Source of the DNA: Fidelibacterota bacterium
GTDB lineage: Bacteria; Fidelibacterota; Marinisomatia; Marinisomatales; TCS56
Direction of reading: 5' to 3'
Length of the DNA stretch: 58,953 nt
NCBI GenBank assembly: GCA_013203115.1
Contig: JABMQW010000206.1
Location: 1-58,953, forward strand
Positions within the stretch are counted from its first letter, which is position 1. Every line of letters starts with the position of its first letter. The notes below the pieces were generated by a model that worked only from the letters and a program-made list of their open reading frames with translations, was not told where the DNA came from and did no database searches. The translations under genes and the position numbers were made by a program. Below, piece after piece: positions 1-58,953 of the stretch.

Positions 1-1539
1 CACTTCGGAAAACGAAGAAAAGCTTTGAATATCAGAGAAAAAGGCGGTGTGATATCCAGCATCGCCACCCAGTTTTGGTTCCTGCTTATTTTCGTACATC
101 TGATCGATCAATTCAGGGGAAATGTAGGTGCCGAAAGTGGCTTTTAAAAATCGTTTATCCTTTTCGGACACCAGGAAATTATATAGGAAAACACCGAGAT
201 AAGTGCTGCCGATGGCGATCACCGGACGCACAATTTCCCACATTATCAGTCCGGTCAGGAAGCGATTATAAGCAAATACAATCCAGGTCAGAACGGCAAC
301 AATCGGAATAATCAGGGAGATTAGCGGACGCGTAATAATCAGAGAAACCAGCACTCCGATCAACAGACAAATGGCGATAATCATCCAGAAATTAGCTTGT
401 TTATCCGCCAACCGGATGAATTCATTATTCAAAATACTGTGCATGACATTGGCATGGATCTCAACCCCGGCGAAGGTTTCCTGAACCGGCGTATTCCGCA
501 AATCCATTAAGCCCGGTAACGATGAACCAACAATCGCAACCCGGTCCTGCCAGTATTCCGGTGGCAGCATCTCCGGATCGAAACAATACAGGTAGGGTAA
601 ATAATAGAAGGTTTTAAAAAAACCATAATAATTAACGTAGATACGACCCTGCTCGTCGATGGGCAGTTCCCGGACAATTTCGCCGACGCGGTTGGTCAAG
701 GTCAAGATCAGTTTATCAAAATCATAGGAGAAACCATCCAGAGGAACATCAAGGATATCCATGGCCGCCGCCATCACCAGTGACGGGTAAACATGTTGCG
801 GGCCCTCGAAGAAGATCGCAGTTGGTGCGCGCCGGATTATACCATCTTCATCTTGGGGAAAATTAGCACTGCCAGCCCGTTGGGCGGCGGACATAAGATC
901 GAAGTGGGTATTCCCGATGCGCTCGGCCCGGGGCAGTTGCTGTGCCTGCTCTAAAGGAATATCCAGAATATGTCGGCTGTGATCATATCCTTCCGGTTCG
1001 CTTTCCATGGGATACAAAAAGGTGTTAGTATCAGCCGCTTCGAAAACCAGGGAATGATAGACTTTCCCGCTGTTTACAGTTGATTGAACAAACCAAGCAG
1101 GGTCGGACGTAATCAGAAACTGGTTACTGACTGCCGACAAATCTTCAGCCTGCGGAGGGTTCTCGGCCACAAGCGCGCTTACCAACTCCCAATCGAAAGA
1201 ATTCTCTGTATCAAAAATTATATCAAAAAGGATCGCCTTAGGATTACCGGAGGTGATCACATCAATTAACTGGCCGTGGTAAGCGTGGGGCCAGTCTTTG
1301 TAATTCCCAAGACCCTCAACCGAACTCAAATCAATATCAACGATGACAATATCATCGATGGAGGCCTCTTCGCTACCGGCGACCTTGGCCTTCAGGCGGG
1401 AATCATAGGAGCGGAATTCATAACCATCTAAAACGGAGGTAAGGAAAAAACCATCCAGATTAGTGCCAATGGCAATCACTAATCCCACAAATAAACCGAT
1501 CAGGGCACCAATGCCCGTTCTTTTTAACCAATCAGGCAT
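1..1539 (-). CDS. CHASE2 sensor domain-containing class III adenylate/guanylate cyclase (first 513 codons; the 3' end lies beyond the window start)
   Basis: The ORF is open to position 1 and absent from the track because it has no in-window stop. The ATG is the reverse complement of 1537-1539. My translation begins MPDWLKRTGIGALIGLFVGLVIAIG. CHASE2-type motifs: DDIVIVDIDLSS..WPHAYHGQLIDVI..AILFDIIFD, DEDGIIRRAP, VAIVGSSLPGLMDLRNTPV..GVEIHANVM. About 3 hydrophobic helices follow, then the start of a cyclase catalytic domain (GYHTAFFSDIQSFSSFSEV) at the window edge. Confidence 0.8.
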   Translation of the reverse strand, partial: MPDWLKRTGIGALIGLFVGLVIAIGTNLDGFFLTSVLDGYEFRSYDSRLKAKVAGSEEASIDDIVIVDIDLSSVEGLGNYKDWPHAYHGQLIDVITSGNPKAILFDIIFDTENSFDWELVSALVAENPPQAEDLSAVSNQFLITSDPAWFVQSTVNSGKVYHSLVFEAADTNTFLYPMESEPEGYDHSRHILDIPLEQAQQLPRAERIGNTHFDLMSAAQRAGSANFPQDEDGIIRRAPTAIFFEGPQHVYPSLVMAAAMDILDVPLDGFSYDFDKLILTLTNRVGEIVRELPIDEQGRIYVNYYGFFKTFYYLPYLYCFDPEMLPPEYWQDRVAIVGSSLPGLMDLRNTPVQETFAGVEIHANVMHSILNNEFIRLADKQANFWMIIAICLLIGVLVSLIITRPLISLIIPIVAVLTWIVFAYNRFLTGLIMWEIVRPVIAIGSTYLGVFLYNFLVSEKDKRFLKATFGTYISPELIDQMYENKQEPKLGGDAGYHTAFFSDIQSFSSFSEV

Positions 1540-1570
1540 GACGTCCCCTAATTAATTGTATGTTTAAATA

Positions 1571-2338
1571 TTATTCCTGTCCGTCTAATTCTTTATTCCA
1601 TTGGACAAATTCATCTTCGGCGTCAGCGGTCTGATCGAATTTAAACATATTATATTTACCATCCTTTCGCACATTGATCTGCATTCCTTCAACCAGCGTG
1701 ATCCAATCTTCCAGACTGACTTCATAGGGACCGGCCACTTCGGTGGGTGCTTGAATTTCCTGCACCGGACCCAATTTGAATTTGGGCTTACCACCGGGCT
1801 TGGTTTCCTGTTGTTCCTGCTCCATATTCGATGGTTGATTCACATCAACCTTGCCTTCATAAACCAGCACCGAACTCTCATCTTCACCAGCCGTGGTACG
1901 ATAAACGGTACCGCGGATAGCTGCAACTGCGGTAGGAGTACGAATTGAAACATTTTTCTTTTCTCCGAAGGCCGCTTTAGCGGATACCCAGACATTACCT
2001 TTTTTCAGGGTGGCATTAAAATTCTTCACCATGGGTTTTACATTGGCTGCAGTCAGGACCAACTCGGAATTCTCTCCAATCCGTACCTTTCCACCGCCGG
2101 TGAGTGAAATTTCACAGCGGGACTTGGCGGCAGTACGAATTTGGTCATTCACATTGAGAGCTTGACGGGGCATGGCACGGGACCAGTCTTCGGACCCGAC
2201 CGTCAGGACTTCCACTTTACCGAGGGGAAGGGTGATCTTGCCAAATTCGGCGGCCAAACCAATTTGTGAAATCAAAATGAACGAAATAATTAAAGTAATC
2301 AGTGAATTTCTAACGGATTGTTTCACGATGCGCCCCAT
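1571..2338 (-). CDS. FecR-domain periplasmic protein (signal anchor plus FecR-like beta-sandwich)
   Basis: 255-aa ORF. N-terminal hydrophobic segment LITLIISFILISQIGLAA. FecR-like stretch LNVNDQIRTAAKSRCEISLTGGGKVRIGENSELVL...IRTPTAVAAIRGTVYRT. It ends 31 nt upstream of the CHASE2 cyclase start, suggesting one operon. Confidence 0.7.
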   Translation of the reverse strand: MGRIVKQSVRNSLITLIISFILISQIGLAAEFGKITLPLGKVEVLTVGSEDWSRAMPRQALNVNDQIRTAAKSRCEISLTGGGKVRIGENSELVLTAANVKPMVKNFNATLKKGNVWVSAKAAFGEKKNVSIRTPTAVAAIRGTVYRTTAGEDESSVLVYEGKVDVNQPSNMEQEQQETKPGGKPKFKLGPVQEIQAPTEVAGPYEVSLEDWITLVEGMQINVRKDGKYNMFKFDQTADAEDEFVQWNKELDGQE

Positions 2339-2432
2339 TAATTAATTTTATTAATTATCGTTGATCCAAATTTAACATAACCAGCCCAAATAACCACAGC
2401 CGGTCGTAACAAATTATCTCCGGCCATTTCAG

Positions 2433-2465
2433 AAAAAAACAAAGGGCGGGATAAACCGCCCTTTG
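2433..2465 (-). terminator. Rho-independent terminator of the giant ORF
   Basis: Perfect 10-bp GC-rich stem caaagggcgg (2440-2449) / ccgccctttg (2456-2465) with a 6-nt loop. On the minus-strand transcript it is followed by U7 (plus-strand A7 at 2433-2439). It starts about 20 nt after the stop codon at 2486-2488. Confidence 0.8.
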
Positions 2466-2485
2466 TCAGAATCGAGTAATTCAGA

Positions 2486-5400
2486 TTATTTCACCAGAAT
2501 CATTTTCTTGGTCGAATTCAGCAGCATTTTACCACTAGGCGATTTAATGCGACTAACATAGAAGTAAATTCCACTGGCTACCCGCCGACCATGATCGTTC
2601 TTACCGGCCCAGATATAGTTATAATAACCGGCAGGCAGATATTCTTCACGGGCCAGAGTGGTTACCACCTCGCCCAAGAGGTTGTAAATCACCAGATCAA
2701 CAAAAGCGTCATCCTCTATTGATACCAAAATGGTAGTCTTAGGATTGAACGGGTTGGGGAAGTTCTGGCTAAGGCTGTAGGATTCGGGATAGAGCGCCAC
2801 ACCTGCATTATTAGCATTCACGAAGTCCCGAGTACCGGCTACCAAACGCAGATTACGGGTACTTTTAGCGCTGCCGATGGCGTAGTAATAATCGGGACGG
2901 CCACGCAGATTCTGAGCGGTACCAATCGATTTATCGATCAGGAATATGTCGTATTCCTCCGGCAGGTCTTCAAGCCCGGCAAAATTCAGAGCGACACTGT
3001 ATTTCTTGTCCGAAGCCACAACTTCCATATCCCAGAAGCTACCTTCGGGATTGATGGACTTGATGTCGGTGGTATAGATATCACCATTGGCAGGCCAGTC
3101 GTGATTGTCGATCCGCAGGGATATACCGCCGGGTAACAGCGGTGGTTCGAAATTATCCATCGGATCATAAGTATCCTGGGCACGATGGAGCACACCAACC
3201 CGGTTGTGCAAGTCGCGGGCATAGCCATTCCGAGCAGTAATATCGATTAGCCATTCATCGTCTTCCAAGCTGTTAACCGCATTATCAAGAATTTTTGCTG
3301 TTCCACCATTTTCAATATTGGGATTGATAAATAATGTCTGTGCTGTAGCTGACTTGAAAATATAGCCCTGCCACGGCTCAAGTGCGGTAACACCAGTCCA
3401 AGCGCCGCCGATATATGATTGGAAGTTTTCATCACCGGCAACACTGAGCCCATTTTCATCGTAAACATTTTCTAAAGGAATTGTGAAATTGAATGGATTA
3501 CCAATGAAAGCCCAATCGCCATTAGTCAGGCTAACAGACTCTGGTACTTCAGTTTTTACGGTCCTAACAACTCCTGTGTTGATATTCTTCCCACCATCCA
3601 TTACAATCAGGAAATATGCTTTCGATTTCTCAATATCAGGTATGTTAGCGAACTCAATCCATTCACCTGTTTCATAAGTGAAGAAGCGCCACTTGGTATT
3701 ATCATAAGCACCAAACCCAGAAGCAGTGACCAATATTTCGTGCGGGGATGTATTCGTTGGTACTCCGGGGAATGATATCAGTTGATAGGCGGCGACAGAA
3801 CTACCATTAGGTATTCCCTGGGACCACATCGTCGTACTTGAAAACCCATCATTTTCCCTCACCTGTACTGAATAATATTCCTTATCGTCAGGATAATAAT
3901 AGATATTTCCGGCATTGTCGGTTAATTCAAACTTGTACTCAACACCGGTGTGGGTGACAAATTGGCTTTGAACAGTGAATGTTTTATCATCCACAACTCC
4001 AACGGCGACCGTGGAAGTTTTTGTGCTTGTATTCCAATCAGTTTCGCCACTGACCCGATATTTACATATTATGGTATTCACTCCAGATACATCGTCCTTG
4101 AAGGAGATATCTAATGTAAATTCCGTATCAATCGGTTTATCATTGGCCTCATTATGTTCAGTTACTTTCGGAAGCGTGAGATCAACACCAAAGGTAACAG
4201 TATTTGATTCTGTTTCATTATAGGCGCTGTCTACTGCGAACACAGATAGAGTGTAGCTACTACCTTCGGCCAGAGGATCGTCCAACTTTAAGGTGTCTTG
4301 CTCAGGATCAATAGTGTATGTAACAGTTCCTGTCAATTCAAAACGATAATGCCTCAATCCGGCGGTAGCATCAGATGAATGATTCCAACTGAACACCGGA
4401 TCTGAAATCTTCAACCAACCAGGTGTCGCAGATGGAACAGGATCATCCAAAGTGAAGGCATCCGGGGCAACATTATCCCATTTAGCAACCATGCTGACGA
4501 TATTTTCAATATCCTTGTTGGCCGCATTATCCTCCAGCCAGACGCCAATTGTCGAGATCCCGTTTTCGAATAGCGCAATATCATCAACCGCAATGATCCC
4601 TGGCTCTTCCTGATAATAGTAAGTATTCGTATCGATAACATAATGGGCGCCCTTCACACCGGAATGTTCCGGGGGATTACTCCAACTGAGATCAAAACTA
4701 TTTACGGAATCCCATTCAGCGGGCGTTATGGTTAATCCTATTACTGCACCGGGAGGAATTTTATCATCAATGATATAGGTTATGGAATCTTCAGCATAAT
4801 TAGCATCAAATACCGATTCAACCAGGATAGCAAAATCGATCTGTGCCAGCCAGGGAGCATTCTGATCGGCAGTCAAATTCAATTTTGCTCTACCAGCGGT
4901 GGTGACGTTTTCCTGCATATCAATGCTGTATTCACCGCCCGTATATACCGGATTCCAGTTTACAACACTGGTGTCGGCAACGGAATTATCAAAGGCATCG
5001 AAAACATGAATGATAATAGAATCCTGGTCGCCTTGAAAGAGATATCGAATCTTATCGGGATTATCCAGTGTGATTGTCACCGGCGCGCCCGGTAATACGG
5101 TAATCACATCAGTTGTATAATCGAGATAAAAATCCGTTCGCGGTCCAGTGGACAAGACCGATAACGGTGTTTCCGGCATTGCACTGAAAGCCAGTTTCCC
5201 GGTTGAAGCGGCGGGCAGCACACTGAATACGGATTCACCACCAATAGAACGGCTGAAGGTGTAGCCACCGACGTTTTCAACCCAGATCCGGACACGATAT
5301 ACACTACCGGAAGTGTTAGCGGTCGTCAATGTATTGGTTGCGATTCCGCCAACTCCCGTTAACGTTGTGTCAAGCAGGTCACTGTTATCAAAATTGCCAC

Positions 5401-8400
5401 CGGTTCCTTCGATAATCGACCAGTAAACCGGAACGGCGTCCAGGACATTCTCAAATGTATCGATGATTGTTACCGAAAGCGGTACCGAATTAGCATCAGC
5501 CACCGGTGTCCGGTCGTAGGCATCATCTACCGTCAGGTTGTAGGGATCATCTGCCACTACTACCACATTATTACTGGAGATAAAGGCCGTTCCGGATTGA
5601 GCTTTCACCGTTACCGTGGTGCCCAAAACAGCCGCTGGATCGGTGCGCAAGACATTGATGCCAATACCGTTGGTGGCAAGGGTAGTATTCTGATCCAGGT
5701 TGAATCCGGTTGTAGCCACTCCTTCGATTGTCCAGTCAATTATCGTTTCATCTATTACCATGTTGCCGTATTGATCGGTAACTGTTACCACCAAAGGAAG
5801 TGCTTCAAGCTGGGTCATAACAGTATCATTAGTTAGATCAAAGACCACGCCGGCCGGCACTCCCGGTAGTACAGTAATTATATCAGTTGTATAATCAAGA
5901 TAGAAATCCGTTCGCGATCCGGCGGACAAGACCGATAACGGTGTTTCCGGCATTGTACTGTAAGCCAGTTTCCCGGTTGAAGCGGCGGGCAGCACACTGA
6001 ATACGGATTCACCACCAATAGAACGGCTGAAGGTGTAGCCACCGACGTTTTCAACCCAGATTCGGACACGATATTCACTGCCGGAAAGGGTAACGGTTGT
6101 CAATGTGTTGGTTGCGATTCCGCCAACTCCCGTCAGCGTTGTGTCAAGCAGGTCAGTGTTATCAAAACTGCCACCGGTCCCTTCGATTATCGACCAGTAA
6201 ACCGGAACGGCATCCAGGACATTCTCAAAGGTATCGATGAGCGTTACCGTCATTGGAACAGTATTATTATCGGCTACCGGCAATCGGTCGTAGGCATCAT
6301 CTACCGTCAGGTTATAGGGATCATCTGCCACTACTACCACATCATTACTGGAGATAAAGGCAGTTCCTGATTGAGCTTTCACCGTTACCGTGGTACCCAA
6401 AGCCGCCGTTGGAGCGGTGCGTAGGACATTAATGGCAATTCCATTAGTGGTAACTGAGGTGACTGTGTCCAGTACGAATCCGGTTATAACCACCCCTTCA
6501 ATCACCCAGTCGACCGAAGTACTGTCGGCCACCAGGTTACCATACTGATCGGTAATCGTTACTGCCACAGGTAGTGCTTCGAGTTGGGTCAGAGTAGTGT
6601 CATTAGTTAGATCAAAGACCACTCCAGCCGGTACGCCCGGTAATACGGTAATCACATCAGTTGTATCATCGAGCTGAAAATCCGTTCGTGATCCGGCGGA
6701 CAAGACCGATAACGGTGTTTCCGGCATTGCACTGAATGCCAGTTTCCCGGTTGAAGCGGCGGGCTGCGCTTTAAATACGGATTCACCACCAGTAGAACGG
6801 CTGAGAGTGTAACCGCCGACGTTATCAACCCAGATCCGGACCCGATATTCACTGCCGGAAAGGGTAGCGGTTGTCAGAGTGTTGGTAGCTATTGCTTCAT
6901 ACGTTAATGTTGTGTCAAGCAGGTCACCGTTCTCCAAGCCACCGCCGGTACCTTGGATTATCGACCAGTAAACCGGAACATCTTCCAGGGGATAATCAAA
7001 TCTATCGAATATGGTTACTTCCAGTTCCACGGTATTTGCATCAGCCTCTGGCGTCCGGTCGTAGGCATCGTCTACTATCAAGTTGTAGGGATCGTCATTA
7101 ACGATGTGTATTGGCTCACTACGACTCTCGATGCCCTCGCAGGTAGCTATAACTTCGTAATGTTGTCCAGCCATAAGCCATAATGTATCTGTCGTAATCA
7201 AAACCACATTTGCCGAGCCACCTACCGTTATTGAGGTCGAATCTGAAAATGATAAACCACCCTCCCCGCCGCCAAATATGATGCCCAATTCCCAAGTTAC
7301 CAGGGAACTATCAGCTACCAGGTTATCATATTGGTCAAAGATATCAACCACAAATTCGATACTGTCTTGTCGGGTCATTACCGTATCGGTTGCAATTTCA
7401 AATATTACTGTATCAGGAACACCGGGTACAATCCGGATAACATTGGTGGTGTCTTCCAGATCGTAGATGGCTTCACGGTCCCAGTTATCGGGGAAGACCG
7501 GCTGACCGATATTCACCGGTAGTGTAATCTGTCGGGTCGAGACACTGCCTTTCTTATTGGTAGTAGTAACATTACCAGCGACACGGATCGCATCGGTATT
7601 AGCCTGGTTATTCAGGGCTGCCATCAGGGATTCTTCATTAATCCAGGCTTCCACCCAGTATTCGTAGCCGGCAACCGTTCCGGTGGTAAGTTCCACCGTT
7701 GCAACACCTGCAGCATCGGTTGGGGTAATGCTGCTGCTCAAGGCGCTATCAGGACTACTGTCGGTAGTTATCGACCAACTTATATCGACTCCTTCCAGCG
7801 GATTTTCGAATGTATCGATCATAGTGGCCGTAATAACAATTGAGGCCACATCGGCTGACAGATCAATCGTATCAGCCGTCAGGCTTTCGGGCATGCTCAA
7901 ATTATAGATGTCGTCGGGAACGATCGTAATCAACATCGTCTGGACGGTCGAATCATTGGATTCGGCCTCCAGCCGGATCGCATCGCCCACCACTAATGTC
8001 GTATTAGGATCGGTGGTCAAATCCACTGTAGCCTGACCATTGGCATCGGTAAATGTCGGAGTAGTGACAATAGTAAAACCATCGCCATCGCCCACCACCG
8101 GAACGATTGTCCAGTTCACTGTATCGCCGTCGCTGACCAGGTTATCAAACTGGTCATATACATCAACCGCGAGCGTTAGTTCATCTAATTGGATCATCGC
8201 CGTATCAAGGCTGAATTCTGCCGGTAAGGCTAGTGAATCCGGTGCGCCGGGGATCACCCGGAAGAAACCGGAAGTGTCCTGAACGCCATCGGAAATGATC
8301 GTAAACTGATTCAGATCACCGGCTGTAGTGCTGGTGTAGAAAGTGTTCAGAACAAATCCATCCAGATCGGTGGACACTGTATTATTATTTAATAATGATC

Positions 8401-11400
8401 CATTGATCGTATTGAAATCCCAGTCCACAATTGCATTGGTTTTTGCCCGACCGTACTCATTCAACAACTGACTTCGGATTGACAGACCATTAAAATTAAC
8501 GGTGCTGATATCCGGGTTGGCAATGATTGTATCACCAAAGGCGGGATAAATCACGGTAGCAGTAACAGTCGGATAGGCCGACTGATCATGGTAGTAAGCC
8601 CCGGCATCCGAGTAGGTAGAATCGGGATCGAGATTGGTCCCGGCTTCGGCAATACCAGTATCGATTGCAATTGAAGTATCCAGCAGACTTAAATAGCCGC
8701 CAGCCAGATCAACAAAATGGGTAGTGTCATTCACAAAGGAATGGTTTTCTGTTAAAGTTGTGGCATTGACCGAACTCTCGAGAATGGAGTAATTAAGCGT
8801 TACCGTTTCACCAACACTCAGCGACGGCTGACTGCGGTCGTTACCAGCGATAGTCATATGGTTCAGAATGGCACTTTCGGTAATTGTCAGCGGAATAGAG
8901 TCGTTGGCCACATCGCTGATCGACAAATATGAATATTCCGGAATTTCACGGCCTGGGCTGCTGCCACCCCGCAAAACAACCCCACCGAATTCCTCGCCCT
9001 CATGCAGGGTAGAAAAGCTGATTGGCTCCGCAGGTGAACCAGGAGCATCAAGTGTACCAAGAATATTGATTTTAACACCATCTCCCACATAAACATTGGA
9101 ACCGGGCTCGACAATCAAAGAATCGTTGGGGTCAACAATCAGGTCGGTTAGAATTATTGTGGTCGTATCGCCGGTAATCACAACATTGTTGCCACCGGTG
9201 TTACCACCAACAATATTACGAAATAGCGGCAAGGCGCCCATATCACGAACTGAGCCGTCGGGATCAAAGGTATCAGCTGGATCACCGGTATCAACACAGG
9301 GACTCAGCAACTGCAGTTCAAAGTCGCTATTAGCAGCATCAACAAAGAGGGGATCGGCATCAATATTTCCAATACCCCAATAAAAAAGTGATTCGGGGCT
9401 CAGGTTTGGCCCTGCTTCGCCACCCTCCACATCGCTGTAGTTCACCGTAATCGTACCACCCTGACCCTGATCTGTATCGCCAGCCAGTTGATCGGGGGTG
9501 TTTCCAAAGACGACGCAATTCCTTAGTGTGGCCGCACCTCCGTTGCCAGTCGTCAAACCAGCACCGTGATCGGCGGTATTATTGGCAATGGTACAGTTAA
9601 TGAAGTCAACCGAAGAACCTTCCCAGACAGAAAATCCGCCTGAATGCGAGCCACTCATTTCCAGATTGGCAGAATTATCGGATATAATCGAATAACTTAC
9701 CGTACCAAAGGCGAAACTATCGAATCCACCTGCGGCAGCAAATCCATTGGTCTGATTGCCATGGAAGATGGAATTAGCAACTGTAAAGCCCCCACCAACG
9801 TTGCCCGTGATGTATAGACCGGCATAGCTGCTATCCGCCGTATTCCCGAGCACTTTAATGGAGTCAATGGTTGTACTACAGTCCTTGACATATAAACCAC
9901 CCAGCATATAATCCGAATGGTTGTTTATGAAGTCACAGTTTTCAACCAGAACTGTCGGTATAAAGACCGGGTCTACATTCCGTAGAGCTGCGCCACCGCC
10001 GAAAGCAGTAGCAGTATTTTCTGAAACAATCAAATTTCTCAGAACCAGGCTGGAACCATTGGAATAGATTCCACCGCCCCTGTAAGCATAACCGTTAGTG
10101 ATTGTGAAGCCTTCTAATACCGTCGGATTATCTACCCCGGTACCACTGAGATCGAATACCGGTCCATTCCCACCACCATCCACAATTGTGTTGGCAGATC
10201 CCTGAACACCAACCAGTTTATGATAATTACCACGGAATTTTACATTTTCGTAGTAAGTACCTTCTTCAACAAAAATTGAATCCGCCGGCGAGGCAAAATT
10301 GATCGGTGCCTGGATGCTCGCAAATGGATCTCCCGAGCTCCCGGTACCATCGCTGTCACTGCCAAAAACGGCATCCGAATACCAGTCCGGTCCACTGTAA
10401 TTATTCAGGTAGGGATAGACACCCATGTCGCGGACCGTATAATCGGTATCGGTATCGGTCGGATCACCGGCATTCACAGCCGCCGAATTGGCCATAATAT
10501 GATAGTCGTCGACGCCGACAAAACGTGGGTCCCGGTCCACATTTCCAGCTCCCCAGGTCAGAATGGGCGATCCGGCATCAGGGGCAATATAGACCGAATC
10601 TTCGCCACCTTGGGCCAGGGAGTAGGATATATCAATGGTACCAACTTCAATATCTGTTAAATGCAGAGCCAGTTGTTCCGGGGAATTACCCCACAGAATG
10701 GAATTGGTGACGGTAGCTACGGCGCTACTACCAACCGTCAGACCACCACCATACTCAGCGCTATTATCAGAAAAAGTACAATTATCAAACACAACAGATG
10801 CGCCTGCCCATATCTCTATACCACCGGCTTCTGTACCTCCACCACTTGGATTCAAATTGGCTTCATTGCCAACAATTAAAGTTCTGGTAACAGTTCCAAT
10901 AGAAGAAGAGAAACCACCACCTCCGATGGATCCGTTGGCCTGATTCCCGGAGATAATACAATCGGACATCTGGAAGCTGGCCCGGTCTCCGCCAAAGAAA
11001 AATCCGCCGATGTGTTCGCTGGTATTATTGCTGATCTCGCAGCCGGATATATTCACGGTTGTTTGTCCAGTACTCAGGCCACCACCATAAGTTGTTGATG
11101 AATTAGCGGTGATAATGGTATTATCAATACTCAGAGTGTACGTTTGCGTTGAGTCATCGACAAAGGAACGCAGACCACCTCCGTTACCGGCAATAGCCGA
11201 ATTTCCAGAGATCACGGCATTACGGATAGTACCGCCGGTGTTCTGGAGATTGATTCCGGCACCAAAATCGGCGACACCATTCTGGATTGTGAAGCCTTCC
11301 AAATAGAAGCCACCGGGACCACTGCCGCTAATGTCAAAGACCCGGCTATTACCTCCGCCATCAACCACCGTTGTAGCGGGACCATCAGTAGCCTTGAACG

Positions 11401-14400
11401 CAATAGGTTTATCTTTGACTGTAGCATTCTGGTTGTAGATACCGGCTTCCACCCGGATAGTGTCACTATACAAAGCGTAATAGGTCGTGTATTGAATCGA
11501 CCAGAATGGACTGCCATCTGAGCCAGTACCGGAACCATCATCACCGGTTGTGCTCACATACCAGTCCATATTGGTATAATTGGTCAAATCGGGCTCCATC
11601 CCAGCATGCTCATAAGCACCCATATCAGGCCAGGTCGTACCGGAGATCGTGCGTGGATTCAAATCGTAATCCAAACTGGTAAACAGCGCCGTATCGGCCG
11701 CTCCGATCATCGGGGACCATTCTGCCAGATGGAAGTTAGTATCAGCCACGTTTACAAACCCAGGTCTCAGGTTCAAATTACCTTCTCCATCGTATCCGCC
11801 CATCACATTTGTGTAGCGTACATCGATCAAGCTGCGGGTGCCATCATCAAACCAAATTTCATTGCCATTGACCGTATTATCCCACAGGATGGAATTGAGA
11901 ACATTATGTTCACCCGCCACATAGACAATACCATTGCTGTCATTACTGCGATTTCCAACAATAGTATTGTTGAGAAAAGTAACCGAGCCACCATCCAGAT
12001 AAGCCACACCAGCGCTGTCAGCACTGTTGTTGGCTATAACTAGGTTAGCAAACAGGGAATTTGAATTATCGGCATAGATCGCGCCACCTTCGCCGGTAAC
12101 GCCACAGTCCACAAGTTTCAGGTTCCAGAAAGTCGGCGAGGTTGGATTACCAAGAGTATCGGGATATATGGCTATGGCACCACCTTCATCGGCGTTTCCA
12201 TCCCGGACCGTAAAGCCAATTACTTTAGCCGAGGGCGGTTCACCGGAACTGAACTCGAAGCCCCGGCCGCTGTTTTCACAGTCAATTATCGTTGTATCCG
12301 GACCATCAGTTGAGCGGAGTACAATATCCATTCCACCAAAGTCCAGATTCTTATTATCATCACCAACGTAGGTACCGGCCGCCACTTCCACTGTATCCAG
12401 CATGTCGGTCTCATCAATTGCCCGCTGGATGGTCAGGAAAGGTGCTGAAATACCATCATTGCTATCATTACCAGCAGGAGCAGGCGCTACTGAATACACC
12501 CAGCGCCGTGGTTCGGCCCGTTCGTGCTCAATCGGTCCTAGATCAGGTAATGAGCCAACGGGATTGGGTCGGTCACTGCTAAAGTAATCAGAAGCCGGCA
12601 CCAGTGTAAAGGCACCTTGCCAGAAATCATTATAATCCTCCAATCCCAATCCTATTGCCGGAGAATACTCGGAAAGTGTAAAATTACCATTTTCAACATC
12701 TGTAATCATCGGATCAAATGTCCAATTAGTTCCCAGATTGATAACGGCAGAACCTTCCTGTAGGATACAATGGTCAACTATGGAAGCCTCGTTAATATCA
12801 TTGCTGAAACCGGGATTCTGAGTATTGCCCCAGAAAATTGAATTATAGACATTCACCTGAGGATTCATAGATTGGTACATTATACCACCGGGACCAGATT
12901 CAGCGGAATTATCAAGGATGAGGCAATGAACCATTTGTAAAACGGATTGATCTTCATCGATACTAATGGCACCCCCATAACAGCCAGCATAATTATCATA
13001 AAAAATACTGTTCTTTATATCGGCTGTGCTGTTGCCTATAGATATGGCGCCGCCAGGGCAGGAGGCTGAGTTACCTTCGAACAGAACGCTCCGAACACGG
13101 AGGTCGCTGGCATTGGAAAGTATAATAGCGCCACCACTACTACTAGAATTATCGCGAAATACACAATTTTTAACTACCAACTGGCTATTATTGCTAATAA
13201 TTATCGCGCCGGAATTAGCATTTTGGATTGTAATTCCGATCAATTTAGATGCAATCGATTCGCCACTGCTCACATCCAGAAAACTTCCGGAATTTGAGAT
13301 GTCGATTATCGTGGAGTCGGCTCCTTTTTCACCAATAAGCACTAAATCACGAACACCACCCTGGTCCCAGCCGTCCTGGAAATCAAGGTTGCGGTTATCA
13401 AATCCCGAATAGGTTCCCGGTTTAAGCAGAATCGTGTCTCCATCGCTGGAAGCCATGATCATCGGCTTGATTGACTGGGCCATTTCTTCCGGGCTGCCTT
13501 CACCATTAAAGGTTCCACTGACCGGATCAACGTACCAGACCGGACCCACGTACATGGGGGAGGCCTCAATAATTATCATAGTACTGAATTCACCGGCATC
13601 GGACTCAACCTGAATAGCAATATAATACTCTTCCCGGTTATTGAGGCCGGTGATCGTGATGGTATTGGTGGTGGCTGTATCGCTAAGCGCCAGTGAATCA
13701 GCATTCTGGCCACTATAAACAAGATAGCGGGTCACAGTGCCGCTAACCGGGGCGTCCCAGGTAATTTCGACCTGATGATGCCCAGGCACAGCTTGCAGGT
13801 TGTCGACCGGCTCAATCGCCGAATAGACCACCCTGACAGCCAGCACCTGGTCTTCTGGAACCTCGTTGCTCATCCCGCTAAAAGGCCAGGTACCCACGTC
13901 TGAGTATCCACGACGTCCACGCATGCCATCAACCTGACGCAGGTAGGCACCGCCATTAAAACCATAATAGTCATTGTCATGGCTGTATTCCAGCACCCAG
14001 TTATTGCTATTTATCTGGATCGGTTCCGTATAAAACCGCATCCATTCATCAGCAGTGATATCCTCAACTACAAACATTTCGGGGCCATAGAAAATGGAAG
14101 TATTCTCGAATGAATTCAATTCCGTGCCGGCTGTGAAAGTATAGCCGAGACGCAGGTTGTCAATATCGCCGCTGATGAAGGATGGTTTCAGGTCCACGCC
14201 GGATATCCAGGCATTGTCCGGGATACCGGCAGCGGTCAGTTCCTCCGCCAGGTACAGGGACTGATGTTTCACTTTTTTATAGGCGTTATTAAATGGATAG
14301 CCCTGTTCGTTGAAGGGGTTGCTGATAGCATTATTATGTAGTAACTCCACCACCTGTAAATGGAAGCTGTTAGGCGTGGCATTCAACTCCTGACCAAAAT

Positions 14401-17400
14401 TGCTTTCCCGTAGTCCGCTATCGACCGCCGATACCTGGAAATAATAGGTCAGGTCATTTATCAGGCCGGTAACGGTGCAGTCGGTGCCCGGTTTGTCAAC
14501 ACGACCGACCGAGTCGCTGGGTTGCGGAACAAAATCAGGAGTCTGACTGACGTAAACGATGTAATGCGATAAGTCTGATTCCGTGTTAGCAATCCAGGAA
14601 AGGGTTACCTGCTGATCATCGACCAAGGCTGCCAAATCTGCCACCGGATCCGGGTGCGGTGAGACCGCATAAATACTTTCGTAAGCACCGAGGTCAGGGT
14701 TACTTTCACTGGGATTCACCCGGGCACTATCAGCCAGATCACGGCCGGTGATGGTGTAATTAGTAGCCGGAATCGTCGGCTCATATACGGTCAGGTCGCC
14801 GGCACCGATCGCCCAAGAGGCGCTGCTGAGACGGTAGTCACCGTTCTCGCTATCTTCAAACTGAGGATCGAAGTCAACAGTATTAGTGCCCGGATAAAAC
14901 AAACCGTCTTCAATCAGACAATTATGAACCTGCACATTGCCCTGATTCTGGGCATAGTTGATCTGCCCATCATAGGTGGGAGTCGGTGTATTATTCCAGA
15001 AGATTGAATTCTGAAAATAGCTCTGGGCATCCTGTACAAATACGGCGCCCCCAAGCAAATCATCGAAAGAATTATTCAGATTACAGGTGTTGTCGGCCAC
15101 GGTAACATGCTGCATGTACAGCTTGATATTTCTGATATGAACGGCACCACCGGCGGAGTTATTCTGCACGGTGGTCTTGTTGTCGGCAAACAGGGAGTTG
15201 GTTATTTTCACCCAGCCACTGCTTGGATTCCAGTCGTGGTATAGAGAAATAGCGCCACCACGGTTGGGAGCAATATTGTCAACGAATGTACAACGTTCAA
15301 CCGTAATTGGTGAAGCTTGTCCGCCGATCGCGCCCCCATATCCATCGCTGGTATGAGTCGTGTAGTTGCTGTCGAACACACAGGCGCTGAAGGTGGGTTG
15401 AGCCTGGTCCGATTCAATGTATACGGCACCACCCTTACCGTTAACATGGTTCCGGTAAAAAGTGCAGGACTCGAAAGCTGGTGCTCCGGAGCCCCAAACG
15501 TACACCGCGCCACCATGCTGTCCACTGTTGACCAAATAATTGTCCTCAAAACGGCAGTTGACAAACTTAGGACTGGCACCGGTCGTAACGGCGCCACCGT
15601 TGTTACCATCGGAGCTCTTACAGTTTTGGATTGTGAAACCAATCACTTGGGTATTAGTGTCATTGTTGCCGTTGAAAGAGATAAAACGGCGGAAACCACT
15701 ACCATCGATAGTGGTGGAATCAGGACCTTCCAAACTCATCAGAACGAATTGTTCAGCCGGTGCATCCAGTTCAGTATCATTATTTGTAATATAATCACCC
15801 GGCAGAACCATAATGGTATCACCGGCACTGAAATTGGCGTTGCCATCCCAGCCATATTTTATGTACTGAAGGGGCTGCTCAGGTGATCCGTCACCTCCGA
15901 TGGCAGCATCCACATCCACATACCAGATCGGCTCATTATACCCGGGGGTGGCTGCTGCAACCGGCGATGCTATTCCCGTGTAACCATCCGAATTATGGGC
16001 GGCCACCCGGAAATAATATGTGGTATCATTGTCAAGTCCTGTCACCAGATGGGTGTATTTGCCACCGGAAACAGCGCTGGCCAGTATTTGCGCAATCGAA
16101 TCACCGGCTGTAGCACTGAAAGTCAGACTATCGCCCTGGTAAACGATGAAGTAATCCAGGTTGGGATTATTGTCCGGCGGTAGTTCATCCCAGATCAACT
16201 GAACAGAATAGGAAGCCGCATCGGCCATGAGGCTCGGTACCTGCTGGGGATAAGGTGAAGTTGCCAATGAGTCTTCGTAGGCACCCAGGTCCGGATCGGA
16301 GCCGCCAGGAAATGGACGGACTCCGCCCAAGATATCAACAGTGGGAGCAGAATTACCATCGAATGCAGCCACACCGGCACCAATGGCCGGACTGTAATCA
16401 CTCAGGGTAAAGTCCAGATTGGCAGGATCCTCAAATTGGGGATCCAAGCTCAGGCTTTGATTATTACCATTGAACCAGTCAAACAGTTCACCGTTTTCAA
16501 CCAGGTTGGCCCTGGCCTCGATATTGGCGTCATAGTGTTCTGTGAAATTTTCTTCATTGAAAACACTACCATAATTGCCCCAGAGGATCGTATTGAACAT
16601 TACCAGTTGTTGCGGTATCCCACTCGTCGAATTGAGGTAAATGCCGCCACCGCGCGATTCATAATTACTGAAGGTGCTGTCATAGGCAATCGTGGTGTTG
16701 ATTATGCGTAATAATCCCTGGGACTCACTGTGAAAATAAATACCGCCACCTGCGGCCCAATTATTAGAAGAGAACGATTGGGCTGTATTATTGGCTATCA
16801 GACAGTTGATCAGGTCGGTACGAGCTTCCAGCGCCAGAGTGCCTCCATAGGCAGCCTGGCTGGATAGCGCCTCATTATCCCGGAAAATACAACGATTGAA
16901 AATGACCTGGGCGCTGGACACATCACTGTTCTGTTGAGCAAACACAGCACCACCGAAAACATTAAGGTGGAAGTCTTCAGAACCAACGGAATTACCAATA
17001 AATTTACAACCATAAAATTGGGCACCGCCTTGCCCGTTGATATGCACGGCGCCACCCACTTCAGCATGGTTATTGTAAAATACTACATCCCGGAAGATGG
17101 GAAATGAATTCTGGATCGTGACTGCGCCGCCACTAATTTCTTCACCATTCTGTAAAGTAAACCCAATTATCTTTTGCGTATAGCTGGAAGAATAGCCGAA
17201 GTGGAAATGGCGATGATTGCCATCGGATAGGACAATGGTGGAATCGGAGCCTTTTTCCGAGCGTACGACCAGGTTTTTGGGACCCAGGTCCAGTTCAAAA
17301 TTACCCACTCCCTGGTAGGTTCCTGGCAGAACCATGACTGTATCATTGCTGGAGGCTGCTGCATCGATTGCATCCTGGATTTTGATAAACGGATATTCCG

Positions 17401-20400
17401 GGCTGCCTTCAAAAGGTCCACTCCCGTCGAGGCTGTCGGCATCCACATACCAGATTGGTCCGGTATATTCCGGCGAAACCATCTGGCTAACAGCCATGGA
17501 ACTCTCGTGAACGGGATCATCGTCATCCACAGCGGTAACACCAAACCAGTAGTAAAGTTTGTTATTCAAATTGCGGATTGTATCATTGGTATTCAACCGT
17601 CCGGCAATAGTGTCAACCGACACCCAGTTGGTTGAATCCTCGCTCTGGTAAACATAATATTTCAAAACATCAAGCGAGTCAGATGCATTCCACGACAACT
17701 CAACGACCCGGTGTAGCGGATTGGTGACAACATTGGTGGGCGGGGATGGGTAGGGCGAGATCAGCAAAGCGTTCTCATAGGCGCCCAGATCCGGGCCATA
17801 AATCCCGCTGGTGGGCCGGGCGTTGCCATCGATATCGGTGGCAGGTGCCTGGATCGGGTTGCCATTCGCATCCTCGGCTATAAAATCTCCGGCACCAATT
17901 GCTGGGCTGCGATCATGGAGCGAATAACTGGCAAATTCCGGATCGGTGTTTAAATTACCATTCTCATAATCATCCGGGTCTAAATCATGCAGTATTGAAT
18001 AGGAAATGGCATGGGATACAGATCCATTGTAGAACATGATTTGATCGTTGATTGGTTCGTTACCATAAATAATACTGTTGAAAATGGTCAATTCATTCCC
18101 CTGGTTTCCTTCGATTTTAATTCCTGCCCCACCCGTGCTATTACCAAGATGCTGATTGTTGGCTATTGTGGAATTGATAATGATTGTCCGGCCCTGGTAC
18201 ACACCAATTCCGGCACCATTAGAAGGTCCAAGACTGACATTGGTGGTATTATCGGCAATTACTGAATTAATTACCGTAAGTAGATTACCAATATCAAAAT
18301 CCAAATATACACCCGCTGTACCGCAGGCTTCCCAACTATTAGCGCTAGTACTATTATATCGAACAATACTACGATCCAGGATCAACTTGCTGTTATTAGT
18401 AATATAAAAGGCACCACCATGAACGTAATCCGAAGCTGAGTTGTTGGTATTGTTCCGCAATTTGCAATCTACGAAGTATGCAATAGAATTGTTTATTAGC
18501 ACCACTGCGGCTGTACGATCGCCTGTACAAGAATCAATATAGCAATTAATAAATTTGGCTCGTGAGTTATTGAACTGAATCGCCGATCCCTGATTATTAC
18601 TACTACCACCAAAGGCAATTCGAAATCCGATTATCTGGGTGGTTGTATCCGTACCGTCGATGAAATCAAATAACCTTTTACTATTCTCACCGTCGATTAG
18701 TGTGGAATCCGGGCCACCACGGGCTTTCAGCACCAGATTTTTTACATTAAATCCGCCTCCACCGTCACTCACCGCAAAACGTAAATATTGATCATCTCCG
18801 GTATTATAACTACCAGGCAAGACCAGTACCGTATCATTGGCATTGGCCACATCAATAGCATCTTGAATCTGGGTATAGGGCGCCTCTGGGCTACCCTCAT
18901 ATAACGTACCACCATAAACTTCATTCACATACCAGTTCGGTCCCGTCCATTCCGGTACAGCCTGCGCCAAAGCAACACCACTGTACTCATCAGCATTTGA
19001 TTTAACCTGGACGCCTACATAATATGGTGTACCATTTACCAAATCAGTGACAGAATAATTAGTTGCAGAATTTGGCAAAGTTGCTACCGGTTCTATCGTG
19101 CCGGGTGATGTACCATTGTAAACAATGTATTCGGCTACAGTACCACTGCTGGGGGCTACCCAGGTCAAGTCAATCTGTTTATGGCCGGGAGTCGCGGTTA
19201 AACTACCCACTGGTTCAATCGGCGAATAGGCCACACGCACGGCTAATACTTGAGGTTCTGACCATGAGTTCATACCTGGAAATGGGTAATTGCCTCCCCC
19301 TCCCTCTCCAACGACCATCCGATGTGTGCTGACATTACGAATATGAACACCACCACCATTGGCCGTCGGACCATTATCATTACTTGCTTCCAACAACCAA
19401 TTTTTAATGCCATCCCACTGTTGGGGGGGGGCAATGCCAAATCTTTTCCATTCATTATTGGCAAATTCACTTTGATTATAAGCCATTGGACCATGGACTA
19501 TATTATCGGACAAGTCCTGATAAGAATTTAATTGGGTGGCAGTCGTCCAGTCCGAACCAATTCTGAAATTCTGTAACTCACTGATCACCGAGGTTGGTTT
19601 TAATTCCACCGCCATTAACCAGGACTCGGATGGAATTCCCGCATCGGATAAATCACCGGCCAAGTACAGCGCTTGATTCTTAACATCTTCGCTGCCGGTA
19701 TTGAAAATATATTCCGGATCGGTTTTAGACTGAGACGCATTCAGATGGAGCAATTCAACCAATTGCTCATGCATCCGGTTTGGTATTGCCATAATTTCAT
19801 CGGAAGCTTCGCTTTCGCGATTGTCAGTATTCAAGGCAGTTACGACAAAATAGTAAGTAGTATCATTACCCAGTCCCGTAATGGTAGTAAAAGTATCCGG
19901 TGGTGACTGCGCCAGCAGCGTGTCAATGCGATTGCCAATTGTTGTTTGGACCGGTGACGATTCCGAACTGTAGACATAGTAAGCGGCCAAGTCGGTGGGG
20001 TCGTTGGCAGCCCAGCGCAGTATAACTTGGGCACTGTCGGCCACGGCCGTCAGATCGGCGGGTGCATCCGGTGCTTCTTTCCGAGAAGCGTAAGCCAAAA
20101 ACCCGTCGTCGGGCAAGTTGTCCTGCCCGGTTTGATAATAATAGTAGATTGCATCAGGGTCCTCGATGGCATCCAAATCGATTTTGAATTCAACCCATCG
20201 CTCTCCGCCACCATAGACAAAGCTCAGATCATCGCTCCAGAGCGTATTCCAGTTGGAACCATTCCATTTCCGGTACGAAACATCTTCATTATAGAAATAC
20301 AGACTATAGTCTGCGCCAATTCCACGGTTTGGGAAACCAGTGGCAGAATTAGTATCCACATCAAAGTAGATATAGCGGTCTTCCCAGCGGATGCCGGTAG

Positions 20401-21550
20401 TAGCAGCATAATATCCGTAAAGATACAGGTCATCAGTGTAAATCTTGATTGAATCCAGGTCACCGAAAGGCGCATCGCCGACAGGATCACGCCAGGCTAC
20501 ATTAATATTCTGCCAGTCAGTATTGAAGCCATCCAGCGAAATATTGATCTGGGACGGTGTGACTGCTTGATTTTCGGAATAATCACTGAAACTGCCATCG
20601 GTATACTTGACCCGGATTCTATAATAATAGGTGGTGTCGTTTTCCAATCCGGTATCCAGGTAGTAGGAGTCTGAGGAGGTCCCTCCCATAATGCTGTCAA
20701 CAACAGTTGTGGGGTTGGCTGAAGTAGCGCGGTAAATATAATACCCGGCCAGATTCCCGGCACTGGAAGCCTGCCAGTTTAAGGATGCTTTCAGATCGCC
20801 GGTGGCAGCGTATAAATCTTTCGGCGCGTCAGAATAATTGATTTGAATTGCGAATTCAGGTTGTAAATATGATCCGTTATTGGTAATGGTGTGCCCGATC
20901 GTTCCATTACTGTTTTGCCATCCAACATGCAAGTTAGAAAAATCGGCGGATGACAATGAATTATATTGGAAAACAATTGTACCATCTTCATATAAAATTA
21001 TTTGAAATGTATTAGGATCATAACCACTGTAAAACGGAACTTCCCAGAATTCAATAATATGCCTGCTGTTGTCTGCATCGTAATAGGAATAGGCCTTATC
21101 CATATCGGCAGAGGGAAAGCCCCCATCCTTAAAATACAGATCGTCCCAGAAAACGGCCAACATGTTTCCGGGGGCACTGCTGGTTGGAAGCGACACGGCA
21201 TTATTATATGAATCACTAAGATTAGAAAAAGCAATAAATCCATTTGTGGAAATCCCGAATGAATTATAGGTGTTTCCATAATAGGGGAAGTCAAATCCGA
21301 TTGGAATCGCATTTTTAACTGTATCATCACCGGATAATGCCAATGGACCACCAAAACCAATGATCTCGACCCAATTATAGGTCGGTCCTCCGGCATCGTT
21401 ACTGCTAATCCATTCATACCCGTAGCTATCGCCATTGGCCATAGCAAATGTGGTTAACCCAATCACGGATAAGAGCGCCGCAATTAATACAGTACGGTAT
21501 GGTGAAATTCGATTGTAATTATTTCGACAATTAGCTGATTTGGTCTTCAT
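2486..21550 (-). CDS. Giant (6,354 aa) secreted mosaic surface protein: NIDO-like N-domain, FN3 repeats, 7-8 right-handed beta-helix modules, Big/Ig-like array, T9SS C-terminal sorting domain
   Basis: Single uninterrupted ORF with an ATG start. Signal anchor TVLIAALLSVIGLTTFAMA. FN3 signatures recur (L.W......L.GY.VY...DTTYYF.V.A). Beta-helix modules are rich in GGA(I/V)(Y/F) and N..F..N rungs. Big-like repeats read (D.FDN.V.D...V.W.I...TD.NG.A.V.L.T). The C-terminal motif is NFPNPFNPKTTI...SGIYFYV. My residue count was checked against nucleotide anchors at aa 707, 1362, 4819 and 5076. Confidence 0.92.
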   Translation of the reverse strand: MKTKSANCRNNYNRISPYRTVLIAALLSVIGLTTFAMANGDSYGYEWISSNDAGGPTYNWVEIIGFGGPLALSGDDTVKNAIPIGFDFPYYGNTYNSFGISTNGFIAFSNLSDSYNNAVSLPTSSAPGNMLAVFWDDLYFKDGGFPSADMDKAYSYYDADNSRHIIEFWEVPFYSGYDPNTFQIILYEDGTIVFQYNSLSSADFSNLHVGWQNSNGTIGHTITNNGSYLQPEFAIQINYSDAPKDLYAATGDLKASLNWQASSAGNLAGYYIYRATSANPTTVVDSIMGGTSSDSYYLDTGLENDTTYYYRIRVKYTDGSFSDYSENQAVTPSQINISLDGFNTDWQNINVAWRDPVGDAPFGDLDSIKIYTDDLYLYGYYAATTGIRWEDRYIYFDVDTNSATGFPNRGIGADYSLYFYNEDVSYRKWNGSNWNTLWSDDLSFVYGGGERWVEFKIDLDAIEDPDAIYYYYQTGQDNLPDDGFLAYASRKEAPDAPADLTAVADSAQVILRWAANDPTDLAAYYVYSSESSPVQTTIGNRIDTLLAQSPPDTFTTITGLGNDTTYYFVVTALNTDNRESEASDEIMAIPNRMHEQLVELLHLNASQSKTDPEYIFNTGSEDVKNQALYLAGDLSDAGIPSESWLMAVELKPTSVISELQNFRIGSDWTTATQLNSYQDLSDNIVHGPMAYNQSEFANNEWKRFGIAPPQQWDGIKNWLLEASNDNGPTANGGGVHIRNVSTHRMVVGEGGGGNYPFPGMNSWSEPQVLAVRVAYSPIEPVGSLTATPGHKQIDLTWVAPSSGTVAEYIVYNGTSPGTIEPVATLPNSATNYSVTDLVNGTPYYVGVQVKSNADEYSGVALAQAVPEWTGPNWYVNEVYGGTLYEGSPEAPYTQIQDAIDVANANDTVLVLPGSYNTGDDQYLRFAVSDGGGGFNVKNLVLKARGGPDSTLIDGENSKRLFDFIDGTDTTTQIIGFRIAFGGSSNNQGSAIQFNNSRAKFINCYIDSCTGDRTAAVVLINNSIAYFVDCKLRNNTNNSASDYVHGGAFYITNNSKLILDRSIVRYNSTSANSWEACGTAGVYLDFDIGNLLTVINSVIADNTTNVSLGPSNGAGIGVYQGRTIIINSTIANNQHLGNSTGGAGIKIEGNQGNELTIFNSIIYGNEPINDQIMFYNGSVSHAISYSILHDLDPDDYENGNLNTDPEFASYSLHDRSPAIGAGDFIAEDANGNPIQAPATDIDGNARPTSGIYGPDLGAYENALLISPYPSPPTNVVTNPLHRVVELSWNASDSLDVLKYYVYQSEDSTNWVSVDTIAGRLNTNDTIRNLNNKLYYWFGVTAVDDDDPVHESSMAVSQMVSPEYTGPIWYVDADSLDGSGPFEGSPEYPFIKIQDAIDAAASSNDTVMVLPGTYQGVGNFELDLGPKNLVVRSEKGSDSTIVLSDGNHRHFHFGYSSSYTQKIIGFTLQNGEEISGGAVTIQNSFPIFRDVVFYNNHAEVGGAVHINGQGGAQFYGCKFIGNSVGSEDFHLNVFGGAVFAQQNSDVSSAQVIFNRCIFRDNEALSSQAAYGGTLALEARTDLINCLIANNTAQSFSSNNWAAGGGIYFHSESQGLLRIINTTIAYDSTFSNYESRGGGIYLNSTSGIPQQLVMFNTILWGNYGSVFNEENFTEHYDANIEARANLVENGELFDWFNGNNQSLSLDPQFEDPANLDFTLSDYSPAIGAGVAAFDGNSAPTVDILGGVRPFPGGSDPDLGAYEDSLATSPYPQQVPSLMADAASYSVQLIWDELPPDNNPNLDYFIVYQGDSLTFSATAGDSIAQILASAVSGGKYTHLVTGLDNDTTYYFRVAAHNSDGYTGIASPVAAATPGYNEPIWYVDVDAAIGGDGSPEQPLQYIKYGWDGNANFSAGDTIMVLPGDYITNNDTELDAPAEQFVLMSLEGPDSTTIDGSGFRRFISFNGNNDTNTQVIGFTIQNCKSSDGNNGGAVTTGASPKFVNCRFEDNYLVNSGQHGGAVYVWGSGAPAFESCTFYRNHVNGKGGAVYIESDQAQPTFSACVFDSNYTTHTSDGYGGAIGGQASPITVERCTFVDNIAPNRGGAISLYHDWNPSSGWVKITNSLFADNKTTVQNNSAGGAVHIRNIKLYMQHVTVADNTCNLNNSFDDLLGGAVFVQDAQSYFQNSIFWNNTPTPTYDGQINYAQNQGNVQVHNCLIEDGLFYPGTNTVDFDPQFEDSENGDYRLSSASWAIGAGDLTVYEPTIPATNYTITGRDLADSARVNPSESNPDLGAYESIYAVSPHPDPVADLAALVDDQQVTLSWIANTESDLSHYIVYVSQTPDFVPQPSDSVGRVDKPGTDCTVTGLINDLTYYFQVSAVDSGLRESNFGQELNATPNSFHLQVVELLHNNAISNPFNEQGYPFNNAYKKVKHQSLYLAEELTAAGIPDNAWISGVDLKPSFISGDIDNLRLGYTFTAGTELNSFENTSIFYGPEMFVVEDITADEWMRFYTEPIQINSNNWVLEYSHDNDYYGFNGGAYLRQVDGMRGRRGYSDVGTWPFSGMSNEVPEDQVLAVRVVYSAIEPVDNLQAVPGHHQVEITWDAPVSGTVTRYLVYSGQNADSLALSDTATTNTITITGLNNREEYYIAIQVESDAGEFSTMIIIEASPMYVGPVWYVDPVSGTFNGEGSPEEMAQSIKPMIMASSDGDTILLKPGTYSGFDNRNLDFQDGWDQGGVRDLVLIGEKGADSTIIDISNSGSFLDVSSGESIASKLIGITIQNANSGAIIISNNSQLVVKNCVFRDNSSSSGGAIILSNASDLRVRSVLFEGNSASCPGGAISIGNSTADIKNSIFYDNYAGCYGGAISIDEDQSVLQMVHCLILDNSAESGPGGIMYQSMNPQVNVYNSIFWGNTQNPGFSNDINEASIVDHCILQEGSAVINLGTNWTFDPMITDVENGNFTLSEYSPAIGLGLEDYNDFWQGAFTLVPASDYFSSDRPNPVGSLPDLGPIEHERAEPRRWVYSVAPAPAGNDSNDGISAPFLTIQRAIDETDMLDTVEVAAGTYVGDDNKNLDFGGMDIVLRSTDGPDTTIIDCENSGRGFEFSSGEPPSAKVIGFTVRDGNADEGGAIAIYPDTLGNPTSPTFWNLKLVDCGVTGEGGAIYADNSNSLFANLVIANNSADSAGVAYLDGGSVTFLNNTIVGNRSNDSNGIVYVAGEHNVLNSILWDNTVNGNEIWFDDGTRSLIDVRYTNVMGGYDGEGNLNLRPGFVNVADTNFHLAEWSPMIGAADTALFTSLDYDLNPRTISGTTWPDMGAYEHAGMEPDLTNYTNMDWYVSTTGDDGSGTGSDGSPFWSIQYTTYYALYSDTIRVEAGIYNQNATVKDKPIAFKATDGPATTVVDGGGNSRVFDISGSGPGGFYLEGFTIQNGVADFGAGINLQNTGGTIRNAVISGNSAIAGNGGGLRSFVDDSTQTYTLSIDNTIITANSSTTYGGGLSTGQTTVNISGCEISNNTSEHIGGFFFGGDRASFQMSDCIISGNQANGSIGGGGFSSSIGTVTRTLIVGNEANLNPSGGGTEAGGIEIWAGASVVFDNCTFSDNSAEYGGGLTVGSSAVATVTNSILWGNSPEQLALHLTDIEVGTIDISYSLAQGGEDSVYIAPDAGSPILTWGAGNVDRDPRFVGVDDYHIMANSAAVNAGDPTDTDTDYTVRDMGVYPYLNNYSGPDWYSDAVFGSDSDGTGSSGDPFASIQAPINFASPADSIFVEEGTYYENVKFRGNYHKLVGVQGSANTIVDGGGNGPVFDLSGTGVDNPTVLEGFTITNGYAYRGGGIYSNGSSLVLRNLIVSENTATAFGGGAALRNVDPVFIPTVLVENCDFINNHSDYMLGGLYVKDCSTTIDSIKVLGNTADSSYAGLYITGNVGGGFTVANSIFHGNQTNGFAAAGGFDSFAFGTVSYSIISDNSANLEMSGSHSGGFSVWEGSSVDFINCTIANNTADHGAGLTTGNGGAATLRNCVVFGNTPDQLAGDTDQGQGGTITVNYSDVEGGEAGPNLSPESLFYWGIGNIDADPLFVDAANSDFELQLLSPCVDTGDPADTFDPDGSVRDMGALPLFRNIVGGNTGGNNVVITGDTTTIILTDLIVDPNDSLIVEPGSNVYVGDGVKINILGTLDAPGSPAEPISFSTLHEGEEFGGVVLRGGSSPGREIPEYSYLSISDVANDSIPLTITESAILNHMTIAGNDRSQPSLSVGETVTLNYSILESSVNATTLTENHSFVNDTTHFVDLAGGYLSLLDTSIAIDTGIAEAGTNLDPDSTYSDAGAYYHDQSAYPTVTATVIYPAFGDTIIANPDISTVNFNGLSIRSQLLNEYGRAKTNAIVDWDFNTINGSLLNNNTVSTDLDGFVLNTFYTSTTAGDLNQFTIISDGVQDTSGFFRVIPGAPDSLALPAEFSLDTAMIQLDELTLAVDVYDQFDNLVSDGDTVNWTIVPVVGDGDGFTIVTTPTFTDANGQATVDLTTDPNTTLVVGDAIRLEAESNDSTVQTMLITIVPDDIYNLSMPESLTADTIDLSADVASIVITATMIDTFENPLEGVDISWSITTDSSPDSALSSSITPTDAAGVATVELTTGTVAGYEYWVEAWINEESLMAALNNQANTDAIRVAGNVTTTNKKGSVSTRQITLPVNIGQPVFPDNWDREAIYDLEDTTNVIRIVPGVPDTVIFEIATDTVMTRQDSIEFVVDIFDQYDNLVADSSLVTWELGIIFGGGEGGLSFSDSTSITVGGSANVVLITTDTLWLMAGQHYEVIATCEGIESRSEPIHIVNDDPYNLIVDDAYDRTPEADANTVELEVTIFDRFDYPLEDVPVYWSIIQGTGGGLENGDLLDTTLTYEAIATNTLTTATLSGSEYRVRIWVDNVGGYTLSRSTGGESVFKAQPAASTGKLAFSAMPETPLSVLSAGSRTDFQLDDTTDVITVLPGVPAGVVFDLTNDTTLTQLEALPVAVTITDQYGNLVADSTSVDWVIEGVVITGFVLDTVTSVTTNGIAINVLRTAPTAALGTTVTVKAQSGTAFISSNDVVVVADDPYNLTVDDAYDRLPVADNNTVPMTVTLIDTFENVLDAVPVYWSIIEGTGGSFDNTDLLDTTLTGVGGIATNTLTTVTLSGSEYRVRIWVENVGGYTFSRSIGGESVFSVLPAASTGKLAYSTMPETPLSVLSAGSRTDFYLDYTTDIITVLPGVPAGVVFDLTNDTVMTQLEALPLVVTVTDQYGNMVIDETIIDWTIEGVATTGFNLDQNTTLATNGIGINVLRTDPAAVLGTTVTVKAQSGTAFISSNNVVVVADDPYNLTVDDAYDRTPVADANSVPLSVTIIDTFENVLDAVPVYWSIIEGTGGNFDNSDLLDTTLTGVGGIATNTLTTANTSGSVYRVRIWVENVGGYTFSRSIGGESVFSVLPAASTGKLAFSAMPETPLSVLSTGPRTDFYLDYTTDVITVLPGAPVTITLDNPDKIRYLFQGDQDSIIIHVFDAFDNSVADTSVVNWNPVYTGGEYSIDMQENVTTAGRAKLNLTADQNAPWLAQIDFAILVESVFDANYAEDSITYIIDDKIPPGAVIGLTITPAEWDSVNSFDLSWSNPPEHSGVKGAHYVIDTNTYYYQEEPGIIAVDDIALFENGISTIGVWLEDNAANKDIENIVSMVAKWDNVAPDAFTLDDPVPSATPGWLKISDPVFSWNHSSDATAGLRHYRFELTGTVTYTIDPEQDTLKLDDPLAEGSSYTLSVFAVDSAYNETESNTVTFGVDLTLPKVTEHNEANDKPIDTEFTLDISFKDDVSGVNTIICKYRVSGETDWNTSTKTSTVAVGVVDDKTFTVQSQFVTHTGVEYKFELTDNAGNIYYYPDDKEYYSVQVRENDGFSSTTMWSQGIPNGSSVAAYQLISFPGVPTNTSPHEILVTASGFGAYDNTKWRFFTYETGEWIEFANIPDIEKSKAYFLIVMDGGKNINTGVVRTVKTEVPESVSLTNGDWAFIGNPFNFTIPLENVYDENGLSVAGDENFQSYIGGAWTGVTALEPWQGYIFKSATAQTLFINPNIENGGTAKILDNAVNSLEDDEWLIDITARNGYARDLHNRVGVLHRAQDTYDPMDNFEPPLLPGGISLRIDNHDWPANGDIYTTDIKSINPEGSFWDMEVVASDKKYSVALNFAGLEDLPEEYDIFLIDKSIGTAQNLRGRPDYYYAIGSAKSTRNLRLVAGTRDFVNANNAGVALYPESYSLSQNFPNPFNPKTTILVSIEDDAFVDLVIYNLLGEVVTTLAREEYLPAGYYNYIWAGKNDHGRRVASGIYFYVSRIKSPSGKMLLNSTKKMILVK
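2489..2767 (-). other. T9SS type-A C-terminal sorting domain (aa 6262-6354 of the giant protein)
   Basis: QNFPNPFNPKTTILVSIEDDAFVDLVIYNLLGEVVTTLAREEYLPAGYYNYIWAGKNDHGRRVASGIYFYVSRIKSPSG. This matches the canonical Por-secretion-tail / FlgD-Ig-like pattern from my memory of the family. Confidence 0.75.
5081..7915 (-). repeat. In-frame tandem coding repeats of about 774 nt (257-258 aa; two Ig-like domains per unit), 3.6 units
   Basis: Every unit starts with DD(P/I)YNL. Unit 0 (diverged) is aa 4546-4818 (7097-7915). Unit 1 is aa 4819-5075 (6326-7096). Unit 2 is aa 5076-5333 (5552-6325). Unit 3 (partial) is aa 5334-about 5490 (5081-5551). Units 2 and 3 share runs of more than 100 nt of near identity. 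The track shows identical shadow ORFs at 5104, 5878 and 6652 (774-nt spacing). Confidence 0.9.
8576..18949 (-). other. Array of right-handed parallel beta-helix modules (7 complete plus 1 degenerate), interspersed with FN3 in its first half
   Basis: Module spans in nt: 17765-18949, 16265-17467, 14675-15940, 12521-13552, 11606-12502, 10406-11569, 9221-10387, and degenerate 8576-9217. In the best-conserved copies each opens with ..WYV(D)..GSPE.P...IQ.AID.A...DT(V/I)...PG.Y. Those copies close with DP.F.....D(F/Y).L...SPAIGAG....PDLGAYE; the later modules are degenerate at both ends. Confidence 0.7.
13805..14365 (-). repeat. Unassigned ~188-aa module, copy 2 (aa 2396-2582)
   Basis: FHLQVVELLHNN...KHQSLYLAEELTAAGIPDNAWISGVDLKPSFISGDIDNLRLG...EDQVLAVRVVYSAIEPV aligns along its whole length with aa 593-780. 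Confidence 0.7.
19211..19774 (-). repeat. Unassigned ~188-aa module, copy 1 (aa 593-780)
   Basis: MHEQLVELLHLN...KNQALYLAGDLSDAGIPSESWLMAVELKPTSVISELQNFRIG...EPQVLAVRVAYSPIEPV. It is a paralogue of aa 2396-2582 and, like copy 2, sits between two FN3 domains. Confidence 0.7.
19423..19431 (-). repeat. G9 (coding-strand C9) homopolymer inside the giant ORF
   Basis: Plus strand reads ttGGGGGGGGGcaatg. Coding strand reads GCC CCC CCC CAA = A707-P-P-Q710. It is the longest G/C homopolymer I noticed in the window. Confidence 0.9.
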
Positions 21551-21610
21551 AGGACACTCTCAAAAAATTTGTTTGGTGTTGAATTCTTTCATTGGAAATA
21601 AAAACTATAA

Positions 21611-22336
21611 TTAATCCGGTAACACCGGTGGATTTGGCAGAACCGCCGGCTCCTCTTCGCCTAATAGAACATAAGCCGCTCCGGCACCCCCGACTACAAT
21701 TAATCCGGTCCAAAACAGCCAGCCCAGGCCACCTTTTTCCTTGGCTGGAGCTACGGCTGCTACTGGCTGCAACCCGGCTCTTTGCGTGGCCAGTAATTCT
21801 TCCGGTGGATTAAGACTCATGATTTTCCAGGCCAGGATTTCAATCTCATTCAACAATCCATCGATCTCACCTTTGTAGGTGGCACTGACAGTCTTTTCCG
21901 TCTTGCCGCTTTCCACTGAGAACATCTTGGCGTCAATCGTATAACTGTTTCCCAGTTTTCCGAACGATCCGGCGATCATGTGCTGGACGCCCAGCAGGGC
22001 GCCGACTTCGGCGGCACATTCGGCGCTGGTACACCCGGATTGTTGAAAGCCTTGCTCATCGAGGATTTCATTCATCTGGTTACGTTCCACCAGAATCAAG
22101 GCGTTGGTACCGGCCAGTTCGGAAGTAAAGCGATCCGTCAGGGTCTGGGCTTCCATCTGGGAGATTCCCCGACCTTCAAAATCAAGGATGGCCACCGTCT
22201 CCTTTTCCTGACCGGATGCTACTACAGGCAGTGTTACTTGTAAAATTAATACACTCAGGAAAAGGCGCATTCCTGTGGCAAAAATGGATCTATTCATAGC
22301 TCTCTCTCTTTTCCCCGACTGGGGAAGCTGTTTCAC
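21611..22336 (-). CDS. CsgG/FlgO/LpoB-like (TolB-N-like fold) envelope protein with a C-terminal membrane anchor
   Basis: 241-aa ORF. The real start is probably an internal Met (MNRS.. at 22297 or MRLFLSVLILQ.. at 22270). Motif: VAILDFEGRGISQMEAQTLTDRFTSEL..LVERNQMNEILDEQGFQQSGCTSAECAAEVGALLGVQHMIAGSFGKLGNSYTIDAKMFSVESGK. C-terminal hydrophobic helix LGWLFWTGLIVVGGAGAAYVLLG. It ends 60 nt upstream of the giant ORF start. Confidence 0.6.
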   Translation of the reverse strand: MKQLPQSGKRERAMNRSIFATGMRLFLSVLILQVTLPVVASGQEKETVAILDFEGRGISQMEAQTLTDRFTSELAGTNALILVERNQMNEILDEQGFQQSGCTSAECAAEVGALLGVQHMIAGSFGKLGNSYTIDAKMFSVESGKTEKTVSATYKGEIDGLLNEIEILAWKIMSLNPPEELLATQRAGLQPVAAVAPAKEKGGLGWLFWTGLIVVGGAGAAYVLLGEEEPAVLPNPPVLPD

Positions 22337-22362
22337 AGATGGCTTTTAGACGGAAGCGAGCT

Positions 22363-22986
22363 TCAGCCCTCATTAGCTTCCGCTAGTAATTCTTCAAATA
22401 TTTGGGATAATTCCCCTTCAAAATCCTCACCTTCATGAAAGCCCTGTTTAATCAGACGAATGGTCCGATACTTATCGATTATAAACAGGCGTGGCAGGGT
22501 TGCTACCCCATATTTTTCTTTCACAACACCTCGATTATCATTTAAAACCTGAATTGTTATCCCTTTATCTGCAAGAAACGGGCCGGATTTAGGCGAATCC
22601 TCAAACCCGGGTGAATTACGGGTCGCTTCGGTTATATCAATAAGGAAAAATTTAATCTTTTCACTGCCGTATTTCTGGTAAAGATTTTCCAGGAGCGGCA
22701 GTTCTTTCATACAAGGTTTACACCAGGTGGCAAAGAAGCTCATCACCACAACGTGACGATCAGGCTGAGTTTTAAAGCGTCTTAAACGCTGATCTTTTTC
22801 AATCGTCCAGTTCTTTAAAAATTCAAATTTGGCCGGGGCATACATCAAAGCCCAACTGGGAGCGATATCGTCTATTTTAAATGAAGTCTCTTTAACCGCT
22901 GCATCAACCGGAATAATCACCTCCTCCTGAGCCCAACTCAGACTCAAGAGCGCTGTAAAAAGCAATATTAATACTCGTATTATCAT
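22363..22986 (-). CDS. TlpA/ResA-like periplasmic thiol:disulfide oxidoreductase (thioredoxin fold)
   Basis: CxxC active site in VVVMSFFATWCKPCMKELPLLENLY. Signal anchor MIIRVLILLFTALLSLSWAQ. The track ORF extends to 23055 but would then overlap the upstream gene, so the ATG at 22986 is preferred. Confidence 0.8.
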   Translation of the reverse strand: MIIRVLILLFTALLSLSWAQEEVIIPVDAAVKETSFKIDDIAPSWALMYAPAKFEFLKNWTIEKDQRLRRFKTQPDRHVVVMSFFATWCKPCMKELPLLENLYQKYGSEKIKFFLIDITEATRNSPGFEDSPKSGPFLADKGITIQVLNDNRGVVKEKYGVATLPRLFIIDKYRTIRLIKQGFHEGEDFEGELSQIFEELLAEANEG

Positions 22987-23027
22987 TCTAATGTTATCTT
23001 TCGTATTTTTATAATTTGGAAAAGCGG

Positions 23028-23894
23028 TCAATCGAGTAAGAATAATACCCGGCAATCCCGCAGTACATTATTGGCGGAGTTGGCCTGGTTGATTTTCATT
23101 ACATCGGCGTTGGCAATAACTACATCAGTACGGTTGGCACCACTAACACTGACGGCTTTGACAACCAATGGACTGCCCTTAACCCGCATATCTTCCTGAG
23201 CGGCTTCCAGAGATTTGGAATAGCCGGCCACACCATTCGTGACGGCATACTCGCGGGTATAGTTACCTGGTCCGTAAATGGTACCCATGTTTTGATCCAT
23301 AATTTTGGGCGCCATCGCGGGGCGAATACCCAATCCCCGGGCATCGATGATTATGCCAGTCACGGCGGCGGCGGTCGGTTCTACGGCCGTTGTGGAAAGC
23401 ACTGGTGTTACTGCTCCACCAGCGGCTGTTGGTTCAGCAAATCCGATGGACGGCGTAATAACTTCTGATATTCCACTCATGGAAACAGCCATTGTCAATT
23501 CCACCGATGTGTCGCTTAAATAGCGCGTCTCACCCACTTGGTAAGCACCGCGAATAACCCCGGAAACACTTTCCTTGACGACTTCATCGGCCATCCGGTT
23601 GCGCATGGTGGTCTCACTGGTGAGAGTAATTCCATTGACCATCTCAACCAACTGACGGCGGGCATCCACTTTCGCGGCACGAATAGCCATCGCCCGGGCC
23701 TGGCCGGCGTTGACGGCATATTCCGGAATCGCCCCGATACCATTGGCGGTAATAATACCTTGGGAATAATTTATGGCTCCATTATCGGTTTCTTCGATCA
23801 CAGCGCCGGGAACTACCCCATAGCCATACTGGGCCAGACTTAAAGAACAACATGTTAACAGGATAATAAAAAGTTTCTTCATTGCTGCCTCCAT
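23028..23894 (-). CDS. LPP20-family (FlgP-like) lipoprotein-like protein with an additional conserved C-terminal module
   Basis: Signal peptide MKKLFIILLTCCSLSLAQ (alternative start 23882). LPP20-type motif NAGQARAMAIRAAKVDARRQLVEMVNGITLTSETTMRN..VSGVIRGA. Second module: TGIIIDARGLGIRPAMAPKIMDQNMGTIYGP...VKGSPLVVKAVSVSGANRTDVVI. Confidence 0.6.
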   Translation of the reverse strand: MEAAMKKLFIILLTCCSLSLAQYGYGVVPGAVIEETDNGAINYSQGIITANGIGAIPEYAVNAGQARAMAIRAAKVDARRQLVEMVNGITLTSETTMRNRMADEVVKESVSGVIRGAYQVGETRYLSDTSVELTMAVSMSGISEVITPSIGFAEPTAAGGAVTPVLSTTAVEPTAAAVTGIIIDARGLGIRPAMAPKIMDQNMGTIYGPGNYTREYAVTNGVAGYSKSLEAAQEDMRVKGSPLVVKAVSVSGANRTDVVIANADVMKINQANSANNVLRDCRVLFLLD

Positions 23895-23895
23895 C

Positions 23896-25008
23896 TTATT
23901 GAACGATCTCAGCGGTGATTCGATTGCCGCTCAGACCGATAATTTTAAAGCTGAATCCATCGGGCGAGGTACGGACCAGACCCATGGCCAGATCCTGGGC
24001 TTTACCCTCAAATTCGATTTCATATTCAGCAACACCGTCATTCAGGCTCTTGGCATAGGCGTTCCGAATACCCGGAACAGTCTGCGCCTTCAGAAACGAT
24101 TCGAACAGCATGTACGAACCGAAATCGGCATTACTGACTACCATATAAATCTTTACAAAATTTGCTTGTTGAGTACTCCATTTGCGAATCAGTTGCTTAA
24201 TTATCTGCTGACCCAAATCCTCGGCCGCCTGATTAGTAGCATTCACCCCGGCCGTTGATTCGGAAATATGTGGTTTTTTTCCGCGTGCCTGGGGAACTAC
24301 TGCCAGAATTTCTCCCGTATCCGCTCGAATAATCTTGGCATTCATATCGGCCTGCCCGGAATACATATTATATATTTTCCCGCCTGAGCTGATCTTGATC
24401 GTTCCAACCACGATCACCTCTGCTCCCAGCATAGCGGCTATCTTGGCTGCTGCGGAAACATTTCCTTCCAGAGCCTGGGCATAGTCAGGTTTACCTTGCA
24501 GGGCGGCTACCAGTTGGCGATCGACAACATCAAAACCTTTTTCATAAAACATGGCCAGTAATTTTGTTTCGGCAAAATCGGTGGGGATTTTATCAATTAA
24601 GTTTTCTTCCTTCACCATGAACATTATTTTGGGCCGATTCATACTATTCAAAAGCACTTGCAGGGCGGTTTCATCCTGGAGGATCTGGTCCAGGATCTGG
24701 GTCACCTCCGCCTCAATGGTGACCTCCCACAAACCGTCCGGCCCCTGGCTCTCACTGAGGACCTGGAAGGTCTTCACAAATCCCTGGGCTTTGGAATAGA
24801 TGTTATCGGAAAAAACCATGGCATTCTTTACCACGGTTTCGGATGACATGATCGCACCAAGCCCATTTTCCACCGCATTACGCTTGGCCTGCTCGATGGC
24901 CGCATCACGATTTAATGCCATTCCCTCTCCGGTAACTTTCTGTGTCTGGGCACACAAAAATGTGGCCCCAATTACTAATAATAAAATGATGTGATTTGAT
25001 TTTTGCAT
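23896..25008 (-). CDS. FlgT-like / LPP20-like N-domain plus CsgG/TolB-N-like middle-domain periplasmic protein
   Basis: 370 aa. Signal peptide IILLLVIGATFLCAQ. N-module: KVTGEGMALNRDAAIEQAKRNAVENGLGAIMSSETVVKNAMVFSDNIYSKAQGFV. Middle module: RPKIMFMVKEE...AETKLLAMFYEKGFDVVDRQ...AAMLGAEVIVVGTIKIS...IIRADTGEIL. The family assignment rests on motif resemblance only. Confidence 0.5.
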   Translation of the reverse strand: MQKSNHIILLLVIGATFLCAQTQKVTGEGMALNRDAAIEQAKRNAVENGLGAIMSSETVVKNAMVFSDNIYSKAQGFVKTFQVLSESQGPDGLWEVTIEAEVTQILDQILQDETALQVLLNSMNRPKIMFMVKEENLIDKIPTDFAETKLLAMFYEKGFDVVDRQLVAALQGKPDYAQALEGNVSAAAKIAAMLGAEVIVVGTIKISSGGKIYNMYSGQADMNAKIIRADTGEILAVVPQARGKKPHISESTAGVNATNQAAEDLGQQIIKQLIRKWSTQQANFVKIYMVVSNADFGSYMLFESFLKAQTVPGIRNAYAKSLNDGVAEYEIEFEGKAQDLAMGLVRTSPDGFSFKIIGLSGNRITAEIVQ

Positions 25009-25212
25009 GTTCCCTCGACGAAGCTTTGTCTATTAGATCAATTTAAATTATTCATTTCACGTACAGAATGCAATGACATTCCCGGGTATTGTGATGTTAA
25101 TCAATAACAGACGATTGTGATATACCTCAATTTTCTTGCTGAGATATTTCATTTCCGCTGATTTCCGCTTATATTCGGTGCACATTATGTAAACACTACA
25201 GGGGAATCAAAC

Positions 25213-26337
25213 ATGAAAAATGTCCTCAGAATAATCTTATCCATTAGTTTGACACTATTATTACTCAACTGTTCTCAAAAACCGCAGAGTGCGATGGATA
25301 CACCCGAGTACCATTTTAAAGCCGGTCTGCGGTCGGTCGATAGCGGAAACTTTGCCGGTGCACGGACTTCTTTCCAGCGATCAATCGACCTGGATCGGAA
25401 ATTCGCTCCCGGTTATGCTGGTCTGGGCCTGGTAAGTGCTCTGGAGAAAAATGCTAAGGAAGCAAAACTCAATGTTAACAAGGCGTTAATGTACGCTGCC
25501 AAAGACCCTGAAGTCCTGGCCCTTGCTGGCCGGGTGTGGATTGAACTGCGCGATCTAGACCGTACCTGGTTTAATAAGGCTGAAGACTATTTAACCAAAG
25601 CCTTGCGCCAGAATGAAAATCATGAAGCAGCACTCTACTATCTCGGGCTGGCAAATCTGTATCAATACAATTTCCGCAATGCCGAAGGCTTCTTTAAGCG
25701 CGTCGTGGATGGCAAAGGTGAGTACGCTGCCAAAGCTGATGCGAAATGGGAACTGTCTCAAAAGGTCGTCCGGGCCGTTCCAGGCACGATGGCCGGTAAA
25801 AAAATAGCCCTTCAGGAGAAGATCACCAGGGCCGATCTGGCGGTGCTCTTGGCTGAAGAATTGAAGGTCGGTGAATTGATCTCCAAGCTGCCGCCACCTC
25901 CGCTCGGATTCCAAACTCCCGGCCAGATGGCTGCCAATCAAGCCGAGCTTAAACCGGCCGATACCCAGGGTCACTGGGCCGAAGGCTGGATCAATGAAGC
26001 GATGGAATATGGCATTCTTGATTTGAGTCCCGACGGCAATTTCTATCCCAATGAATACATCTCAAGGGCTAACTACGCTATGGCGGTCCAAAGACTGCTA
26101 GTAATTGCCACTCGCGACAACAGCCTGGAAACACGCTATTTTGGTGAAAGCCTCTCTCGCTTTTCCGACGTGCCAAGCTCGCATTTTGCCTATAATGCCA
26201 TGGCCCTGTGCACCGAACGGGGAATCATGAAAACGGATGTAATCACTTCCCGCTTCGATGCTGGCGGAAATGTCAGTGGCGCCGATGCCTTGTTAATCAT
26301 TCGTACATTGCAGAATTCATTACGGCAAACGTTTTAA
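25213..26337 (+). CDS. Lipoprotein with N-terminal TPR repeats and C-terminal SLH (S-layer homology) repeats
   Basis: Lipobox-like LLLLNCSQ. TPR-like helices span aa 30-170. SLH-type segments: ITRADLAVLLAEEL, DTQGHWAEGWINEAMEYGILDLSPDGNFYPNEYISRANYAMAVQRLL, FSDVPSSHFAYNAMALCTERGIMK...VSGADALLIIRTL. Confidence 0.7.
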   Translation: MKNVLRIILSISLTLLLLNCSQKPQSAMDTPEYHFKAGLRSVDSGNFAGARTSFQRSIDLDRKFAPGYAGLGLVSALEKNAKEAKLNVNKALMYAAKDPEVLALAGRVWIELRDLDRTWFNKAEDYLTKALRQNENHEAALYYLGLANLYQYNFRNAEGFFKRVVDGKGEYAAKADAKWELSQKVVRAVPGTMAGKKIALQEKITRADLAVLLAEELKVGELISKLPPPPLGFQTPGQMAANQAELKPADTQGHWAEGWINEAMEYGILDLSPDGNFYPNEYISRANYAMAVQRLLVIATRDNSLETRYFGESLSRFSDVPSSHFAYNAMALCTERGIMKTDVITSRFDAGGNVSGADALLIIRTLQNSLRQTF

Positions 26338-26369
26338 ACTGACGAGCAACATCAATTCGATATTACAGA

Positions 26370-26402
26370 GGCGATCCATTACCGGGGATCGCCTTTGTTT
26401 TT
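26370..26402 (+). terminator. Rho-independent terminator of the TPR-SLH gene
   Basis: Stem ggcgatcc (26370-26377) / ggatcgcc (26386-26393) with an 8-nt loop, followed by tttgttttt. Confidence 0.7.
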
Positions 26403-26433
26403 AGCACTGGAATCTATTTACAATTTGACGGGC

Positions 26434-26874
26434 ATGTTACACAGATCAAAAATTAAAACAAGCAGCTTTTTAATCATATTATTGCTTACCACCACAGCGG
26501 CTGAAAAACCACTAAGCAATCGCCAAATGGAGATCCTGGCTGCTAAAAAGCTGGAACATTATCCAAACGCACCAATAGTGCTGGGTTTCAGTGTATATTC
26601 CGATCATGCCAAAAATAACTGCCGGCTCGATGTACTAACAAACCGGAATCGTGTTCAAGGACATTTAATTATAGCTTTTTACACTTTGGCCGAAATATCC
26701 CCAAATATTAAAAGACCTCTTAAAAATTATATTGTATGCCTGCACTTCAACCAACATGGCCGTCGGCCGGAATTTTGGATTAGTGAGGCCCAAAAAGTCC
26801 GGGATTGTTTTATTCATCAAACCTTGGATCTGAAAACCTGGCTGGACCAGCATTTGTACCAAATTCAACTCTAA
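26434..26874 (+). CDS. Hypothetical secreted protein
   Basis: The track ORF starts at TTG 26395, inside the upstream terminator T-tract. The first ATG at 26434 gives MLHRSKIKTSSFLIILLLTTTAA (signal-like). No recognisable family. Confidence 0.4.
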   Translation: MLHRSKIKTSSFLIILLLTTTAAEKPLSNRQMEILAAKKLEHYPNAPIVLGFSVYSDHAKNNCRLDVLTNRNRVQGHLIIAFYTLAEISPNIKRPLKNYIVCLHFNQHGRRPEFWISEAQKVRDCFIHQTLDLKTWLDQHLYQIQL

Positions 26875-26979
26875 CTGTCATCAATAATTCATTTGGACTT
26901 AATGGATTAATGAATTAATCTGCCATCGTTGTTAATTTCCGGCATCGGCTCAACGGATTTAAAATACCGAGTACTACCA

Positions 26980-28437
26980 ATGGATTTATTATCAAAAATA
27001 CAGACTGAGTTTATTGGCCTGGACACCACCTACAAACTCGCTACTGGCGAAGGCAGTCGTAGAATATATCTGGATTCCACCGCCAGTACTCTGATGATGA
27101 AGGCCGCCCACAGCGCGATAGAGAAATTTTATCAACACTATGCCAATACTCACAGTTTGTTGCATTTTTCGGCTAAAATTTCCACCCAACAATATAATTG
27201 GGCACACGAACGAATTCTCAGTTTTTTAGCCGCCGATCCTGAACACTACACCTGCTTTTTCACCGGTAGTGGCTCCACGGCCGGCATCAACCGGATCGCC
27301 CGGGTATTCAGAGATTATCGACCGGACCGCGGTACTGCTTTCGTATCGCTGATGGAGCATCATTCCAATGATCTGCCCCACCGCAAACACGCCCGCAAAG
27401 TAGTCCATATTCCCTTTGAGATTAACTCCGGGAATCCCGGCTGCATTGATCTGGAAACTCTGGAAAAAGAACTGGAACGCCACAAATCCAGCGCCAGTTA
27501 TGTAGCCATTACCGGCGTAAGCAATGTAACCGGCATCATCAATCCGGTTTACGATATTGCCGAGCTGGCTCATCAATACGGCGCTTTCATCCTGGTCGAT
27601 GGCGCCCAGATGGCCGCCCACCTGCCGGTGCAGATCAGTGGCCATAAAAATCCGGCTCGCAATATCGATGCTTTTGTTTTTTCCGGTCATAAAACCTACG
27701 TTCCCGGTTCGCCAGGCGTCGTAATCTGCCGAAAAGATATCCTCAGCGCGCTCGAACCGGAGGAAGTAGGCGGCGGCATGGTGGACCAGGTTTTTGTGGA
27801 ACGCTACACCATTTCTACCAATTTTCCGGATCGTGAAGAAGCAGGCACACCCAATATACCCGGCGCCATCGGACTGGCGGCCGCTATCGAGATTATGGAT
27901 ACGATCGGCATGCAGACCATCTACGAAGATGAAGATGAGTTAATCCGCTATGCTTTAGATAAAATCTTGGCGATCACTGATGTTGTCGTTTATGGCGATA
28001 CCGATTGTACCCGTTGTCCCCGGGCTGCGTCGATTTCATTCAACATTCTTGGAATGGACCACGGACTGGTGGCAGCAGTTTTGAACGATTATTACGGCAT
28101 TGCCGTCCGCAATGAATGTTTCTGTGCTCACCCCTATGTGAAAGAAATGATCCGGGATTACCTATTGTCACGCGTTGGTCAAGTTGATTTCGATGACTTA
28201 AATATTAATTTGAAAATCAAGGCCGGTATGGTACGAGCATCTTTCGGGCTGTATAACACCAAAGAGGATATTGATCTGCTGGTGGCGGCCCTTAATGATA
28301 TTCAAACCAACCAGGCCAAGTATACTCCCCTATATCATATTGACAATCACGGTAATTATGTTCATAACCAATTTGATATGACCGCTGCTAATCCCTTCTC
28401 GGTACGTGATAATTTACTTAAGGAATTAGAACCCTGA
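26980..28437 (+). CDS. Class V aminotransferase-fold PLP enzyme (cysteine desulfurase/SufS-like family)
   Basis: Motifs: TGSGSTAGIN, LMEHHSNDLP, ITGVSNVTGI, and the PLP-lysine context DAFVFSGHKTYVPGSPGVV. The track start is TTG 26929; the first ATG is at 26980 (MDLLSKIQ). Confidence 0.85.
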   Translation: MDLLSKIQTEFIGLDTTYKLATGEGSRRIYLDSTASTLMMKAAHSAIEKFYQHYANTHSLLHFSAKISTQQYNWAHERILSFLAADPEHYTCFFTGSGSTAGINRIARVFRDYRPDRGTAFVSLMEHHSNDLPHRKHARKVVHIPFEINSGNPGCIDLETLEKELERHKSSASYVAITGVSNVTGIINPVYDIAELAHQYGAFILVDGAQMAAHLPVQISGHKNPARNIDAFVFSGHKTYVPGSPGVVICRKDILSALEPEEVGGGMVDQVFVERYTISTNFPDREEAGTPNIPGAIGLAAAIEIMDTIGMQTIYEDEDELIRYALDKILAITDVVVYGDTDCTRCPRAASISFNILGMDHGLVAAVLNDYYGIAVRNECFCAHPYVKEMIRDYLLSRVGQVDFDDLNINLKIKAGMVRASFGLYNTKEDIDLLVAALNDIQTNQAKYTPLYHIDNHGNYVHNQFDMTAANPFSVRDNLLKELEP

Positions 28438-28595
28438 TTTATCGTCTGCTCATCTACGGCTTTATCCTCACCAATCTTACGCTGGCACAGTCGGTTGTAA
28501 CTATCACGGCCGATTCAACCCTTAAAATTCCACGAGTTTTTCATCATCCCAAAAACGTCTTTCTCCAAGGATACCCCCAGGATATCGATCTGATT

Positions 28596-30886
<2,291 letters not shown>

Positions 30887-30899
30887 TTCAAGGCGGCTA

Positions 30900-31454
30900 A
30901 TGCAAAAAACAGCTTTCTTCCTGTCTTCGTTACTGTTATTTACTTCGCTATCGGCTACCGACTGGCGCGCCTTGGAGACCAGCCTGTCTCTGAGCCTTCA
31001 AGGCAGTAACACGTGCCCAATGACCGATTACCTGTTTGAATCAATATCGCTCCTGACGCCAGCGCTCGAGGTAGGTAATGCTTTTTATTACCGCTTAGAA
31101 GCTGATACCGATAGTTACCGGTCGATTGCAATCACATTAATCAGTACCCAAGTCATTACCACCGGATTAAAATATCTGATACACCGCCCTCGCCCCGCGC
31201 GTACCTACCAACCACGAATATGGAATACCCGGATAACACCGTCATTTCCATCGGGGCATACCGCTTCGTCAGCAGCCTATGCCACTATCATCAGTCTACG
31301 CTATCCCCGCTACGCGCCCCTTATGGCCGGATTTGCCCTCCTCTCCGGGTACAGTCAGATTTATGTGGGAAACCATTACCTTAGTGATGTCCTGGCCGGA
31401 CTATTGGTGGGTTATCTGACAGGTTATCTGGTAAATGAAACAGCGCTGAACTAA
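30900..31454 (+). CDS. PAP2-family membrane phosphatase
   Basis: PAP2 signature triad KYLIHRPRP / FPSGHT / YVGNHYLSDV, plus hydrophobic helices. Confidence 0.85.
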   Translation: MQKTAFFLSSLLLFTSLSATDWRALETSLSLSLQGSNTCPMTDYLFESISLLTPALEVGNAFYYRLEADTDSYRSIAITLISTQVITTGLKYLIHRPRPARTYQPRIWNTRITPSFPSGHTASSAAYATIISLRYPRYAPLMAGFALLSGYSQIYVGNHYLSDVLAGLLVGYLTGYLVNETALN

Positions 31455-31551
31455 AAACTACCGGGATCAACTACGAATGGACTGGGCCGGGCTGTGGATG
31501 AGCATTAGTTTCTAAATGCAAATCCCTGTCGCTTATTGAATCAAGTCAGTT

Positions 31552-32121
31552 TTATTTATCAGTTCCCACATAGGACAAATCAACAGAAACGCGTATCTGA
31601 TCTTTCTCAAGCACCAGCTCCTGGGAGATAGTGGTTACGGCAATACTCCTGGTCTTCGATTTTGAAGTTTCCATTTCAATTATCTTCTGCACCGGTTGTG
31701 GCCCATTAAATTCGAATTTCGGTTTATAATACTTGGCAATATCTACTTGCCCGACCTTTATTTTTTTACCCAGAACTTTGATATATATCTTGAAAATCGC
31801 CTTTTCGACTTCCATGAAAATCTTATTTTTCTCGACATCAAAAGTCACATTGACCTTGCTCTTTATCTTATCACTGAATTTGAAGATACCAGCATCCAGG
31901 TCTACCGTAGCCAGGAACTCAGCCGATCCCGGCTCAAAATCGAAACTGGCTTTTTTAACCTTCCATTTATACTTAACTCCTTTATTACTACCTTTACCAG
32001 AAACCGGACCAACGGCAGCAATAAAATCATTCACAGTTTTCTCAGTAATAACAACTGACACATCGGCGGCTTGAGCAGCACAAAATAGCATGATAATAAG
32101 TACGATAGTTCTGTTAATCAT
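31552..32121 (-). CDS. Hypothetical secreted Lys-rich protein
   Basis: The ORF runs 31552-32160. The internal ATG at 32121 gives the signal peptide MINRTIVLIIMLFCAAQA. No family recognised. Confidence 0.5.
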   Translation of the reverse strand: MINRTIVLIIMLFCAAQAADVSVVITEKTVNDFIAAVGPVSGKGSNKGVKYKWKVKKASFDFEPGSAEFLATVDLDAGIFKFSDKIKSKVNVTFDVEKNKIFMEVEKAIFKIYIKVLGKKIKVGQVDIAKYYKPKFEFNGPQPVQKIIEMETSKSKTRSIAVTTISQELVLEKDQIRVSVDLSYVGTDK

Positions 32122-32280
32122 ATTTCCTCCCTCAGTTTTATGATCGATTAAATTATTCATACACTAAAATAAAGCTTGAGTTTATTTCACAGGTCGATAA
32201 TTTTAGCCATTGGAATGTTTGGCTCAAGATACTAAAAAAGCCAGTTTTAATTTGATTGATTACCTAAAGGTATCATAATT

Positions 32281-32643
32281 ATGATGAAAATCGAAAATGT
32301 AGTTGATGATATTGTTCTATTGATCTTGGATAATCCCGAACCCCTGAAAGACTTGGGATTAAGCCAGAACTCCATCTACACTAGAATCAAGGGTTATGAT
32401 GAATATGGTCTGTGGATCGAACATCCCGGATTAAAAATCCCCCAATTACCCAAAGATAAGGATATCAAGGATAGGAAAGTACCAAAGAGTCCTAAATTTC
32501 AAACCGTAGTGGCAACCGTTTTGATTCCCTGGAATTTCGTTGCTTCTATCGTCCACTTTCCGAATGTGGAAGGTTTTGATTTCCCGAGTCCATTTGAACA
32601 CCAAATAGGATTTGAAATTAGTGATAAAACCACCGGCGATTGA
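32281..32643 (+). CDS. Hypothetical protein, apparently translationally coupled to the ABC ATPase
   Basis: 120-aa ORF with an ATG start. Its stop lies 23-32 nt inside the start region of the downstream ABC ATPase gene. No family recognised. Confidence 0.4.
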   Translation: MMKIENVVDDIVLLILDNPEPLKDLGLSQNSIYTRIKGYDEYGLWIEHPGLKIPQLPKDKDIKDRKVPKSPKFQTVVATVLIPWNFVASIVHFPNVEGFDFPSPFEHQIGFEISDKTTGD

Positions 32644-33553
32644 AATACAGGGCCTGACTAAGGCTTATAATGGTGTCAAAGCCCTACAGGGAGTTGATAT
32701 CACTATCGAGGAAGGTCAGTTTTACGGACTGCTGGGTCCCAATGGGGCCGGGAAGTCGACCACGATCAATATTTTAACCGGGCTGGTTCGCCGCGAAGCA
32801 GGGAGTACCAAGATATTTGGCCGGGACACAGTAAAAGACTTTCGCTTTACTCGTGCCCAGCTTGGGATTGCCGCTCAGGAATTACCTATCGACTGGTTTT
32901 TCCCGATCAAAAAATTGCTGGCCTTCCAGGCCGGATACTACGGTATTTCAAAGCGGCAGGCTCAAGCGCAAATCGATGAACTGCTGGAACGGCTTGGTCT
33001 AAGTAAAAAACGGAATTCCCGCCTGCGTCAATTATCCGGGGGAATGAAGCGGCGCTACCAAATAGCCAAAGCTCTGGTTCATAATCCAAAAATAATCATT
33101 CTGGATGAACCGACCGCCGGAGTGGATGTGGAACTGCGCCATGAATTATGGGACTATTTACGGGAGCTTCACAAAGCCGGCAAAACAATTTTGCTCACTA
33201 CCCATTATATCGAAGAGGCTGAATTACTCTGCGAGGAAGTGGCGATAATTGATGAAGGTAAGATCATCAAGCAGGGGCAGCCCCAACAATTGACCCGCGA
33301 ATTGGGCCGTTCCGGTGTAACTATCCACCTGTCCGGGTGGCATGCTGATTTACCGAACCTGCTCAGCGAATACACCTGTACCGATTGCGACCAGGGACGC
33401 CTTCATTTTACGATGCGCGAACCAGAGCAGGCCCTACCCAGTATAATCAAAATTCTGGTGGAAAAAGGTTGTCATATCCACCGCATCGAGACCGAAAGAT
33501 CATCCCTGGAAGATGTGTTTTTATCACTGACCGGCAAAGGAATCGATCGATGA
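32612..33553 (+). CDS. ABC transporter ATP-binding protein (ABC-2 exporter type, YadG-like)
   Basis: Walker A GPNGAGKST, signature LSGGMKRR, Walker B IIILDEPTAGVD, H-loop LLTTHYIEEA. The start is TTG 32612 or GTG 32621. Confidence 0.9.
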   Translation: MKLVIKPPAIEIQGLTKAYNGVKALQGVDITIEEGQFYGLLGPNGAGKSTTINILTGLVRREAGSTKIFGRDTVKDFRFTRAQLGIAAQELPIDWFFPIKKLLAFQAGYYGISKRQAQAQIDELLERLGLSKKRNSRLRQLSGGMKRRYQIAKALVHNPKIIILDEPTAGVDVELRHELWDYLRELHKAGKTILLTTHYIEEAELLCEEVAIIDEGKIIKQGQPQQLTRELGRSGVTIHLSGWHADLPNLLSEYTCTDCDQGRLHFTMREPEQALPSIIKILVEKGCHIHRIETERSSLEDVFLSLTGKGIDR

Positions 33554-34323
33554 CCAGCCGGATAAACTGGATCGGATTATGGACCTTGATTCAGCGCGAG
33601 GTGGGACGCTTTTTTTCAGTTTACCGGCAGACCGTTTTGCCGGGATTGATATCGTCAACCCTGTACATTCTGGTCTTTGGCTTTACGCTGCAGCGACGGA
33701 TCTCAGAAATCGATGGTGTCAGTTATACTTTATTCATCATACCTGGTTTGATCATGATGAACACCCTCACCAATGCCAGCGCTAATACATCTTCTTCCAT
33801 GCTACAAATGAAGCTGCTTCAGCAACTACCCGATATTCTTACCGCTCCATTGTCCAGTCTGGAACTGAGTCTGGCTTATATTATTGGCGGTACGGTACGG
33901 GGAACGGTCAATGGAATTCTGGTAATGCTGCTAGGCATGGTTCTGGTGGGATTGCCCATACAGCACCCGGTTTTAACAATCGGATTTATTATTCTGGTAT
34001 CATGGTGCTTTGCCAGTATCGGATTACTGCTGGGGCAACTGGCCGACACCTGGGATCAATTGGCCATGCTGAATAATTTTTTCCTGACACCGCTTAGCTT
34101 TCTTGGCGGAATTTTTTATTCCATTAAAATGTTGCCGGATTGGGCCCAAACGATCAGTTTCATCAATCCAATTTATTACATGATCAACGGTATCCGCTAC
34201 GCTACAATCGGGGTCTACGATTCTCGACCGTCGGTCAGCTTTCTGATGGCGGCATTAATGACGATCATCTTTACCGCGGCTGCCATGCTGCTAATGCGCA
34301 GTGGGCGCAAGATCAAGCAGTAA
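33550..34323 (+). CDS. ABC-2 type transporter permease (YadH-like)
   Basis: The ATG at 33550 overlaps the ATPase stop (ATGA). MTSRINWIGLWTLIQREVGRFF.. is followed by about 6 hydrophobic helices. The track ORF's 55-aa N-terminal extension (from 33385) lies inside the ATPase gene and is rejected. Confidence 0.8.
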   Translation: MTSRINWIGLWTLIQREVGRFFSVYRQTVLPGLISSTLYILVFGFTLQRRISEIDGVSYTLFIIPGLIMMNTLTNASANTSSSMLQMKLLQQLPDILTAPLSSLELSLAYIIGGTVRGTVNGILVMLLGMVLVGLPIQHPVLTIGFIILVSWCFASIGLLLGQLADTWDQLAMLNNFFLTPLSFLGGIFYSIKMLPDWAQTISFINPIYYMINGIRYATIGVYDSRPSVSFLMAALMTIIFTAAAMLLMRSGRKIKQ

Positions 34324-34439
34324 ACACTACCTATGCAGCCAGTCACATAAACGGATCGGCCGCCACAGCGTAAGCGAGAATAGTATTTTATTTAAAAAAC
34401 ACTGTCTTAAATTCCATTTGTAATTCGGGAAGCTATAAC

Positions 34440-35954
34440 ATGAAAAAGATCATACTGCTGTCACTATTTTTATTTCCTCTCTGTATATCTGCACAGGAAG
34501 TTCAGCCGAAAATCACCCTGGAAAAAATGCGTCTGCTGATTCTGCCCTCCACCGCAAGTGAGCGGTATGAGGAAATTGCCGACCGGGTCACGGCAATTGT
34601 GGCCACTGAGGCCACGCGACTGGGGCGCTTTGAGGTTATTGACCGCAATCACCTGGAAGCTATCATGGGTGAACAGGCTCTGCAATTGTCTGGTATAATC
34701 AATGATTCGGATGTGGTGGAAATTGGCAAAGTGGCCGCTGCACCGGAGGCTTTACTGGTAACGATATTGAATTTTGGTCAGAAAGGTGTACCCCCGGAAG
34801 ATGAGGAGGAAGAGGATAAAAAGGATCGCAAGAAAGCTCGGGAAGCAGGCTTGTTGGGAATAATCGCCAAAGGTGTCGTTGATGCAGTCATCGATAAAGA
34901 ACTGGAAAACGTTGAACGCTACCCCAATAATATTCAGACAACCCTGTCCTGCGAAGTCCGGAAAATCGATTTGGAAAGTGGTCAGTCTCTGGATGCTTTC
35001 AGCGTCTCTATTGAACACACCGGTGGTAATAAAACCGCCTCCTTGAATAAAGTATTGAATCAAGCTACCTGGCGAGTTTCCCAGGAATTGCGGGAATTAT
35101 ATTTGCTCAGCAGTCAGATCGTGGATGTGCGTGGCCGCGAGGTTATTCTTCTTTTGGGTCAAAACATGGGGCTGAAAAAAGGAACATTGTTTTCCATCAG
35201 TTCACCATCAACCAAACGGACAATTGGCGAGCGTGAAATAATTATACCAGGGCATCAGGTTGGAATCGTTGAAGTTACCGAGCTCAGCCAGGACGCTAAC
35301 CGGGGCCGCATCCTGCGGAAATGGGCGGTAATCGAGCCAGGCTTCCCCGCAGTAGAATCGACCGGTGGTATTCTGGCTGGCGGTCTGGGAATAAAATATG
35401 GAACCGGAAGTACTGATATGGGGTTGGAATTCGCCGGTTTTATAAATCCATTGCGAAGGTTAGGAGGATCAGTTTTCCTTGGTTTGGGAACGTTGAAAGA
35501 CAGCCGCGACGATACAGATTTTAATTTACGCTTTGGCGGTGATATCTATTTTCGTTTGATAAATACGATCCCATTTTCCCTGGCTGCCTCCCTTTCACTC
35601 CCATTCAATATTGTTTTCCGTCCTGACGATGGTGAAAAGATGGGTGAAAATGAACATACCGTCAACTCAATAATGTTCAGCCCGGTGGTAGGGGGCCGTT
35701 TTGAAATTATGCTTAATTCCAAAACGGATCTGGTGGCCACGGTCGGCTATTGTCTCACATCCCAGATGAGTAAATGGGATTATAGTGAAGAAGACAATGA
35801 TGGAGAAAGCCAGTCTCAACAGGCGATTTGGGAAAATAGTGACGCTCCGGATATCGATCCCACCGGACTCTATTTCAATATCGGTTTGCGCTTCCTGATT
35901 TTCAATGCCGGAATAGGGATGCCATCGTTTTCCGACCTACGGAATTTCAGGTAA
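34440..35954 (+). CDS. Secreted protein: CsgG/FlgO-like N-module, acidic linker, predicted C-terminal OM beta-barrel
   Basis: Signal peptide KKIILLSLFLFPLCISAQ. N-module: LLILPSTASERYEEIADRVTAIVATEATRLGRFEVIDRNHLEAIMGEQALQLSGIIND..IGKVAAAPEALLVTI. Linker: PPEDEEEEDKKDRKK. The C-terminal part has alternating hydrophobic strands (LRFGGDIYFRL, GGRFEIMLN, LYFNIGLRFLIF). Confidence 0.55.
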   Translation: MKKIILLSLFLFPLCISAQEVQPKITLEKMRLLILPSTASERYEEIADRVTAIVATEATRLGRFEVIDRNHLEAIMGEQALQLSGIINDSDVVEIGKVAAAPEALLVTILNFGQKGVPPEDEEEEDKKDRKKAREAGLLGIIAKGVVDAVIDKELENVERYPNNIQTTLSCEVRKIDLESGQSLDAFSVSIEHTGGNKTASLNKVLNQATWRVSQELRELYLLSSQIVDVRGREVILLLGQNMGLKKGTLFSISSPSTKRTIGEREIIIPGHQVGIVEVTELSQDANRGRILRKWAVIEPGFPAVESTGGILAGGLGIKYGTGSTDMGLEFAGFINPLRRLGGSVFLGLGTLKDSRDDTDFNLRFGGDIYFRLINTIPFSLAASLSLPFNIVFRPDDGEKMGENEHTVNSIMFSPVVGGRFEIMLNSKTDLVATVGYCLTSQMSKWDYSEEDNDGESQSQQAIWENSDAPDIDPTGLYFNIGLRFLIFNAGIGMPSFSDLRNFR

Positions 35955-35964
35955 AAAAATCCCC

Positions 35965-35985
35965 CTGAAGGGCACCCCCCTTCAG
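35965..35985 (-). terminator. Hairpin terminator between convergent genes (best fit for the minus-strand NPP gene)
   Basis: Stem ctgaaggg (35965-35972) / cccttcag (35978-35985). On the minus-strand transcript it is followed by ggggaTTTTTTT (plus-strand A7 at 35953-35959). On the plus strand it is followed by A-rich sequence, so it is weaker in that direction. Confidence 0.5.
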
Positions 35986-36025
35986 AAAAGGGAGATTGAC
36001 CGGATAGAAAAAAGATTGCGTTAAC

Positions 36026-37243
36026 TCAATCTTTCAGCCTGAAAATATCCCGCACGTTTTCCACATTTCCATCAATTTTCGCGAAAGGCTCAATACCCAG
36101 AATTTCCGCAATAATCGGATACACGTTCACATTTTCGAAAGTGTCCCGGGTGTAACCATCCTTGAAAGCGGATCCGTCAGCGATAAAGATAGCCTGCATG
36201 CTCCAGAGCGTATTATCATAACCATGGTTGCCACCCCGGAAATAGGACGCATTCGGTTTGGTATAATTTAAAATCGACCAGCCTTCTTCGGCTACCACCA
36301 GCAAGTCTTTGACCCGGTAATGATTACGGTAATGCCAGCGCTCGGGAATTTCATCTTTCCAGTAGATATCGATATGAGGCACTTTCTGCAATTTCTCATA
36401 TATCTGTTTCATCCGCTCTTTTGATCCACTATAGAGTGAGGAAAACGTACCCGTATTTTCCTGGGTTATACCTTTCAGACTGGTATAATCAGCCAGATCG
36501 ATAGTTCGCTCAGGCGACGTAGCGACCATTCCATGGTCACTAATAATGATTGTATTCAATTGATCATAAATATCAAGACCTTCCAGACCCTCCATCAAGG
36601 TTCCCAGCAGAGTATCCAGTTCCCGGATCACTGTTAGGGTTTCTTCCCCTTCAGGACCATAGCGGTGGCCAACGCCATCCGGTTCATGGAAATAGAGTAA
36701 AACCAGGTGTGGGCGGCGCTCTTCCGGCAGTTGGAACCAGGCCAGGACCGAATCCACCCGGGCTTCGAATGGGAAATCGTGTTCGTAGCGTTTCCATATC
36801 GATGGCTGGACTCCACCTATCGGTGCCTCTGAGCCAACCCAGAAATAAGAGGCGGTTTTGACGCCTTGATTCTCTGCCGTAACCCAGATCGGCTCACCAC
36901 CATACCAGCGCGCGTCCTCCACAGCACTACGGTCGCTGATTTGATAAATTGCATCAAACTTCGGATCATAAAAATAATTAGCAATCAGACCGTGGTTTTC
37001 AGCATACATGCCAGTGGCGAGAGCATAGTGGTTGGGAAACGTTTTCGTTGGATAAATAGATTGCAAACTTTTTGCCTTTACCCCCTGTTGTATCAAACGA
37101 TCAAGATTAGGTGTGTCGGTCCATTGCAAATAATCGGGGCGAAAACCATCAACTGAGACCAGTAAAACGTAAGGGCGATCTGCTTGGCCAAAAAGAATGA
37201 CAAACAACAAATACAGGAAAATTAAAGAACGAAATCTTCTCAT
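36026..37243 (-). CDS. Ectonucleotide pyrophosphatase/phosphodiesterase (type I NPP, alkaline-phosphatase superfamily)
   Basis: Motifs: LLVSVDGFRPDY, PTKTFPNHYALATGMYAENHG, YFHEPDGVGHRYGP, IIISDHGM. An N-terminal signal peptide is present. Confidence 0.9.
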   Translation of the reverse strand: MRRFRSLIFLYLLFVILFGQADRPYVLLVSVDGFRPDYLQWTDTPNLDRLIQQGVKAKSLQSIYPTKTFPNHYALATGMYAENHGLIANYFYDPKFDAIYQISDRSAVEDARWYGGEPIWVTAENQGVKTASYFWVGSEAPIGGVQPSIWKRYEHDFPFEARVDSVLAWFQLPEERRPHLVLLYFHEPDGVGHRYGPEGEETLTVIRELDTLLGTLMEGLEGLDIYDQLNTIIISDHGMVATSPERTIDLADYTSLKGITQENTGTFSSLYSGSKERMKQIYEKLQKVPHIDIYWKDEIPERWHYRNHYRVKDLLVVAEEGWSILNYTKPNASYFRGGNHGYDNTLWSMQAIFIADGSAFKDGYTRDTFENVNVYPIIAEILGIEPFAKIDGNVENVRDIFRLKD

Positions 37244-37291
37244 ATGATTATCCTTAAATTAGATTATTAAAGTTCATCAGAATTTAAGTCA

Positions 37292-37927
37292 GTGACAAGT
37301 GTAAATCTAACCGAAGCCCGTCGCCTTATGGTAACCTCCCAGATTCGCCGCCGTGGTGTAAAAGATGAACGAGTGCTGGCAGCCATGGAGGCCGTACCAA
37401 GACATAAATTCATTACCAGTAAGCAGAAATTGTATGCCTACGAAGACAGTCCCCTGCCGATCGGCCATAAACAGACCATCAGCCAGCCTTATATAGTGGC
37501 TTATATGACCGAACAGTTGATGATCGAACCTGAGCATAACGTCCTGGAGATCGGTACCGGTTGTGGCTATCAAACCGCCATTCTTTCGGAACTGGCTCGA
37601 TCAGTAACATCGGTAGAAATTGTCTCCGAACTGGCCCGAGACGCTTCCGCCTGTCTGAAAAAATTGGGCTATAATAATATAAGCGTACACCACGGGGACG
37701 GACGGCTGGGGTGGCCGGATGACGCCCCTTACAACCGGATAATCGTTACTGCCGCACCAAACCGGGTACCTAAGGCACTGATTGAACAACTGGACCAGAA
37801 TGGTCGGATGATAGTACCGGTCGGTTACACCAGGTTTAGTCAGAAGCTGGAAATAGTTGTGAAAGACCGATACAACACGGTGGAATACATACCCTCCCTG
37901 GCGGTACGTTTCGTTCCCTTGATCTGA
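37292..37927 (+). CDS. pcm: Protein-L-isoaspartate O-methyltransferase
   Basis: Motifs: VLAAMEAVPRHKF, QTISQPYIVAYMTE, VLEIGTGCGYQTAIL, RIIVTAA. GTG start at 37292 (alternative ATG at 37328). Confidence 0.92.
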   Translation: MTSVNLTEARRLMVTSQIRRRGVKDERVLAAMEAVPRHKFITSKQKLYAYEDSPLPIGHKQTISQPYIVAYMTEQLMIEPEHNVLEIGTGCGYQTAILSELARSVTSVEIVSELARDASACLKKLGYNNISVHHGDGRLGWPDDAPYNRIIVTAAPNRVPKALIEQLDQNGRMIVPVGYTRFSQKLEIVVKDRYNTVEYIPSLAVRFVPLI

Positions 37928-37958
37928 CAATTAACAGAATTATTAATTAGGGAATAGT

Positions 37959-39245
37959 ATGAGAAGAATAATCATTTTAGGGTTGTCAGTACTTGTGTTG
38001 CTGCTGGCCTGTACGACTCAGACCAAAGAGACCGAAAGCCCACAAATTCTCAATCAGAAAGCCAATACTGCTTATCAGAATCAGGACTATAGCGCCTGGC
38101 TGTGGTACATGAAAAGATTATACGCCATATCGCCCTACTCGCCTTTCACAACCTATAATCTGGCCTGTGCTTATTCATTGAACGGCTTTCCTGCCAAAGC
38201 GCTTGAGGCATTGGAAAAAAGCATCAGCATGGGGATTGGTGTTAACGCCGACCGGGACCCGGACTTTGGCTCATTGAAAGAATTGACGGAATTCCAGGAG
38301 CTGATGACCCGCGCCGAGGCCTTGAATCAACCTGTCAGCAATAGTACTGAGGCTTTCACCGTTAATGAATTGGATCTGATACCCGAAGGGATTACCTACA
38401 ATCCTATTGATGGTACCTTCTTTATTGGCAGTCTGTATAAATCTAAAATAATAAAGGTCGACATAAATGGACAGGCCAGCGATTTCACCGCAGAGAGGCA
38501 GGATGGCTTGCGCCCGGTGACCGGAATGAAAATCAACCCTGATCGCACAGAGTTATGGGCTTGCAGTCAGGTCAGTTCACCAGGTAATCGCAACCATGAT
38601 CCGAGCGAAATGGGTTGGTCGGGAATATTCAAATACGATTTGAATACCGGCAAACTGATTAAAAAATACACCTTATTCGAAGAAGAATTGCCCCACCTGT
38701 TTAATGATCTGGTTATTCTGAAAAACGGAGATGTTTATTTCACTGATTCCACCACCGGCAGCATCTATCGAATCCGGAAAATTCAGGATAAAATTGAGCT
38801 CTTTCTACGTTCCGGTGAGTTCACCTATCCCAACGGCATTGCCCTGAGTCCCGACCAGAAAAATCTGTATATGGCTGGTACGTTGCAGGGCGTGGTGCTG
38901 GTGAACATCCAAGATGGAACTTACAAGCCATTGGAACACCCGGATGGCGTTACTACTGTCGGCATCGACGGATTATATCACTACAAAAACTCGCTAATCG
39001 CAGTACAGAATGGTCTGGGACGCATTAGCCGATTTTACCTGAATCAGGCCGGCGATAAAATTTTGCATTCTGAGTTGATCGAATTCGCCAATCCCGTTTT
39101 CAATATACCCACAACCGGCACAATTGTTGGTAATACTTTCTACTATCTGGCCAATAGCCAACTACGCTCGTTCGAGGCCGATGGCACCATTTTCCCGCCC
39201 GAACGGCTGGCCAATGTGGTAGTATTAAAAACCGAATTGCAGTAA
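37959..39245 (+). CDS. Lipoprotein with an N-terminal TPR-like region and an SMP-30/gluconolactonase/strictosidine-synthase-like beta-propeller
   Basis: Lipobox LLLACTTQ. TPR-like helices. Propeller-like repeats: PEGITYNPIDGTFFIGSLY, GDVYFTDSTTGSIYRI, PNGIALSPDQKNLYMA. The fold call is by motif resemblance only. Confidence 0.55.
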   Translation: MRRIIILGLSVLVLLLACTTQTKETESPQILNQKANTAYQNQDYSAWLWYMKRLYAISPYSPFTTYNLACAYSLNGFPAKALEALEKSISMGIGVNADRDPDFGSLKELTEFQELMTRAEALNQPVSNSTEAFTVNELDLIPEGITYNPIDGTFFIGSLYKSKIIKVDINGQASDFTAERQDGLRPVTGMKINPDRTELWACSQVSSPGNRNHDPSEMGWSGIFKYDLNTGKLIKKYTLFEEELPHLFNDLVILKNGDVYFTDSTTGSIYRIRKIQDKIELFLRSGEFTYPNGIALSPDQKNLYMAGTLQGVVLVNIQDGTYKPLEHPDGVTTVGIDGLYHYKNSLIAVQNGLGRISRFYLNQAGDKILHSELIEFANPVFNIPTTGTIVGNTFYYLANSQLRSFEADGTIFPPERLANVVVLKTELQ

Positions 39246-39276
39246 AGTTTCAGTAAGATTGAAATTACCCGAGAAA

Positions 39277-39996
39277 CTAGTTTACCGGTTTTTCAGCAGT
39301 AATTAATGTAACAACACCGAAAGTCAGGTCGTTGATTTTGATATCACTAAAACCGGCATCCGCGATCAATTTGCGCAAGGTGGACCGATCCGGGAAATTA
39401 TCAACTGATTCGGATAGGTAATGGTAAGCCTTTGAACCGGAAATGACGGCACCAACTAAAGGCAAAATGCGGTGGAAGTAGAAACTGTAAAGCGGTCCAA
39501 AAACTCGTGATTCAGGCCGGTTAAATTCCAGAATCAGCAGCCGGCCGCCGGGCTGGAGAACCCGAAAAAATTCCTGTAGCGCTTCGTTATAATTACCGAT
39601 ATTTCGCAAACCGAAGGCAATTGTGAGGGCGCTGAATTTATCCGTTTCGAATGGCGTTTGTTCAGCATCAGCAATCATAGTTTCGAAATAGATTCCCCGT
39701 TTCACCATTTTGCGGTGGGCCTGCTCCAACATGGCCGGGGTGTTATCGAGACCGGTTAATTTAAGCTCGGGAAAACGCTTCAGAATTGCAAATGCCAGAT
39801 CGCCGGTACTGGTTGCCGCATCCAGCAACGATCCGCTAAAATCCTCCGGTAAACTATATACTAACTGCCGCCGCCACCAGTGGTCTATCCCTAAACTCAG
39901 AAAATGATTTAAGAAATCATAGCGCTGGGCGATGGCATTGAATAAGACCTGGTTTTGGCGCCGTTTTTCTTCACCCCGATGGATGAATTCAGTCAA
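39277..39996 (-). CDS. ubiE: Demethylmenaquinone/ubiquinone C-methyltransferase (UbiE/MenG)
   Basis: Family hallmark VLFNAIAQRYDFLNHFLSLGIDHWWRR. SAM motif LLDAATSTGDLA. Also FGLRNIGNY and GGRLLILEF. TTG start immediately after an in-frame stop. Confidence 0.9.
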   Translation of the reverse strand: MTEFIHRGEEKRRQNQVLFNAIAQRYDFLNHFLSLGIDHWWRRQLVYSLPEDFSGSLLDAATSTGDLAFAILKRFPELKLTGLDNTPAMLEQAHRKMVKRGIYFETMIADAEQTPFETDKFSALTIAFGLRNIGNYNEALQEFFRVLQPGGRLLILEFNRPESRVFGPLYSFYFHRILPLVGAVISGSKAYHYLSESVDNFPDRSTLRKLIADAGFSDIKINDLTFGVVTLITAEKPVN

Positions 39997-40615
39997 GGCC
40001 TACCAAACCCAGCAGTTTCAATTCAATTTCCAGCTCTTCCGGGGTAGTAAAATGGATGGTCGTAATACCCATCTTCCGGGCCTGATCCACATTGACCTGC
40101 ATATCATCGATAAACAGGCTTTCTTCCGGTGTCACGCCAGCCCGTTCCAGCGCAAGATTGAAAATTTCCGGCTCCGGTTTACGGCAACCTTCAAGATAAG
40201 AATAGATTTTCCCATGAACCTTTTCAAAAAATAGAAACTGCGGTGTCAACGTTCGGATGTGATAATCATTGGTATTGGACAACAGCCAGATTTGATAGTG
40301 TGGTAAAAGTTTTTCAAGTATGCCAACGGTGGGCAATTCCTCTCCCACGAGCAAATCCCAGGCCCGGGTAAAATCGGCATCGGAAATATCATTACAACCC
40401 AAGGTTTTACGCCAGTGATTAAAAAAACTGGTTTCATCCATTCGACCCCGTTCAAATTCAAAATATACTTCCAGTGGAAATGATTTTCCCACCTGATCCC
40501 GATTCAGATTACATTTTTCAGCCAAATAATCAACCGTTGCTTCCAACTGCAAATCAAACAATACACCGCCTATATCAAAAAAAACTGTTGTGATTTTGCC
40601 CATCATTTTCCACAA
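39989..40615 (-). CDS. HAD-IA family hydrolase
   Basis: Motif I VFFDIGGVL, motif II LLSNTN, motif IV LFIDDMQVNV. It overlaps ubiE by 8 nt and the upstream methyltransferase by 13 nt. Confidence 0.8.
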   Translation of the reverse strand: MWKMMGKITTVFFDIGGVLFDLQLEATVDYLAEKCNLNRDQVGKSFPLEVYFEFERGRMDETSFFNHWRKTLGCNDISDADFTRAWDLLVGEELPTVGILEKLLPHYQIWLLSNTNDYHIRTLTPQFLFFEKVHGKIYSYLEGCRKPEPEIFNLALERAGVTPEESLFIDDMQVNVDQARKMGITTIHFTTPEELEIELKLLGLVGLD

Positions 40616-41352
40616 ATATAAATCTGTAATTCACTTTCCGGGGTCAGTGGGTTTCCTTTCCGATCCCCAAATTTTTCAAGGATTTTTAAACCGGAATCAT
40701 TCAACAGTCTGTCCATGGTATCGGGATAGTAAATGCGCATATCAAAACGATAGCGATCCGGACTGATCCGCAAGGGTCTGAAAAAATACCATTCCACATG
40801 ATTGATCTCCGTGGCAGGATCGTAATCATTGCTTTCCTTAATCGTACAGTATCCCCCCACCGGATGCTGGAAGCTGGACACATCGTACAGGCGATCCTGC
40901 GGCCGGTTTAGAAACCAGGGATCGGGAACGAAAATTTCCACCAGGAAACGGCCATTATCAGCCAGGTGCTTCCGGACACTCAGTAAGCAGTCCCTGGCAT
41001 CATCATCGGTGTAAAGGTGGAGAAATGAATTAAAGCCGATGAAAATCGCTTTGAATTTTCGGTCAAGATTGAACGTGCGCATATCAGCCTGAATAATTCG
41101 GGCGCGGTCACCAAAGCGCTCCAATTTTTGCGCTGCAAACAGGGCGAATTCAGGACTCAATTCCAGGCCGGTATAATCCAGTCCGCGACTTAAAACCGGT
41201 AGCGCCAGCCGACCGGTTCCAGCAGCCAACTCCAGCACCGGACTACCGTTTTCAGCAACCCAATTGCCAATAAAATCCTGGTCGTTATTTTTCCACCAAT
41301 GCAGGGCATCATATAATTCGGGTGCAGCGTAGATATCACGTATTTCAGGCAT
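40603..41352 (-). CDS. Class I SAM-dependent methyltransferase
   Basis: SAM-binding motif VLELAAGTGRLALPV, followed by GLELSPEF, ADMRTF and NSFLHL. Confidence 0.75.
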   Translation of the reverse strand: MPEIRDIYAAPELYDALHWWKNNDQDFIGNWVAENGSPVLELAAGTGRLALPVLSRGLDYTGLELSPEFALFAAQKLERFGDRARIIQADMRTFNLDRKFKAIFIGFNSFLHLYTDDDARDCLLSVRKHLADNGRFLVEIFVPDPWFLNRPQDRLYDVSSFQHPVGGYCTIKESNDYDPATEINHVEWYFFRPLRISPDRYRFDMRIYYPDTMDRLLNDSGLKILEKFGDRKGNPLTPESELQIYICGK

Positions 41353-41380
41353 AAAATTAGCAGTTGAGAACGGGATTTGA

Positions 41381-42463
41381 TTATTTCAGAATCAATAAAT
41401 CCTTGGTAGTTTTATTTAGAATTTCACAACCATCTTTTTTAACCACTACGTCATCTTCAATCCGCACACCGTTCCAGCCAGGTAGATAAATACCAGGTTC
41501 AACGGTCACAACATAATTTTCCAGCAGGGTATCCTCGCTGATCTGGTTCATACGCGGCATGGTGTGCACTTCCAGGCCCAAGCCGTGGCCAGTGCCATGG
41601 ACAAAATACTTATCATAACCTTTAGCAGTTATAACACCGCGGGTGGCATCGTCCGGAATTTTGCAGTGAACACCTGCTTTGATGGCAGCACAACCGGCCT
41701 GCTGGGCTTCTTTGACGATTGCGTAAATCTCGCGATGCTTGTCGGTCGCCTCGCCGATCAGAACCGTGCGGGTCATATCGGCACAGTAGCCGGCGAACAG
41801 GGCGCCGGTATCCACGACAACAAAATCGCTGCTTTGGAAAGGCCGATCGGTTGGTGTCGCATGGGGCAGAGCGCTGTTGGGACCCCCGGCAATGATCGTA
41901 TCGAAGCCTTCACCGTCGCCGTAATCATAATATTTATTCCGGATCGTATTGGCCACTATTTTCTCGGTTACGCCAATTTTCAACAATGGCAAAATTTCCT
42001 CAAAGACCCGGTCAGTAATTGCCACTGCTTTTCGAATCAGCTCCAGTTCTGACTCATCCTTAACGGCAGCGATTTCTTCCACGATTCTGGTAGTCGGTTC
42101 CCAATCCACGGTAGGAAAGAAATCATCCATGTCGCCAAACAGGTTAATACTGACAAAATCACCTTCAAAGGCCAGATTCAAACCTTGGGGAATCAGGTTC
42201 ATTTTCTGTAAGGTTTTAAGATGGGGATCATTATCAATAATCCGTTCAAAACCTTTGACCTGGTGTTTAGATTGTTCCAGATAACGGCCATCTGAAATAA
42301 AATATTGCTTGTCTGGTAGAACTAACAACGAACCAGCCGAACCGGTAAAACCGGATAAATACCTTACGTTGGTAAGATTGGTAACCAGCATACCATCCAG
42401 ATCCTGTTCGGCGAGAACGGACTTCAGTCTGATCTGGCGTTTAATAAAATTCGTATCAGTCAT
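41381..42463 (-). CDS. Xaa-Pro aminopeptidase / M24-family metallopeptidase
   Basis: Creatinase-like N-domain plus M24 metal ligand contexts VVDTGALFAGYCADMTRT, HGTGHGLGLEVHTMP and VEPGIYLPGWNGVRIEDDV. Confidence 0.9.
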   Translation of the reverse strand: MTDTNFIKRQIRLKSVLAEQDLDGMLVTNLTNVRYLSGFTGSAGSLLVLPDKQYFISDGRYLEQSKHQVKGFERIIDNDPHLKTLQKMNLIPQGLNLAFEGDFVSINLFGDMDDFFPTVDWEPTTRIVEEIAAVKDESELELIRKAVAITDRVFEEILPLLKIGVTEKIVANTIRNKYYDYGDGEGFDTIIAGGPNSALPHATPTDRPFQSSDFVVVDTGALFAGYCADMTRTVLIGEATDKHREIYAIVKEAQQAGCAAIKAGVHCKIPDDATRGVITAKGYDKYFVHGTGHGLGLEVHTMPRMNQISEDTLLENYVVTVEPGIYLPGWNGVRIEDDVVVKKDGCEILNKTTKDLLILK

Positions 42464-42491
42464 TTACTGCTCCTGAAAATTCCTGGTATAT

Positions 42492-43136
42492 TTAATCTGA
42501 TAAAGTTTGAATCAGGTGATTGATTGCTTCCCGCTCCATATTGATCCGTTCGGGATCACTGCCTTTTTTTCCCAGTACATCAAGCACCTCCAGAGCCTGG
42601 TGATACAATCCCTGGTCTTTCAGAACTGCCACCAGAGTGAACGTAGCCATCCGTGATTTCATACCACCGGAGCCAACCGGGGGAGTAGATTCGGGTTTCT
42701 CCAACGGTCTTTCCGGCTCAGGTATTTTACCCCCCAGCCGCTTTAAAAATACTTTGGCCTGGTCATTATCTGGATCAAGCGTCAGCAGATGCTCCCAACC
42801 CCGGCGCAGGATATGCGGTGGCCGATTCAAACGTTCCTGTACTGCCACTAATAAATGAGCAGCCTGAATATGTTTATGATCCAGAACCAACAGGACCTGC
42901 AAGAGTTTTTCCGCTCCTTCCAGATCCTTCTCGCCCATGCAGATCTGGGCTAGCAGGAACAGGCCTTCAATATGATTGGGGTGATAACTCAGACCGATCT
43001 CGCACACCTTCCGAGCCTGTACAAAATTGCCTACTTCAATATAGGCATCGACAAGTTGGGTAAATACATCACTGGAAAAATTATCGGCAAACTGTTGTTC
43101 CAGTCGAGTTTTGTCATCCTGATTAACCATTATCAT
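42492..43136 (-). CDS. TPR-repeat protein
   Basis: 214 aa. TPR-like helical hairpins (AYIEVGNFVQARKVCEIGLSYHPNH, GLFLLAQICMGEKDLEGAEKLLQ). No catalytic motif. Confidence 0.55.
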   Translation of the reverse strand: MIMVNQDDKTRLEQQFADNFSSDVFTQLVDAYIEVGNFVQARKVCEIGLSYHPNHIEGLFLLAQICMGEKDLEGAEKLLQVLLVLDHKHIQAAHLLVAVQERLNRPPHILRRGWEHLLTLDPDNDQAKVFLKRLGGKIPEPERPLEKPESTPPVGSGGMKSRMATFTLVAVLKDQGLYHQALEVLDVLGKKGSDPERINMEREAINHLIQTLSD

Positions 43137-43170
43137 TCAACCTCAATTCTCTGAACATAATTTATTTGAT

Positions 43171-44715
43171 TTAAAGCGGTATATTACCATGTTTCTTGCG
43201 CGGATTGTGATCAACCTTGTTTTCCAGCATCCGGAGGGATTGGATGATCTTCTGACGCGTTAGGCGCGGTTCGATAATATCATCCACGTAGCCCCATTCC
43301 GCCGCCACATAGGGATTGGCGAATTTATTCCGGTATTCTTCAACCAGTTTCCGTTCTTCGGCTGCCTTATCCTCCGCCGCAGCAATTTCCTTGCGATAAA
43401 TAATTTCCACCGCGCCTTTTGAGCCCATCACGGCAATTTCTGCCGAAGGCCAGGCCAGACTGACATCGCCGCGAATATGCTTGGAACTCATCACGTCATA
43501 AGCACCACCATAAGCTTTACGGGTAATTATGGTGATCTTGGGGACGGTGGCTTCACAATAGGCATAGAGCAGTTTAGCGCCATTCTTGATTATTCCACCC
43601 CATTCCTGGTCGGTACCAGGCAGAAAACCGGGCACGTCCTCGAAAGTTATAATGGGAATATTGAAGGCATCGCAGAAGCGCACGAAACGAGCAGCCTTCA
43701 TTGATGAATCATTGTCTAAAGCTCCCGCCAGATTGGCCGGGTGATTGGCTACGATTCCTGCTGAATAACCACCTATTCGGGCAAAACCCACCACAATATT
43801 ACGAGCATAATGCTCATGTACTTCCAGAAATTCGCCTTCATCAACCACTGCTTTGATAACGGCGTGCATATCATAAGCTTTGTTGGGACTTGCCGGAATA
43901 ATACTATCCAGTTCCGGGGATTCCCGGTCAATGGGATCGGTTGGCTCTACGAAAGGCGGATCTTCCTGGTTATTAGCCGGGAAATAACTGAGTAACTTTT
44001 TGGTGATCTCTAGAGAATCAACTTCATTTTCACCGGCGAAGTGGGCCACCCCCGATTTGGCGGCATGGGTCATGGCGCCACCCAACTCTTCAAATGTCAC
44101 CTCCTCGTGCGTTACCGTTTTAACCACGTTAGGGCCGGTAACAAACATATGGCTGGTGCCCTGAGTCATGATCGTAAAATCAGTAATGGCCGGGGAATAG
44201 ACCGCCCCACCGGCACAGGGTCCCAGAATAACCGATATCTGGGGTACCACTCCGGAATAGAGGGTGTTACGTAAAAATATGTCGGCATAGGCACCCAGAC
44301 TAACTACACCTTCCTGGATGCGGGCACCACCGGAATCATTCAGACCGATCACCGGTGCCCCGACCTTACCGGCATGGTCCATGATCTTACATATCTTTTC
44401 GGCATGTGACTTTCCCAGGGCACCACCAAAAACAGTAAAATCCTGGCTGAAAATAAATACCCGGCGGCCATTGACTGTACCATAGCCGGTGACTACTCCA
44501 TCACCCAGAAATTTCTTTTCGGCCAGCCCGAATTCAGTGACCTGATGCTGGACAAACATATCCATTTCCACAAACGAACCCTTATCGAGGAACAGGTCGA
44601 TTCGCTCACGGGCAGTCAGCTTACCTTTGTCATGTTGCGTGTCGATCCGCGCCTGTCCACCACCCAAACGGGCTTGTGCCCGGCGCTGTTCCAGTTCACT
44701 GAGATGATCGGTCAT
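43171..44715 (-). CDS. Acyl-CoA carboxyltransferase (methylmalonyl-CoA carboxyltransferase / propionyl-CoA carboxylase beta-subunit family)
   Basis: Motifs: [55 protein letters not shown]. The ATG at 44715 overlaps the upstream stop (ATGA). The track start at 44736 would overlap by 25 nt. Confidence 0.92.
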
Positions 44716-45116
44716 CGACGGTTTTCCTCCACCCATTTCTGAATATAATCAATCGTATCCTGAACCCTGGTTCCGGGACCAAACAATTTTCCCACACCCA
44801 ATTTGGCCAATTCATCCATATCCTTTTCCGGGATGATACCGCCGCCGGTTAGAAGCACATCGTCCAGCTCTTTTTCCAGCATCATTTCCATTACGCGTGG
44901 GAAGATGGTCATATGAGCGCCAGATAAAATTGACAGGGCAATCACGTCCACATCCTCTTGCAACGCAGCAGACACTATCATTTCCGGAGTCTGCCGCAGT
45001 CCCAGGTAGAGCACCTCCATCCCGGCATCACGATAGGCGGCAGCCAGAACTTTGATACCCCGGTCATGACCATCCAGACCCGGTTTAGCCATTAAAATTC
45101 GAATCTTACGTTCCAT
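44712..45116 (-). CDS. Methylmalonyl-CoA mutase-type cobalamin (B12)-binding small subunit/domain
   Basis: [34 protein letters not shown] carries the DxHxxG B12-binding motif, within a Rossmann-like 134-aa protein. Confidence 0.88.
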
Positions 45117-45301
45117 TAAATTTTCCCTTGTTATTACCCGGCTTATTCCCGCTTATGAATAAATTCTGATTATTGTTGACGAAAGGCTAAAAATTGACAC
45201 CGCTGAATTTAATGATCTTGAGAAGGAATTCCAGCATTTAGGCTAACATACGGAATACCGGCAGATCGCGTACTTTTCAGACAAAATGTAACCATGTTGA
45301 T

Positions 45302-45682
45302 TTATTCAAAAACATGCACTTTGATATCCCTTTTTATCAGTGGTGTCCAGGCGCCTTCAAATCGATTAGCACGAATAATACTGCAATTATCTACATAATG
45401 ATAGCCGGCGTACTCGGTGTGCCTTATTCTGGGTTTACCCATAATAAGATCATGATAAGGTAAACCAATTTGTACCAATTTTGCCAGAGTAACCTCCCGC
45501 AGGCCTTCCCAGCGAGCAGTAAAAAAACAAATCCGGTGTCCCTCGTTATACCGTTCGGTTATCCATTCTACAGCCCCGGGATAGACTTCTGCGTTCATTG
45601 TCCGCTCAGCGGCTTCCTCATTGGGAATATCTTCCCATAAGGTACCATCCAGATCAATCATAAATACTACTTTTTCCGACAT
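45302..45682 (-). CDS. Small HAD-superfamily phosphatase-like protein
   Basis: Motif I MIDLDGTLW, followed by FFTAR and LIMGKP. 126 aa. The family call is weak. Confidence 0.45.
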   Translation of the reverse strand: MSEKVVFMIDLDGTLWEDIPNEEAAERTMNAEVYPGAVEWITERYNEGHRICFFTARWEGLREVTLAKLVQIGLPYHDLIMGKPRIRHTEYAGYHYVDNCSIIRANRFEGAWTPLIKRDIKVHVFE

Positions 45683-45699
45683 CGTATTTCCCGTGAATT

Positions 45700-46146
45700 C
45701 TATTTTAATTTACTGTCCAAAACAAAAGTCACTGGTCCGTCATTAACCAGATCCACTTTCATCATGGCGCCGAATTCCCCTGATTCCACTGGCTGACCGT
45801 GCTTCCGCAGCCGGGCCATAAAATCCTCGTACAGTCGCTCTCCCTCATCCGGTGCCGCAGCATGGATATAACTGGGTCGGCGACCCTTGCGCCAATCACC
45901 ACAAAGGGTGAACTGGCTCACCACCAGGGCGGAACCGCCAACATCTTTTAGGGACAGATTCATCTTACCATTCTCATCATTGAAGATTCGCAGGCCGGCA
46001 ATTTTATCAGCCAGGAATCGTCCATCGGCTTCCGTGTCGCCATCTAATACTCCCAGCAGGATCAGCAGACCCTGGCCGATTTCACCAATGGTTTTACCAT
46101 CAACTTGCACTTTACTTTCGGAAACACGCTGGATTACGGCGATCAT
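45700..46146 (-). CDS. dtd: D-aminoacyl-tRNA deacylase
   Basis: [18 protein letters not shown]...GLLILLGV...VSQFTL..D..KGRRPS...NDGPVTF match the family along the full length (148 aa). Confidence 0.93.
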
Positions 46147-46312
46147 TTTCTTTTCCCTTTAACCACGAATTGCTCGAATTTAACGAATACAAAACATATT
46201 AGAACGGATTCTTCCTGATTGGTGATTATTATTATTACTCTGCGTTCTTGTGTCTACGGTTTGTGGTAAACCAACCATTGACCAATGACTATTGGCCAAT
46301 GACAATTCGCCA

Positions 46313-49780
<3,468 letters not shown>

Positions 49781-50020
49781 CGGTTGTCAAAATTGGTCTT
49801 AATACAAGATAATTCACGGATAAAAATACTGAATGAAAAATGGAAGATGGAAGACGGATTATAGTTTATTTCAAATCTCAGCAGAGATCCCGATAGTTAA
49901 GTTGAATTAAGTGAAATCCCGTACTTGAGTCAGAGCGTATCGGGAGAAGCTGGGAAATGGTAGTAAAGTAATTAGTTACGAGTAGGCAGTGAAAAACGTG
50001 AGAATGCCTGCGGCTAGTAA

Positions 50021-50085
50021 GCCTGCCTGCGCTAAAGCTTTGGCAGGTAAACCCACCTGCGCTATCGCCTTCGGTGGGTAAAAAA
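50021..50085. repeat. Tandem pair of small hairpins with covarying stems and a shared loop/tail motif
   Basis: Hairpin 1: CCTGCC-TGCGCTAAAGCTTT-GGCAGG-TAAA (50022-50051). Hairpin 2: CCCACC-TGCGCTATCGCCTTC-GGTGGG-TAAAAAA (50052-50085). The stems differ but stay complementary, while the 5' loop TGCGCTA and the TAAA tail are conserved. Confidence 0.6.
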
Positions 50086-50353
50086 TGTTGTGTGTTGAAT
50101 TTTAAGTTATGCGTTATGAGTTAATTCAACATTCCAACCTTCGTCCTGCTGCTATGCACCGGGAGCTGCGGTCGGCAGGCAAAACTTTGAATTCAAAACT
50201 AATGACCAGAGACCGGCATCGCCAAGAACTGTCATACTGAGGAACCGTAGTGACGAAGTATCTCTGCTGTTAGTTGGTGGAACAAGCATCTATCAGAGAT
50301 TCTTCGCTCCGACTGTCGTCGTCACTCAGAAAGACAAACGTGTTCTGAATTGC

Positions 50354-50440
50354 GAATAATGAACAAGGATTAACGAAGGAAGAAGTGTGATTTGGGGTGT
50401 ACTTCTAAATTTAACGTTCGTTAATCGGTGTTGGATATTC
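50354..50440. repeat. 87-nt structured repeat, copy A (59-nt imperfect palindrome core at 50368-50426)
   Basis: The first 34 nt and last 24 nt are identical to copy B; the central 29 nt differ at 12 positions. Core geometry: gattaacgaa-gga-agaagt-(14-nt loop)-acttct-(10 nt)-ttcgttaatc. It lies 43 nt downstream of the Fic stop. Confidence 0.85.
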
Positions 50441-50483
50441 AGCTCTTTCTGCGTATTCCGCGTTTCAGTGGATGAAAGATGAT

Positions 50484-51080
50484 TTATGGCCGAGCAAAAT
50501 CCAGCAATGGAGCGACGTCACCCTTATCGGCAGCATGGAAGGCGGCGATGTAGGATCGGCGGGCTTCACCGGGTTTGACTAATCCGGCCTGCCCCCAGGT
50601 GAAAACCGGTTGATGATAAATATGACTGGCGATAACATCGGCCAGCAGGCGTGAATGGCGGCCATTGCCATTAGCAAAGGGATGAATGCTGACCAGCCGG
50701 TGTTTGAAACGAATTGCCAGCTCATCTGGTGAAAAAGTGTCATTTTCATACCAGTATTTAGCATCGTCGATCAGTTTCCGTACTTCAGTTGGAATTTGAT
50801 ATTTATCGACACCGATATTTTTGTTAGTTGTACGGTAATTACCAGCCCAACGCCAGACCTGGTCATACATGCGCCGATGTAATTCCAGAATAAATGCTTC
50901 GGATAATATCCGTCCCGTTTTCAGTTTGCGACCCAAGCTCCATTCCACAGCTAACTCCACGTTCAACTGTTCAAATTCATCCAGCTCACCGCGATTGGAA
51001 ACCGTGGGGATCAGCAGACCCTCCCGCTCTTCATCGGTCAGTGGGGTCTGGCCATTGGCAAAATCAATAATCAATCCCAC
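50484..51080 (-). CDS. Fic-family protein ('mobile mystery protein B' type)
   Basis: Fic motif HPFANGNGRHSR (HxFx[DE]GNGRxxR). N-terminal part: GQTPLTDEEREGLLIPTVSNRGELDEFEQLNV...LHRRMYDQVWRWAGNYR. It overlaps the upstream HTH gene by 10 nt. Confidence 0.9.
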   Translation of the reverse strand: MGLIIDFANGQTPLTDEEREGLLIPTVSNRGELDEFEQLNVELAVEWSLGRKLKTGRILSEAFILELHRRMYDQVWRWAGNYRTTNKNIGVDKYQIPTEVRKLIDDAKYWYENDTFSPDELAIRFKHRLVSIHPFANGNGRHSRLLADVIASHIYHQPVFTWGQAGLVKPGEARRSYIAAFHAADKGDVAPLLDFARP

Positions 51081-51529
51081 AGGTACCTCGGCATTGTTGT
51101 TACAATCTCGCTGGTTTTTTCGGCAATCGCCTGCTCGATTCGTTCCGGCCTGTTTTCCTGGTCTTCCAAGGCCATCGATGCGGAAGTCCGCAGTACGATT
51201 TCTCGCGCCAAATCGCGAGCCCGGTTTTCGATCATTGCTGCCAACGATCCCTCCACCGGAATGAAACCGTACACGAATTTCATGTTCAAAGCAGCGCCGA
51301 CCTGTCTCAGCACCTTTAGAGAAATCGTACCAGCTTTTTCCCGCTCTTCGATTTGTTTGACAGCCGGAGCAGTAATTCCCATCCGCCCTGCCAGTTGCCT
51401 AAGGGACATTGTCAAAGCAGTGCGCAGTGCTTTAACCCAACCGCTGGTTGGTATATCAAGCCTTTCAAGTTCTTCTAATTGCGAAAGCTTCCTGTCGAGT
51501 TGATTTAACATTAGTTTTTGATTATTCAT
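51071..51529 (-). CDS. XRE-type HTH DNA-binding protein ('mobile mystery protein A' type; putative antitoxin/regulator)
   Basis: HTH segment SLRQLAGRMGITAPAVKQIEEREKAGTISLKVLRQVGAALN. 152 aa. It is the upstream partner of the Fic gene, the arrangement described for the mobile mystery A/B pair. Confidence 0.85.
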   Translation of the reverse strand: MNNQKLMLNQLDRKLSQLEELERLDIPTSGWVKALRTALTMSLRQLAGRMGITAPAVKQIEEREKAGTISLKVLRQVGAALNMKFVYGFIPVEGSLAAMIENRARDLAREIVLRTSASMALEDQENRPERIEQAIAEKTSEIVTTMPRYLWD

Positions 51530-51561
51530 AAAGTTTCAGCTTAATTATATTGACATAAATA

Positions 51562-51609
51562 TATAGCTATACCTTTAAATATACAATGCATTAATTAAGC
51601 TATAGCTTA
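51562..51609. promoter_or_regulatory. Two palindromes sharing a TAGCTA core, 32-80 nt upstream of the HTH start (candidate operators)
   Basis: TATAGCTATA (51562-51571, perfect 10-bp palindrome) and TAAGCTATAGCTTA (51596-51609, perfect 14-bp palindrome), in a very AT-rich stretch directly upstream of the ATG at 51529. Confidence 0.4.
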
Positions 51610-51852
51610 TGTTTTGTGATTAGAATTCAGGGAACCAACGCTCAACCACAACTCATAGCTACTAACTTCTGCCCTCAGTGGCTGTAGTTCCGAAGGAGGA
51701 ACGACTGAGGCCAGTCAGTCGTAATGCAAGCGCAGGCTGGATACTCAAGCTGAAGTTTTGCACCCGACCTATGCTTGAGATTCCAGCCTACGTTTCACTT
51801 CGGCAGGTAAACTTCTCCCGACCAGCCGGGATCAGAATGACAAGCCCGTTTT

Positions 51853-51939
51853 GAATAATGAACAAGGATTAACGAAGGAAGAAGTGGGCCGGGTGGCGTA
51901 TTTCTAAGTTCATCATTCGTTAATCGGTGTTGGATATTC
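51853..51939. repeat. 87-nt structured repeat, copy B (59-nt imperfect palindrome core at 51867-51925)
   Basis: Direct repeat of 50354-50440 (75/87 identical by manual alignment). Same stem/loop geometry, with a G-U-compatible change in the inner stem (agaagt/atttct). Confidence 0.85.
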
Positions 51940-52171
51940 CCGCGCCCACCAATGATAAATGGCTATTGACACCCGAAACTTTGAAAAACATCGGGATTCT
52001 CTGCCTGTCCATCGTGGCTTAAATGTAGATGGATATCTTGGTGGTTAAAAAATGTAGAGTCGACTGGTCATACAATGGAATAAAGTTGTCTAAAAAATTG
52101 TCCAATTAATAGTAAATGACTGAATTAAGCCGACTCCTGCGTAATATTAATCCAATTTAACATAAGCCCAA

Positions 52172-54976
52172 ATGAAGAATTTCCTGATCGCCTGCCTCGT
52201 AATACTCAGCTTACAGCCTCTGTACGGACAAGCCCGCTACCGGATCACCGGCCGTGTTTTAAACCAGTCCAATCTGGCGCCCTTGGTCGGGGCGCATGTA
52301 CAATTGACCCAACCCACCGGCGGAATTGTTAAAAATACTACCACTTCCCCGGCCAGCAGATTCGATTTTAAGGAACTTGCGCCTGGCAACTACACGGTTA
52401 AAATCACCCATGTGGGCTTTCAGGAATATGAGCAGAAGGTCACGTTGGTCAGCGACCATCTTAACCTAAAAACGATCCGCCTAACCTATGCCCCGATTCC
52501 CCTGAGCCAGGTCAATGTTGAAGAAGTCCGGCCCCTGGCAATCCAGAAAGGGGACACGACCCAGTACAACGCCGAAGTATTTAAGACCAATCCCGATGCC
52601 TCGGCTGAGGACCTGGTCCGGAAAATGCCGGGCATTACGGTTAATGATGGACAGGTCCAGGCCCAGGGCGAAAATGTTCAGAAAGTCCTGGTGGATAATC
52701 GCCCCTTTTTCGGCGACGATCCCAATATCGCCTTGCGCAATCTGCCGGCGGAAATTATCGACAAAATCCAGGTCTTCGATCAGCAGAGCGAAAAAGCCCA
52801 GATGACTGGTTTTGATGACGGCAATACGGTGAAGACGATGAATATCATTACCAAGGCCGGAATGAACACCGGGCAGTTCGGTAAACTGTATGCCGGTTAT
52901 GGAGAAAACGGGAAATACCGCCTGGGCGGTAATATGAATATCTTCAGCGGCCAGCGGCGTATCTCGATTATTGGCCAGTCCAATAATGTCAATATCCAGA
53001 ATTTTGCTGCGGAAGACCTGCTGGGAGTGGTTAGCTCCACCGGAAGGCGGCGCGGAGGCCACTTCGGCGGAATGGGTGGCGGTCGCGGACACCGTCCAGG
53101 CAGTTACCGTGGATCGAGGGGCGGTAGTATCAGTGATTTCCTGGTGCCCCAGCAGGGTGGCATCTCCACGACCCATGCTATTGGCCTGAACTACCAGGAT
53201 AAATGGTGGCAGAAACTGGATATAACCGGCAGCTACTTCTTTAACTGGTCCGATAATGATAATGAATGGGAGCTTCTACGCAATTATTTTTCCAGTACCA
53301 CCCTGGCAGAGGCCTATCAGGAAAATGAAACCGTCACCAGCCGGAATCTCAATCATCGCCTGAACCTGCGCCTGGATTACAATCTCACCGAGAATGATCG
53401 CCTGACCTTCCGGCCACGCCTGACTATTCAACAGAATGATGGCTCGTCCGACCTGTCCGCAGAAAGTTTTTACGGGAGCGATCTAACTTCAGCCCTGCTT
53501 AATATTTTTAACTCAGACCTGGCCACGGTCAATTTTTCCAGCCGTCAGTATTACCGCCGCAAATTCAATAAGGAGGGACGCACCCTGTCCCTGGGATCGA
53601 ATATCTCTGCCAATTATTACACCGGTGACAGCGACCAGGAAGCTGTGAGCACGGTATTTTCAGGTGACAGCCTGCTAAGCAGCCAGCAATCAACTTTAAA
53701 CCAGGATGGCCTGGAACTCAGTGGCAATCTGTCGTTTACCGAACCCTTCGGTGCCAACGGATCAATAACCGCCTCCTATGAAATCTCCAACCAGGCCAAT
53801 TCCTCCGATAAAACGACCTACCTGCAGGCCGGGACCGAGGGTATCTTTACCCTGCTTGACAGCAGCCAGTCCAACCTGTTTACCAATGATTATCGGTCCC
53901 AGGAAACAAGTATCGGTTATCGCTACCGTAAGGATGGTACGATGTTGATCCTGCGTGGCAATTACCAATCTGCCACCCTGCGGAACGATCAGGAATTTCC
54001 CTTCAGCGCCCGGACCGAAAAAACCTACAAAAGTTTTTTACCACTATGGATAGTACGTTTTAAGATTGACGAATTTCGGCGCCTGAGTCTGGTTTACCGC
54101 CAGTCACTGCAGTTGCCATCGATCAATCAGCTCCAGGCTGTGGTCGACAACAGCAATCCCCTGCAGTTATCAGTCGGCAACCCTGACTTGAACCAGCAAT
54201 TTAACCACAGGTTATTTTTGCGCTATTCCGCCACCCGGCACGACCGGGAATCCGTTTTCTTTGCTATGCTGGTCTTCAATTATGCCACCGATTATCTCGG
54301 CAGCCGGACAATATTTGCTTCCGGAGACAGTACTGTTTATGAAGGAATACCCCTGACCAGGGGCATTCAACTGGTGATCCCGGAAAATATGGATGGCTAC
54401 CGGAACCTGCGTTCATTCATGACTTATGGCCATCCCCTGCCCTGGCTCAAATCGAATCTCAATTTGAACCTGTCGGCCAATTATACCCGTACGCCGGGCT
54501 ATCTAGGGGATCAGGAAAATTATTCTGACAGCCGGAATTACGGATTGCAGATCATCCTGACCAGCAATGTTAGTGAAAGACTTGATTTTACCATTTCCAG
54601 CAATTCCAACTGGTTCTGGATTGATAATTCGCTCGGTAATGGTGATTCACGATATTTCACTCAGAGTTCATCCTGCAAGCTGGACTGGATCCTCGGACCT
54701 GGAATCACCCTGCATTCCAGTCTGGATTACCGCTCATATACCGGTTTCTCCTTTGAAGGTAAAAATACCATAACCCTGTTAAATCTGGGCCTCGGGAAAA
54801 AACTATTCGCCGGACAAAAAGGTGAACTCCAGTTTGCTGTCTTTGATGTCCTGGGAGAGAACAGTAACCTGTCCCAATCCAGCACAGGAACCTATATTGA
54901 AGAAAACCAGTCCCTGGCACTGACCCGCTATTACCTGTTAAGCTTTACCTACCGGATAAAAAATTTCCGGATTTAA
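52172..54976 (+). CDS. Outer-membrane beta-barrel protein of the TonB-dependent-receptor-like family (CarboxypepD_reg-like N-domain, plug-like region, large barrel)
   Basis: Signal peptide LIACLVILSLQPLYGQ. YRITGRVLN...VGAHVQL...NYTVKITHVGFQEYEQKV. Plug-like segment QKGDTTQYNAEVFKTNPDASAEDLVRKMPGITVNDGQVQAQGENVQKVLVDNRPFFGDDP. Long alternating-strand C-terminal region ending ..FTYRIKNFRI. Confidence 0.8.
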   Translation: MKNFLIACLVILSLQPLYGQARYRITGRVLNQSNLAPLVGAHVQLTQPTGGIVKNTTTSPASRFDFKELAPGNYTVKITHVGFQEYEQKVTLVSDHLNLKTIRLTYAPIPLSQVNVEEVRPLAIQKGDTTQYNAEVFKTNPDASAEDLVRKMPGITVNDGQVQAQGENVQKVLVDNRPFFGDDPNIALRNLPAEIIDKIQVFDQQSEKAQMTGFDDGNTVKTMNIITKAGMNTGQFGKLYAGYGENGKYRLGGNMNIFSGQRRISIIGQSNNVNIQNFAAEDLLGVVSSTGRRRGGHFGGMGGGRGHRPGSYRGSRGGSISDFLVPQQGGISTTHAIGLNYQDKWWQKLDITGSYFFNWSDNDNEWELLRNYFSSTTLAEAYQENETVTSRNLNHRLNLRLDYNLTENDRLTFRPRLTIQQNDGSSDLSAESFYGSDLTSALLNIFNSDLATVNFSSRQYYRRKFNKEGRTLSLGSNISANYYTGDSDQEAVSTVFSGDSLLSSQQSTLNQDGLELSGNLSFTEPFGANGSITASYEISNQANSSDKTTYLQAGTEGIFTLLDSSQSNLFTNDYRSQETSIGYRYRKDGTMLILRGNYQSATLRNDQEFPFSARTEKTYKSFLPLWIVRFKIDEFRRLSLVYRQSLQLPSINQLQAVVDNSNPLQLSVGNPDLNQQFNHRLFLRYSATRHDRESVFFAMLVFNYATDYLGSRTIFASGDSTVYEGIPLTRGIQLVIPENMDGYRNLRSFMTYGHPLPWLKSNLNLNLSANYTRTPGYLGDQENYSDSRNYGLQIILTSNVSERLDFTISSNSNWFWIDNSLGNGDSRYFTQSSSCKLDWILGPGITLHSSLDYRSYTGFSFEGKNTITLLNLGLGKKLFAGQKGELQFAVFDVLGENSNLSQSSTGTYIEENQSLALTRYYLLSFTYRIKNFRI

Positions 54977-55078
54977 TTACCGGTTTCAATTCAGCACCAG
55001 TAGCACTGTCGAGCCAGACCTGTGCCGCCTGAAACTATAGTTGTAGAATGTAATTGCCGGGTTCTAATTTCAGACAAT

Positions 55079-56512
55079 ATGTATCTTATCCTTGATCAGG
55101 GAACCTCTTCCACCAAAGTTTTTTTATTTGATAACGATTCCAAAATCCACTTCTCCAGCCGCCTGCCCCACCGCCTCAACCGGCCGGCCCCTGGTCACGC
55201 GGAGAGCGACCCCCTGACGATTCTGGAAAGCTGTTTCCGGTTGATTAAGGCAGCACTGGATTTCAGCCAGAAAACCGGCACCCCCATTCAATCAGCCGGG
55301 ATGGCAGTGCAGCGCTCCACTTTCATGTTCTGGGACAAGCAAACTGCCAAACCCCTGACGCCCGCGATCAGTTGGCAAGATACCAGGGCGGAAGCGGAAA
55401 CCCGGGAGCGGAAGCGCCACACCGACCTGATCCAGTCCCGTACAGGCACCCCACTCAGTGCTCATTTTGGCGGACCTAAATACATGCATCTAATCAGGCA
55501 AAACCCAGAACTTGCAAATCGGGTACAGAAAGGTTCGGTGTATTTCGGCCCTCTCAGCGCTTTTTTGTCACAGTCCCTGACGGGAGTACCGGCCGTGGAT
55601 CATTCGATTGCCGGGCGCTCCCTGTGCCTGAACTTGAATAAACCGGACTGGGATCCGGATTTATGCGAATTGTTTGAGATTGACCCGTCCGACCTGCCGC
55701 CGCTGCAGGCCACGATGGCTGATTACGGGACAATTTCAATTGACAATACCAGCTTACCCTTGCGCTGCGTGATCGGCGACCAGCAGGCGGCCCTGCTGGG
55801 CCAGGGTGGCTGGACATCCGGCGACCTGGCTTTAAATTTCGGAACTTCCGGATCAGTGATGCTGAATACCGGCCGGCAGCCTGGTTTAATCCCGGGATTA
55901 ATCGGCAGTGTACTCTATTCCTCTGAAAACGAATTGACCTATCTTTTGGAAGGTACGATCAATACCTGCAATACCCTATTCGACTGGTTAGAGCAGGATC
56001 TGCAGATTCCGGTTCACCGGCGGAAATGGGATAAGCTCTGCCAGCAAACCACTACTACCGGCGTGGTAGTGCCCGGTTATTGCGGTCTGGCCGCCCCTTA
56101 CTGGCGCGATCGTTTTAAAACTGTGATCAGTGCAATAGATCCGGCCGATACCGACCAGATAATACGGGCGGCAGTGGAATCGATTGGTTTTTTCACCCAC
56201 GATATTATCACCCTGATACGCCGCCATTTGCCAGTTGAATTACACTCAATCACCGCCAGTGGCGGACTCAGCCGCACTTCGCTGCTACAATTCATTGCCG
56301 ACCTGCTGAATTCGGCTGTGGGCCATACCAGAATGAAAGATCATACCGCCCTGGGAGTGCTGCAGTTATTGCAAAAAGCGGATGGCTACCCGGTTGAAAA
56401 GCAAACCTTTGATCGCCTCTATGAACCATCCATGGCCGCCGCTGAGCGCCGAACTAAGATCGCGGCCTGGCAGGGAGCCTTGCGACAAGCAGGAATTGAG
56501 CCTGTGGAATAA
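55079..56512 (+). CDS. FGGY-family carbohydrate kinase (divergent glycerol-kinase-like)
   Basis: N-terminal MYLILDQGTSSTKVFLFD (actin-fold phosphate-1 motif), followed by AISWQDTR, GDQQAALLGQG and GGLSRTS. The ATG at 55079 is preferred over the track start at 55022. Confidence 0.85.
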   Translation: MYLILDQGTSSTKVFLFDNDSKIHFSSRLPHRLNRPAPGHAESDPLTILESCFRLIKAALDFSQKTGTPIQSAGMAVQRSTFMFWDKQTAKPLTPAISWQDTRAEAETRERKRHTDLIQSRTGTPLSAHFGGPKYMHLIRQNPELANRVQKGSVYFGPLSAFLSQSLTGVPAVDHSIAGRSLCLNLNKPDWDPDLCELFEIDPSDLPPLQATMADYGTISIDNTSLPLRCVIGDQQAALLGQGGWTSGDLALNFGTSGSVMLNTGRQPGLIPGLIGSVLYSSENELTYLLEGTINTCNTLFDWLEQDLQIPVHRRKWDKLCQQTTTTGVVVPGYCGLAAPYWRDRFKTVISAIDPADTDQIIRAAVESIGFFTHDIITLIRRHLPVELHSITASGGLSRTSLLQFIADLLNSAVGHTRMKDHTALGVLQLLQKADGYPVEKQTFDRLYEPSMAAAERRTKIAAWQGALRQAGIEPVE

Positions 56513-56573
56513 AATGAGGCTGTGCTATTGTTTTTTACTGTTCCCGAATTGCTCCCAAAACTTTGAACCGTTT

Positions 56574-56611
56574 TACCCAACAATACTGTTGTACAACAAT
56601 ATTGTTGGGTA
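56574..56611 (+). terminator. Long perfect hairpin between convergent genes (terminator of the FGGY kinase gene, possibly bidirectional)
   Basis: 12-bp perfect stem tacccaacaata (56574-56585) / tattgttgggta (56600-56611). The 14-nt loop can itself pair (ttgt/acaa). It is followed by the T-rich tail atcttttactttactttg. Confidence 0.65.
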
Positions 56612-56643
56612 ATCTTTTACTTTACTTTGAGAATAAGGAAAAA

Positions 56644-58953
56644 TTACCGCAACAAAACCAGCTTCTGCGTCTGCACGGAGCTGCCGGCCTGCATTCGGCA
56701 GATGTACAACCCCGAGCTCATCAGCCGACCGGATTGATCCAGGCCATTCCAGGTAACCGTTTTGATTCCCGGGTTTTGCAGTGCATTTACCAAAACATTT
56801 ATCTCTCGGCCCTGTAGATCGTAAATCGAAACGGTAACCGCTACCTGTTCCGGTAATTCATAACGCAGATGGGTTCGTGGATTAAAGGGGTTGGGGTAAT
56901 TCTGGTGGAGGAGACAGGTAACAGGAATATCCGGTTCCCCGGTGACACTTACGCAAGGGAGACAATCCGGGAAATAAAACTGGGGATCGCTGTTCAGCAG
57001 GTTTTGACTTGAATCCGTAAAGCTAGCGGTCCACACCGGCAGGGTCTGGGGATCATCACCGGTCTGCATTGTCTGCCAGGCTTCATCGGTCAGGCGGTCA
57101 TTAGCCGGCCAGGCAAATTCGTAATAGGAGAAAATACCACCACGAGTTACCACCAGTTCACCACCGATTTCAACAATAACATAGATGTTCAATGGATAGC
57201 CCACACCTTCTTCCAAAACGACCATGTTTATTAGATCAGTATGCACATCGGCAATCACGGCCATGGTTTCATCGACATCGGCTTCAATGCCCAGGGAAAC
57301 GGGAAATGAGACCAGATTTTCCAACGCTGAACCGATATTAACAATCAACAACTGCTCTTCATTAGAAAGCGGTTGCTCGGTCAATTCCTTTTCTGAGATT
57401 GTTTTCAGATTCAGCAGTAGCTCACTCAGATCGGTGTAGCGCCAATCAAATTCAGCGAAATACAGTCCACGACTGGCCAGACCGGTAGCGATAAAATCGG
57501 TCAGGGCCGCCAGACGGGCATAGAGAAATGGGTTGGGCTCCACATAGCCAGCGACGAACGGAGCGAGGGGCATCTGGCCGACCCAGCTCCCGCTCTGCTT
57601 GGCATAGAGAATCGTATCGTGGCGCAGCTCACCCCAGGAGGCCAGGGCCGTAAACAATTCCTTGTCGCTCCAAGCCTGATTCTGCATGAAAGTGGGATAA
57701 CCGGCGCCTTTGGGAAACAACAGGGGCATCAATGAATACAGCCAGTTCCAATACAGATTCTGCGCCCAGGTTTCAGCCGGAAGACCGACAAATTGAAGCT
57801 GCAGAGAATCCATGGCAGCAACGTAATAAGGATTAGCGGTTTCATTGTAATGATCCCCTAATATCTGCCAGGCTCGCTGAGAGCCCAGTACGGTCATTAT
57901 ATCAAGCCCTTTCGGCAGCCAACGGCCATCAACATATGGCATCACCAGTCGCCCCAACATGTAAGAATCGGGAATATAGCGCTGGCCCATCAGGCGGAAG
58001 CCCTTACCAGCCCAGGCGTTGATCTCCGGCCAGGGCAGGGCAGCGGCCAGGGTCCGGAATTGAGCTAAAGCCGTTTCATCGGCAAAGATATCCACGGACT
58101 GCTGCCAGCAATCACTGCCGTAAACCTGTTCCATAACGCCGATATAGTCAAAAATAGTCAGGTCGTCAGCCCTACCCACAAAGAAAACAGTGGGGGCATA
58201 GATCCGTTCCCAGACCGTCATGAGCGGTTCGTCGGCGATGGTAATATTCTGCAGGGCATGGACCAATAGCAGTGCCTGACGGGTATGTTCTTTAATGATA
58301 TCCTCATTAAGGAACATTTTTTCAAGGTAGAAAGTGATCCGGCCGTACCACATCATGGCCCGGAAATAGCGCCTGAAATCGTCATTACGAGTATAATGTC
58401 CCCGCGGTACATACTGACTGTAATCCTCACCATAATTAAAAATAGGTGATAGGGCCTGTCCGGCGTGAGCCGTGATCAGATCAATTTCGGCTTGGACTAG
58501 ACTCTGAACGGCGGCCGGAACCGCGAATGAACTGTCCAGTAAAACGGCTGCCACGGAAGTATATGCCAGATTCTTCAGGGCTGCCTGCCCCAGAGTCGAA
58601 TCGGTTATGGCGGAATAATGTTCCTGGGCCTTAGAAAACAGTGCGGTCGCCAAATTATCGAGATCCGGTATGAATTGCTCCATTTCCATTATCCGAAGGG
58701 TATAGTCGTATAAAACATGAAAAGTGTGCAACACGGCATCGGTGGTAACAAAAATCGGCGTAGCCTGATCACGGCATTCATAGTAAATATCGTAAATCTG
58801 GCAGTAACCGGTACCGTATTGGGAATTGGGCTGGAAACGGATCATAAAAGCATTCTGGTGCAAAAGAGAATCATCAGCGGCCGAGAAGGTGAAATCAGTA
58901 TAATTGGACACATTGCTGAAATCTGCTGCCACTGTATAGGGTGTCAGCGATGG
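56644..58953 (-). CDS. Secreted protein with a T9SS type-A C-terminal sorting domain (body resembles the DUF3160 family); the 5' end probably lies beyond the window
   Basis: The reading frame is open to the last base of the window; the track's GTG at 58932 is only a candidate start. C-terminus: NYPNPFNPRTHLRYELPEQVAVTVSIYDLQGREINVLV...SGLYICRMQAGSSVQTQKLVLLR. The DUF3160 assignment is from memory of family motifs (TTDAVLHTFHVLYDY), not from a search. Confidence 0.7.
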   Translation of the reverse strand, partial: PSLTPYTVAADFSNVSNYTDFTFSAADDSLLHQNAFMIRFQPNSQYGTGYCQIYDIYYECRDQATPIFVTTDAVLHTFHVLYDYTLRIMEMEQFIPDLDNLATALFSKAQEHYSAITDSTLGQAALKNLAYTSVAAVLLDSSFAVPAAVQSLVQAEIDLITAHAGQALSPIFNYGEDYSQYVPRGHYTRNDDFRRYFRAMMWYGRITFYLEKMFLNEDIIKEHTRQALLLVHALQNITIADEPLMTVWERIYAPTVFFVGRADDLTIFDYIGVMEQVYGSDCWQQSVDIFADETALAQFRTLAAALPWPEINAWAGKGFRLMGQRYIPDSYMLGRLVMPYVDGRWLPKGLDIMTVLGSQRAWQILGDHYNETANPYYVAAMDSLQLQFVGLPAETWAQNLYWNWLYSLMPLLFPKGAGYPTFMQNQAWSDKELFTALASWGELRHDTILYAKQSGSWVGQMPLAPFVAGYVEPNPFLYARLAALTDFIATGLASRGLYFAEFDWRYTDLSELLLNLKTISEKELTEQPLSNEEQLLIVNIGSALENLVSFPVSLGIEADVDETMAVIADVHTDLINMVVLEEGVGYPLNIYVIVEIGGELVVTRGGIFSYYEFAWPANDRLTDEAWQTMQTGDDPQTLPVWTASFTDSSQNLLNSDPQFYFPDCLPCVSVTGEPDIPVTCLLHQNYPNPFNPRTHLRYELPEQVAVTVSIYDLQGREINVLVNALQNPGIKTVTWNGLDQSGRLMSSGLYICRMQAGSSVQTQKLVLLR

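Follow-up and report, generated by a model that had tools for sequence, protein, structure and literature searches.

A probable non-flagellar envelope module with FlgT-, FlgP- and CsgG-like proteins adjoins a giant surface protein gene in Marinimicrobia

Four genes that precede the gene for a giant surface protein in an uncultured marine bacterium of the Marinimicrobia are probably the local form of a widespread, non-flagellar envelope module. The module is homologous to FlgT, FlgP and FlgO of the flagellar H-ring and basal disk, and the Marinimicrobia would have added a thioredoxin and the giant cargo gene to it. Its core consists of three of the four genes (A, B and D), a TPR-SLH lipoprotein, a FecR protein and often a CHASE2 sensor. 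The module is older and more widely distributed than the giant gene, and it is apparently undescribed; the searchable literature yielded no account of it. The Marinimicrobia appear to have combined it into a single operon with genes for a signalling enzyme and a giant surface protein that evolves fast. The window referred to below is the whole stretch of DNA analysed, 58,953 nucleotides (contig JABMQW010000206.1, positions 1–58,953, of assembly GCA_013203115.1).

Genes A (23896–25008), B (23028–23894), C (22363–22986) and D (21611–22336) and then the giant ORF of 6354 aa (2486–21550) are all on the minus strand. Two starts are available for B (23894, giving 288 aa, or 23882, giving 284 aa) and for D (GTG at 22336, giving 241 aa, or ATG at 22297, giving 228 aa). 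C most likely starts at the ATG at 22986, giving 207 aa, in a reading frame open from 23055. The gaps along the operon are thus 1 or 13, 41, 26 or 65, and 60 nt, as originally given. Divergent from the operon is the plus-strand TPR-SLH gene (25213–26337). The intergenic region between them (25009–25212) is presumed from its position only to be the promoter region of A through the giant gene; neither a sigma-70-like or Bacteroidetes-type −7 motif nor an Rfam match was found in it. Downstream of the giant ORF, also on the minus strand, are a periplasmic FecR-domain protein (1571–2338; Pfam FecR, 61 bits), which is part of the conserved module, and a CHASE2-domain sensor (1–1539; Pfam CHASE2, 155 bits), which runs off the window. 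The original prediction drew the unit too narrowly around the four genes; it also takes in the divergent TPR-SLH gene and the FecR protein and CHASE2 cyclase beyond the giant gene.

The only strong terminator on the minus strand sits after the giant ORF, as had been claimed. A terminator scan and folding place it at 2467–2438, with a 12-bp stem containing 7 G–C pairs and a T-run. It folds at −22.4 kcal/mol (z = −5.3), a stability reached by none of 200 shuffles. In the window it splits the giant gene from FecR. A consensus scan flagged a hairpin of 5 bp that overlaps the D stop codon (21628–21616). The AT-rich gap of 60 nt between D and the giant ORF (21551–21610) has no structure beyond chance, the D–giant junction taken as a whole is no more stably folded than its shuffled versions (z = +0.66), and there is next to no structure in the other two gaps. 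Therefore, there is no convincing terminator between A and the giant ORF, in agreement with the prediction, and the span from 25008 to 2438 is a putative single transcript of about 22.6 kb, the length first proposed.

The resemblance of A to FlgT is borne out by structure prediction. This periplasmic protein of 370 aa has a signal peptide and is not a lipoprotein. It is composed of a FlgT_N/LPP20-like N domain, a middle domain of the CsgG/GNA1162/PelC fold and a C domain. Its AF2 model (pLDDT 79) has FlgT for its top Foldseek matches (8z5n, E 3.5e-9; 3w1e, E 1.4e-8; prob 1.0), with alignments that span the whole protein, and so A is predicted to have the FlgT fold. The global TM-score to FlgT is just 0.31 because the domain orientations differ. 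There was no sequence-level match for A in the PDB, and the window protein falls below the Pfam cut-offs for FlgO and FlgT_N; FlgT_N is matched by 46 of 70 diverse members of the family. NCBIfam LipL46 matches A over nearly its full length at 1e-12, far below the model cut-off. The family comprises 5365 representatives at 50% identity (E ≤ 1e-3), and among the 120 best matches the identity is at least 70% across the phylum.

B has a FlgP/LPP20-like N domain and a Tp0624-D2-like C domain, joined by a disordered Ala/Thr/Pro linker. It is secreted and lacks a conserved lipobox cysteine, and Cys277 is invariant. Profile comparison to the PDB returned Campylobacter jejuni FlgP (9hmf_C, 1.4e-9), Tp0624 (7e-6) and Vibrio FlgP (8z5n_2, 2.6e-5), and Foldseek returned Tp0624 (5.5e-13, 22% identity). 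The window protein is below the Pfam cut-off for LPP20; the profile matches nonetheless make B a homolog of FlgP/LPP20, as had been suspected.

C is a periplasmic TlpA/ResA-type thiol:disulfide oxidoreductase, and both this identity and its WCKPC motif were correctly called beforehand. The Pfam matches to AhpC-TSA (49.7 bits), Redoxin (43.9) and Thioredoxin_8 (40.7) are all above cut-off, and NCBIfam gives ResA at 3.4e-16. D contains a signal peptide, a CsgG-N/LpoB-fold domain with an invariant CX4C, a linker and a C-terminal TM helix. The CX4C is present in 38 of 38 Marinimicrobia homologs, and their consensus keeps the hydrophobic C-terminal segment. Pfam scores are 32.5 bits for CsgG, covering profile positions 33–98 of 210 only, and 26.5 bits for LpoB. 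The fold and membrane anchor first proposed for D therefore stand, but a CsgG-type outer-membrane ring does not. D was rejected as a CsgG channel on that partial match, an alpha-helical C-terminal anchor and the lack of an N-terminal lipidation cysteine; an outer-membrane pore is unlikely for a protein that matches so little of the CsgG profile and carries no lipid anchor. Outside Marinimicrobia, the equivalents of D are CsgG-family proteins of 300–330 aa. Among 34 of these, CsgG is matched by 33, LpoB by 21, FlgT_C by 10, FlgT_M by 6 and FlgO by 4. Since the Marinimicrobia D is far shorter than this partner, the two may not be functionally equivalent. The thioredoxin and a CX4C-type D co-occur in 38 of 38 Marinimicrobia and at L123, the sole one of 80 loci elsewhere with the thioredoxin. 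CX4C is found in only one more of the 34 (L133), in a different sequence context.

The TPR-SLH protein matches Pfam SLH in two stretches (48.6 bits, cut-off 20.8) as well as TPR_2. It is a probable lipoprotein, the cysteine at the end of its signal peptide is invariant in 75 Marinimicrobia homologs, and its gene adjoins A in 77 Marinimicrobia loci. We regard it as a candidate tether from the outer membrane to peptidoglycan or a cell-wall polymer. The FecR protein, whose best NCBIfam matches are Lsa33 and LipL45, is encoded 3′ of the giant gene in four loci (L003, L013, L050 and L059), with a gap of 4 nt in three of them. CHASE2 and Guanylate_cyc follow FecR in L003 and L087, and relatives of the window sensor carry the Guanylate_cyc class III cyclase domain.

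The giant protein has fn3 domains, internal repeats detected by BLAST and a conserved C-terminal module of ~430 aa. Its T9SS type-A CTD is borderline (TIGR04183, 22.3 bits against a cut-off of 23), and it also matches the CTDs of PorU and PorZ. Expansions of Por-type CTD proteins are reported from SAR406 genomes (PMC5596340). Synteny was sampled at 80 Marinimicrobia species loci, 33 of which were informative in having D and at least 3 kb downstream. In 32 of these 33, an ORF of at least 1264 aa comes immediately after A-B-C-D, so the expected linkage of the four genes to a giant cargo gene is real in this phylum. The gap from D to the giant gene has a median of 3 nt in the 32 relatives, compared with 60 nt in the window. 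A rearranged lineage has the order giant, TPR-SLH, A, B, C, with the giant gene still adjacent and D missing from the local neighbourhood. The giant ORFs of other species at this position have in common only the repeats and the last ~430 aa, and their domain content differs (FG-GAP/fn3 in L001, Kre9_KNH/Laminin_G_3 in L003). Homologs of the C-terminal module in other phyla do not adjoin the A/B/D module and thus give no independent support for the module as a docking site.

Around A-family genes at 80 metagenome loci outside Marinimicrobia, the neighbors within 6 kb include B in at least 41, a D-like gene in at least 41, TPR-SLH in at least 28 and FecR in at least 27; many of the contigs are short, so the true counts may be higher. 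Most often the genes are ordered B, TPR-SLH, A, CsgG-like, FecR, and FecR follows the CsgG-like gene in 27 of the 80. GNA1162-like genes are the commonest extra neighbor, and the genes flanking the module are housekeeping genes. An ORF of at least 1200 aa within 6 kb of A is absent from 76 of the 80. L087, found with a query protein from a divergent cluster having a Marinimicrobia-labelled member, has A, TPR-SLH, B, FecR, CHASE2 and CsgG-TPR and no giant gene. In L147 and L151, two metagenome loci unrelated to these, the gene directly after A encodes a large surface protein, of 2127 aa with PKD and SprB repeats in L147 and of at least 1926 aa in L151. Since the core recurs in many lineages without it, the giant gene appears to have been inserted later, into a module that already existed.

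Beneath the outer membrane, FlgT, FlgP and FlgO assemble into C26 and C58 rings (10.64898/2025.12.02.691832). By analogy, the most likely product of the module proteins is an oligomeric scaffold in the periplasm, which the SLH protein would fasten to the cell wall. A parallel to B and its SLH neighbor is Tp0624, in which an OmpA-like domain that binds the wall is fused to the B-type D1/D2 unit (PMC5104382). Marinimicrobia would then have acquired a TlpA-like oxidoreductase, which likely acts on the CX4C of D, and a giant T9SS-type gene inserted between D and FecR, and kept them phylum-wide. We propose that this insertion causes the giant protein to be co-expressed with the scaffold. The scaffold probably carries the giant protein, accompanies its export or lets the FecR–CHASE2 cyclase monitor it. 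Several observations run against this explanation. N-terminal lipidation, by which FlgP and FlgO are anchored in the outer membrane, is absent from B and D, A and B of the window score below Pfam cut-offs, and D is shorter than its CsgG-like partner and missing from the rearranged lineage. Also, the window has its terminator between the giant gene and FecR, and the giant C-terminal module occurs elsewhere away from the module.

It is possible, though we would not call it likely, that this is a general module for envelope architecture or for tethering the outer membrane to the wall, with its own FecR/CHASE2 sensor, and that the giant protein is a co-regulated passenger physically unrelated to it. 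The wide occurrence of the core without the giant gene agrees with this, as do the housekeeping flanks, the association of SLH and OmpA-type wall-binding domains with the B-type unit (PMC5104382) and the conservation of A in its 120 best matches, as expected of a housekeeping envelope protein. But a passenger would not be expected to stay in a single position, about 3–4 nt from D on one side and from FecR on the other, throughout a phylum while its sequence is replaced.

The phylum-wide linkage through turnover of the cargo sequence, its survival of a rearrangement and the large surface-protein genes directly 3′ of A in L147 and L151 argue instead for the original prediction, a ring or scaffold with redox support specific to export, anchoring or load-bearing of a giant T9SS cargo. 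In that full form it is unlikely. The module, often with its full core, lacks a large ORF at the 76 loci and at L087, D is not a channel, and the giant C-terminal module is found elsewhere without A, B and D. What stands of the prediction is the family likeness and the Marinimicrobia synteny; the dedication to the giant protein and the CsgG-type ring do not.

We consider improbable a CsgG-type system that secretes an unfolded substrate, amyloid or otherwise, and in which A, B and FecR would be the periplasmic accessory proteins. CsgG matches are nearly universal in the D-like proteins outside Marinimicrobia, and the one in L100 is a full-length CsgG-family protein (135 bits, profile 5–208 of 210). 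But the Marinimicrobia D spans one third of that profile, and no CsgA/B, CsgE or CsgF appears among the 25 commonest Pfam families of 148 sampled neighbor ORFs. In addition, the FlgT_C matches of ten D-like proteins indicate a FlgT-like rather than a channel architecture. Finally, a cryptic or remnant flagellar H-ring or basal-disk locus would account for folds and Pfam families that are those of FlgT, FlgP and FlgO, but it is highly improbable, because profile scans found no flagellar gene among the window ORFs scanned (as first stated), no flagellar family recurs among neighbors in ~170 loci or ranks among the 25 commonest of the 148 ORFs from the 80 non-Marinimicrobia loci, B and D have no lipoboxes, the constant partners are SLH, FecR and CHASE2 rather than FlgH, FlgI, MotX and MotY, and flagella come up only for other bins in the paper on SAR406 genomes (PMC5596340).

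We compare the non-flagellar module with the systems nearest to it. The Vibrio H-ring (3w1e, 8z5n; 10.64898/2025.12.02.691832) has the same three-domain FlgT fold as that predicted for A, a FlgP homologous to the N domain of B, and counterparts of the D equivalents through their CsgG, FlgT_M, FlgT_C and FlgO matches; in both cases the trio is periplasmic and encoded together. The module differs in having no LP-ring, MotX/Y or other flagellar genes nearby, in the absence of a lipidated N-terminal cysteine from B and D, in the extra Tp0624-D2-like domain of B, in its TPR-SLH lipoprotein, FecR and CHASE2 cyclase partners and, in Marinimicrobia, in the thioredoxin and giant surface-protein gene within the operon. 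C. jejuni FlgP (9hmf), from the basal disk, is the best sequence-level structural relative of the B N domain (E 1.4e-9) and a ring-forming LPP20-family domain, but it is a small flagellar lipoprotein, whereas B is two-domain, non-lipidated and non-flagellar. B also matches the "previously uncharacterized" D1/D2 tandem of Treponema pallidum Tp0624 (5jir; PMC5104382), with a profile match to D2. That unit too is associated with a wall-binding module, an OmpA-like domain in the same chain where B has a separate TPR-SLH protein next door. A periplasmic FecR-domain protein adjacent to a CHASE2 membrane sensor is likewise found in the Burkholderia BiofilmReg operon (PMC5192318). That operon signals through a histidine kinase and response regulator, and its FecR protein carries LysM, whereas the module uses a class III cyclase and has its FecR–CHASE2 pair embedded among FlgT/FlgP/CsgG-like genes.

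The periplasmic alpha/beta fold of D and of the A middle domain is shared with CsgG, LpoB, GNA1162, PelC and LptE, although, unlike the curli channel, the window D has no lipid anchor and matches only a minor part of the CsgG profile. Leptospira LipL46, matched by A over almost its whole length, and LipL45/Lsa33, the best matches of the FecR protein, score far below equivalog cut-offs and are at most distant relatives within the family. LipL46 has been studied as an adhesin and antigen and, unlike A, is a lipoprotein. An accessory set of the present kind has no known precedent for T9SS cargo, but accessory genes beside a giant cargo gene are not. In Flavobacterium johnsoniae, the sprCDBF operon co-transcribes the giant T9SS adhesin SprB with accessory proteins, and so likewise combines the gene for a giant surface protein of T9SS type with accessory genes dedicated to the envelope. 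Its accessories SprC, SprD and the PorP-like SprF are unrelated to A–D, and the CTD of SprB is type B, compared with the borderline, type-A-like CTD of the giant protein in the window.

The module around A, the FlgT-like gene, predates the giant gene and is more widely distributed. Outside Marinimicrobia, we collected 80 metagenome loci with an alignment of 20 of the closer A sequences, a sample which is therefore biased to one part of the A family. Within 6 kb of A, B (FlgP/LPP20-like plus a Tp0624-D2-like domain) and a gene like D (CsgG/LpoB fold) are each found in at least 41 of these loci, the TPR-SLH gene in at least 28 and the FecR-domain gene in at least 27. An ORF of at least 1200 aa appears in at least 4 and a thioredoxin gene in at least 1. 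These counts are lower bounds, since many of the contigs are only 2–5 kb long. B, TPR-SLH, A, CsgG and FecR recur in that order on a single strand, with housekeeping genes after them, and the commonest extra neighbour among the 148 neighbour ORFs is GNA1162-like. The D-equivalents are CsgG-family proteins, mostly of about 300–370 aa; in 34 of them, the Pfam matches are to CsgG (33), LpoB (21), FlgT_C (10), FlgT_M (6) and FlgO (4). With this census, every Pfam family found in the Vibrio H-ring (FlgT_N, FlgT_M, FlgT_C, FlgO and LPP20/FlgP) has a representative in the cluster. Five further loci vary in how much of the module they have. L087, reached through a protein (P0276) whose cluster has a Marinimicrobia-labelled member, carries A, TPR-SLH, an LPP20-like B, FecR, a CHASE2 cyclase and a CsgG-TPR gene and no giant gene; L086 carries A, B and the CHASE2 cyclase; L089 carries A with GNA1162-like, CsgG-like and SLH genes; and L088 and L090 carry A alone. 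The original prediction had the envelope scaffold dedicated to the giant protein, and as an ancestral function this is contradicted by the many giant-free loci.

Several variants of the module are seen in the metagenome loci. A large surface-protein gene lies directly 3' of A in L147 (2127 aa, with PKD and SprB repeats) and L151 (at least 1926 aa). In L125, L126, L130, L136, L141, L147, L148 and L152, A is immediately preceded by two or three small LPP20-like genes (about 140–260 aa); some of these loci also have a further B-like gene and a CsgG-like gene on the downstream side. This arrangement recalls the HP1454-Lpp20-HP1457 cluster of H. pylori, and HP1454 is also among the structural matches of A. 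Long D-like ORFs occur upstream of A (690–770 aa in L091, L095, L096 and L151; 437–475 aa in L118–L120), and a few D-like proteins show matches to FGE-sulfatase, NHL or beta-propeller, PEGA or CarboxypepD_reg domains. Two A-family paralogs share one locus in L095, L106, L118, L119 and L121, so the FlgT-like gene may have been duplicated locally.

In Marinimicrobia, sampled as 80 species-representative genomes, the order is a divergent TPR-SLH lipoprotein gene, then A, B, C (a TlpA/ResA-type thioredoxin) and D, then the giant ORF, FecR and the CHASE2 cyclase. An ORF of at least 1264 aa directly follows D in 32 of the 33 loci that have D and at least 3 kb downstream, and most of these ORFs run off the fetched flank. 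The median gap between D and the giant gene is 3 nt (n = 32), and the gap from the giant gene to FecR is 4 nt in three of the four complete cases. The window has the same downstream genes as its relatives, FecR (61 bits) and CHASE2 (155 bits) being adjacent as a sensor pair, and the relatives' full-length CHASE2 proteins include a Guanylate_cyc domain. The contig ends less than 10 kb downstream of A in 54 of the 80 species, 21 of them inside the ORF after D, a pattern that fits a repetitive giant gene breaking assemblies. With assemblies so regularly breaking in the giant gene, the locus is systematically under-annotated. Strings of small same-strand ORFs 3' of D in L015, L018, L023 and L033 may be frameshifted giant genes. 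A rearranged sub-lineage has either the order giant, TPR-SLH, A, B, C (L052, L057 and L078), which keeps the giant linkage, or FecR, an 848-aa protein, TPR-SLH, A, B (L047, L058 and L082); both run on one strand throughout, and no D homolog lies 3' of C.

The giant proteins are positional orthologs with very different bodies. There are FG-GAP and fn3 domains in L001 and Kre9_KNH and Laminin_G_3 domains in L003, and across species the giants have in common only repeats and the last ~430 aa, at 30–32% identity. In the window, the conserved C-terminal module is the last 439 aa (2489–3805), consisting of ~340 aa followed by the CTD. By its profile matches the CTD resembles type A, though at the borderline: TIGR04183 reaches 22.3 bits (cut-off 23), FlgD_ig reaches 23.9 (cut-off 27), there are matches to the CTDs of PorU and PorZ, and homologs of the module carry precomputed PF18962 assignments. 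In Bacteroidota, KSB1 and Zixibacteria, T9SS type-A proteins of ~615 aa also have this module as their last ~440 aa, and they are 33–36% identical over the full 439-aa query. Two of these genes (L171, 10001–11848; L172, 10001–11926) lie beside Ser/Thr kinases, FHA/PP2C and PAAR proteins and are without A, B, CsgG and FecR, leaving unsupported the idea that the giant's C-terminal ~430 aa are a docking domain specific to the core module. A 596-aa FlgD_ig protein near the core in L100 was considered as a giant homolog and set aside, its similarity being restricted to the CTD. The window genome does encode a clear T9SS type-A cargo elsewhere, a 762-aa DUF3160 protein (56644–58932, minus strand) with a Por_Secre_tail CTD at 28.1 bits against a Pfam cut-off of 27. 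Por-type CTD proteins are known to be numerous in SAR406 genomes (PMC5596340).

On the minus strand of the window, A (25008..23896, 370 aa) is followed by B (23894 or 23882..23028), C (most likely 22986..22363), D (22336 or 22297..21611), the giant ORF (21550..2486, 6354 aa), FecR (2338..1571) and the CHASE2 gene (from 1539). The gaps from A to the giant ORF are 1 or 13, 41, 26 or 65 and 60 nt, matching the original prediction, which was also right that the sole strong terminator on this strand is 3' of the giant ORF. That terminator (2467..2438) has a 12-bp stem and a T-run, folds at −22.4 kcal/mol (z = −5.3), and none of 200 shuffles is as stable. The junction between D and the giant ORF folds no better than shuffled sequence (z = +0.66), so a 5-bp hairpin over the D stop codon was rejected as an attenuator, and the remaining gaps between genes are unstructured. 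From this layout, we infer that A, B, C, D and the giant gene are co-transcribed. No promoter is placed for the operon, since neither sigma-70-type nor Bacteroidetes-type (TAnnTTTG) motifs occur within 25009–25212 or the gap before the giant ORF. Neither type is enriched in the window, the Bacteroidetes-type −7 motif being found 32 times against 38 expected. One such motif, TAAATTTG (2367–2374, minus strand), lies between the giant's terminator and the FecR start codon and could be a separate promoter for FecR-CHASE2 in the window genome. An Rfam scan of the whole window gave no match. A 504-aa ORF on the plus strand (34440–35954) has no Pfam match at E ≤ 1e-5.

The connection of A to FlgT rests on fold comparison, since a sequence search of A against solved structures found nothing significant. 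As a single sequence, A matches the Pfam profiles FlgO (20.7 bits) and FlgT_N (19.3 bits, cut-off 28.8) below threshold and has no match to FlgT_M or FlgT_C; the Leptospira LipL46 model matches over nearly the entire length at E 1e-12, far under its own cut-off. An AlphaFold model built with 18 homologs as input (pLDDT 79) has as its two best Foldseek matches in the PDB FlgT in the Vibrio LPHT-ring cryo-EM structure (8z5n, E 3.5e-9) and the FlgT crystal structure (3w1e, 1.4e-8), both at probability 1.0. The alignment runs end to end over 389 columns, and by this comparison the predicted model has the three-domain N/M/C fold of FlgT; the global TM-score is only 0.31, which we attribute to differing domain orientations in the model. 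Lower-ranked matches to the middle domain are GNA1162, Cj1090c, CT253, CsgG, HP1454, PelC and LptE. In 70 diverse members of the family, FlgT_N is found at E < 1e-3 in 46 and FlgT_M or FlgT_C in none, and some members pass the FlgT_N cut-off (L100 at 30.8 bits and P0180 at 30.3). A carries a signal peptide, and none of its positions is a conserved cysteine. In a profile search of 1.84 billion cluster representatives, the family numbers 5365 at E ≤ 1e-3 and 220 at E ≤ 1e-30, with many full-length members at 26–37% identity. The best 120 homologs are 70–100% identical to A, and the named ones among them are labelled Marinimicrobia, Neomarinimicrobiota or Fidelibacterota.

B consists of two domains joined by a disordered linker. 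A profile of 20 homologs matches FlgP of C. jejuni (9hmf_C, 1.4e-9) and Vibrio (8z5n_2, 2.6e-5) in the PDB, placing an LPP20-family domain in B; as single sequences, B of the window reaches 14.3 bits with the LPP20 Pfam model (cut-off 25.9) and the L100 homolog 25.3. The profile of the C-terminal domain matches residues 131–263 of Tp0624 (7e-6), which also ranks first by Foldseek (5.5e-13). In Tp0624, the D1/D2 tandem, previously uncharacterized, is fused to an OmpA-like wall-binding domain (PMC5104382). No lipobox Cys is conserved in the signal-peptide region of the 20 aligned homologs, so B departs from FlgP in not being a lipoprotein of that kind. Its sole invariant Cys is C277, near the C-terminus, and this residue (in C[RK]V[LM]F) is also retained in two-domain B homologs of lineages without the thioredoxin. 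Outside signal peptides, a single Cys is kept at 97–100% within Marinimicrobia in each of B (23028–23894, Cys277), FecR (1571–2338, Cys75) and TPR-SLH (25213–26337, Cys333); these could form intermolecular disulfides within a complex.

C is a secreted TlpA/ResA-type thiol:disulfide oxidoreductase. It exceeds the Pfam cut-offs for AhpC-TSA, Redoxin, Thioredoxin_8 and Thioredoxin, matches the ResA subfamily at 3.4e-16 (under its cut-off), has an invariant WCKPC in 63 homologs, and by inspection has a hydrophobic N-terminus, MIIRVLILLFTALLSLSWA. D passes the Pfam gathering score for CsgG (32.5 bits versus 20.8) and the cut-off for LpoB, the CsgG match spanning just profile positions 33–98 of 210; a sequence search against solved structures found nothing significant. 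D has a signal peptide without a lipobox Cys and a conserved hydrophobic C-terminal helix. With this partial coverage, it is not a full-length CsgG domain with lipid anchor and pore-forming hairpins, and we take it to be a membrane-anchored periplasmic domain with no CsgG pore. A CX4C motif is invariant in 38 of 38 homologs of D. The thioredoxin gene is found in the Marinimicrobia loci, where D always has CX4C, and in one of the 80 other loci, L123, whose D-like protein also has it. The motif is present in only 2 of 34 D-like proteins outside Marinimicrobia, L123 and, in a different sequence context, L133. This co-variation makes D a likely client of C. L123 (metagenome contig Ga0180434_10010483, 1–6745) has the order CHASE2, B, TPR-SLH, A, FecR, D (CX4C) and thioredoxin with no giant gene, which may be the state before giant-gene insertion.

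The most economical reading is that A, B and D would form an oligomeric periplasmic scaffold. CsgG, PelC and related folds oligomerize, as the flagellar homologs do. The helix of D would hold the scaffold at one membrane, and the lipidated TPR-SLH protein would link it with the wall and presumably also with the outer membrane. The FecR-domain protein and CHASE2 cyclase would act as its sensor and output, and FecR-CHASE2 pairs are known elsewhere (PMC5192318). As the giant gene lies inside the operon, its product would be made together with the scaffold. It may be only a co-regulated passenger, and in the giant-free loci the module does without it; we think that in Marinimicrobia the giant T9SS-type protein is probably mounted on the scaffold or monitored through it. 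A fuller reading, which we consider rather unlikely, is that the module is a free-standing non-flagellar counterpart, possibly the source, of the H-ring and basal disk: a wall-tethered periplasmic ring, in Marinimicrobia the base of a giant T9SS-delivered fibre, with FecR and the CHASE2 cyclase turning the fibre's load or occupancy into a cyclic-nucleotide signal.

We found no description in the literature of this combination of families or of giant proteins or T9SS in Marinimicrobia. Marinimicrobia (SAR406) are abundant and uncultured, and the locus pairs A, one of their most conserved envelope proteins, with a giant, fast-turnover surface protein and a cyclic-nucleotide sensor, an arrangement one would expect for attaching to particles, interacting with phages or sensing surfaces. 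The main interest of the locus is in this envelope biology and in what it may say about where the flagellar outer rings originated. H-ring families clustered without flagellar neighbours across thousands of protein clusters are a candidate pool from which certain lineages may have recruited the outer rings (FlgT, FlgP and FlgO) of their high-torque motors. No flagellar genes are found among the window ORFs scanned and no flagellar families in the 25 commonest among the 148 neighbour ORFs, so the flagellar context that marks FlgT (flgH/flgI, motX/Y) is lacking in both. In the flagellar motor, the rings beneath the outer membrane have C26 symmetry for FlgT and C58 symmetry for the lipoproteins FlgP and FlgO (10.64898/2025.12.02.691832). 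The module is homologous to the Vibrio/Campylobacter H-ring and basal-disk set and by analogy would work like it; it differs from the flagellar families in its context, in lipidation and, for the window's own proteins, in where they fall against the Pfam thresholds.

Follow-up and report, generated by a model that had tools for sequence, protein, structure and literature searches.

In the stretch of DNA analyzed here (the window, 58,953 nt), an HTH/Fic gene pair lies between two copies of a structured repeat, in the spacer between an OM-barrel gene and dnaE. This arrangement raises the question of what the repeats are and whether they had a part in placing the gene pair. The first-pass annotation had taken the unit for a gene cassette bounded by attC-like sites, and had named a REP/MITE-type element or a different recombination site as its fallback; the fallback is closer to the evidence. 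We consider it probable, if only somewhat so, that the repeats are REP-like 3′-end elements whose copies recombine and in this way shuffle defence and toxin–antitoxin (TA) modules.

The repeat pair and the genes between its copies

A repeat search found exactly two 87-nt direct repeats in the window, H1 and H2 (Table 1), which are spaced 1,499 nt apart and are identical at 75 of 87 positions (86%). The outer 34 nt and the outer 24 nt are the same in both copies, and all 12 differences fall in the central 29 nt. The arms occur twice each in the 58,953-nt window with up to three mismatches allowed, compared to an expectation of 0 from 100 shuffles. The repeats, their spacing, and their pattern of identity had been described in the same way from the sequence at first reading, and the fold proposed then was also reproduced: a 10-bp stem (GATTAACGAA/TTCGTTAATC), an internal loop of 3 versus 10 nt, a 6-bp stem, and a 14-nt loop. 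Additional helices of 4 bp and 5 bp are found in the outer part. Folded as DNA, the two copies gave z-scores of −4.8 and −6.3 on the + strand and −3.7 and −4.0 on the − strand; folded as RNA, the − strand gave −6.4 and −6.0. The arms consist of runs of GAxxxxx heptads. The repeat continues leftward for 21 nt (50326–50346 compared with 51832–51852), with an indel of 7 nt that equals exactly one heptad, GAATTGC, at 50347–50353. Global alignment of the 160-nt flanks of the repeats was not significant, and only this extension with its heptad indel holds.

The order of H1, Fic pair, and H2 is also present in independent assemblies from JGI (L113), Logan (L103), and ENA (L116), and is therefore not an assembly artefact. 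The Logan contig (1,525 nt), whose ends overlap by 26 nt inside an arm, was considered as a circle; this was rejected because such an overlap is expected from a break of the assembly graph at a repeat. Searches against Rfam returned nothing at the gathering threshold for the window and 16 H-bearing loci, and only chance-level matches for 49780–52180, including an Ocean-V-like match at E = 5.6. No tRNA gene that could serve as an integration target was found in the window.

Both proteins encoded between the repeats exceed the NCBIfam curated cutoffs of the "mobile mystery" families to which they had been assigned at first reading: the HTH protein matches TIGR02612 (mob_myst_A) with 147.9 bits (cutoff 122.6) and the Fic protein matches TIGR02613 (mob_myst_B) with 253.1 bits (cutoff 124.4). 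The Fic gene also matches the PADLOC candidate defence family PDC-S04 and SoFic. The XRE-type HTH gene is presumed to encode the antitoxin or regulator of the pair. To judge from its palindromes, the AT-rich region 5′ of the HTH gene may be the promoter/operator of the module itself, and a scan of the − strand for the sigma-70 consensus gave no strong match. With its overlapping genes and putative promoter/operator, the pair would form a self-contained Fic module of TA-like or candidate defence type. A plasmid origin was considered and rejected, as plasmid matches are confined to the Fic coding region. A phage origin was likewise rejected, as the phage collection gave no match and the eight pattern matches in viral contigs are not of the heptad type.

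Table 1. Features of the repeat-flanked locus, with positions in the window
Feature	Position	Strand	Description
D hairpins	50012..50093	.	~30-nt units in tandem; relatives conserve them 5′ of dnaE
U1	50231..50335	-	long imperfect palindrome GTCATACTGAG...CTCAGAAAGAC; directly after H1 in gene orientation
Leftward extension of repeat with extra heptad	50326..50353	-	16/21 identical to 51832-51852; H-proximal end of palindrome U1
H1	50354..50440	-	87-nt heptad hairpin repeat; 43 nt 3′ of Fic stop codon
Fic-domain gene	50484..51080	-	mobile mystery protein B (TIGR02613); motif HPFANGNGRHSR present
XRE-type HTH gene	51071..51529	-	mobile mystery protein A (TIGR02612); overlaps Fic gene by 10 nt
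AT-rich region 5′ of HTH gene	51530..51620	-	palindromes TATAGCTATA; AAGCTATAGCTT (inverted repeats)
U2	51705..51852	-	second U-type palindrome; directly after H2 in gene orientation; RNA z -4.0
H2	51853..51939	-	second copy; orthologous to the single copy of L110 (both flanks conserved) and to H_a of L116
CCGCGCCCACC	51940..51950	.	remnant of GC-rich X module; X flanks H copies in other Marinimicrobia loci

A heptad-periodic palindrome family in the FCB group

The repeats belong to a family of heptad-periodic palindromes of the form (GAW-N4)n...(N4-WTC)n, with GAW-N4 units on the 5′ arm and N4-WTC units on the 3′ arm. A pattern scan found 102 loci, nearly all of them in the FCB group (Bacteroidota, Ignavibacteria, Calditrichota, Marinimicrobia, and Fibrobacteres), and a heptad-arm detector counted 169 arms in 735 kb compared to 1 in shuffled sequence. 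The arm sequence GAACAAGGATTAACGAA is common to different phyla, and an nhmmer profile built from 12 Marinimicrobia copies matched H1 on the − strand with 78 bits. H1 and H2 would be oriented copies of a Marinimicrobia subfamily of this large family of extragenic palindromes. The family is absent from Rfam, no description of it was found in the searchable literature, and it is apparently undescribed. These data document a heptad-periodic extragenic palindrome family that spans phyla, in a superphylum where little is known of terminators and repeat elements.

Members of the family are found in 21 convergent, 34 tandem, and 4 divergent gene contexts, and the median distance to H is 82 nt for the 86 gene 3′ ends that face one. 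The adjoining genes across the FCB group are housekeeping genes, and tandem clusters of H occur at three loci (L025, L024, and L030). An element of this family normally lies just 3′ of a stop codon, often between convergent genes or in a tandem cluster. No FCB-wide orientation bias of H relative to neighbouring genes was seen beyond the general preference for 3′ ends. Scatter in the manner of REP elements, which the first-pass annotation had named as evidence against a cassette, was thus found in part, as copies across the FCB group lie by housekeeping genes and in tandem clusters.

Among the Marinimicrobia copies, the 5′ arm is almost invariant and the 3′ arm has decayed in three. No covariation beyond that of shuffles was detected in these copies, and across the family only 3 of the 7 positions of each heptad are complementary. 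Collectively, these results suggested that the hairpin may not be the functional form. What is conserved on both arms is a GAW triplet at 7-nt intervals and not a full stem, which points to a protein-binding array or an unusual 3′-end signal. The native role of H may accordingly be that of a strand-symmetric 3′-end element or a protein-binding array, possibly a terminator or insulator.

The OM-barrel/dnaE locus in relatives

Homologues of its DnaE assign the window to Marinimicrobia/Neomarinimicrobiota. Comparison with relatives indicated that the OM-barrel/dnaE spacer in this lineage is a variable defence/TA island. In L108 and L109, whose DnaE is 95% identical, the OMP gene adjoins dnaE with a 671-nt spacer that contains neither the Fic pair nor H. 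In L110 (DnaE 89% identical), the Fic pair is absent and one H is kept between conserved flanks, which is the empty site with one remaining repeat that the first-pass annotation had anticipated. A third variant of the locus (L134) again has H on both sides, and in the Marinimicrobia relative L135, H is found after ubiA and after dnaE. In the Marinimicrobia DNA examined, few copies of H lie outside the island.

An expanded form of the locus is present in L116/L118, which share the OMP flank of the window at 94.7% nucleotide identity. The order is H_a; secretin; H_b-U; HTH-Fic; H_c-U; HigB-M78; HTH-Fic; H_d-U; and MTase-helicase-HNH-Vsr, with all genes co-directional, and the cargo matches the defence families PDC-S04/SoFic, PD-Lambda-2_B, MTase_II, and GajB-like helicase. 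An H, 41–43 nt after the last stop codon, ends four of the five modules, which appear to carry this H as their own, followed by a second palindrome, U. The two HTH/Fic modules, 89% identical over 1,037 nt, are a tandem duplication between H copies. Together, the empty site, the single-copy site, and the expanded array make this locus well suited to asking whether a modularity like that of integrons can arise from REP-like repeats in the absence of an integrase, and they place the "mobile mystery" Fic/HTH pair in a concrete genomic context.

The array also contains a junction within the repeat. H_a is identical to H2 up to ...CCTTGTTCA, beyond which it runs into the secretin module, and H_b is intact, with the flank that in the window comes after H2 adjoining it; this structure indicates in-register recombination inside the repeat. 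Among the H copies, loops and flanks of different types are furthermore reassorted. Both observations imply that H copies do recombine. H_a/secretin is the one sharp junction, and it places the crossover within ~27 nt of the 3′ arm and does not resolve it to a single bond. The HTH/Fic pair with H1 may have been gained beside a resident H, or lost, by H-by-H recombination with a crossover within the 3′ arm, and the comparisons do not give the direction. We infer that recombination of this kind, and not another process, made the arrangement in the window. The activity responsible could be general recombination or slippage between the identical arms, or a site-specific recombinase encoded at an unlinked position. 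Some observations count against H-by-H recombination. Identical arms of only 24–34 nt are short for RecA-dependent exchange. The HigB/M78 module of L116 carries no H and is bracketed instead by two copies of the D repeat. A universal link between Fic pairs and H was rejected, as no heptad arms lie close to the Fic pairs of L120, L122, and L125 (62–69% identity).

The possibility that H is purely a 3′-end element (terminator, insulator, RNA-stability, or protein-binding) with no role in mobility appears improbable to us; two copies would then flank the Fic module only because every unit of the island ends in one. Such a role would fit the strong preference for gene 3′ ends with depletion from divergent spacers, the constant distance from the stop codon in four modules, the copies after ubiA and dnaE in L135, and the strand-specific conservation of the 5′ arm. 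However, it does not account for the in-register H_a/H_b junction and the reassortment of loops and flanks, nor does it agree with the position of H2, which no co-directional gene precedes in the window, or with the lack of an FCB-wide orientation bias beyond the general one. Moreover, a terminator scan found none at H, whose stems, rich in AT, interrupted periodically by mismatches, and lacking a T-run, are unlike intrinsic terminators.

Other palindromes at the locus are shared with the relatives. U1 is 97% identical to U_c of L116, and the 40-nt head of U2 (AAAACGGGCTTGTCATTCTGATCCCGGCT..TCGGGAGAAG) is common to U_b, U_d, and the U of L108. A reading of the L108 palindrome as a U1/U2 recombinant was withdrawn, as it matches the U_d type of L116. 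A hammerhead-like reading of CUGA...GAAG in U, made by eye, was dropped as it had no support from Rfam.

Comparison with attC sites and other repeat elements

H shares several features with the attC sites of gene cassettes and CALINs. First, like attC (57–141 nt), H is an imperfect palindrome with a variable centre, located at the 3′ ends of four of five modules in a one-directional array. Second, the H_a/secretin junction appears to fall in the 3′-terminal GTT box, and one copy is left at the empty site. Third, the island and integron cassettes both carry TA and defence cargo, which is typical of sedentary integrons according to a preprint (bioRxiv 10.1101/2024.07.02.601686).

The differences are found in the details of the site, for which the verified attC_aadA1 served as reference. 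In gene orientation, the terminal box ATCCAAC of H fits RYYYAAC at 7 of 7 positions and GTTCATT fits GTTRRRY at 5 of 7; on the + strand, AATGAAC fits at 5 of 7 and GTTGGAT at 7 of 7. The box matches quoted in the first-pass annotation were correct against the sequence. Pairing of the terminal boxes in H is limited to AACA/TGTT, which is flanked by a 3x3 internal loop. Three nucleotides separate ATCCAAC from the inner box GATTAAC, which repeats it in direct orientation, whereas attC_aadA1 has inverted boxes (GTCTAAC-AATTC-GTTCAAGC); in general, inner boxes of attC are inverted with a spacer of ~5 nt, and those of H are direct with spacers of 2–3 nt. The fold of attC_aadA1 includes single-base bulges, and extrahelical bases are a feature of attC. 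In contrast, the H fold has no extrahelical bases and no single-base bulges but symmetric 3x3 and 2x2 internal loops, with a large asymmetric loop further in. In addition, attC conserves 7-nt boxes while H conserves 24–34 nt of its arms, copies of H occur after housekeeping genes and as tandem clusters in the FCB group at large, and no IntI was found with H. Neither Phage_integrase nor another recombinase was found in the window ORFs scanned or in the called genes of L113 and L116–L119, and the search for a recombinase that had been suggested at first reading yielded no integrase or transposase in the 59-kb window. The identification of the repeats as canonical attC sites is contradicted by box orientation, spacers, and extrahelical bases. 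What stands of the cassette idea is the presence or absence of the 1.5-kb unit and the co-oriented array in L116/L118; these three defining attC features do not hold for H.

A genuine integron-like cassette system is doubtful. H would in that case be a non-canonical attC-type folded site and the array CALIN-like, with a tyrosine recombinase encoded elsewhere; the crossover would lie at G|TT of GTTCATT (gene orientation), and the HTH/Fic pair with H1 would be a cassette of ~1.5 kb. The co-oriented modules of L116 with H at a fixed distance from the stop codon in four of five, the junction ...CCTTG/TTCA|..., which is compatible with G|TT cleavage, an R″ box (ATCCAAC) that fits its consensus fully, the pairing of the AAC/GTT triplets, and a length of 87 nt within the attC range all argue for such a system, as do the single copy at the L110 empty site, the TA/defence cargo, and the rarity of H outside the island. 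However, besides the direct L boxes with their short spacers and the missing extrahelical bases, the R′ box (GTTCATT) has two mismatches to its consensus, and no integrase was found in 59 kb of the window or in 14 kb of a relative. Furthermore, the same H1-type loop follows two unrelated modules, secretin and Fic, which is unexpected if each cassette keeps its own site. The HigB/M78 module without H, the copies after ubiA/dnaE, and the FCB-wide copies beside housekeeping genes or in tandem clusters are also at odds with it, and IntegronFinder surveys reported very few integrons in Bacteroidetes/Chlorobi (PMC9024848).

A more speculative version, which we rate as unlikely, holds that H copies serve as recombination sites for a cassette platform that is integron-like but integrase-unlinked, is specific to Marinimicrobia or perhaps wider in the FCB group, and assembles defence/TA modules upstream of dnaE, with the heptad arrays (GAW-N4)n scaffolding a multimeric protein on folded or single-stranded DNA. 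If true, the attC principle would have been invented a second time and independently, starting from a REP-like family.

The preferred reading, that of recombining REP-like elements, draws on the likeness of H to the REP/BIME (REPIN) elements of Proteobacteria. These are short imperfect palindromes, present in several copies per genome after stop codons or between convergent genes, that form tandem clusters and are hot spots of recombination and rearrangement. Their placement as repeated intergenic palindromes with gene-3′-end enrichment and tandem clusters is present in the H family. H differs from REP in being longer (about 50–100 nt) and in its 7-nt periodicity, with only GAW/WTC complementary. 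The GTAG/CGTC head of REP/RAYT elements is absent at the H element ends, and a search of 76 neighbouring ORFs and of the window gave no RAYT (Y1 HUH) transposase.

The island can also be compared to the pdif modules of Acinetobacter, in which copies of a short site delimit a small accessory unit, often a TA pair, with no recombinase gene of its own, a host enzyme presumably acting in trans. However, pdif sites are 28-bp XerC-spacer-XerD sites of alternating orientation on plasmids, whereas copies of H, an 87-nt hairpin, are chromosomal and directly oriented. The idea of a dif/Xer-like core in H, considered by eye, was dropped, as the match to dif was poor and no convincing core was seen.

It is very unlikely that H represents a MITE, or the paired TIRs of a small transposon or homing element that is moved in trans, with the Fic pair captured between copies. 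A DUF559 Vsr-like endonuclease, the PF05635 gene, or an unseen transposase could be the mobiliser. PF05635 genes lie between the 5′ and 3′ arms of one H element in L024 and L090 (Bacteroidota) and, in L033, between a pair of complete copies of H. A DUF559 gene has an X-H composite on either side in L037, adjoins H in L105, and is found 5′ of dnaE in L111. H alone is also present or absent at the dnaE locus (none in L108; present in L110 and L135). However, target-site duplications were visible at no H flank, neither the 76 neighbouring ORFs nor the window yielded a transposase, and H1 and H2 are direct rather than inverted repeats. Compared to MITE terminal inverted repeats, the arms of H show only periodic complementarity (3 of 7 positions), and the GTAG/CGTC head is missing. 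The PF05635 elements of L024 and L090 resemble the ORF-bearing intervening sequences of 23S rRNA (Leptospira type), in which a long stem encloses a small ORF and which provided the founder of PF05635. In contrast to these, H elements are intergenic and not in rRNA, and the genes of the window lie between two complete hairpins and not inside one.

Repeats around the HTH/Fic pair

The repeat search returned a single family in the window, with two 87-nt copies (H1, on the 3′ side of the Fic gene, and H2) that lie 1,499 nt from each other and share 86% identity. As the first-pass annotation had described, their ends are identical (the first 34 nt and the last 24 nt) and their centre is variable, all 12 differences falling in the central 29 nt. 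The repeat runs on for another 21 nt to the left, matching at 16/21 positions apart from an indel that measures exactly 7 nt. With up to three mismatches allowed, the window holds two occurrences of each arm and no more, where shuffles expect none. From the outside in, both copies fold into a 5-bp helix, a 3x3 loop, a 4-bp helix, a 2x2 loop and a 10-bp stem (GATTAACGAA/TTCGTTAATC), followed by the asymmetric loop, 6-bp stem and 14-nt loop; the earlier fold, from the 10-bp stem inward, was thus reproduced. Fold z-scores are -3.7 to -6.3 for H1 and H2 as DNA and about -6 for the gene-sense strand as RNA. The same H/Fic arrangement recurs in independently assembled contigs from JGI (L113) and Logan (L103), and is therefore not an assembly artefact.

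The enclosed genes, overlapping by 10 nt, are the 'mobile mystery protein A/B' pair, as recognized at first pass: an XRE-type HTH protein and a Fic protein with the motif HPFANGNGRHSR (TIGR02612 and TIGR02613). The Fic protein matches the defence or candidate defence families PDC-S04 and SoFic (PADLOC). By eye, its motif has Asn where the canonical HxFx(D/E)GNGRxxR has Asp/Glu, and the HTH partner carries an S-M-A-L-E-D stretch loosely resembling the SxxxE(G/N) inhibitory motif.

Two other repeats occur nearby. A second palindrome, U (GTCWTTCTGA...TCAGAAWGAC), with a common head of ~40 nt and variable bodies, directly follows almost every Marinimicrobia H in gene orientation; it has no Rfam match. 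The D units are tandem hairpins of ~30 nt (CCTGCC...GGCAGGTAAA / CCCACC...GGTGGGTAAA), conserved upstream of dnaE in relatives.

Coordinates of the repeats, genes and aligned segments in the window and in the loci compared with it
Feature	Sequence	Position	Remark
H1	window	50354-50440	
H2	window	51853-51939	
U1	window	50231-50335	
U2	window	51705-51852	folds well as RNA (z -4.0)
U	L116	after each H	
U	L108	7290-7470	
U	L135	6556-6700	
D units	window	50012-50093	
D copies	L116	5974-6013; 7675-7713	bracket HigB/M78 module
Fic gene	window	50484-51080	
Aligned segment	window / L116 contig	53000-51859 / 1524-2665	
Aligned segment	window / L116 contig	51950-49994 / 4092-6062	
Heptamer run of different type	window	~46255-46312	just past dnaE stop codon
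Same run	L110	11430-11475	conserved
FGGY kinase gene to dnaE	L110	5650-8000	934-aa OM-barrel gene entirely missing
Tandem heptad hairpins	L025	5272-6121	Bacteroidales MAG
PF05635 gene between arms	L024	1467-1954	Bacteroidota
PF05635 gene between arms	L090	3156-3631	Bacteroidota
PF05635 gene between complete elements	L033	3873-4653	Bacteroidota
DUF559 gene, two X-H composites	L037	1840-2770	composites 770 nt apart
DUF559 gene adjoining H	L105	4033-4640	
DUF559 gene	L111	7105-7470	directly upstream of dnaE
Cas6b-like gene	L135/L136	108-1136	PF17955/PF17262 (precomputed)
6,354-aa ORF	window	2486-21550 (-)	

Modules upstream of dnaE in relatives

DnaE homologues placed the window in Marinimicrobia (Neomarinimicrobiota/Fidelibacterota), and four states of the locus were found among relatives. 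In L108/L109 (DnaE 95% identical), the OM-barrel gene adjoins dnaE across a 671-nt spacer with neither the HTH/Fic pair nor H. L110 (89%) lacks the Fic pair and has exactly one H, which shares homology with H2 on both flanks (GAATGACAAGyCCGTTTT / H / CCyGyrCCCACyAATGA), which is the empty site with one repeat copy that had been predicted. L135/L136 (80%) have one H upstream of dnaE, 96 nt past the stop codon of ubiA, and another 133 nt past that of dnaE. In L111 (81%), dnaE is preceded by accessory genes, among them one for a DUF559 endonuclease. It follows that the spacer preceding dnaE has long been variable and has a resident H. The OM-barrel gene, a conserved neighbour, is itself variable, since L110 lacks it. 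Directly past dnaE in the window, there is a heptamer run of a different type (TTGTCAT TGGCCAA TAGTCAT TGGTCAA), conserved in L110. In L135/L136, rho and an aminotransferase gene enclose a lone Cas6b-like gene.

The closest Fic homologues led to the ENA contig NODE_1054 (L116, L118), which shares 94.7% nucleotide identity with the window across its OM-barrel flank. Its spacer is a one-directional array: the OM-barrel gene (reversed), H_a, a secretin module, H_b-U, HTH-Fic, H_c-U, HigB-M78, HTH-Fic, H_d-U, a C5-methylase, a UvrD/PD-(D/E)XK helicase, HNH and Vsr. An H copy lies 41-43 nt past the stop codon at the end of four of the five modules, as it does for Fic in the window. From their sequences, the cargo genes are assigned to defence or candidate defence families: PADLOC matched Fic to PDC-S04 and SoFic, the M78 protein to PD-Lambda-2_B (E = 1.5e-38), the methylase to MTase_II and the helicase to GajB-like proteins. 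The D copies around the HigB/M78 (PD-Lambda-2-like) module indicate that a module boundary is marked by another type of repeat as well, so the joints are not all H.

Window and L116 contig are collinear on either side of the secretin module. H_a equals H2 up to ...CCTTGTTCA, beyond which secretin-module DNA begins; H_b is a complete copy with an H1-type loop and is followed by the same flank as H2 in the window. The secretin module was therefore gained or lost in register within H (the direction of each such event we infer, as we do the enzyme and the native role of H), and the crossover maps to the 27 nt or so that separate the loop from ...GTTCA. Three loop types, two left flanks and the U types on the right occur in different combinations among H copies, a further sign of recombination between them. 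Two more such signs concern the Fic modules. The two HTH/Fic modules of L116 are a duplication (89% identical over 1,037 nt), and a third variant, L134 (Fic 75% identical), again has H on both sides.

A heptad element family in the FCB group

A scan for the 10-bp stem with a gap of 25-55 nt, at one genome per species, gave 102 loci, against about 17 estimated by chance. Nearly all belong to the FCB group (Bacteroidota, Ignavibacteria, Calditrichota, Marinimicrobia and Fibrobacteres), with several per genome in some. In more than half, both arms are runs of heptads starting with GA (for example, GAATATC GAACAAG GATTAAC GAATGAT GAAGT...), an architecture outside the search pattern. Runs of at least five such heptads number 169 in 735 kb and 1 in shuffled sequence; in the window they are confined to H1 and H2. 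Across 55 elements, complementarity between the arms is limited to a GAW/WTC triplet per heptad (G-C pairing 0.85 and 0.69, A-T 0.98 and 0.91), covariation at the W position is 0.89 (0.62 expected) and the four positions in between pair no more often than by chance. In L025, L024, L030, L078 and L085 the elements form tandem clusters, one element about every 100 nt; that of L025 has at least seven hairpins and an assembly gap inside. No Rfam family covers the elements, and no description was found in the searchable literature.

The Marinimicrobia H is strongly strand-specific (one strand scores 74-83 bits, the opposite one about 20) and always co-oriented with dnaE and the island genes. Its 5′ arm GAATATCCAAYACCGATTAACGAATG is near-invariant over 13 copies, the 3′ arm is decayed in 3 of these, and covariation among the copies does not exceed that of shuffles.

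Elements lie between convergent (21), tandem (34) or divergent (4) genes or inside ORFs (3), and 86 gene 3′ ends face one at a median distance of 82 nt, 40 of them within 60 nt. In the terminator scan they do not resemble intrinsic terminators. Placement and symmetry suggest a bidirectional 3′-end/insulator element or a protein-binding array as the native role. That H is purely a 3′-end element with no part in mobility is unlikely; the in-register junction counts against it.

The adjoining genes are ordinary housekeeping genes, and the sole recurrent selfish-looking neighbours, on which a MITE or homing-type element might be proposed, are PF05635 four-helix-bundle genes and DUF559. No transposase or integrase was found among 76 neighbouring ORFs, and we consider such an element very improbable. 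PF05635 is the '23S rRNA intervening sequence protein', and its gene, enclosed by a 5′ and a 3′ arm in two loci and by two complete elements in a third, resembles in architecture the ORF-bearing rRNA intervening sequences. The DUF559 gene encodes a Vsr-like endonuclease of 121 aa and recurs beside H copies that lie within a GC-rich module, X (CCCCTCTTGAGAGGGG...GTGGGAAGGGGTGTG); in L037 it has an X-H composite on each side.

Comparison with integron attC sites

The reference was the aadA1 59-base element, confirmed as 100% identical to R100. In its fold the R box is paired, an unpaired spacer of ~5 nt separates it from an L box in the inverse orientation, and there are bulges of one base. H shares the AAC/GTT triplets, and its R″ box in gene orientation is a perfect RYYYAAC. 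Unlike attC, its inner boxes repeat the outer ones in direct orientation at a distance of 10 nt, its spacers are 2-3 nt, its loops are symmetric and hence without extrahelical bases, and its R′ box has two mismatches to the consensus. The recombinase sought on the attC reading was absent from the window and from the 14 kb seen of the L116-type relative. H is not filed as attC because the geometry differs, no recombinase is encoded there and H also follows ubiA and dnaE. Of the cassette proposed in the first-pass annotation, the behaviour stood in part (empty site, array, in-register junction) and the family membership did not; a genuine integron-like system served by an unlinked recombinase is doubtful.

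The best supported of all readings, towards which we lean with some reserve, is that H is a REP/BIME-like 3′-end element of the FCB group whose copies recombine and so shuffle modules in this lineage. The repeats themselves, the locus states among relatives, the array, the in-register junction and the varied pairing of loops with flanks are shown directly. Most accessory modules here would carry one H copy, recombination within the conserved arms would add, remove and duplicate modules, and the HTH/Fic pair with H1 would be one such module beside a resident H. We rate H as a variant on known kinds, REP-like repeats and attC-like joints; of more interest than the cassette question are the heptad-periodic repeat family and its place at the joints of a defence island.

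Elsewhere in the window, a single ORF of 6,354 aa, with an fn3 domain in its N-terminal 1,000 aa (the part scanned), neighbours FecR-like and CsgG/LpoB-like genes.
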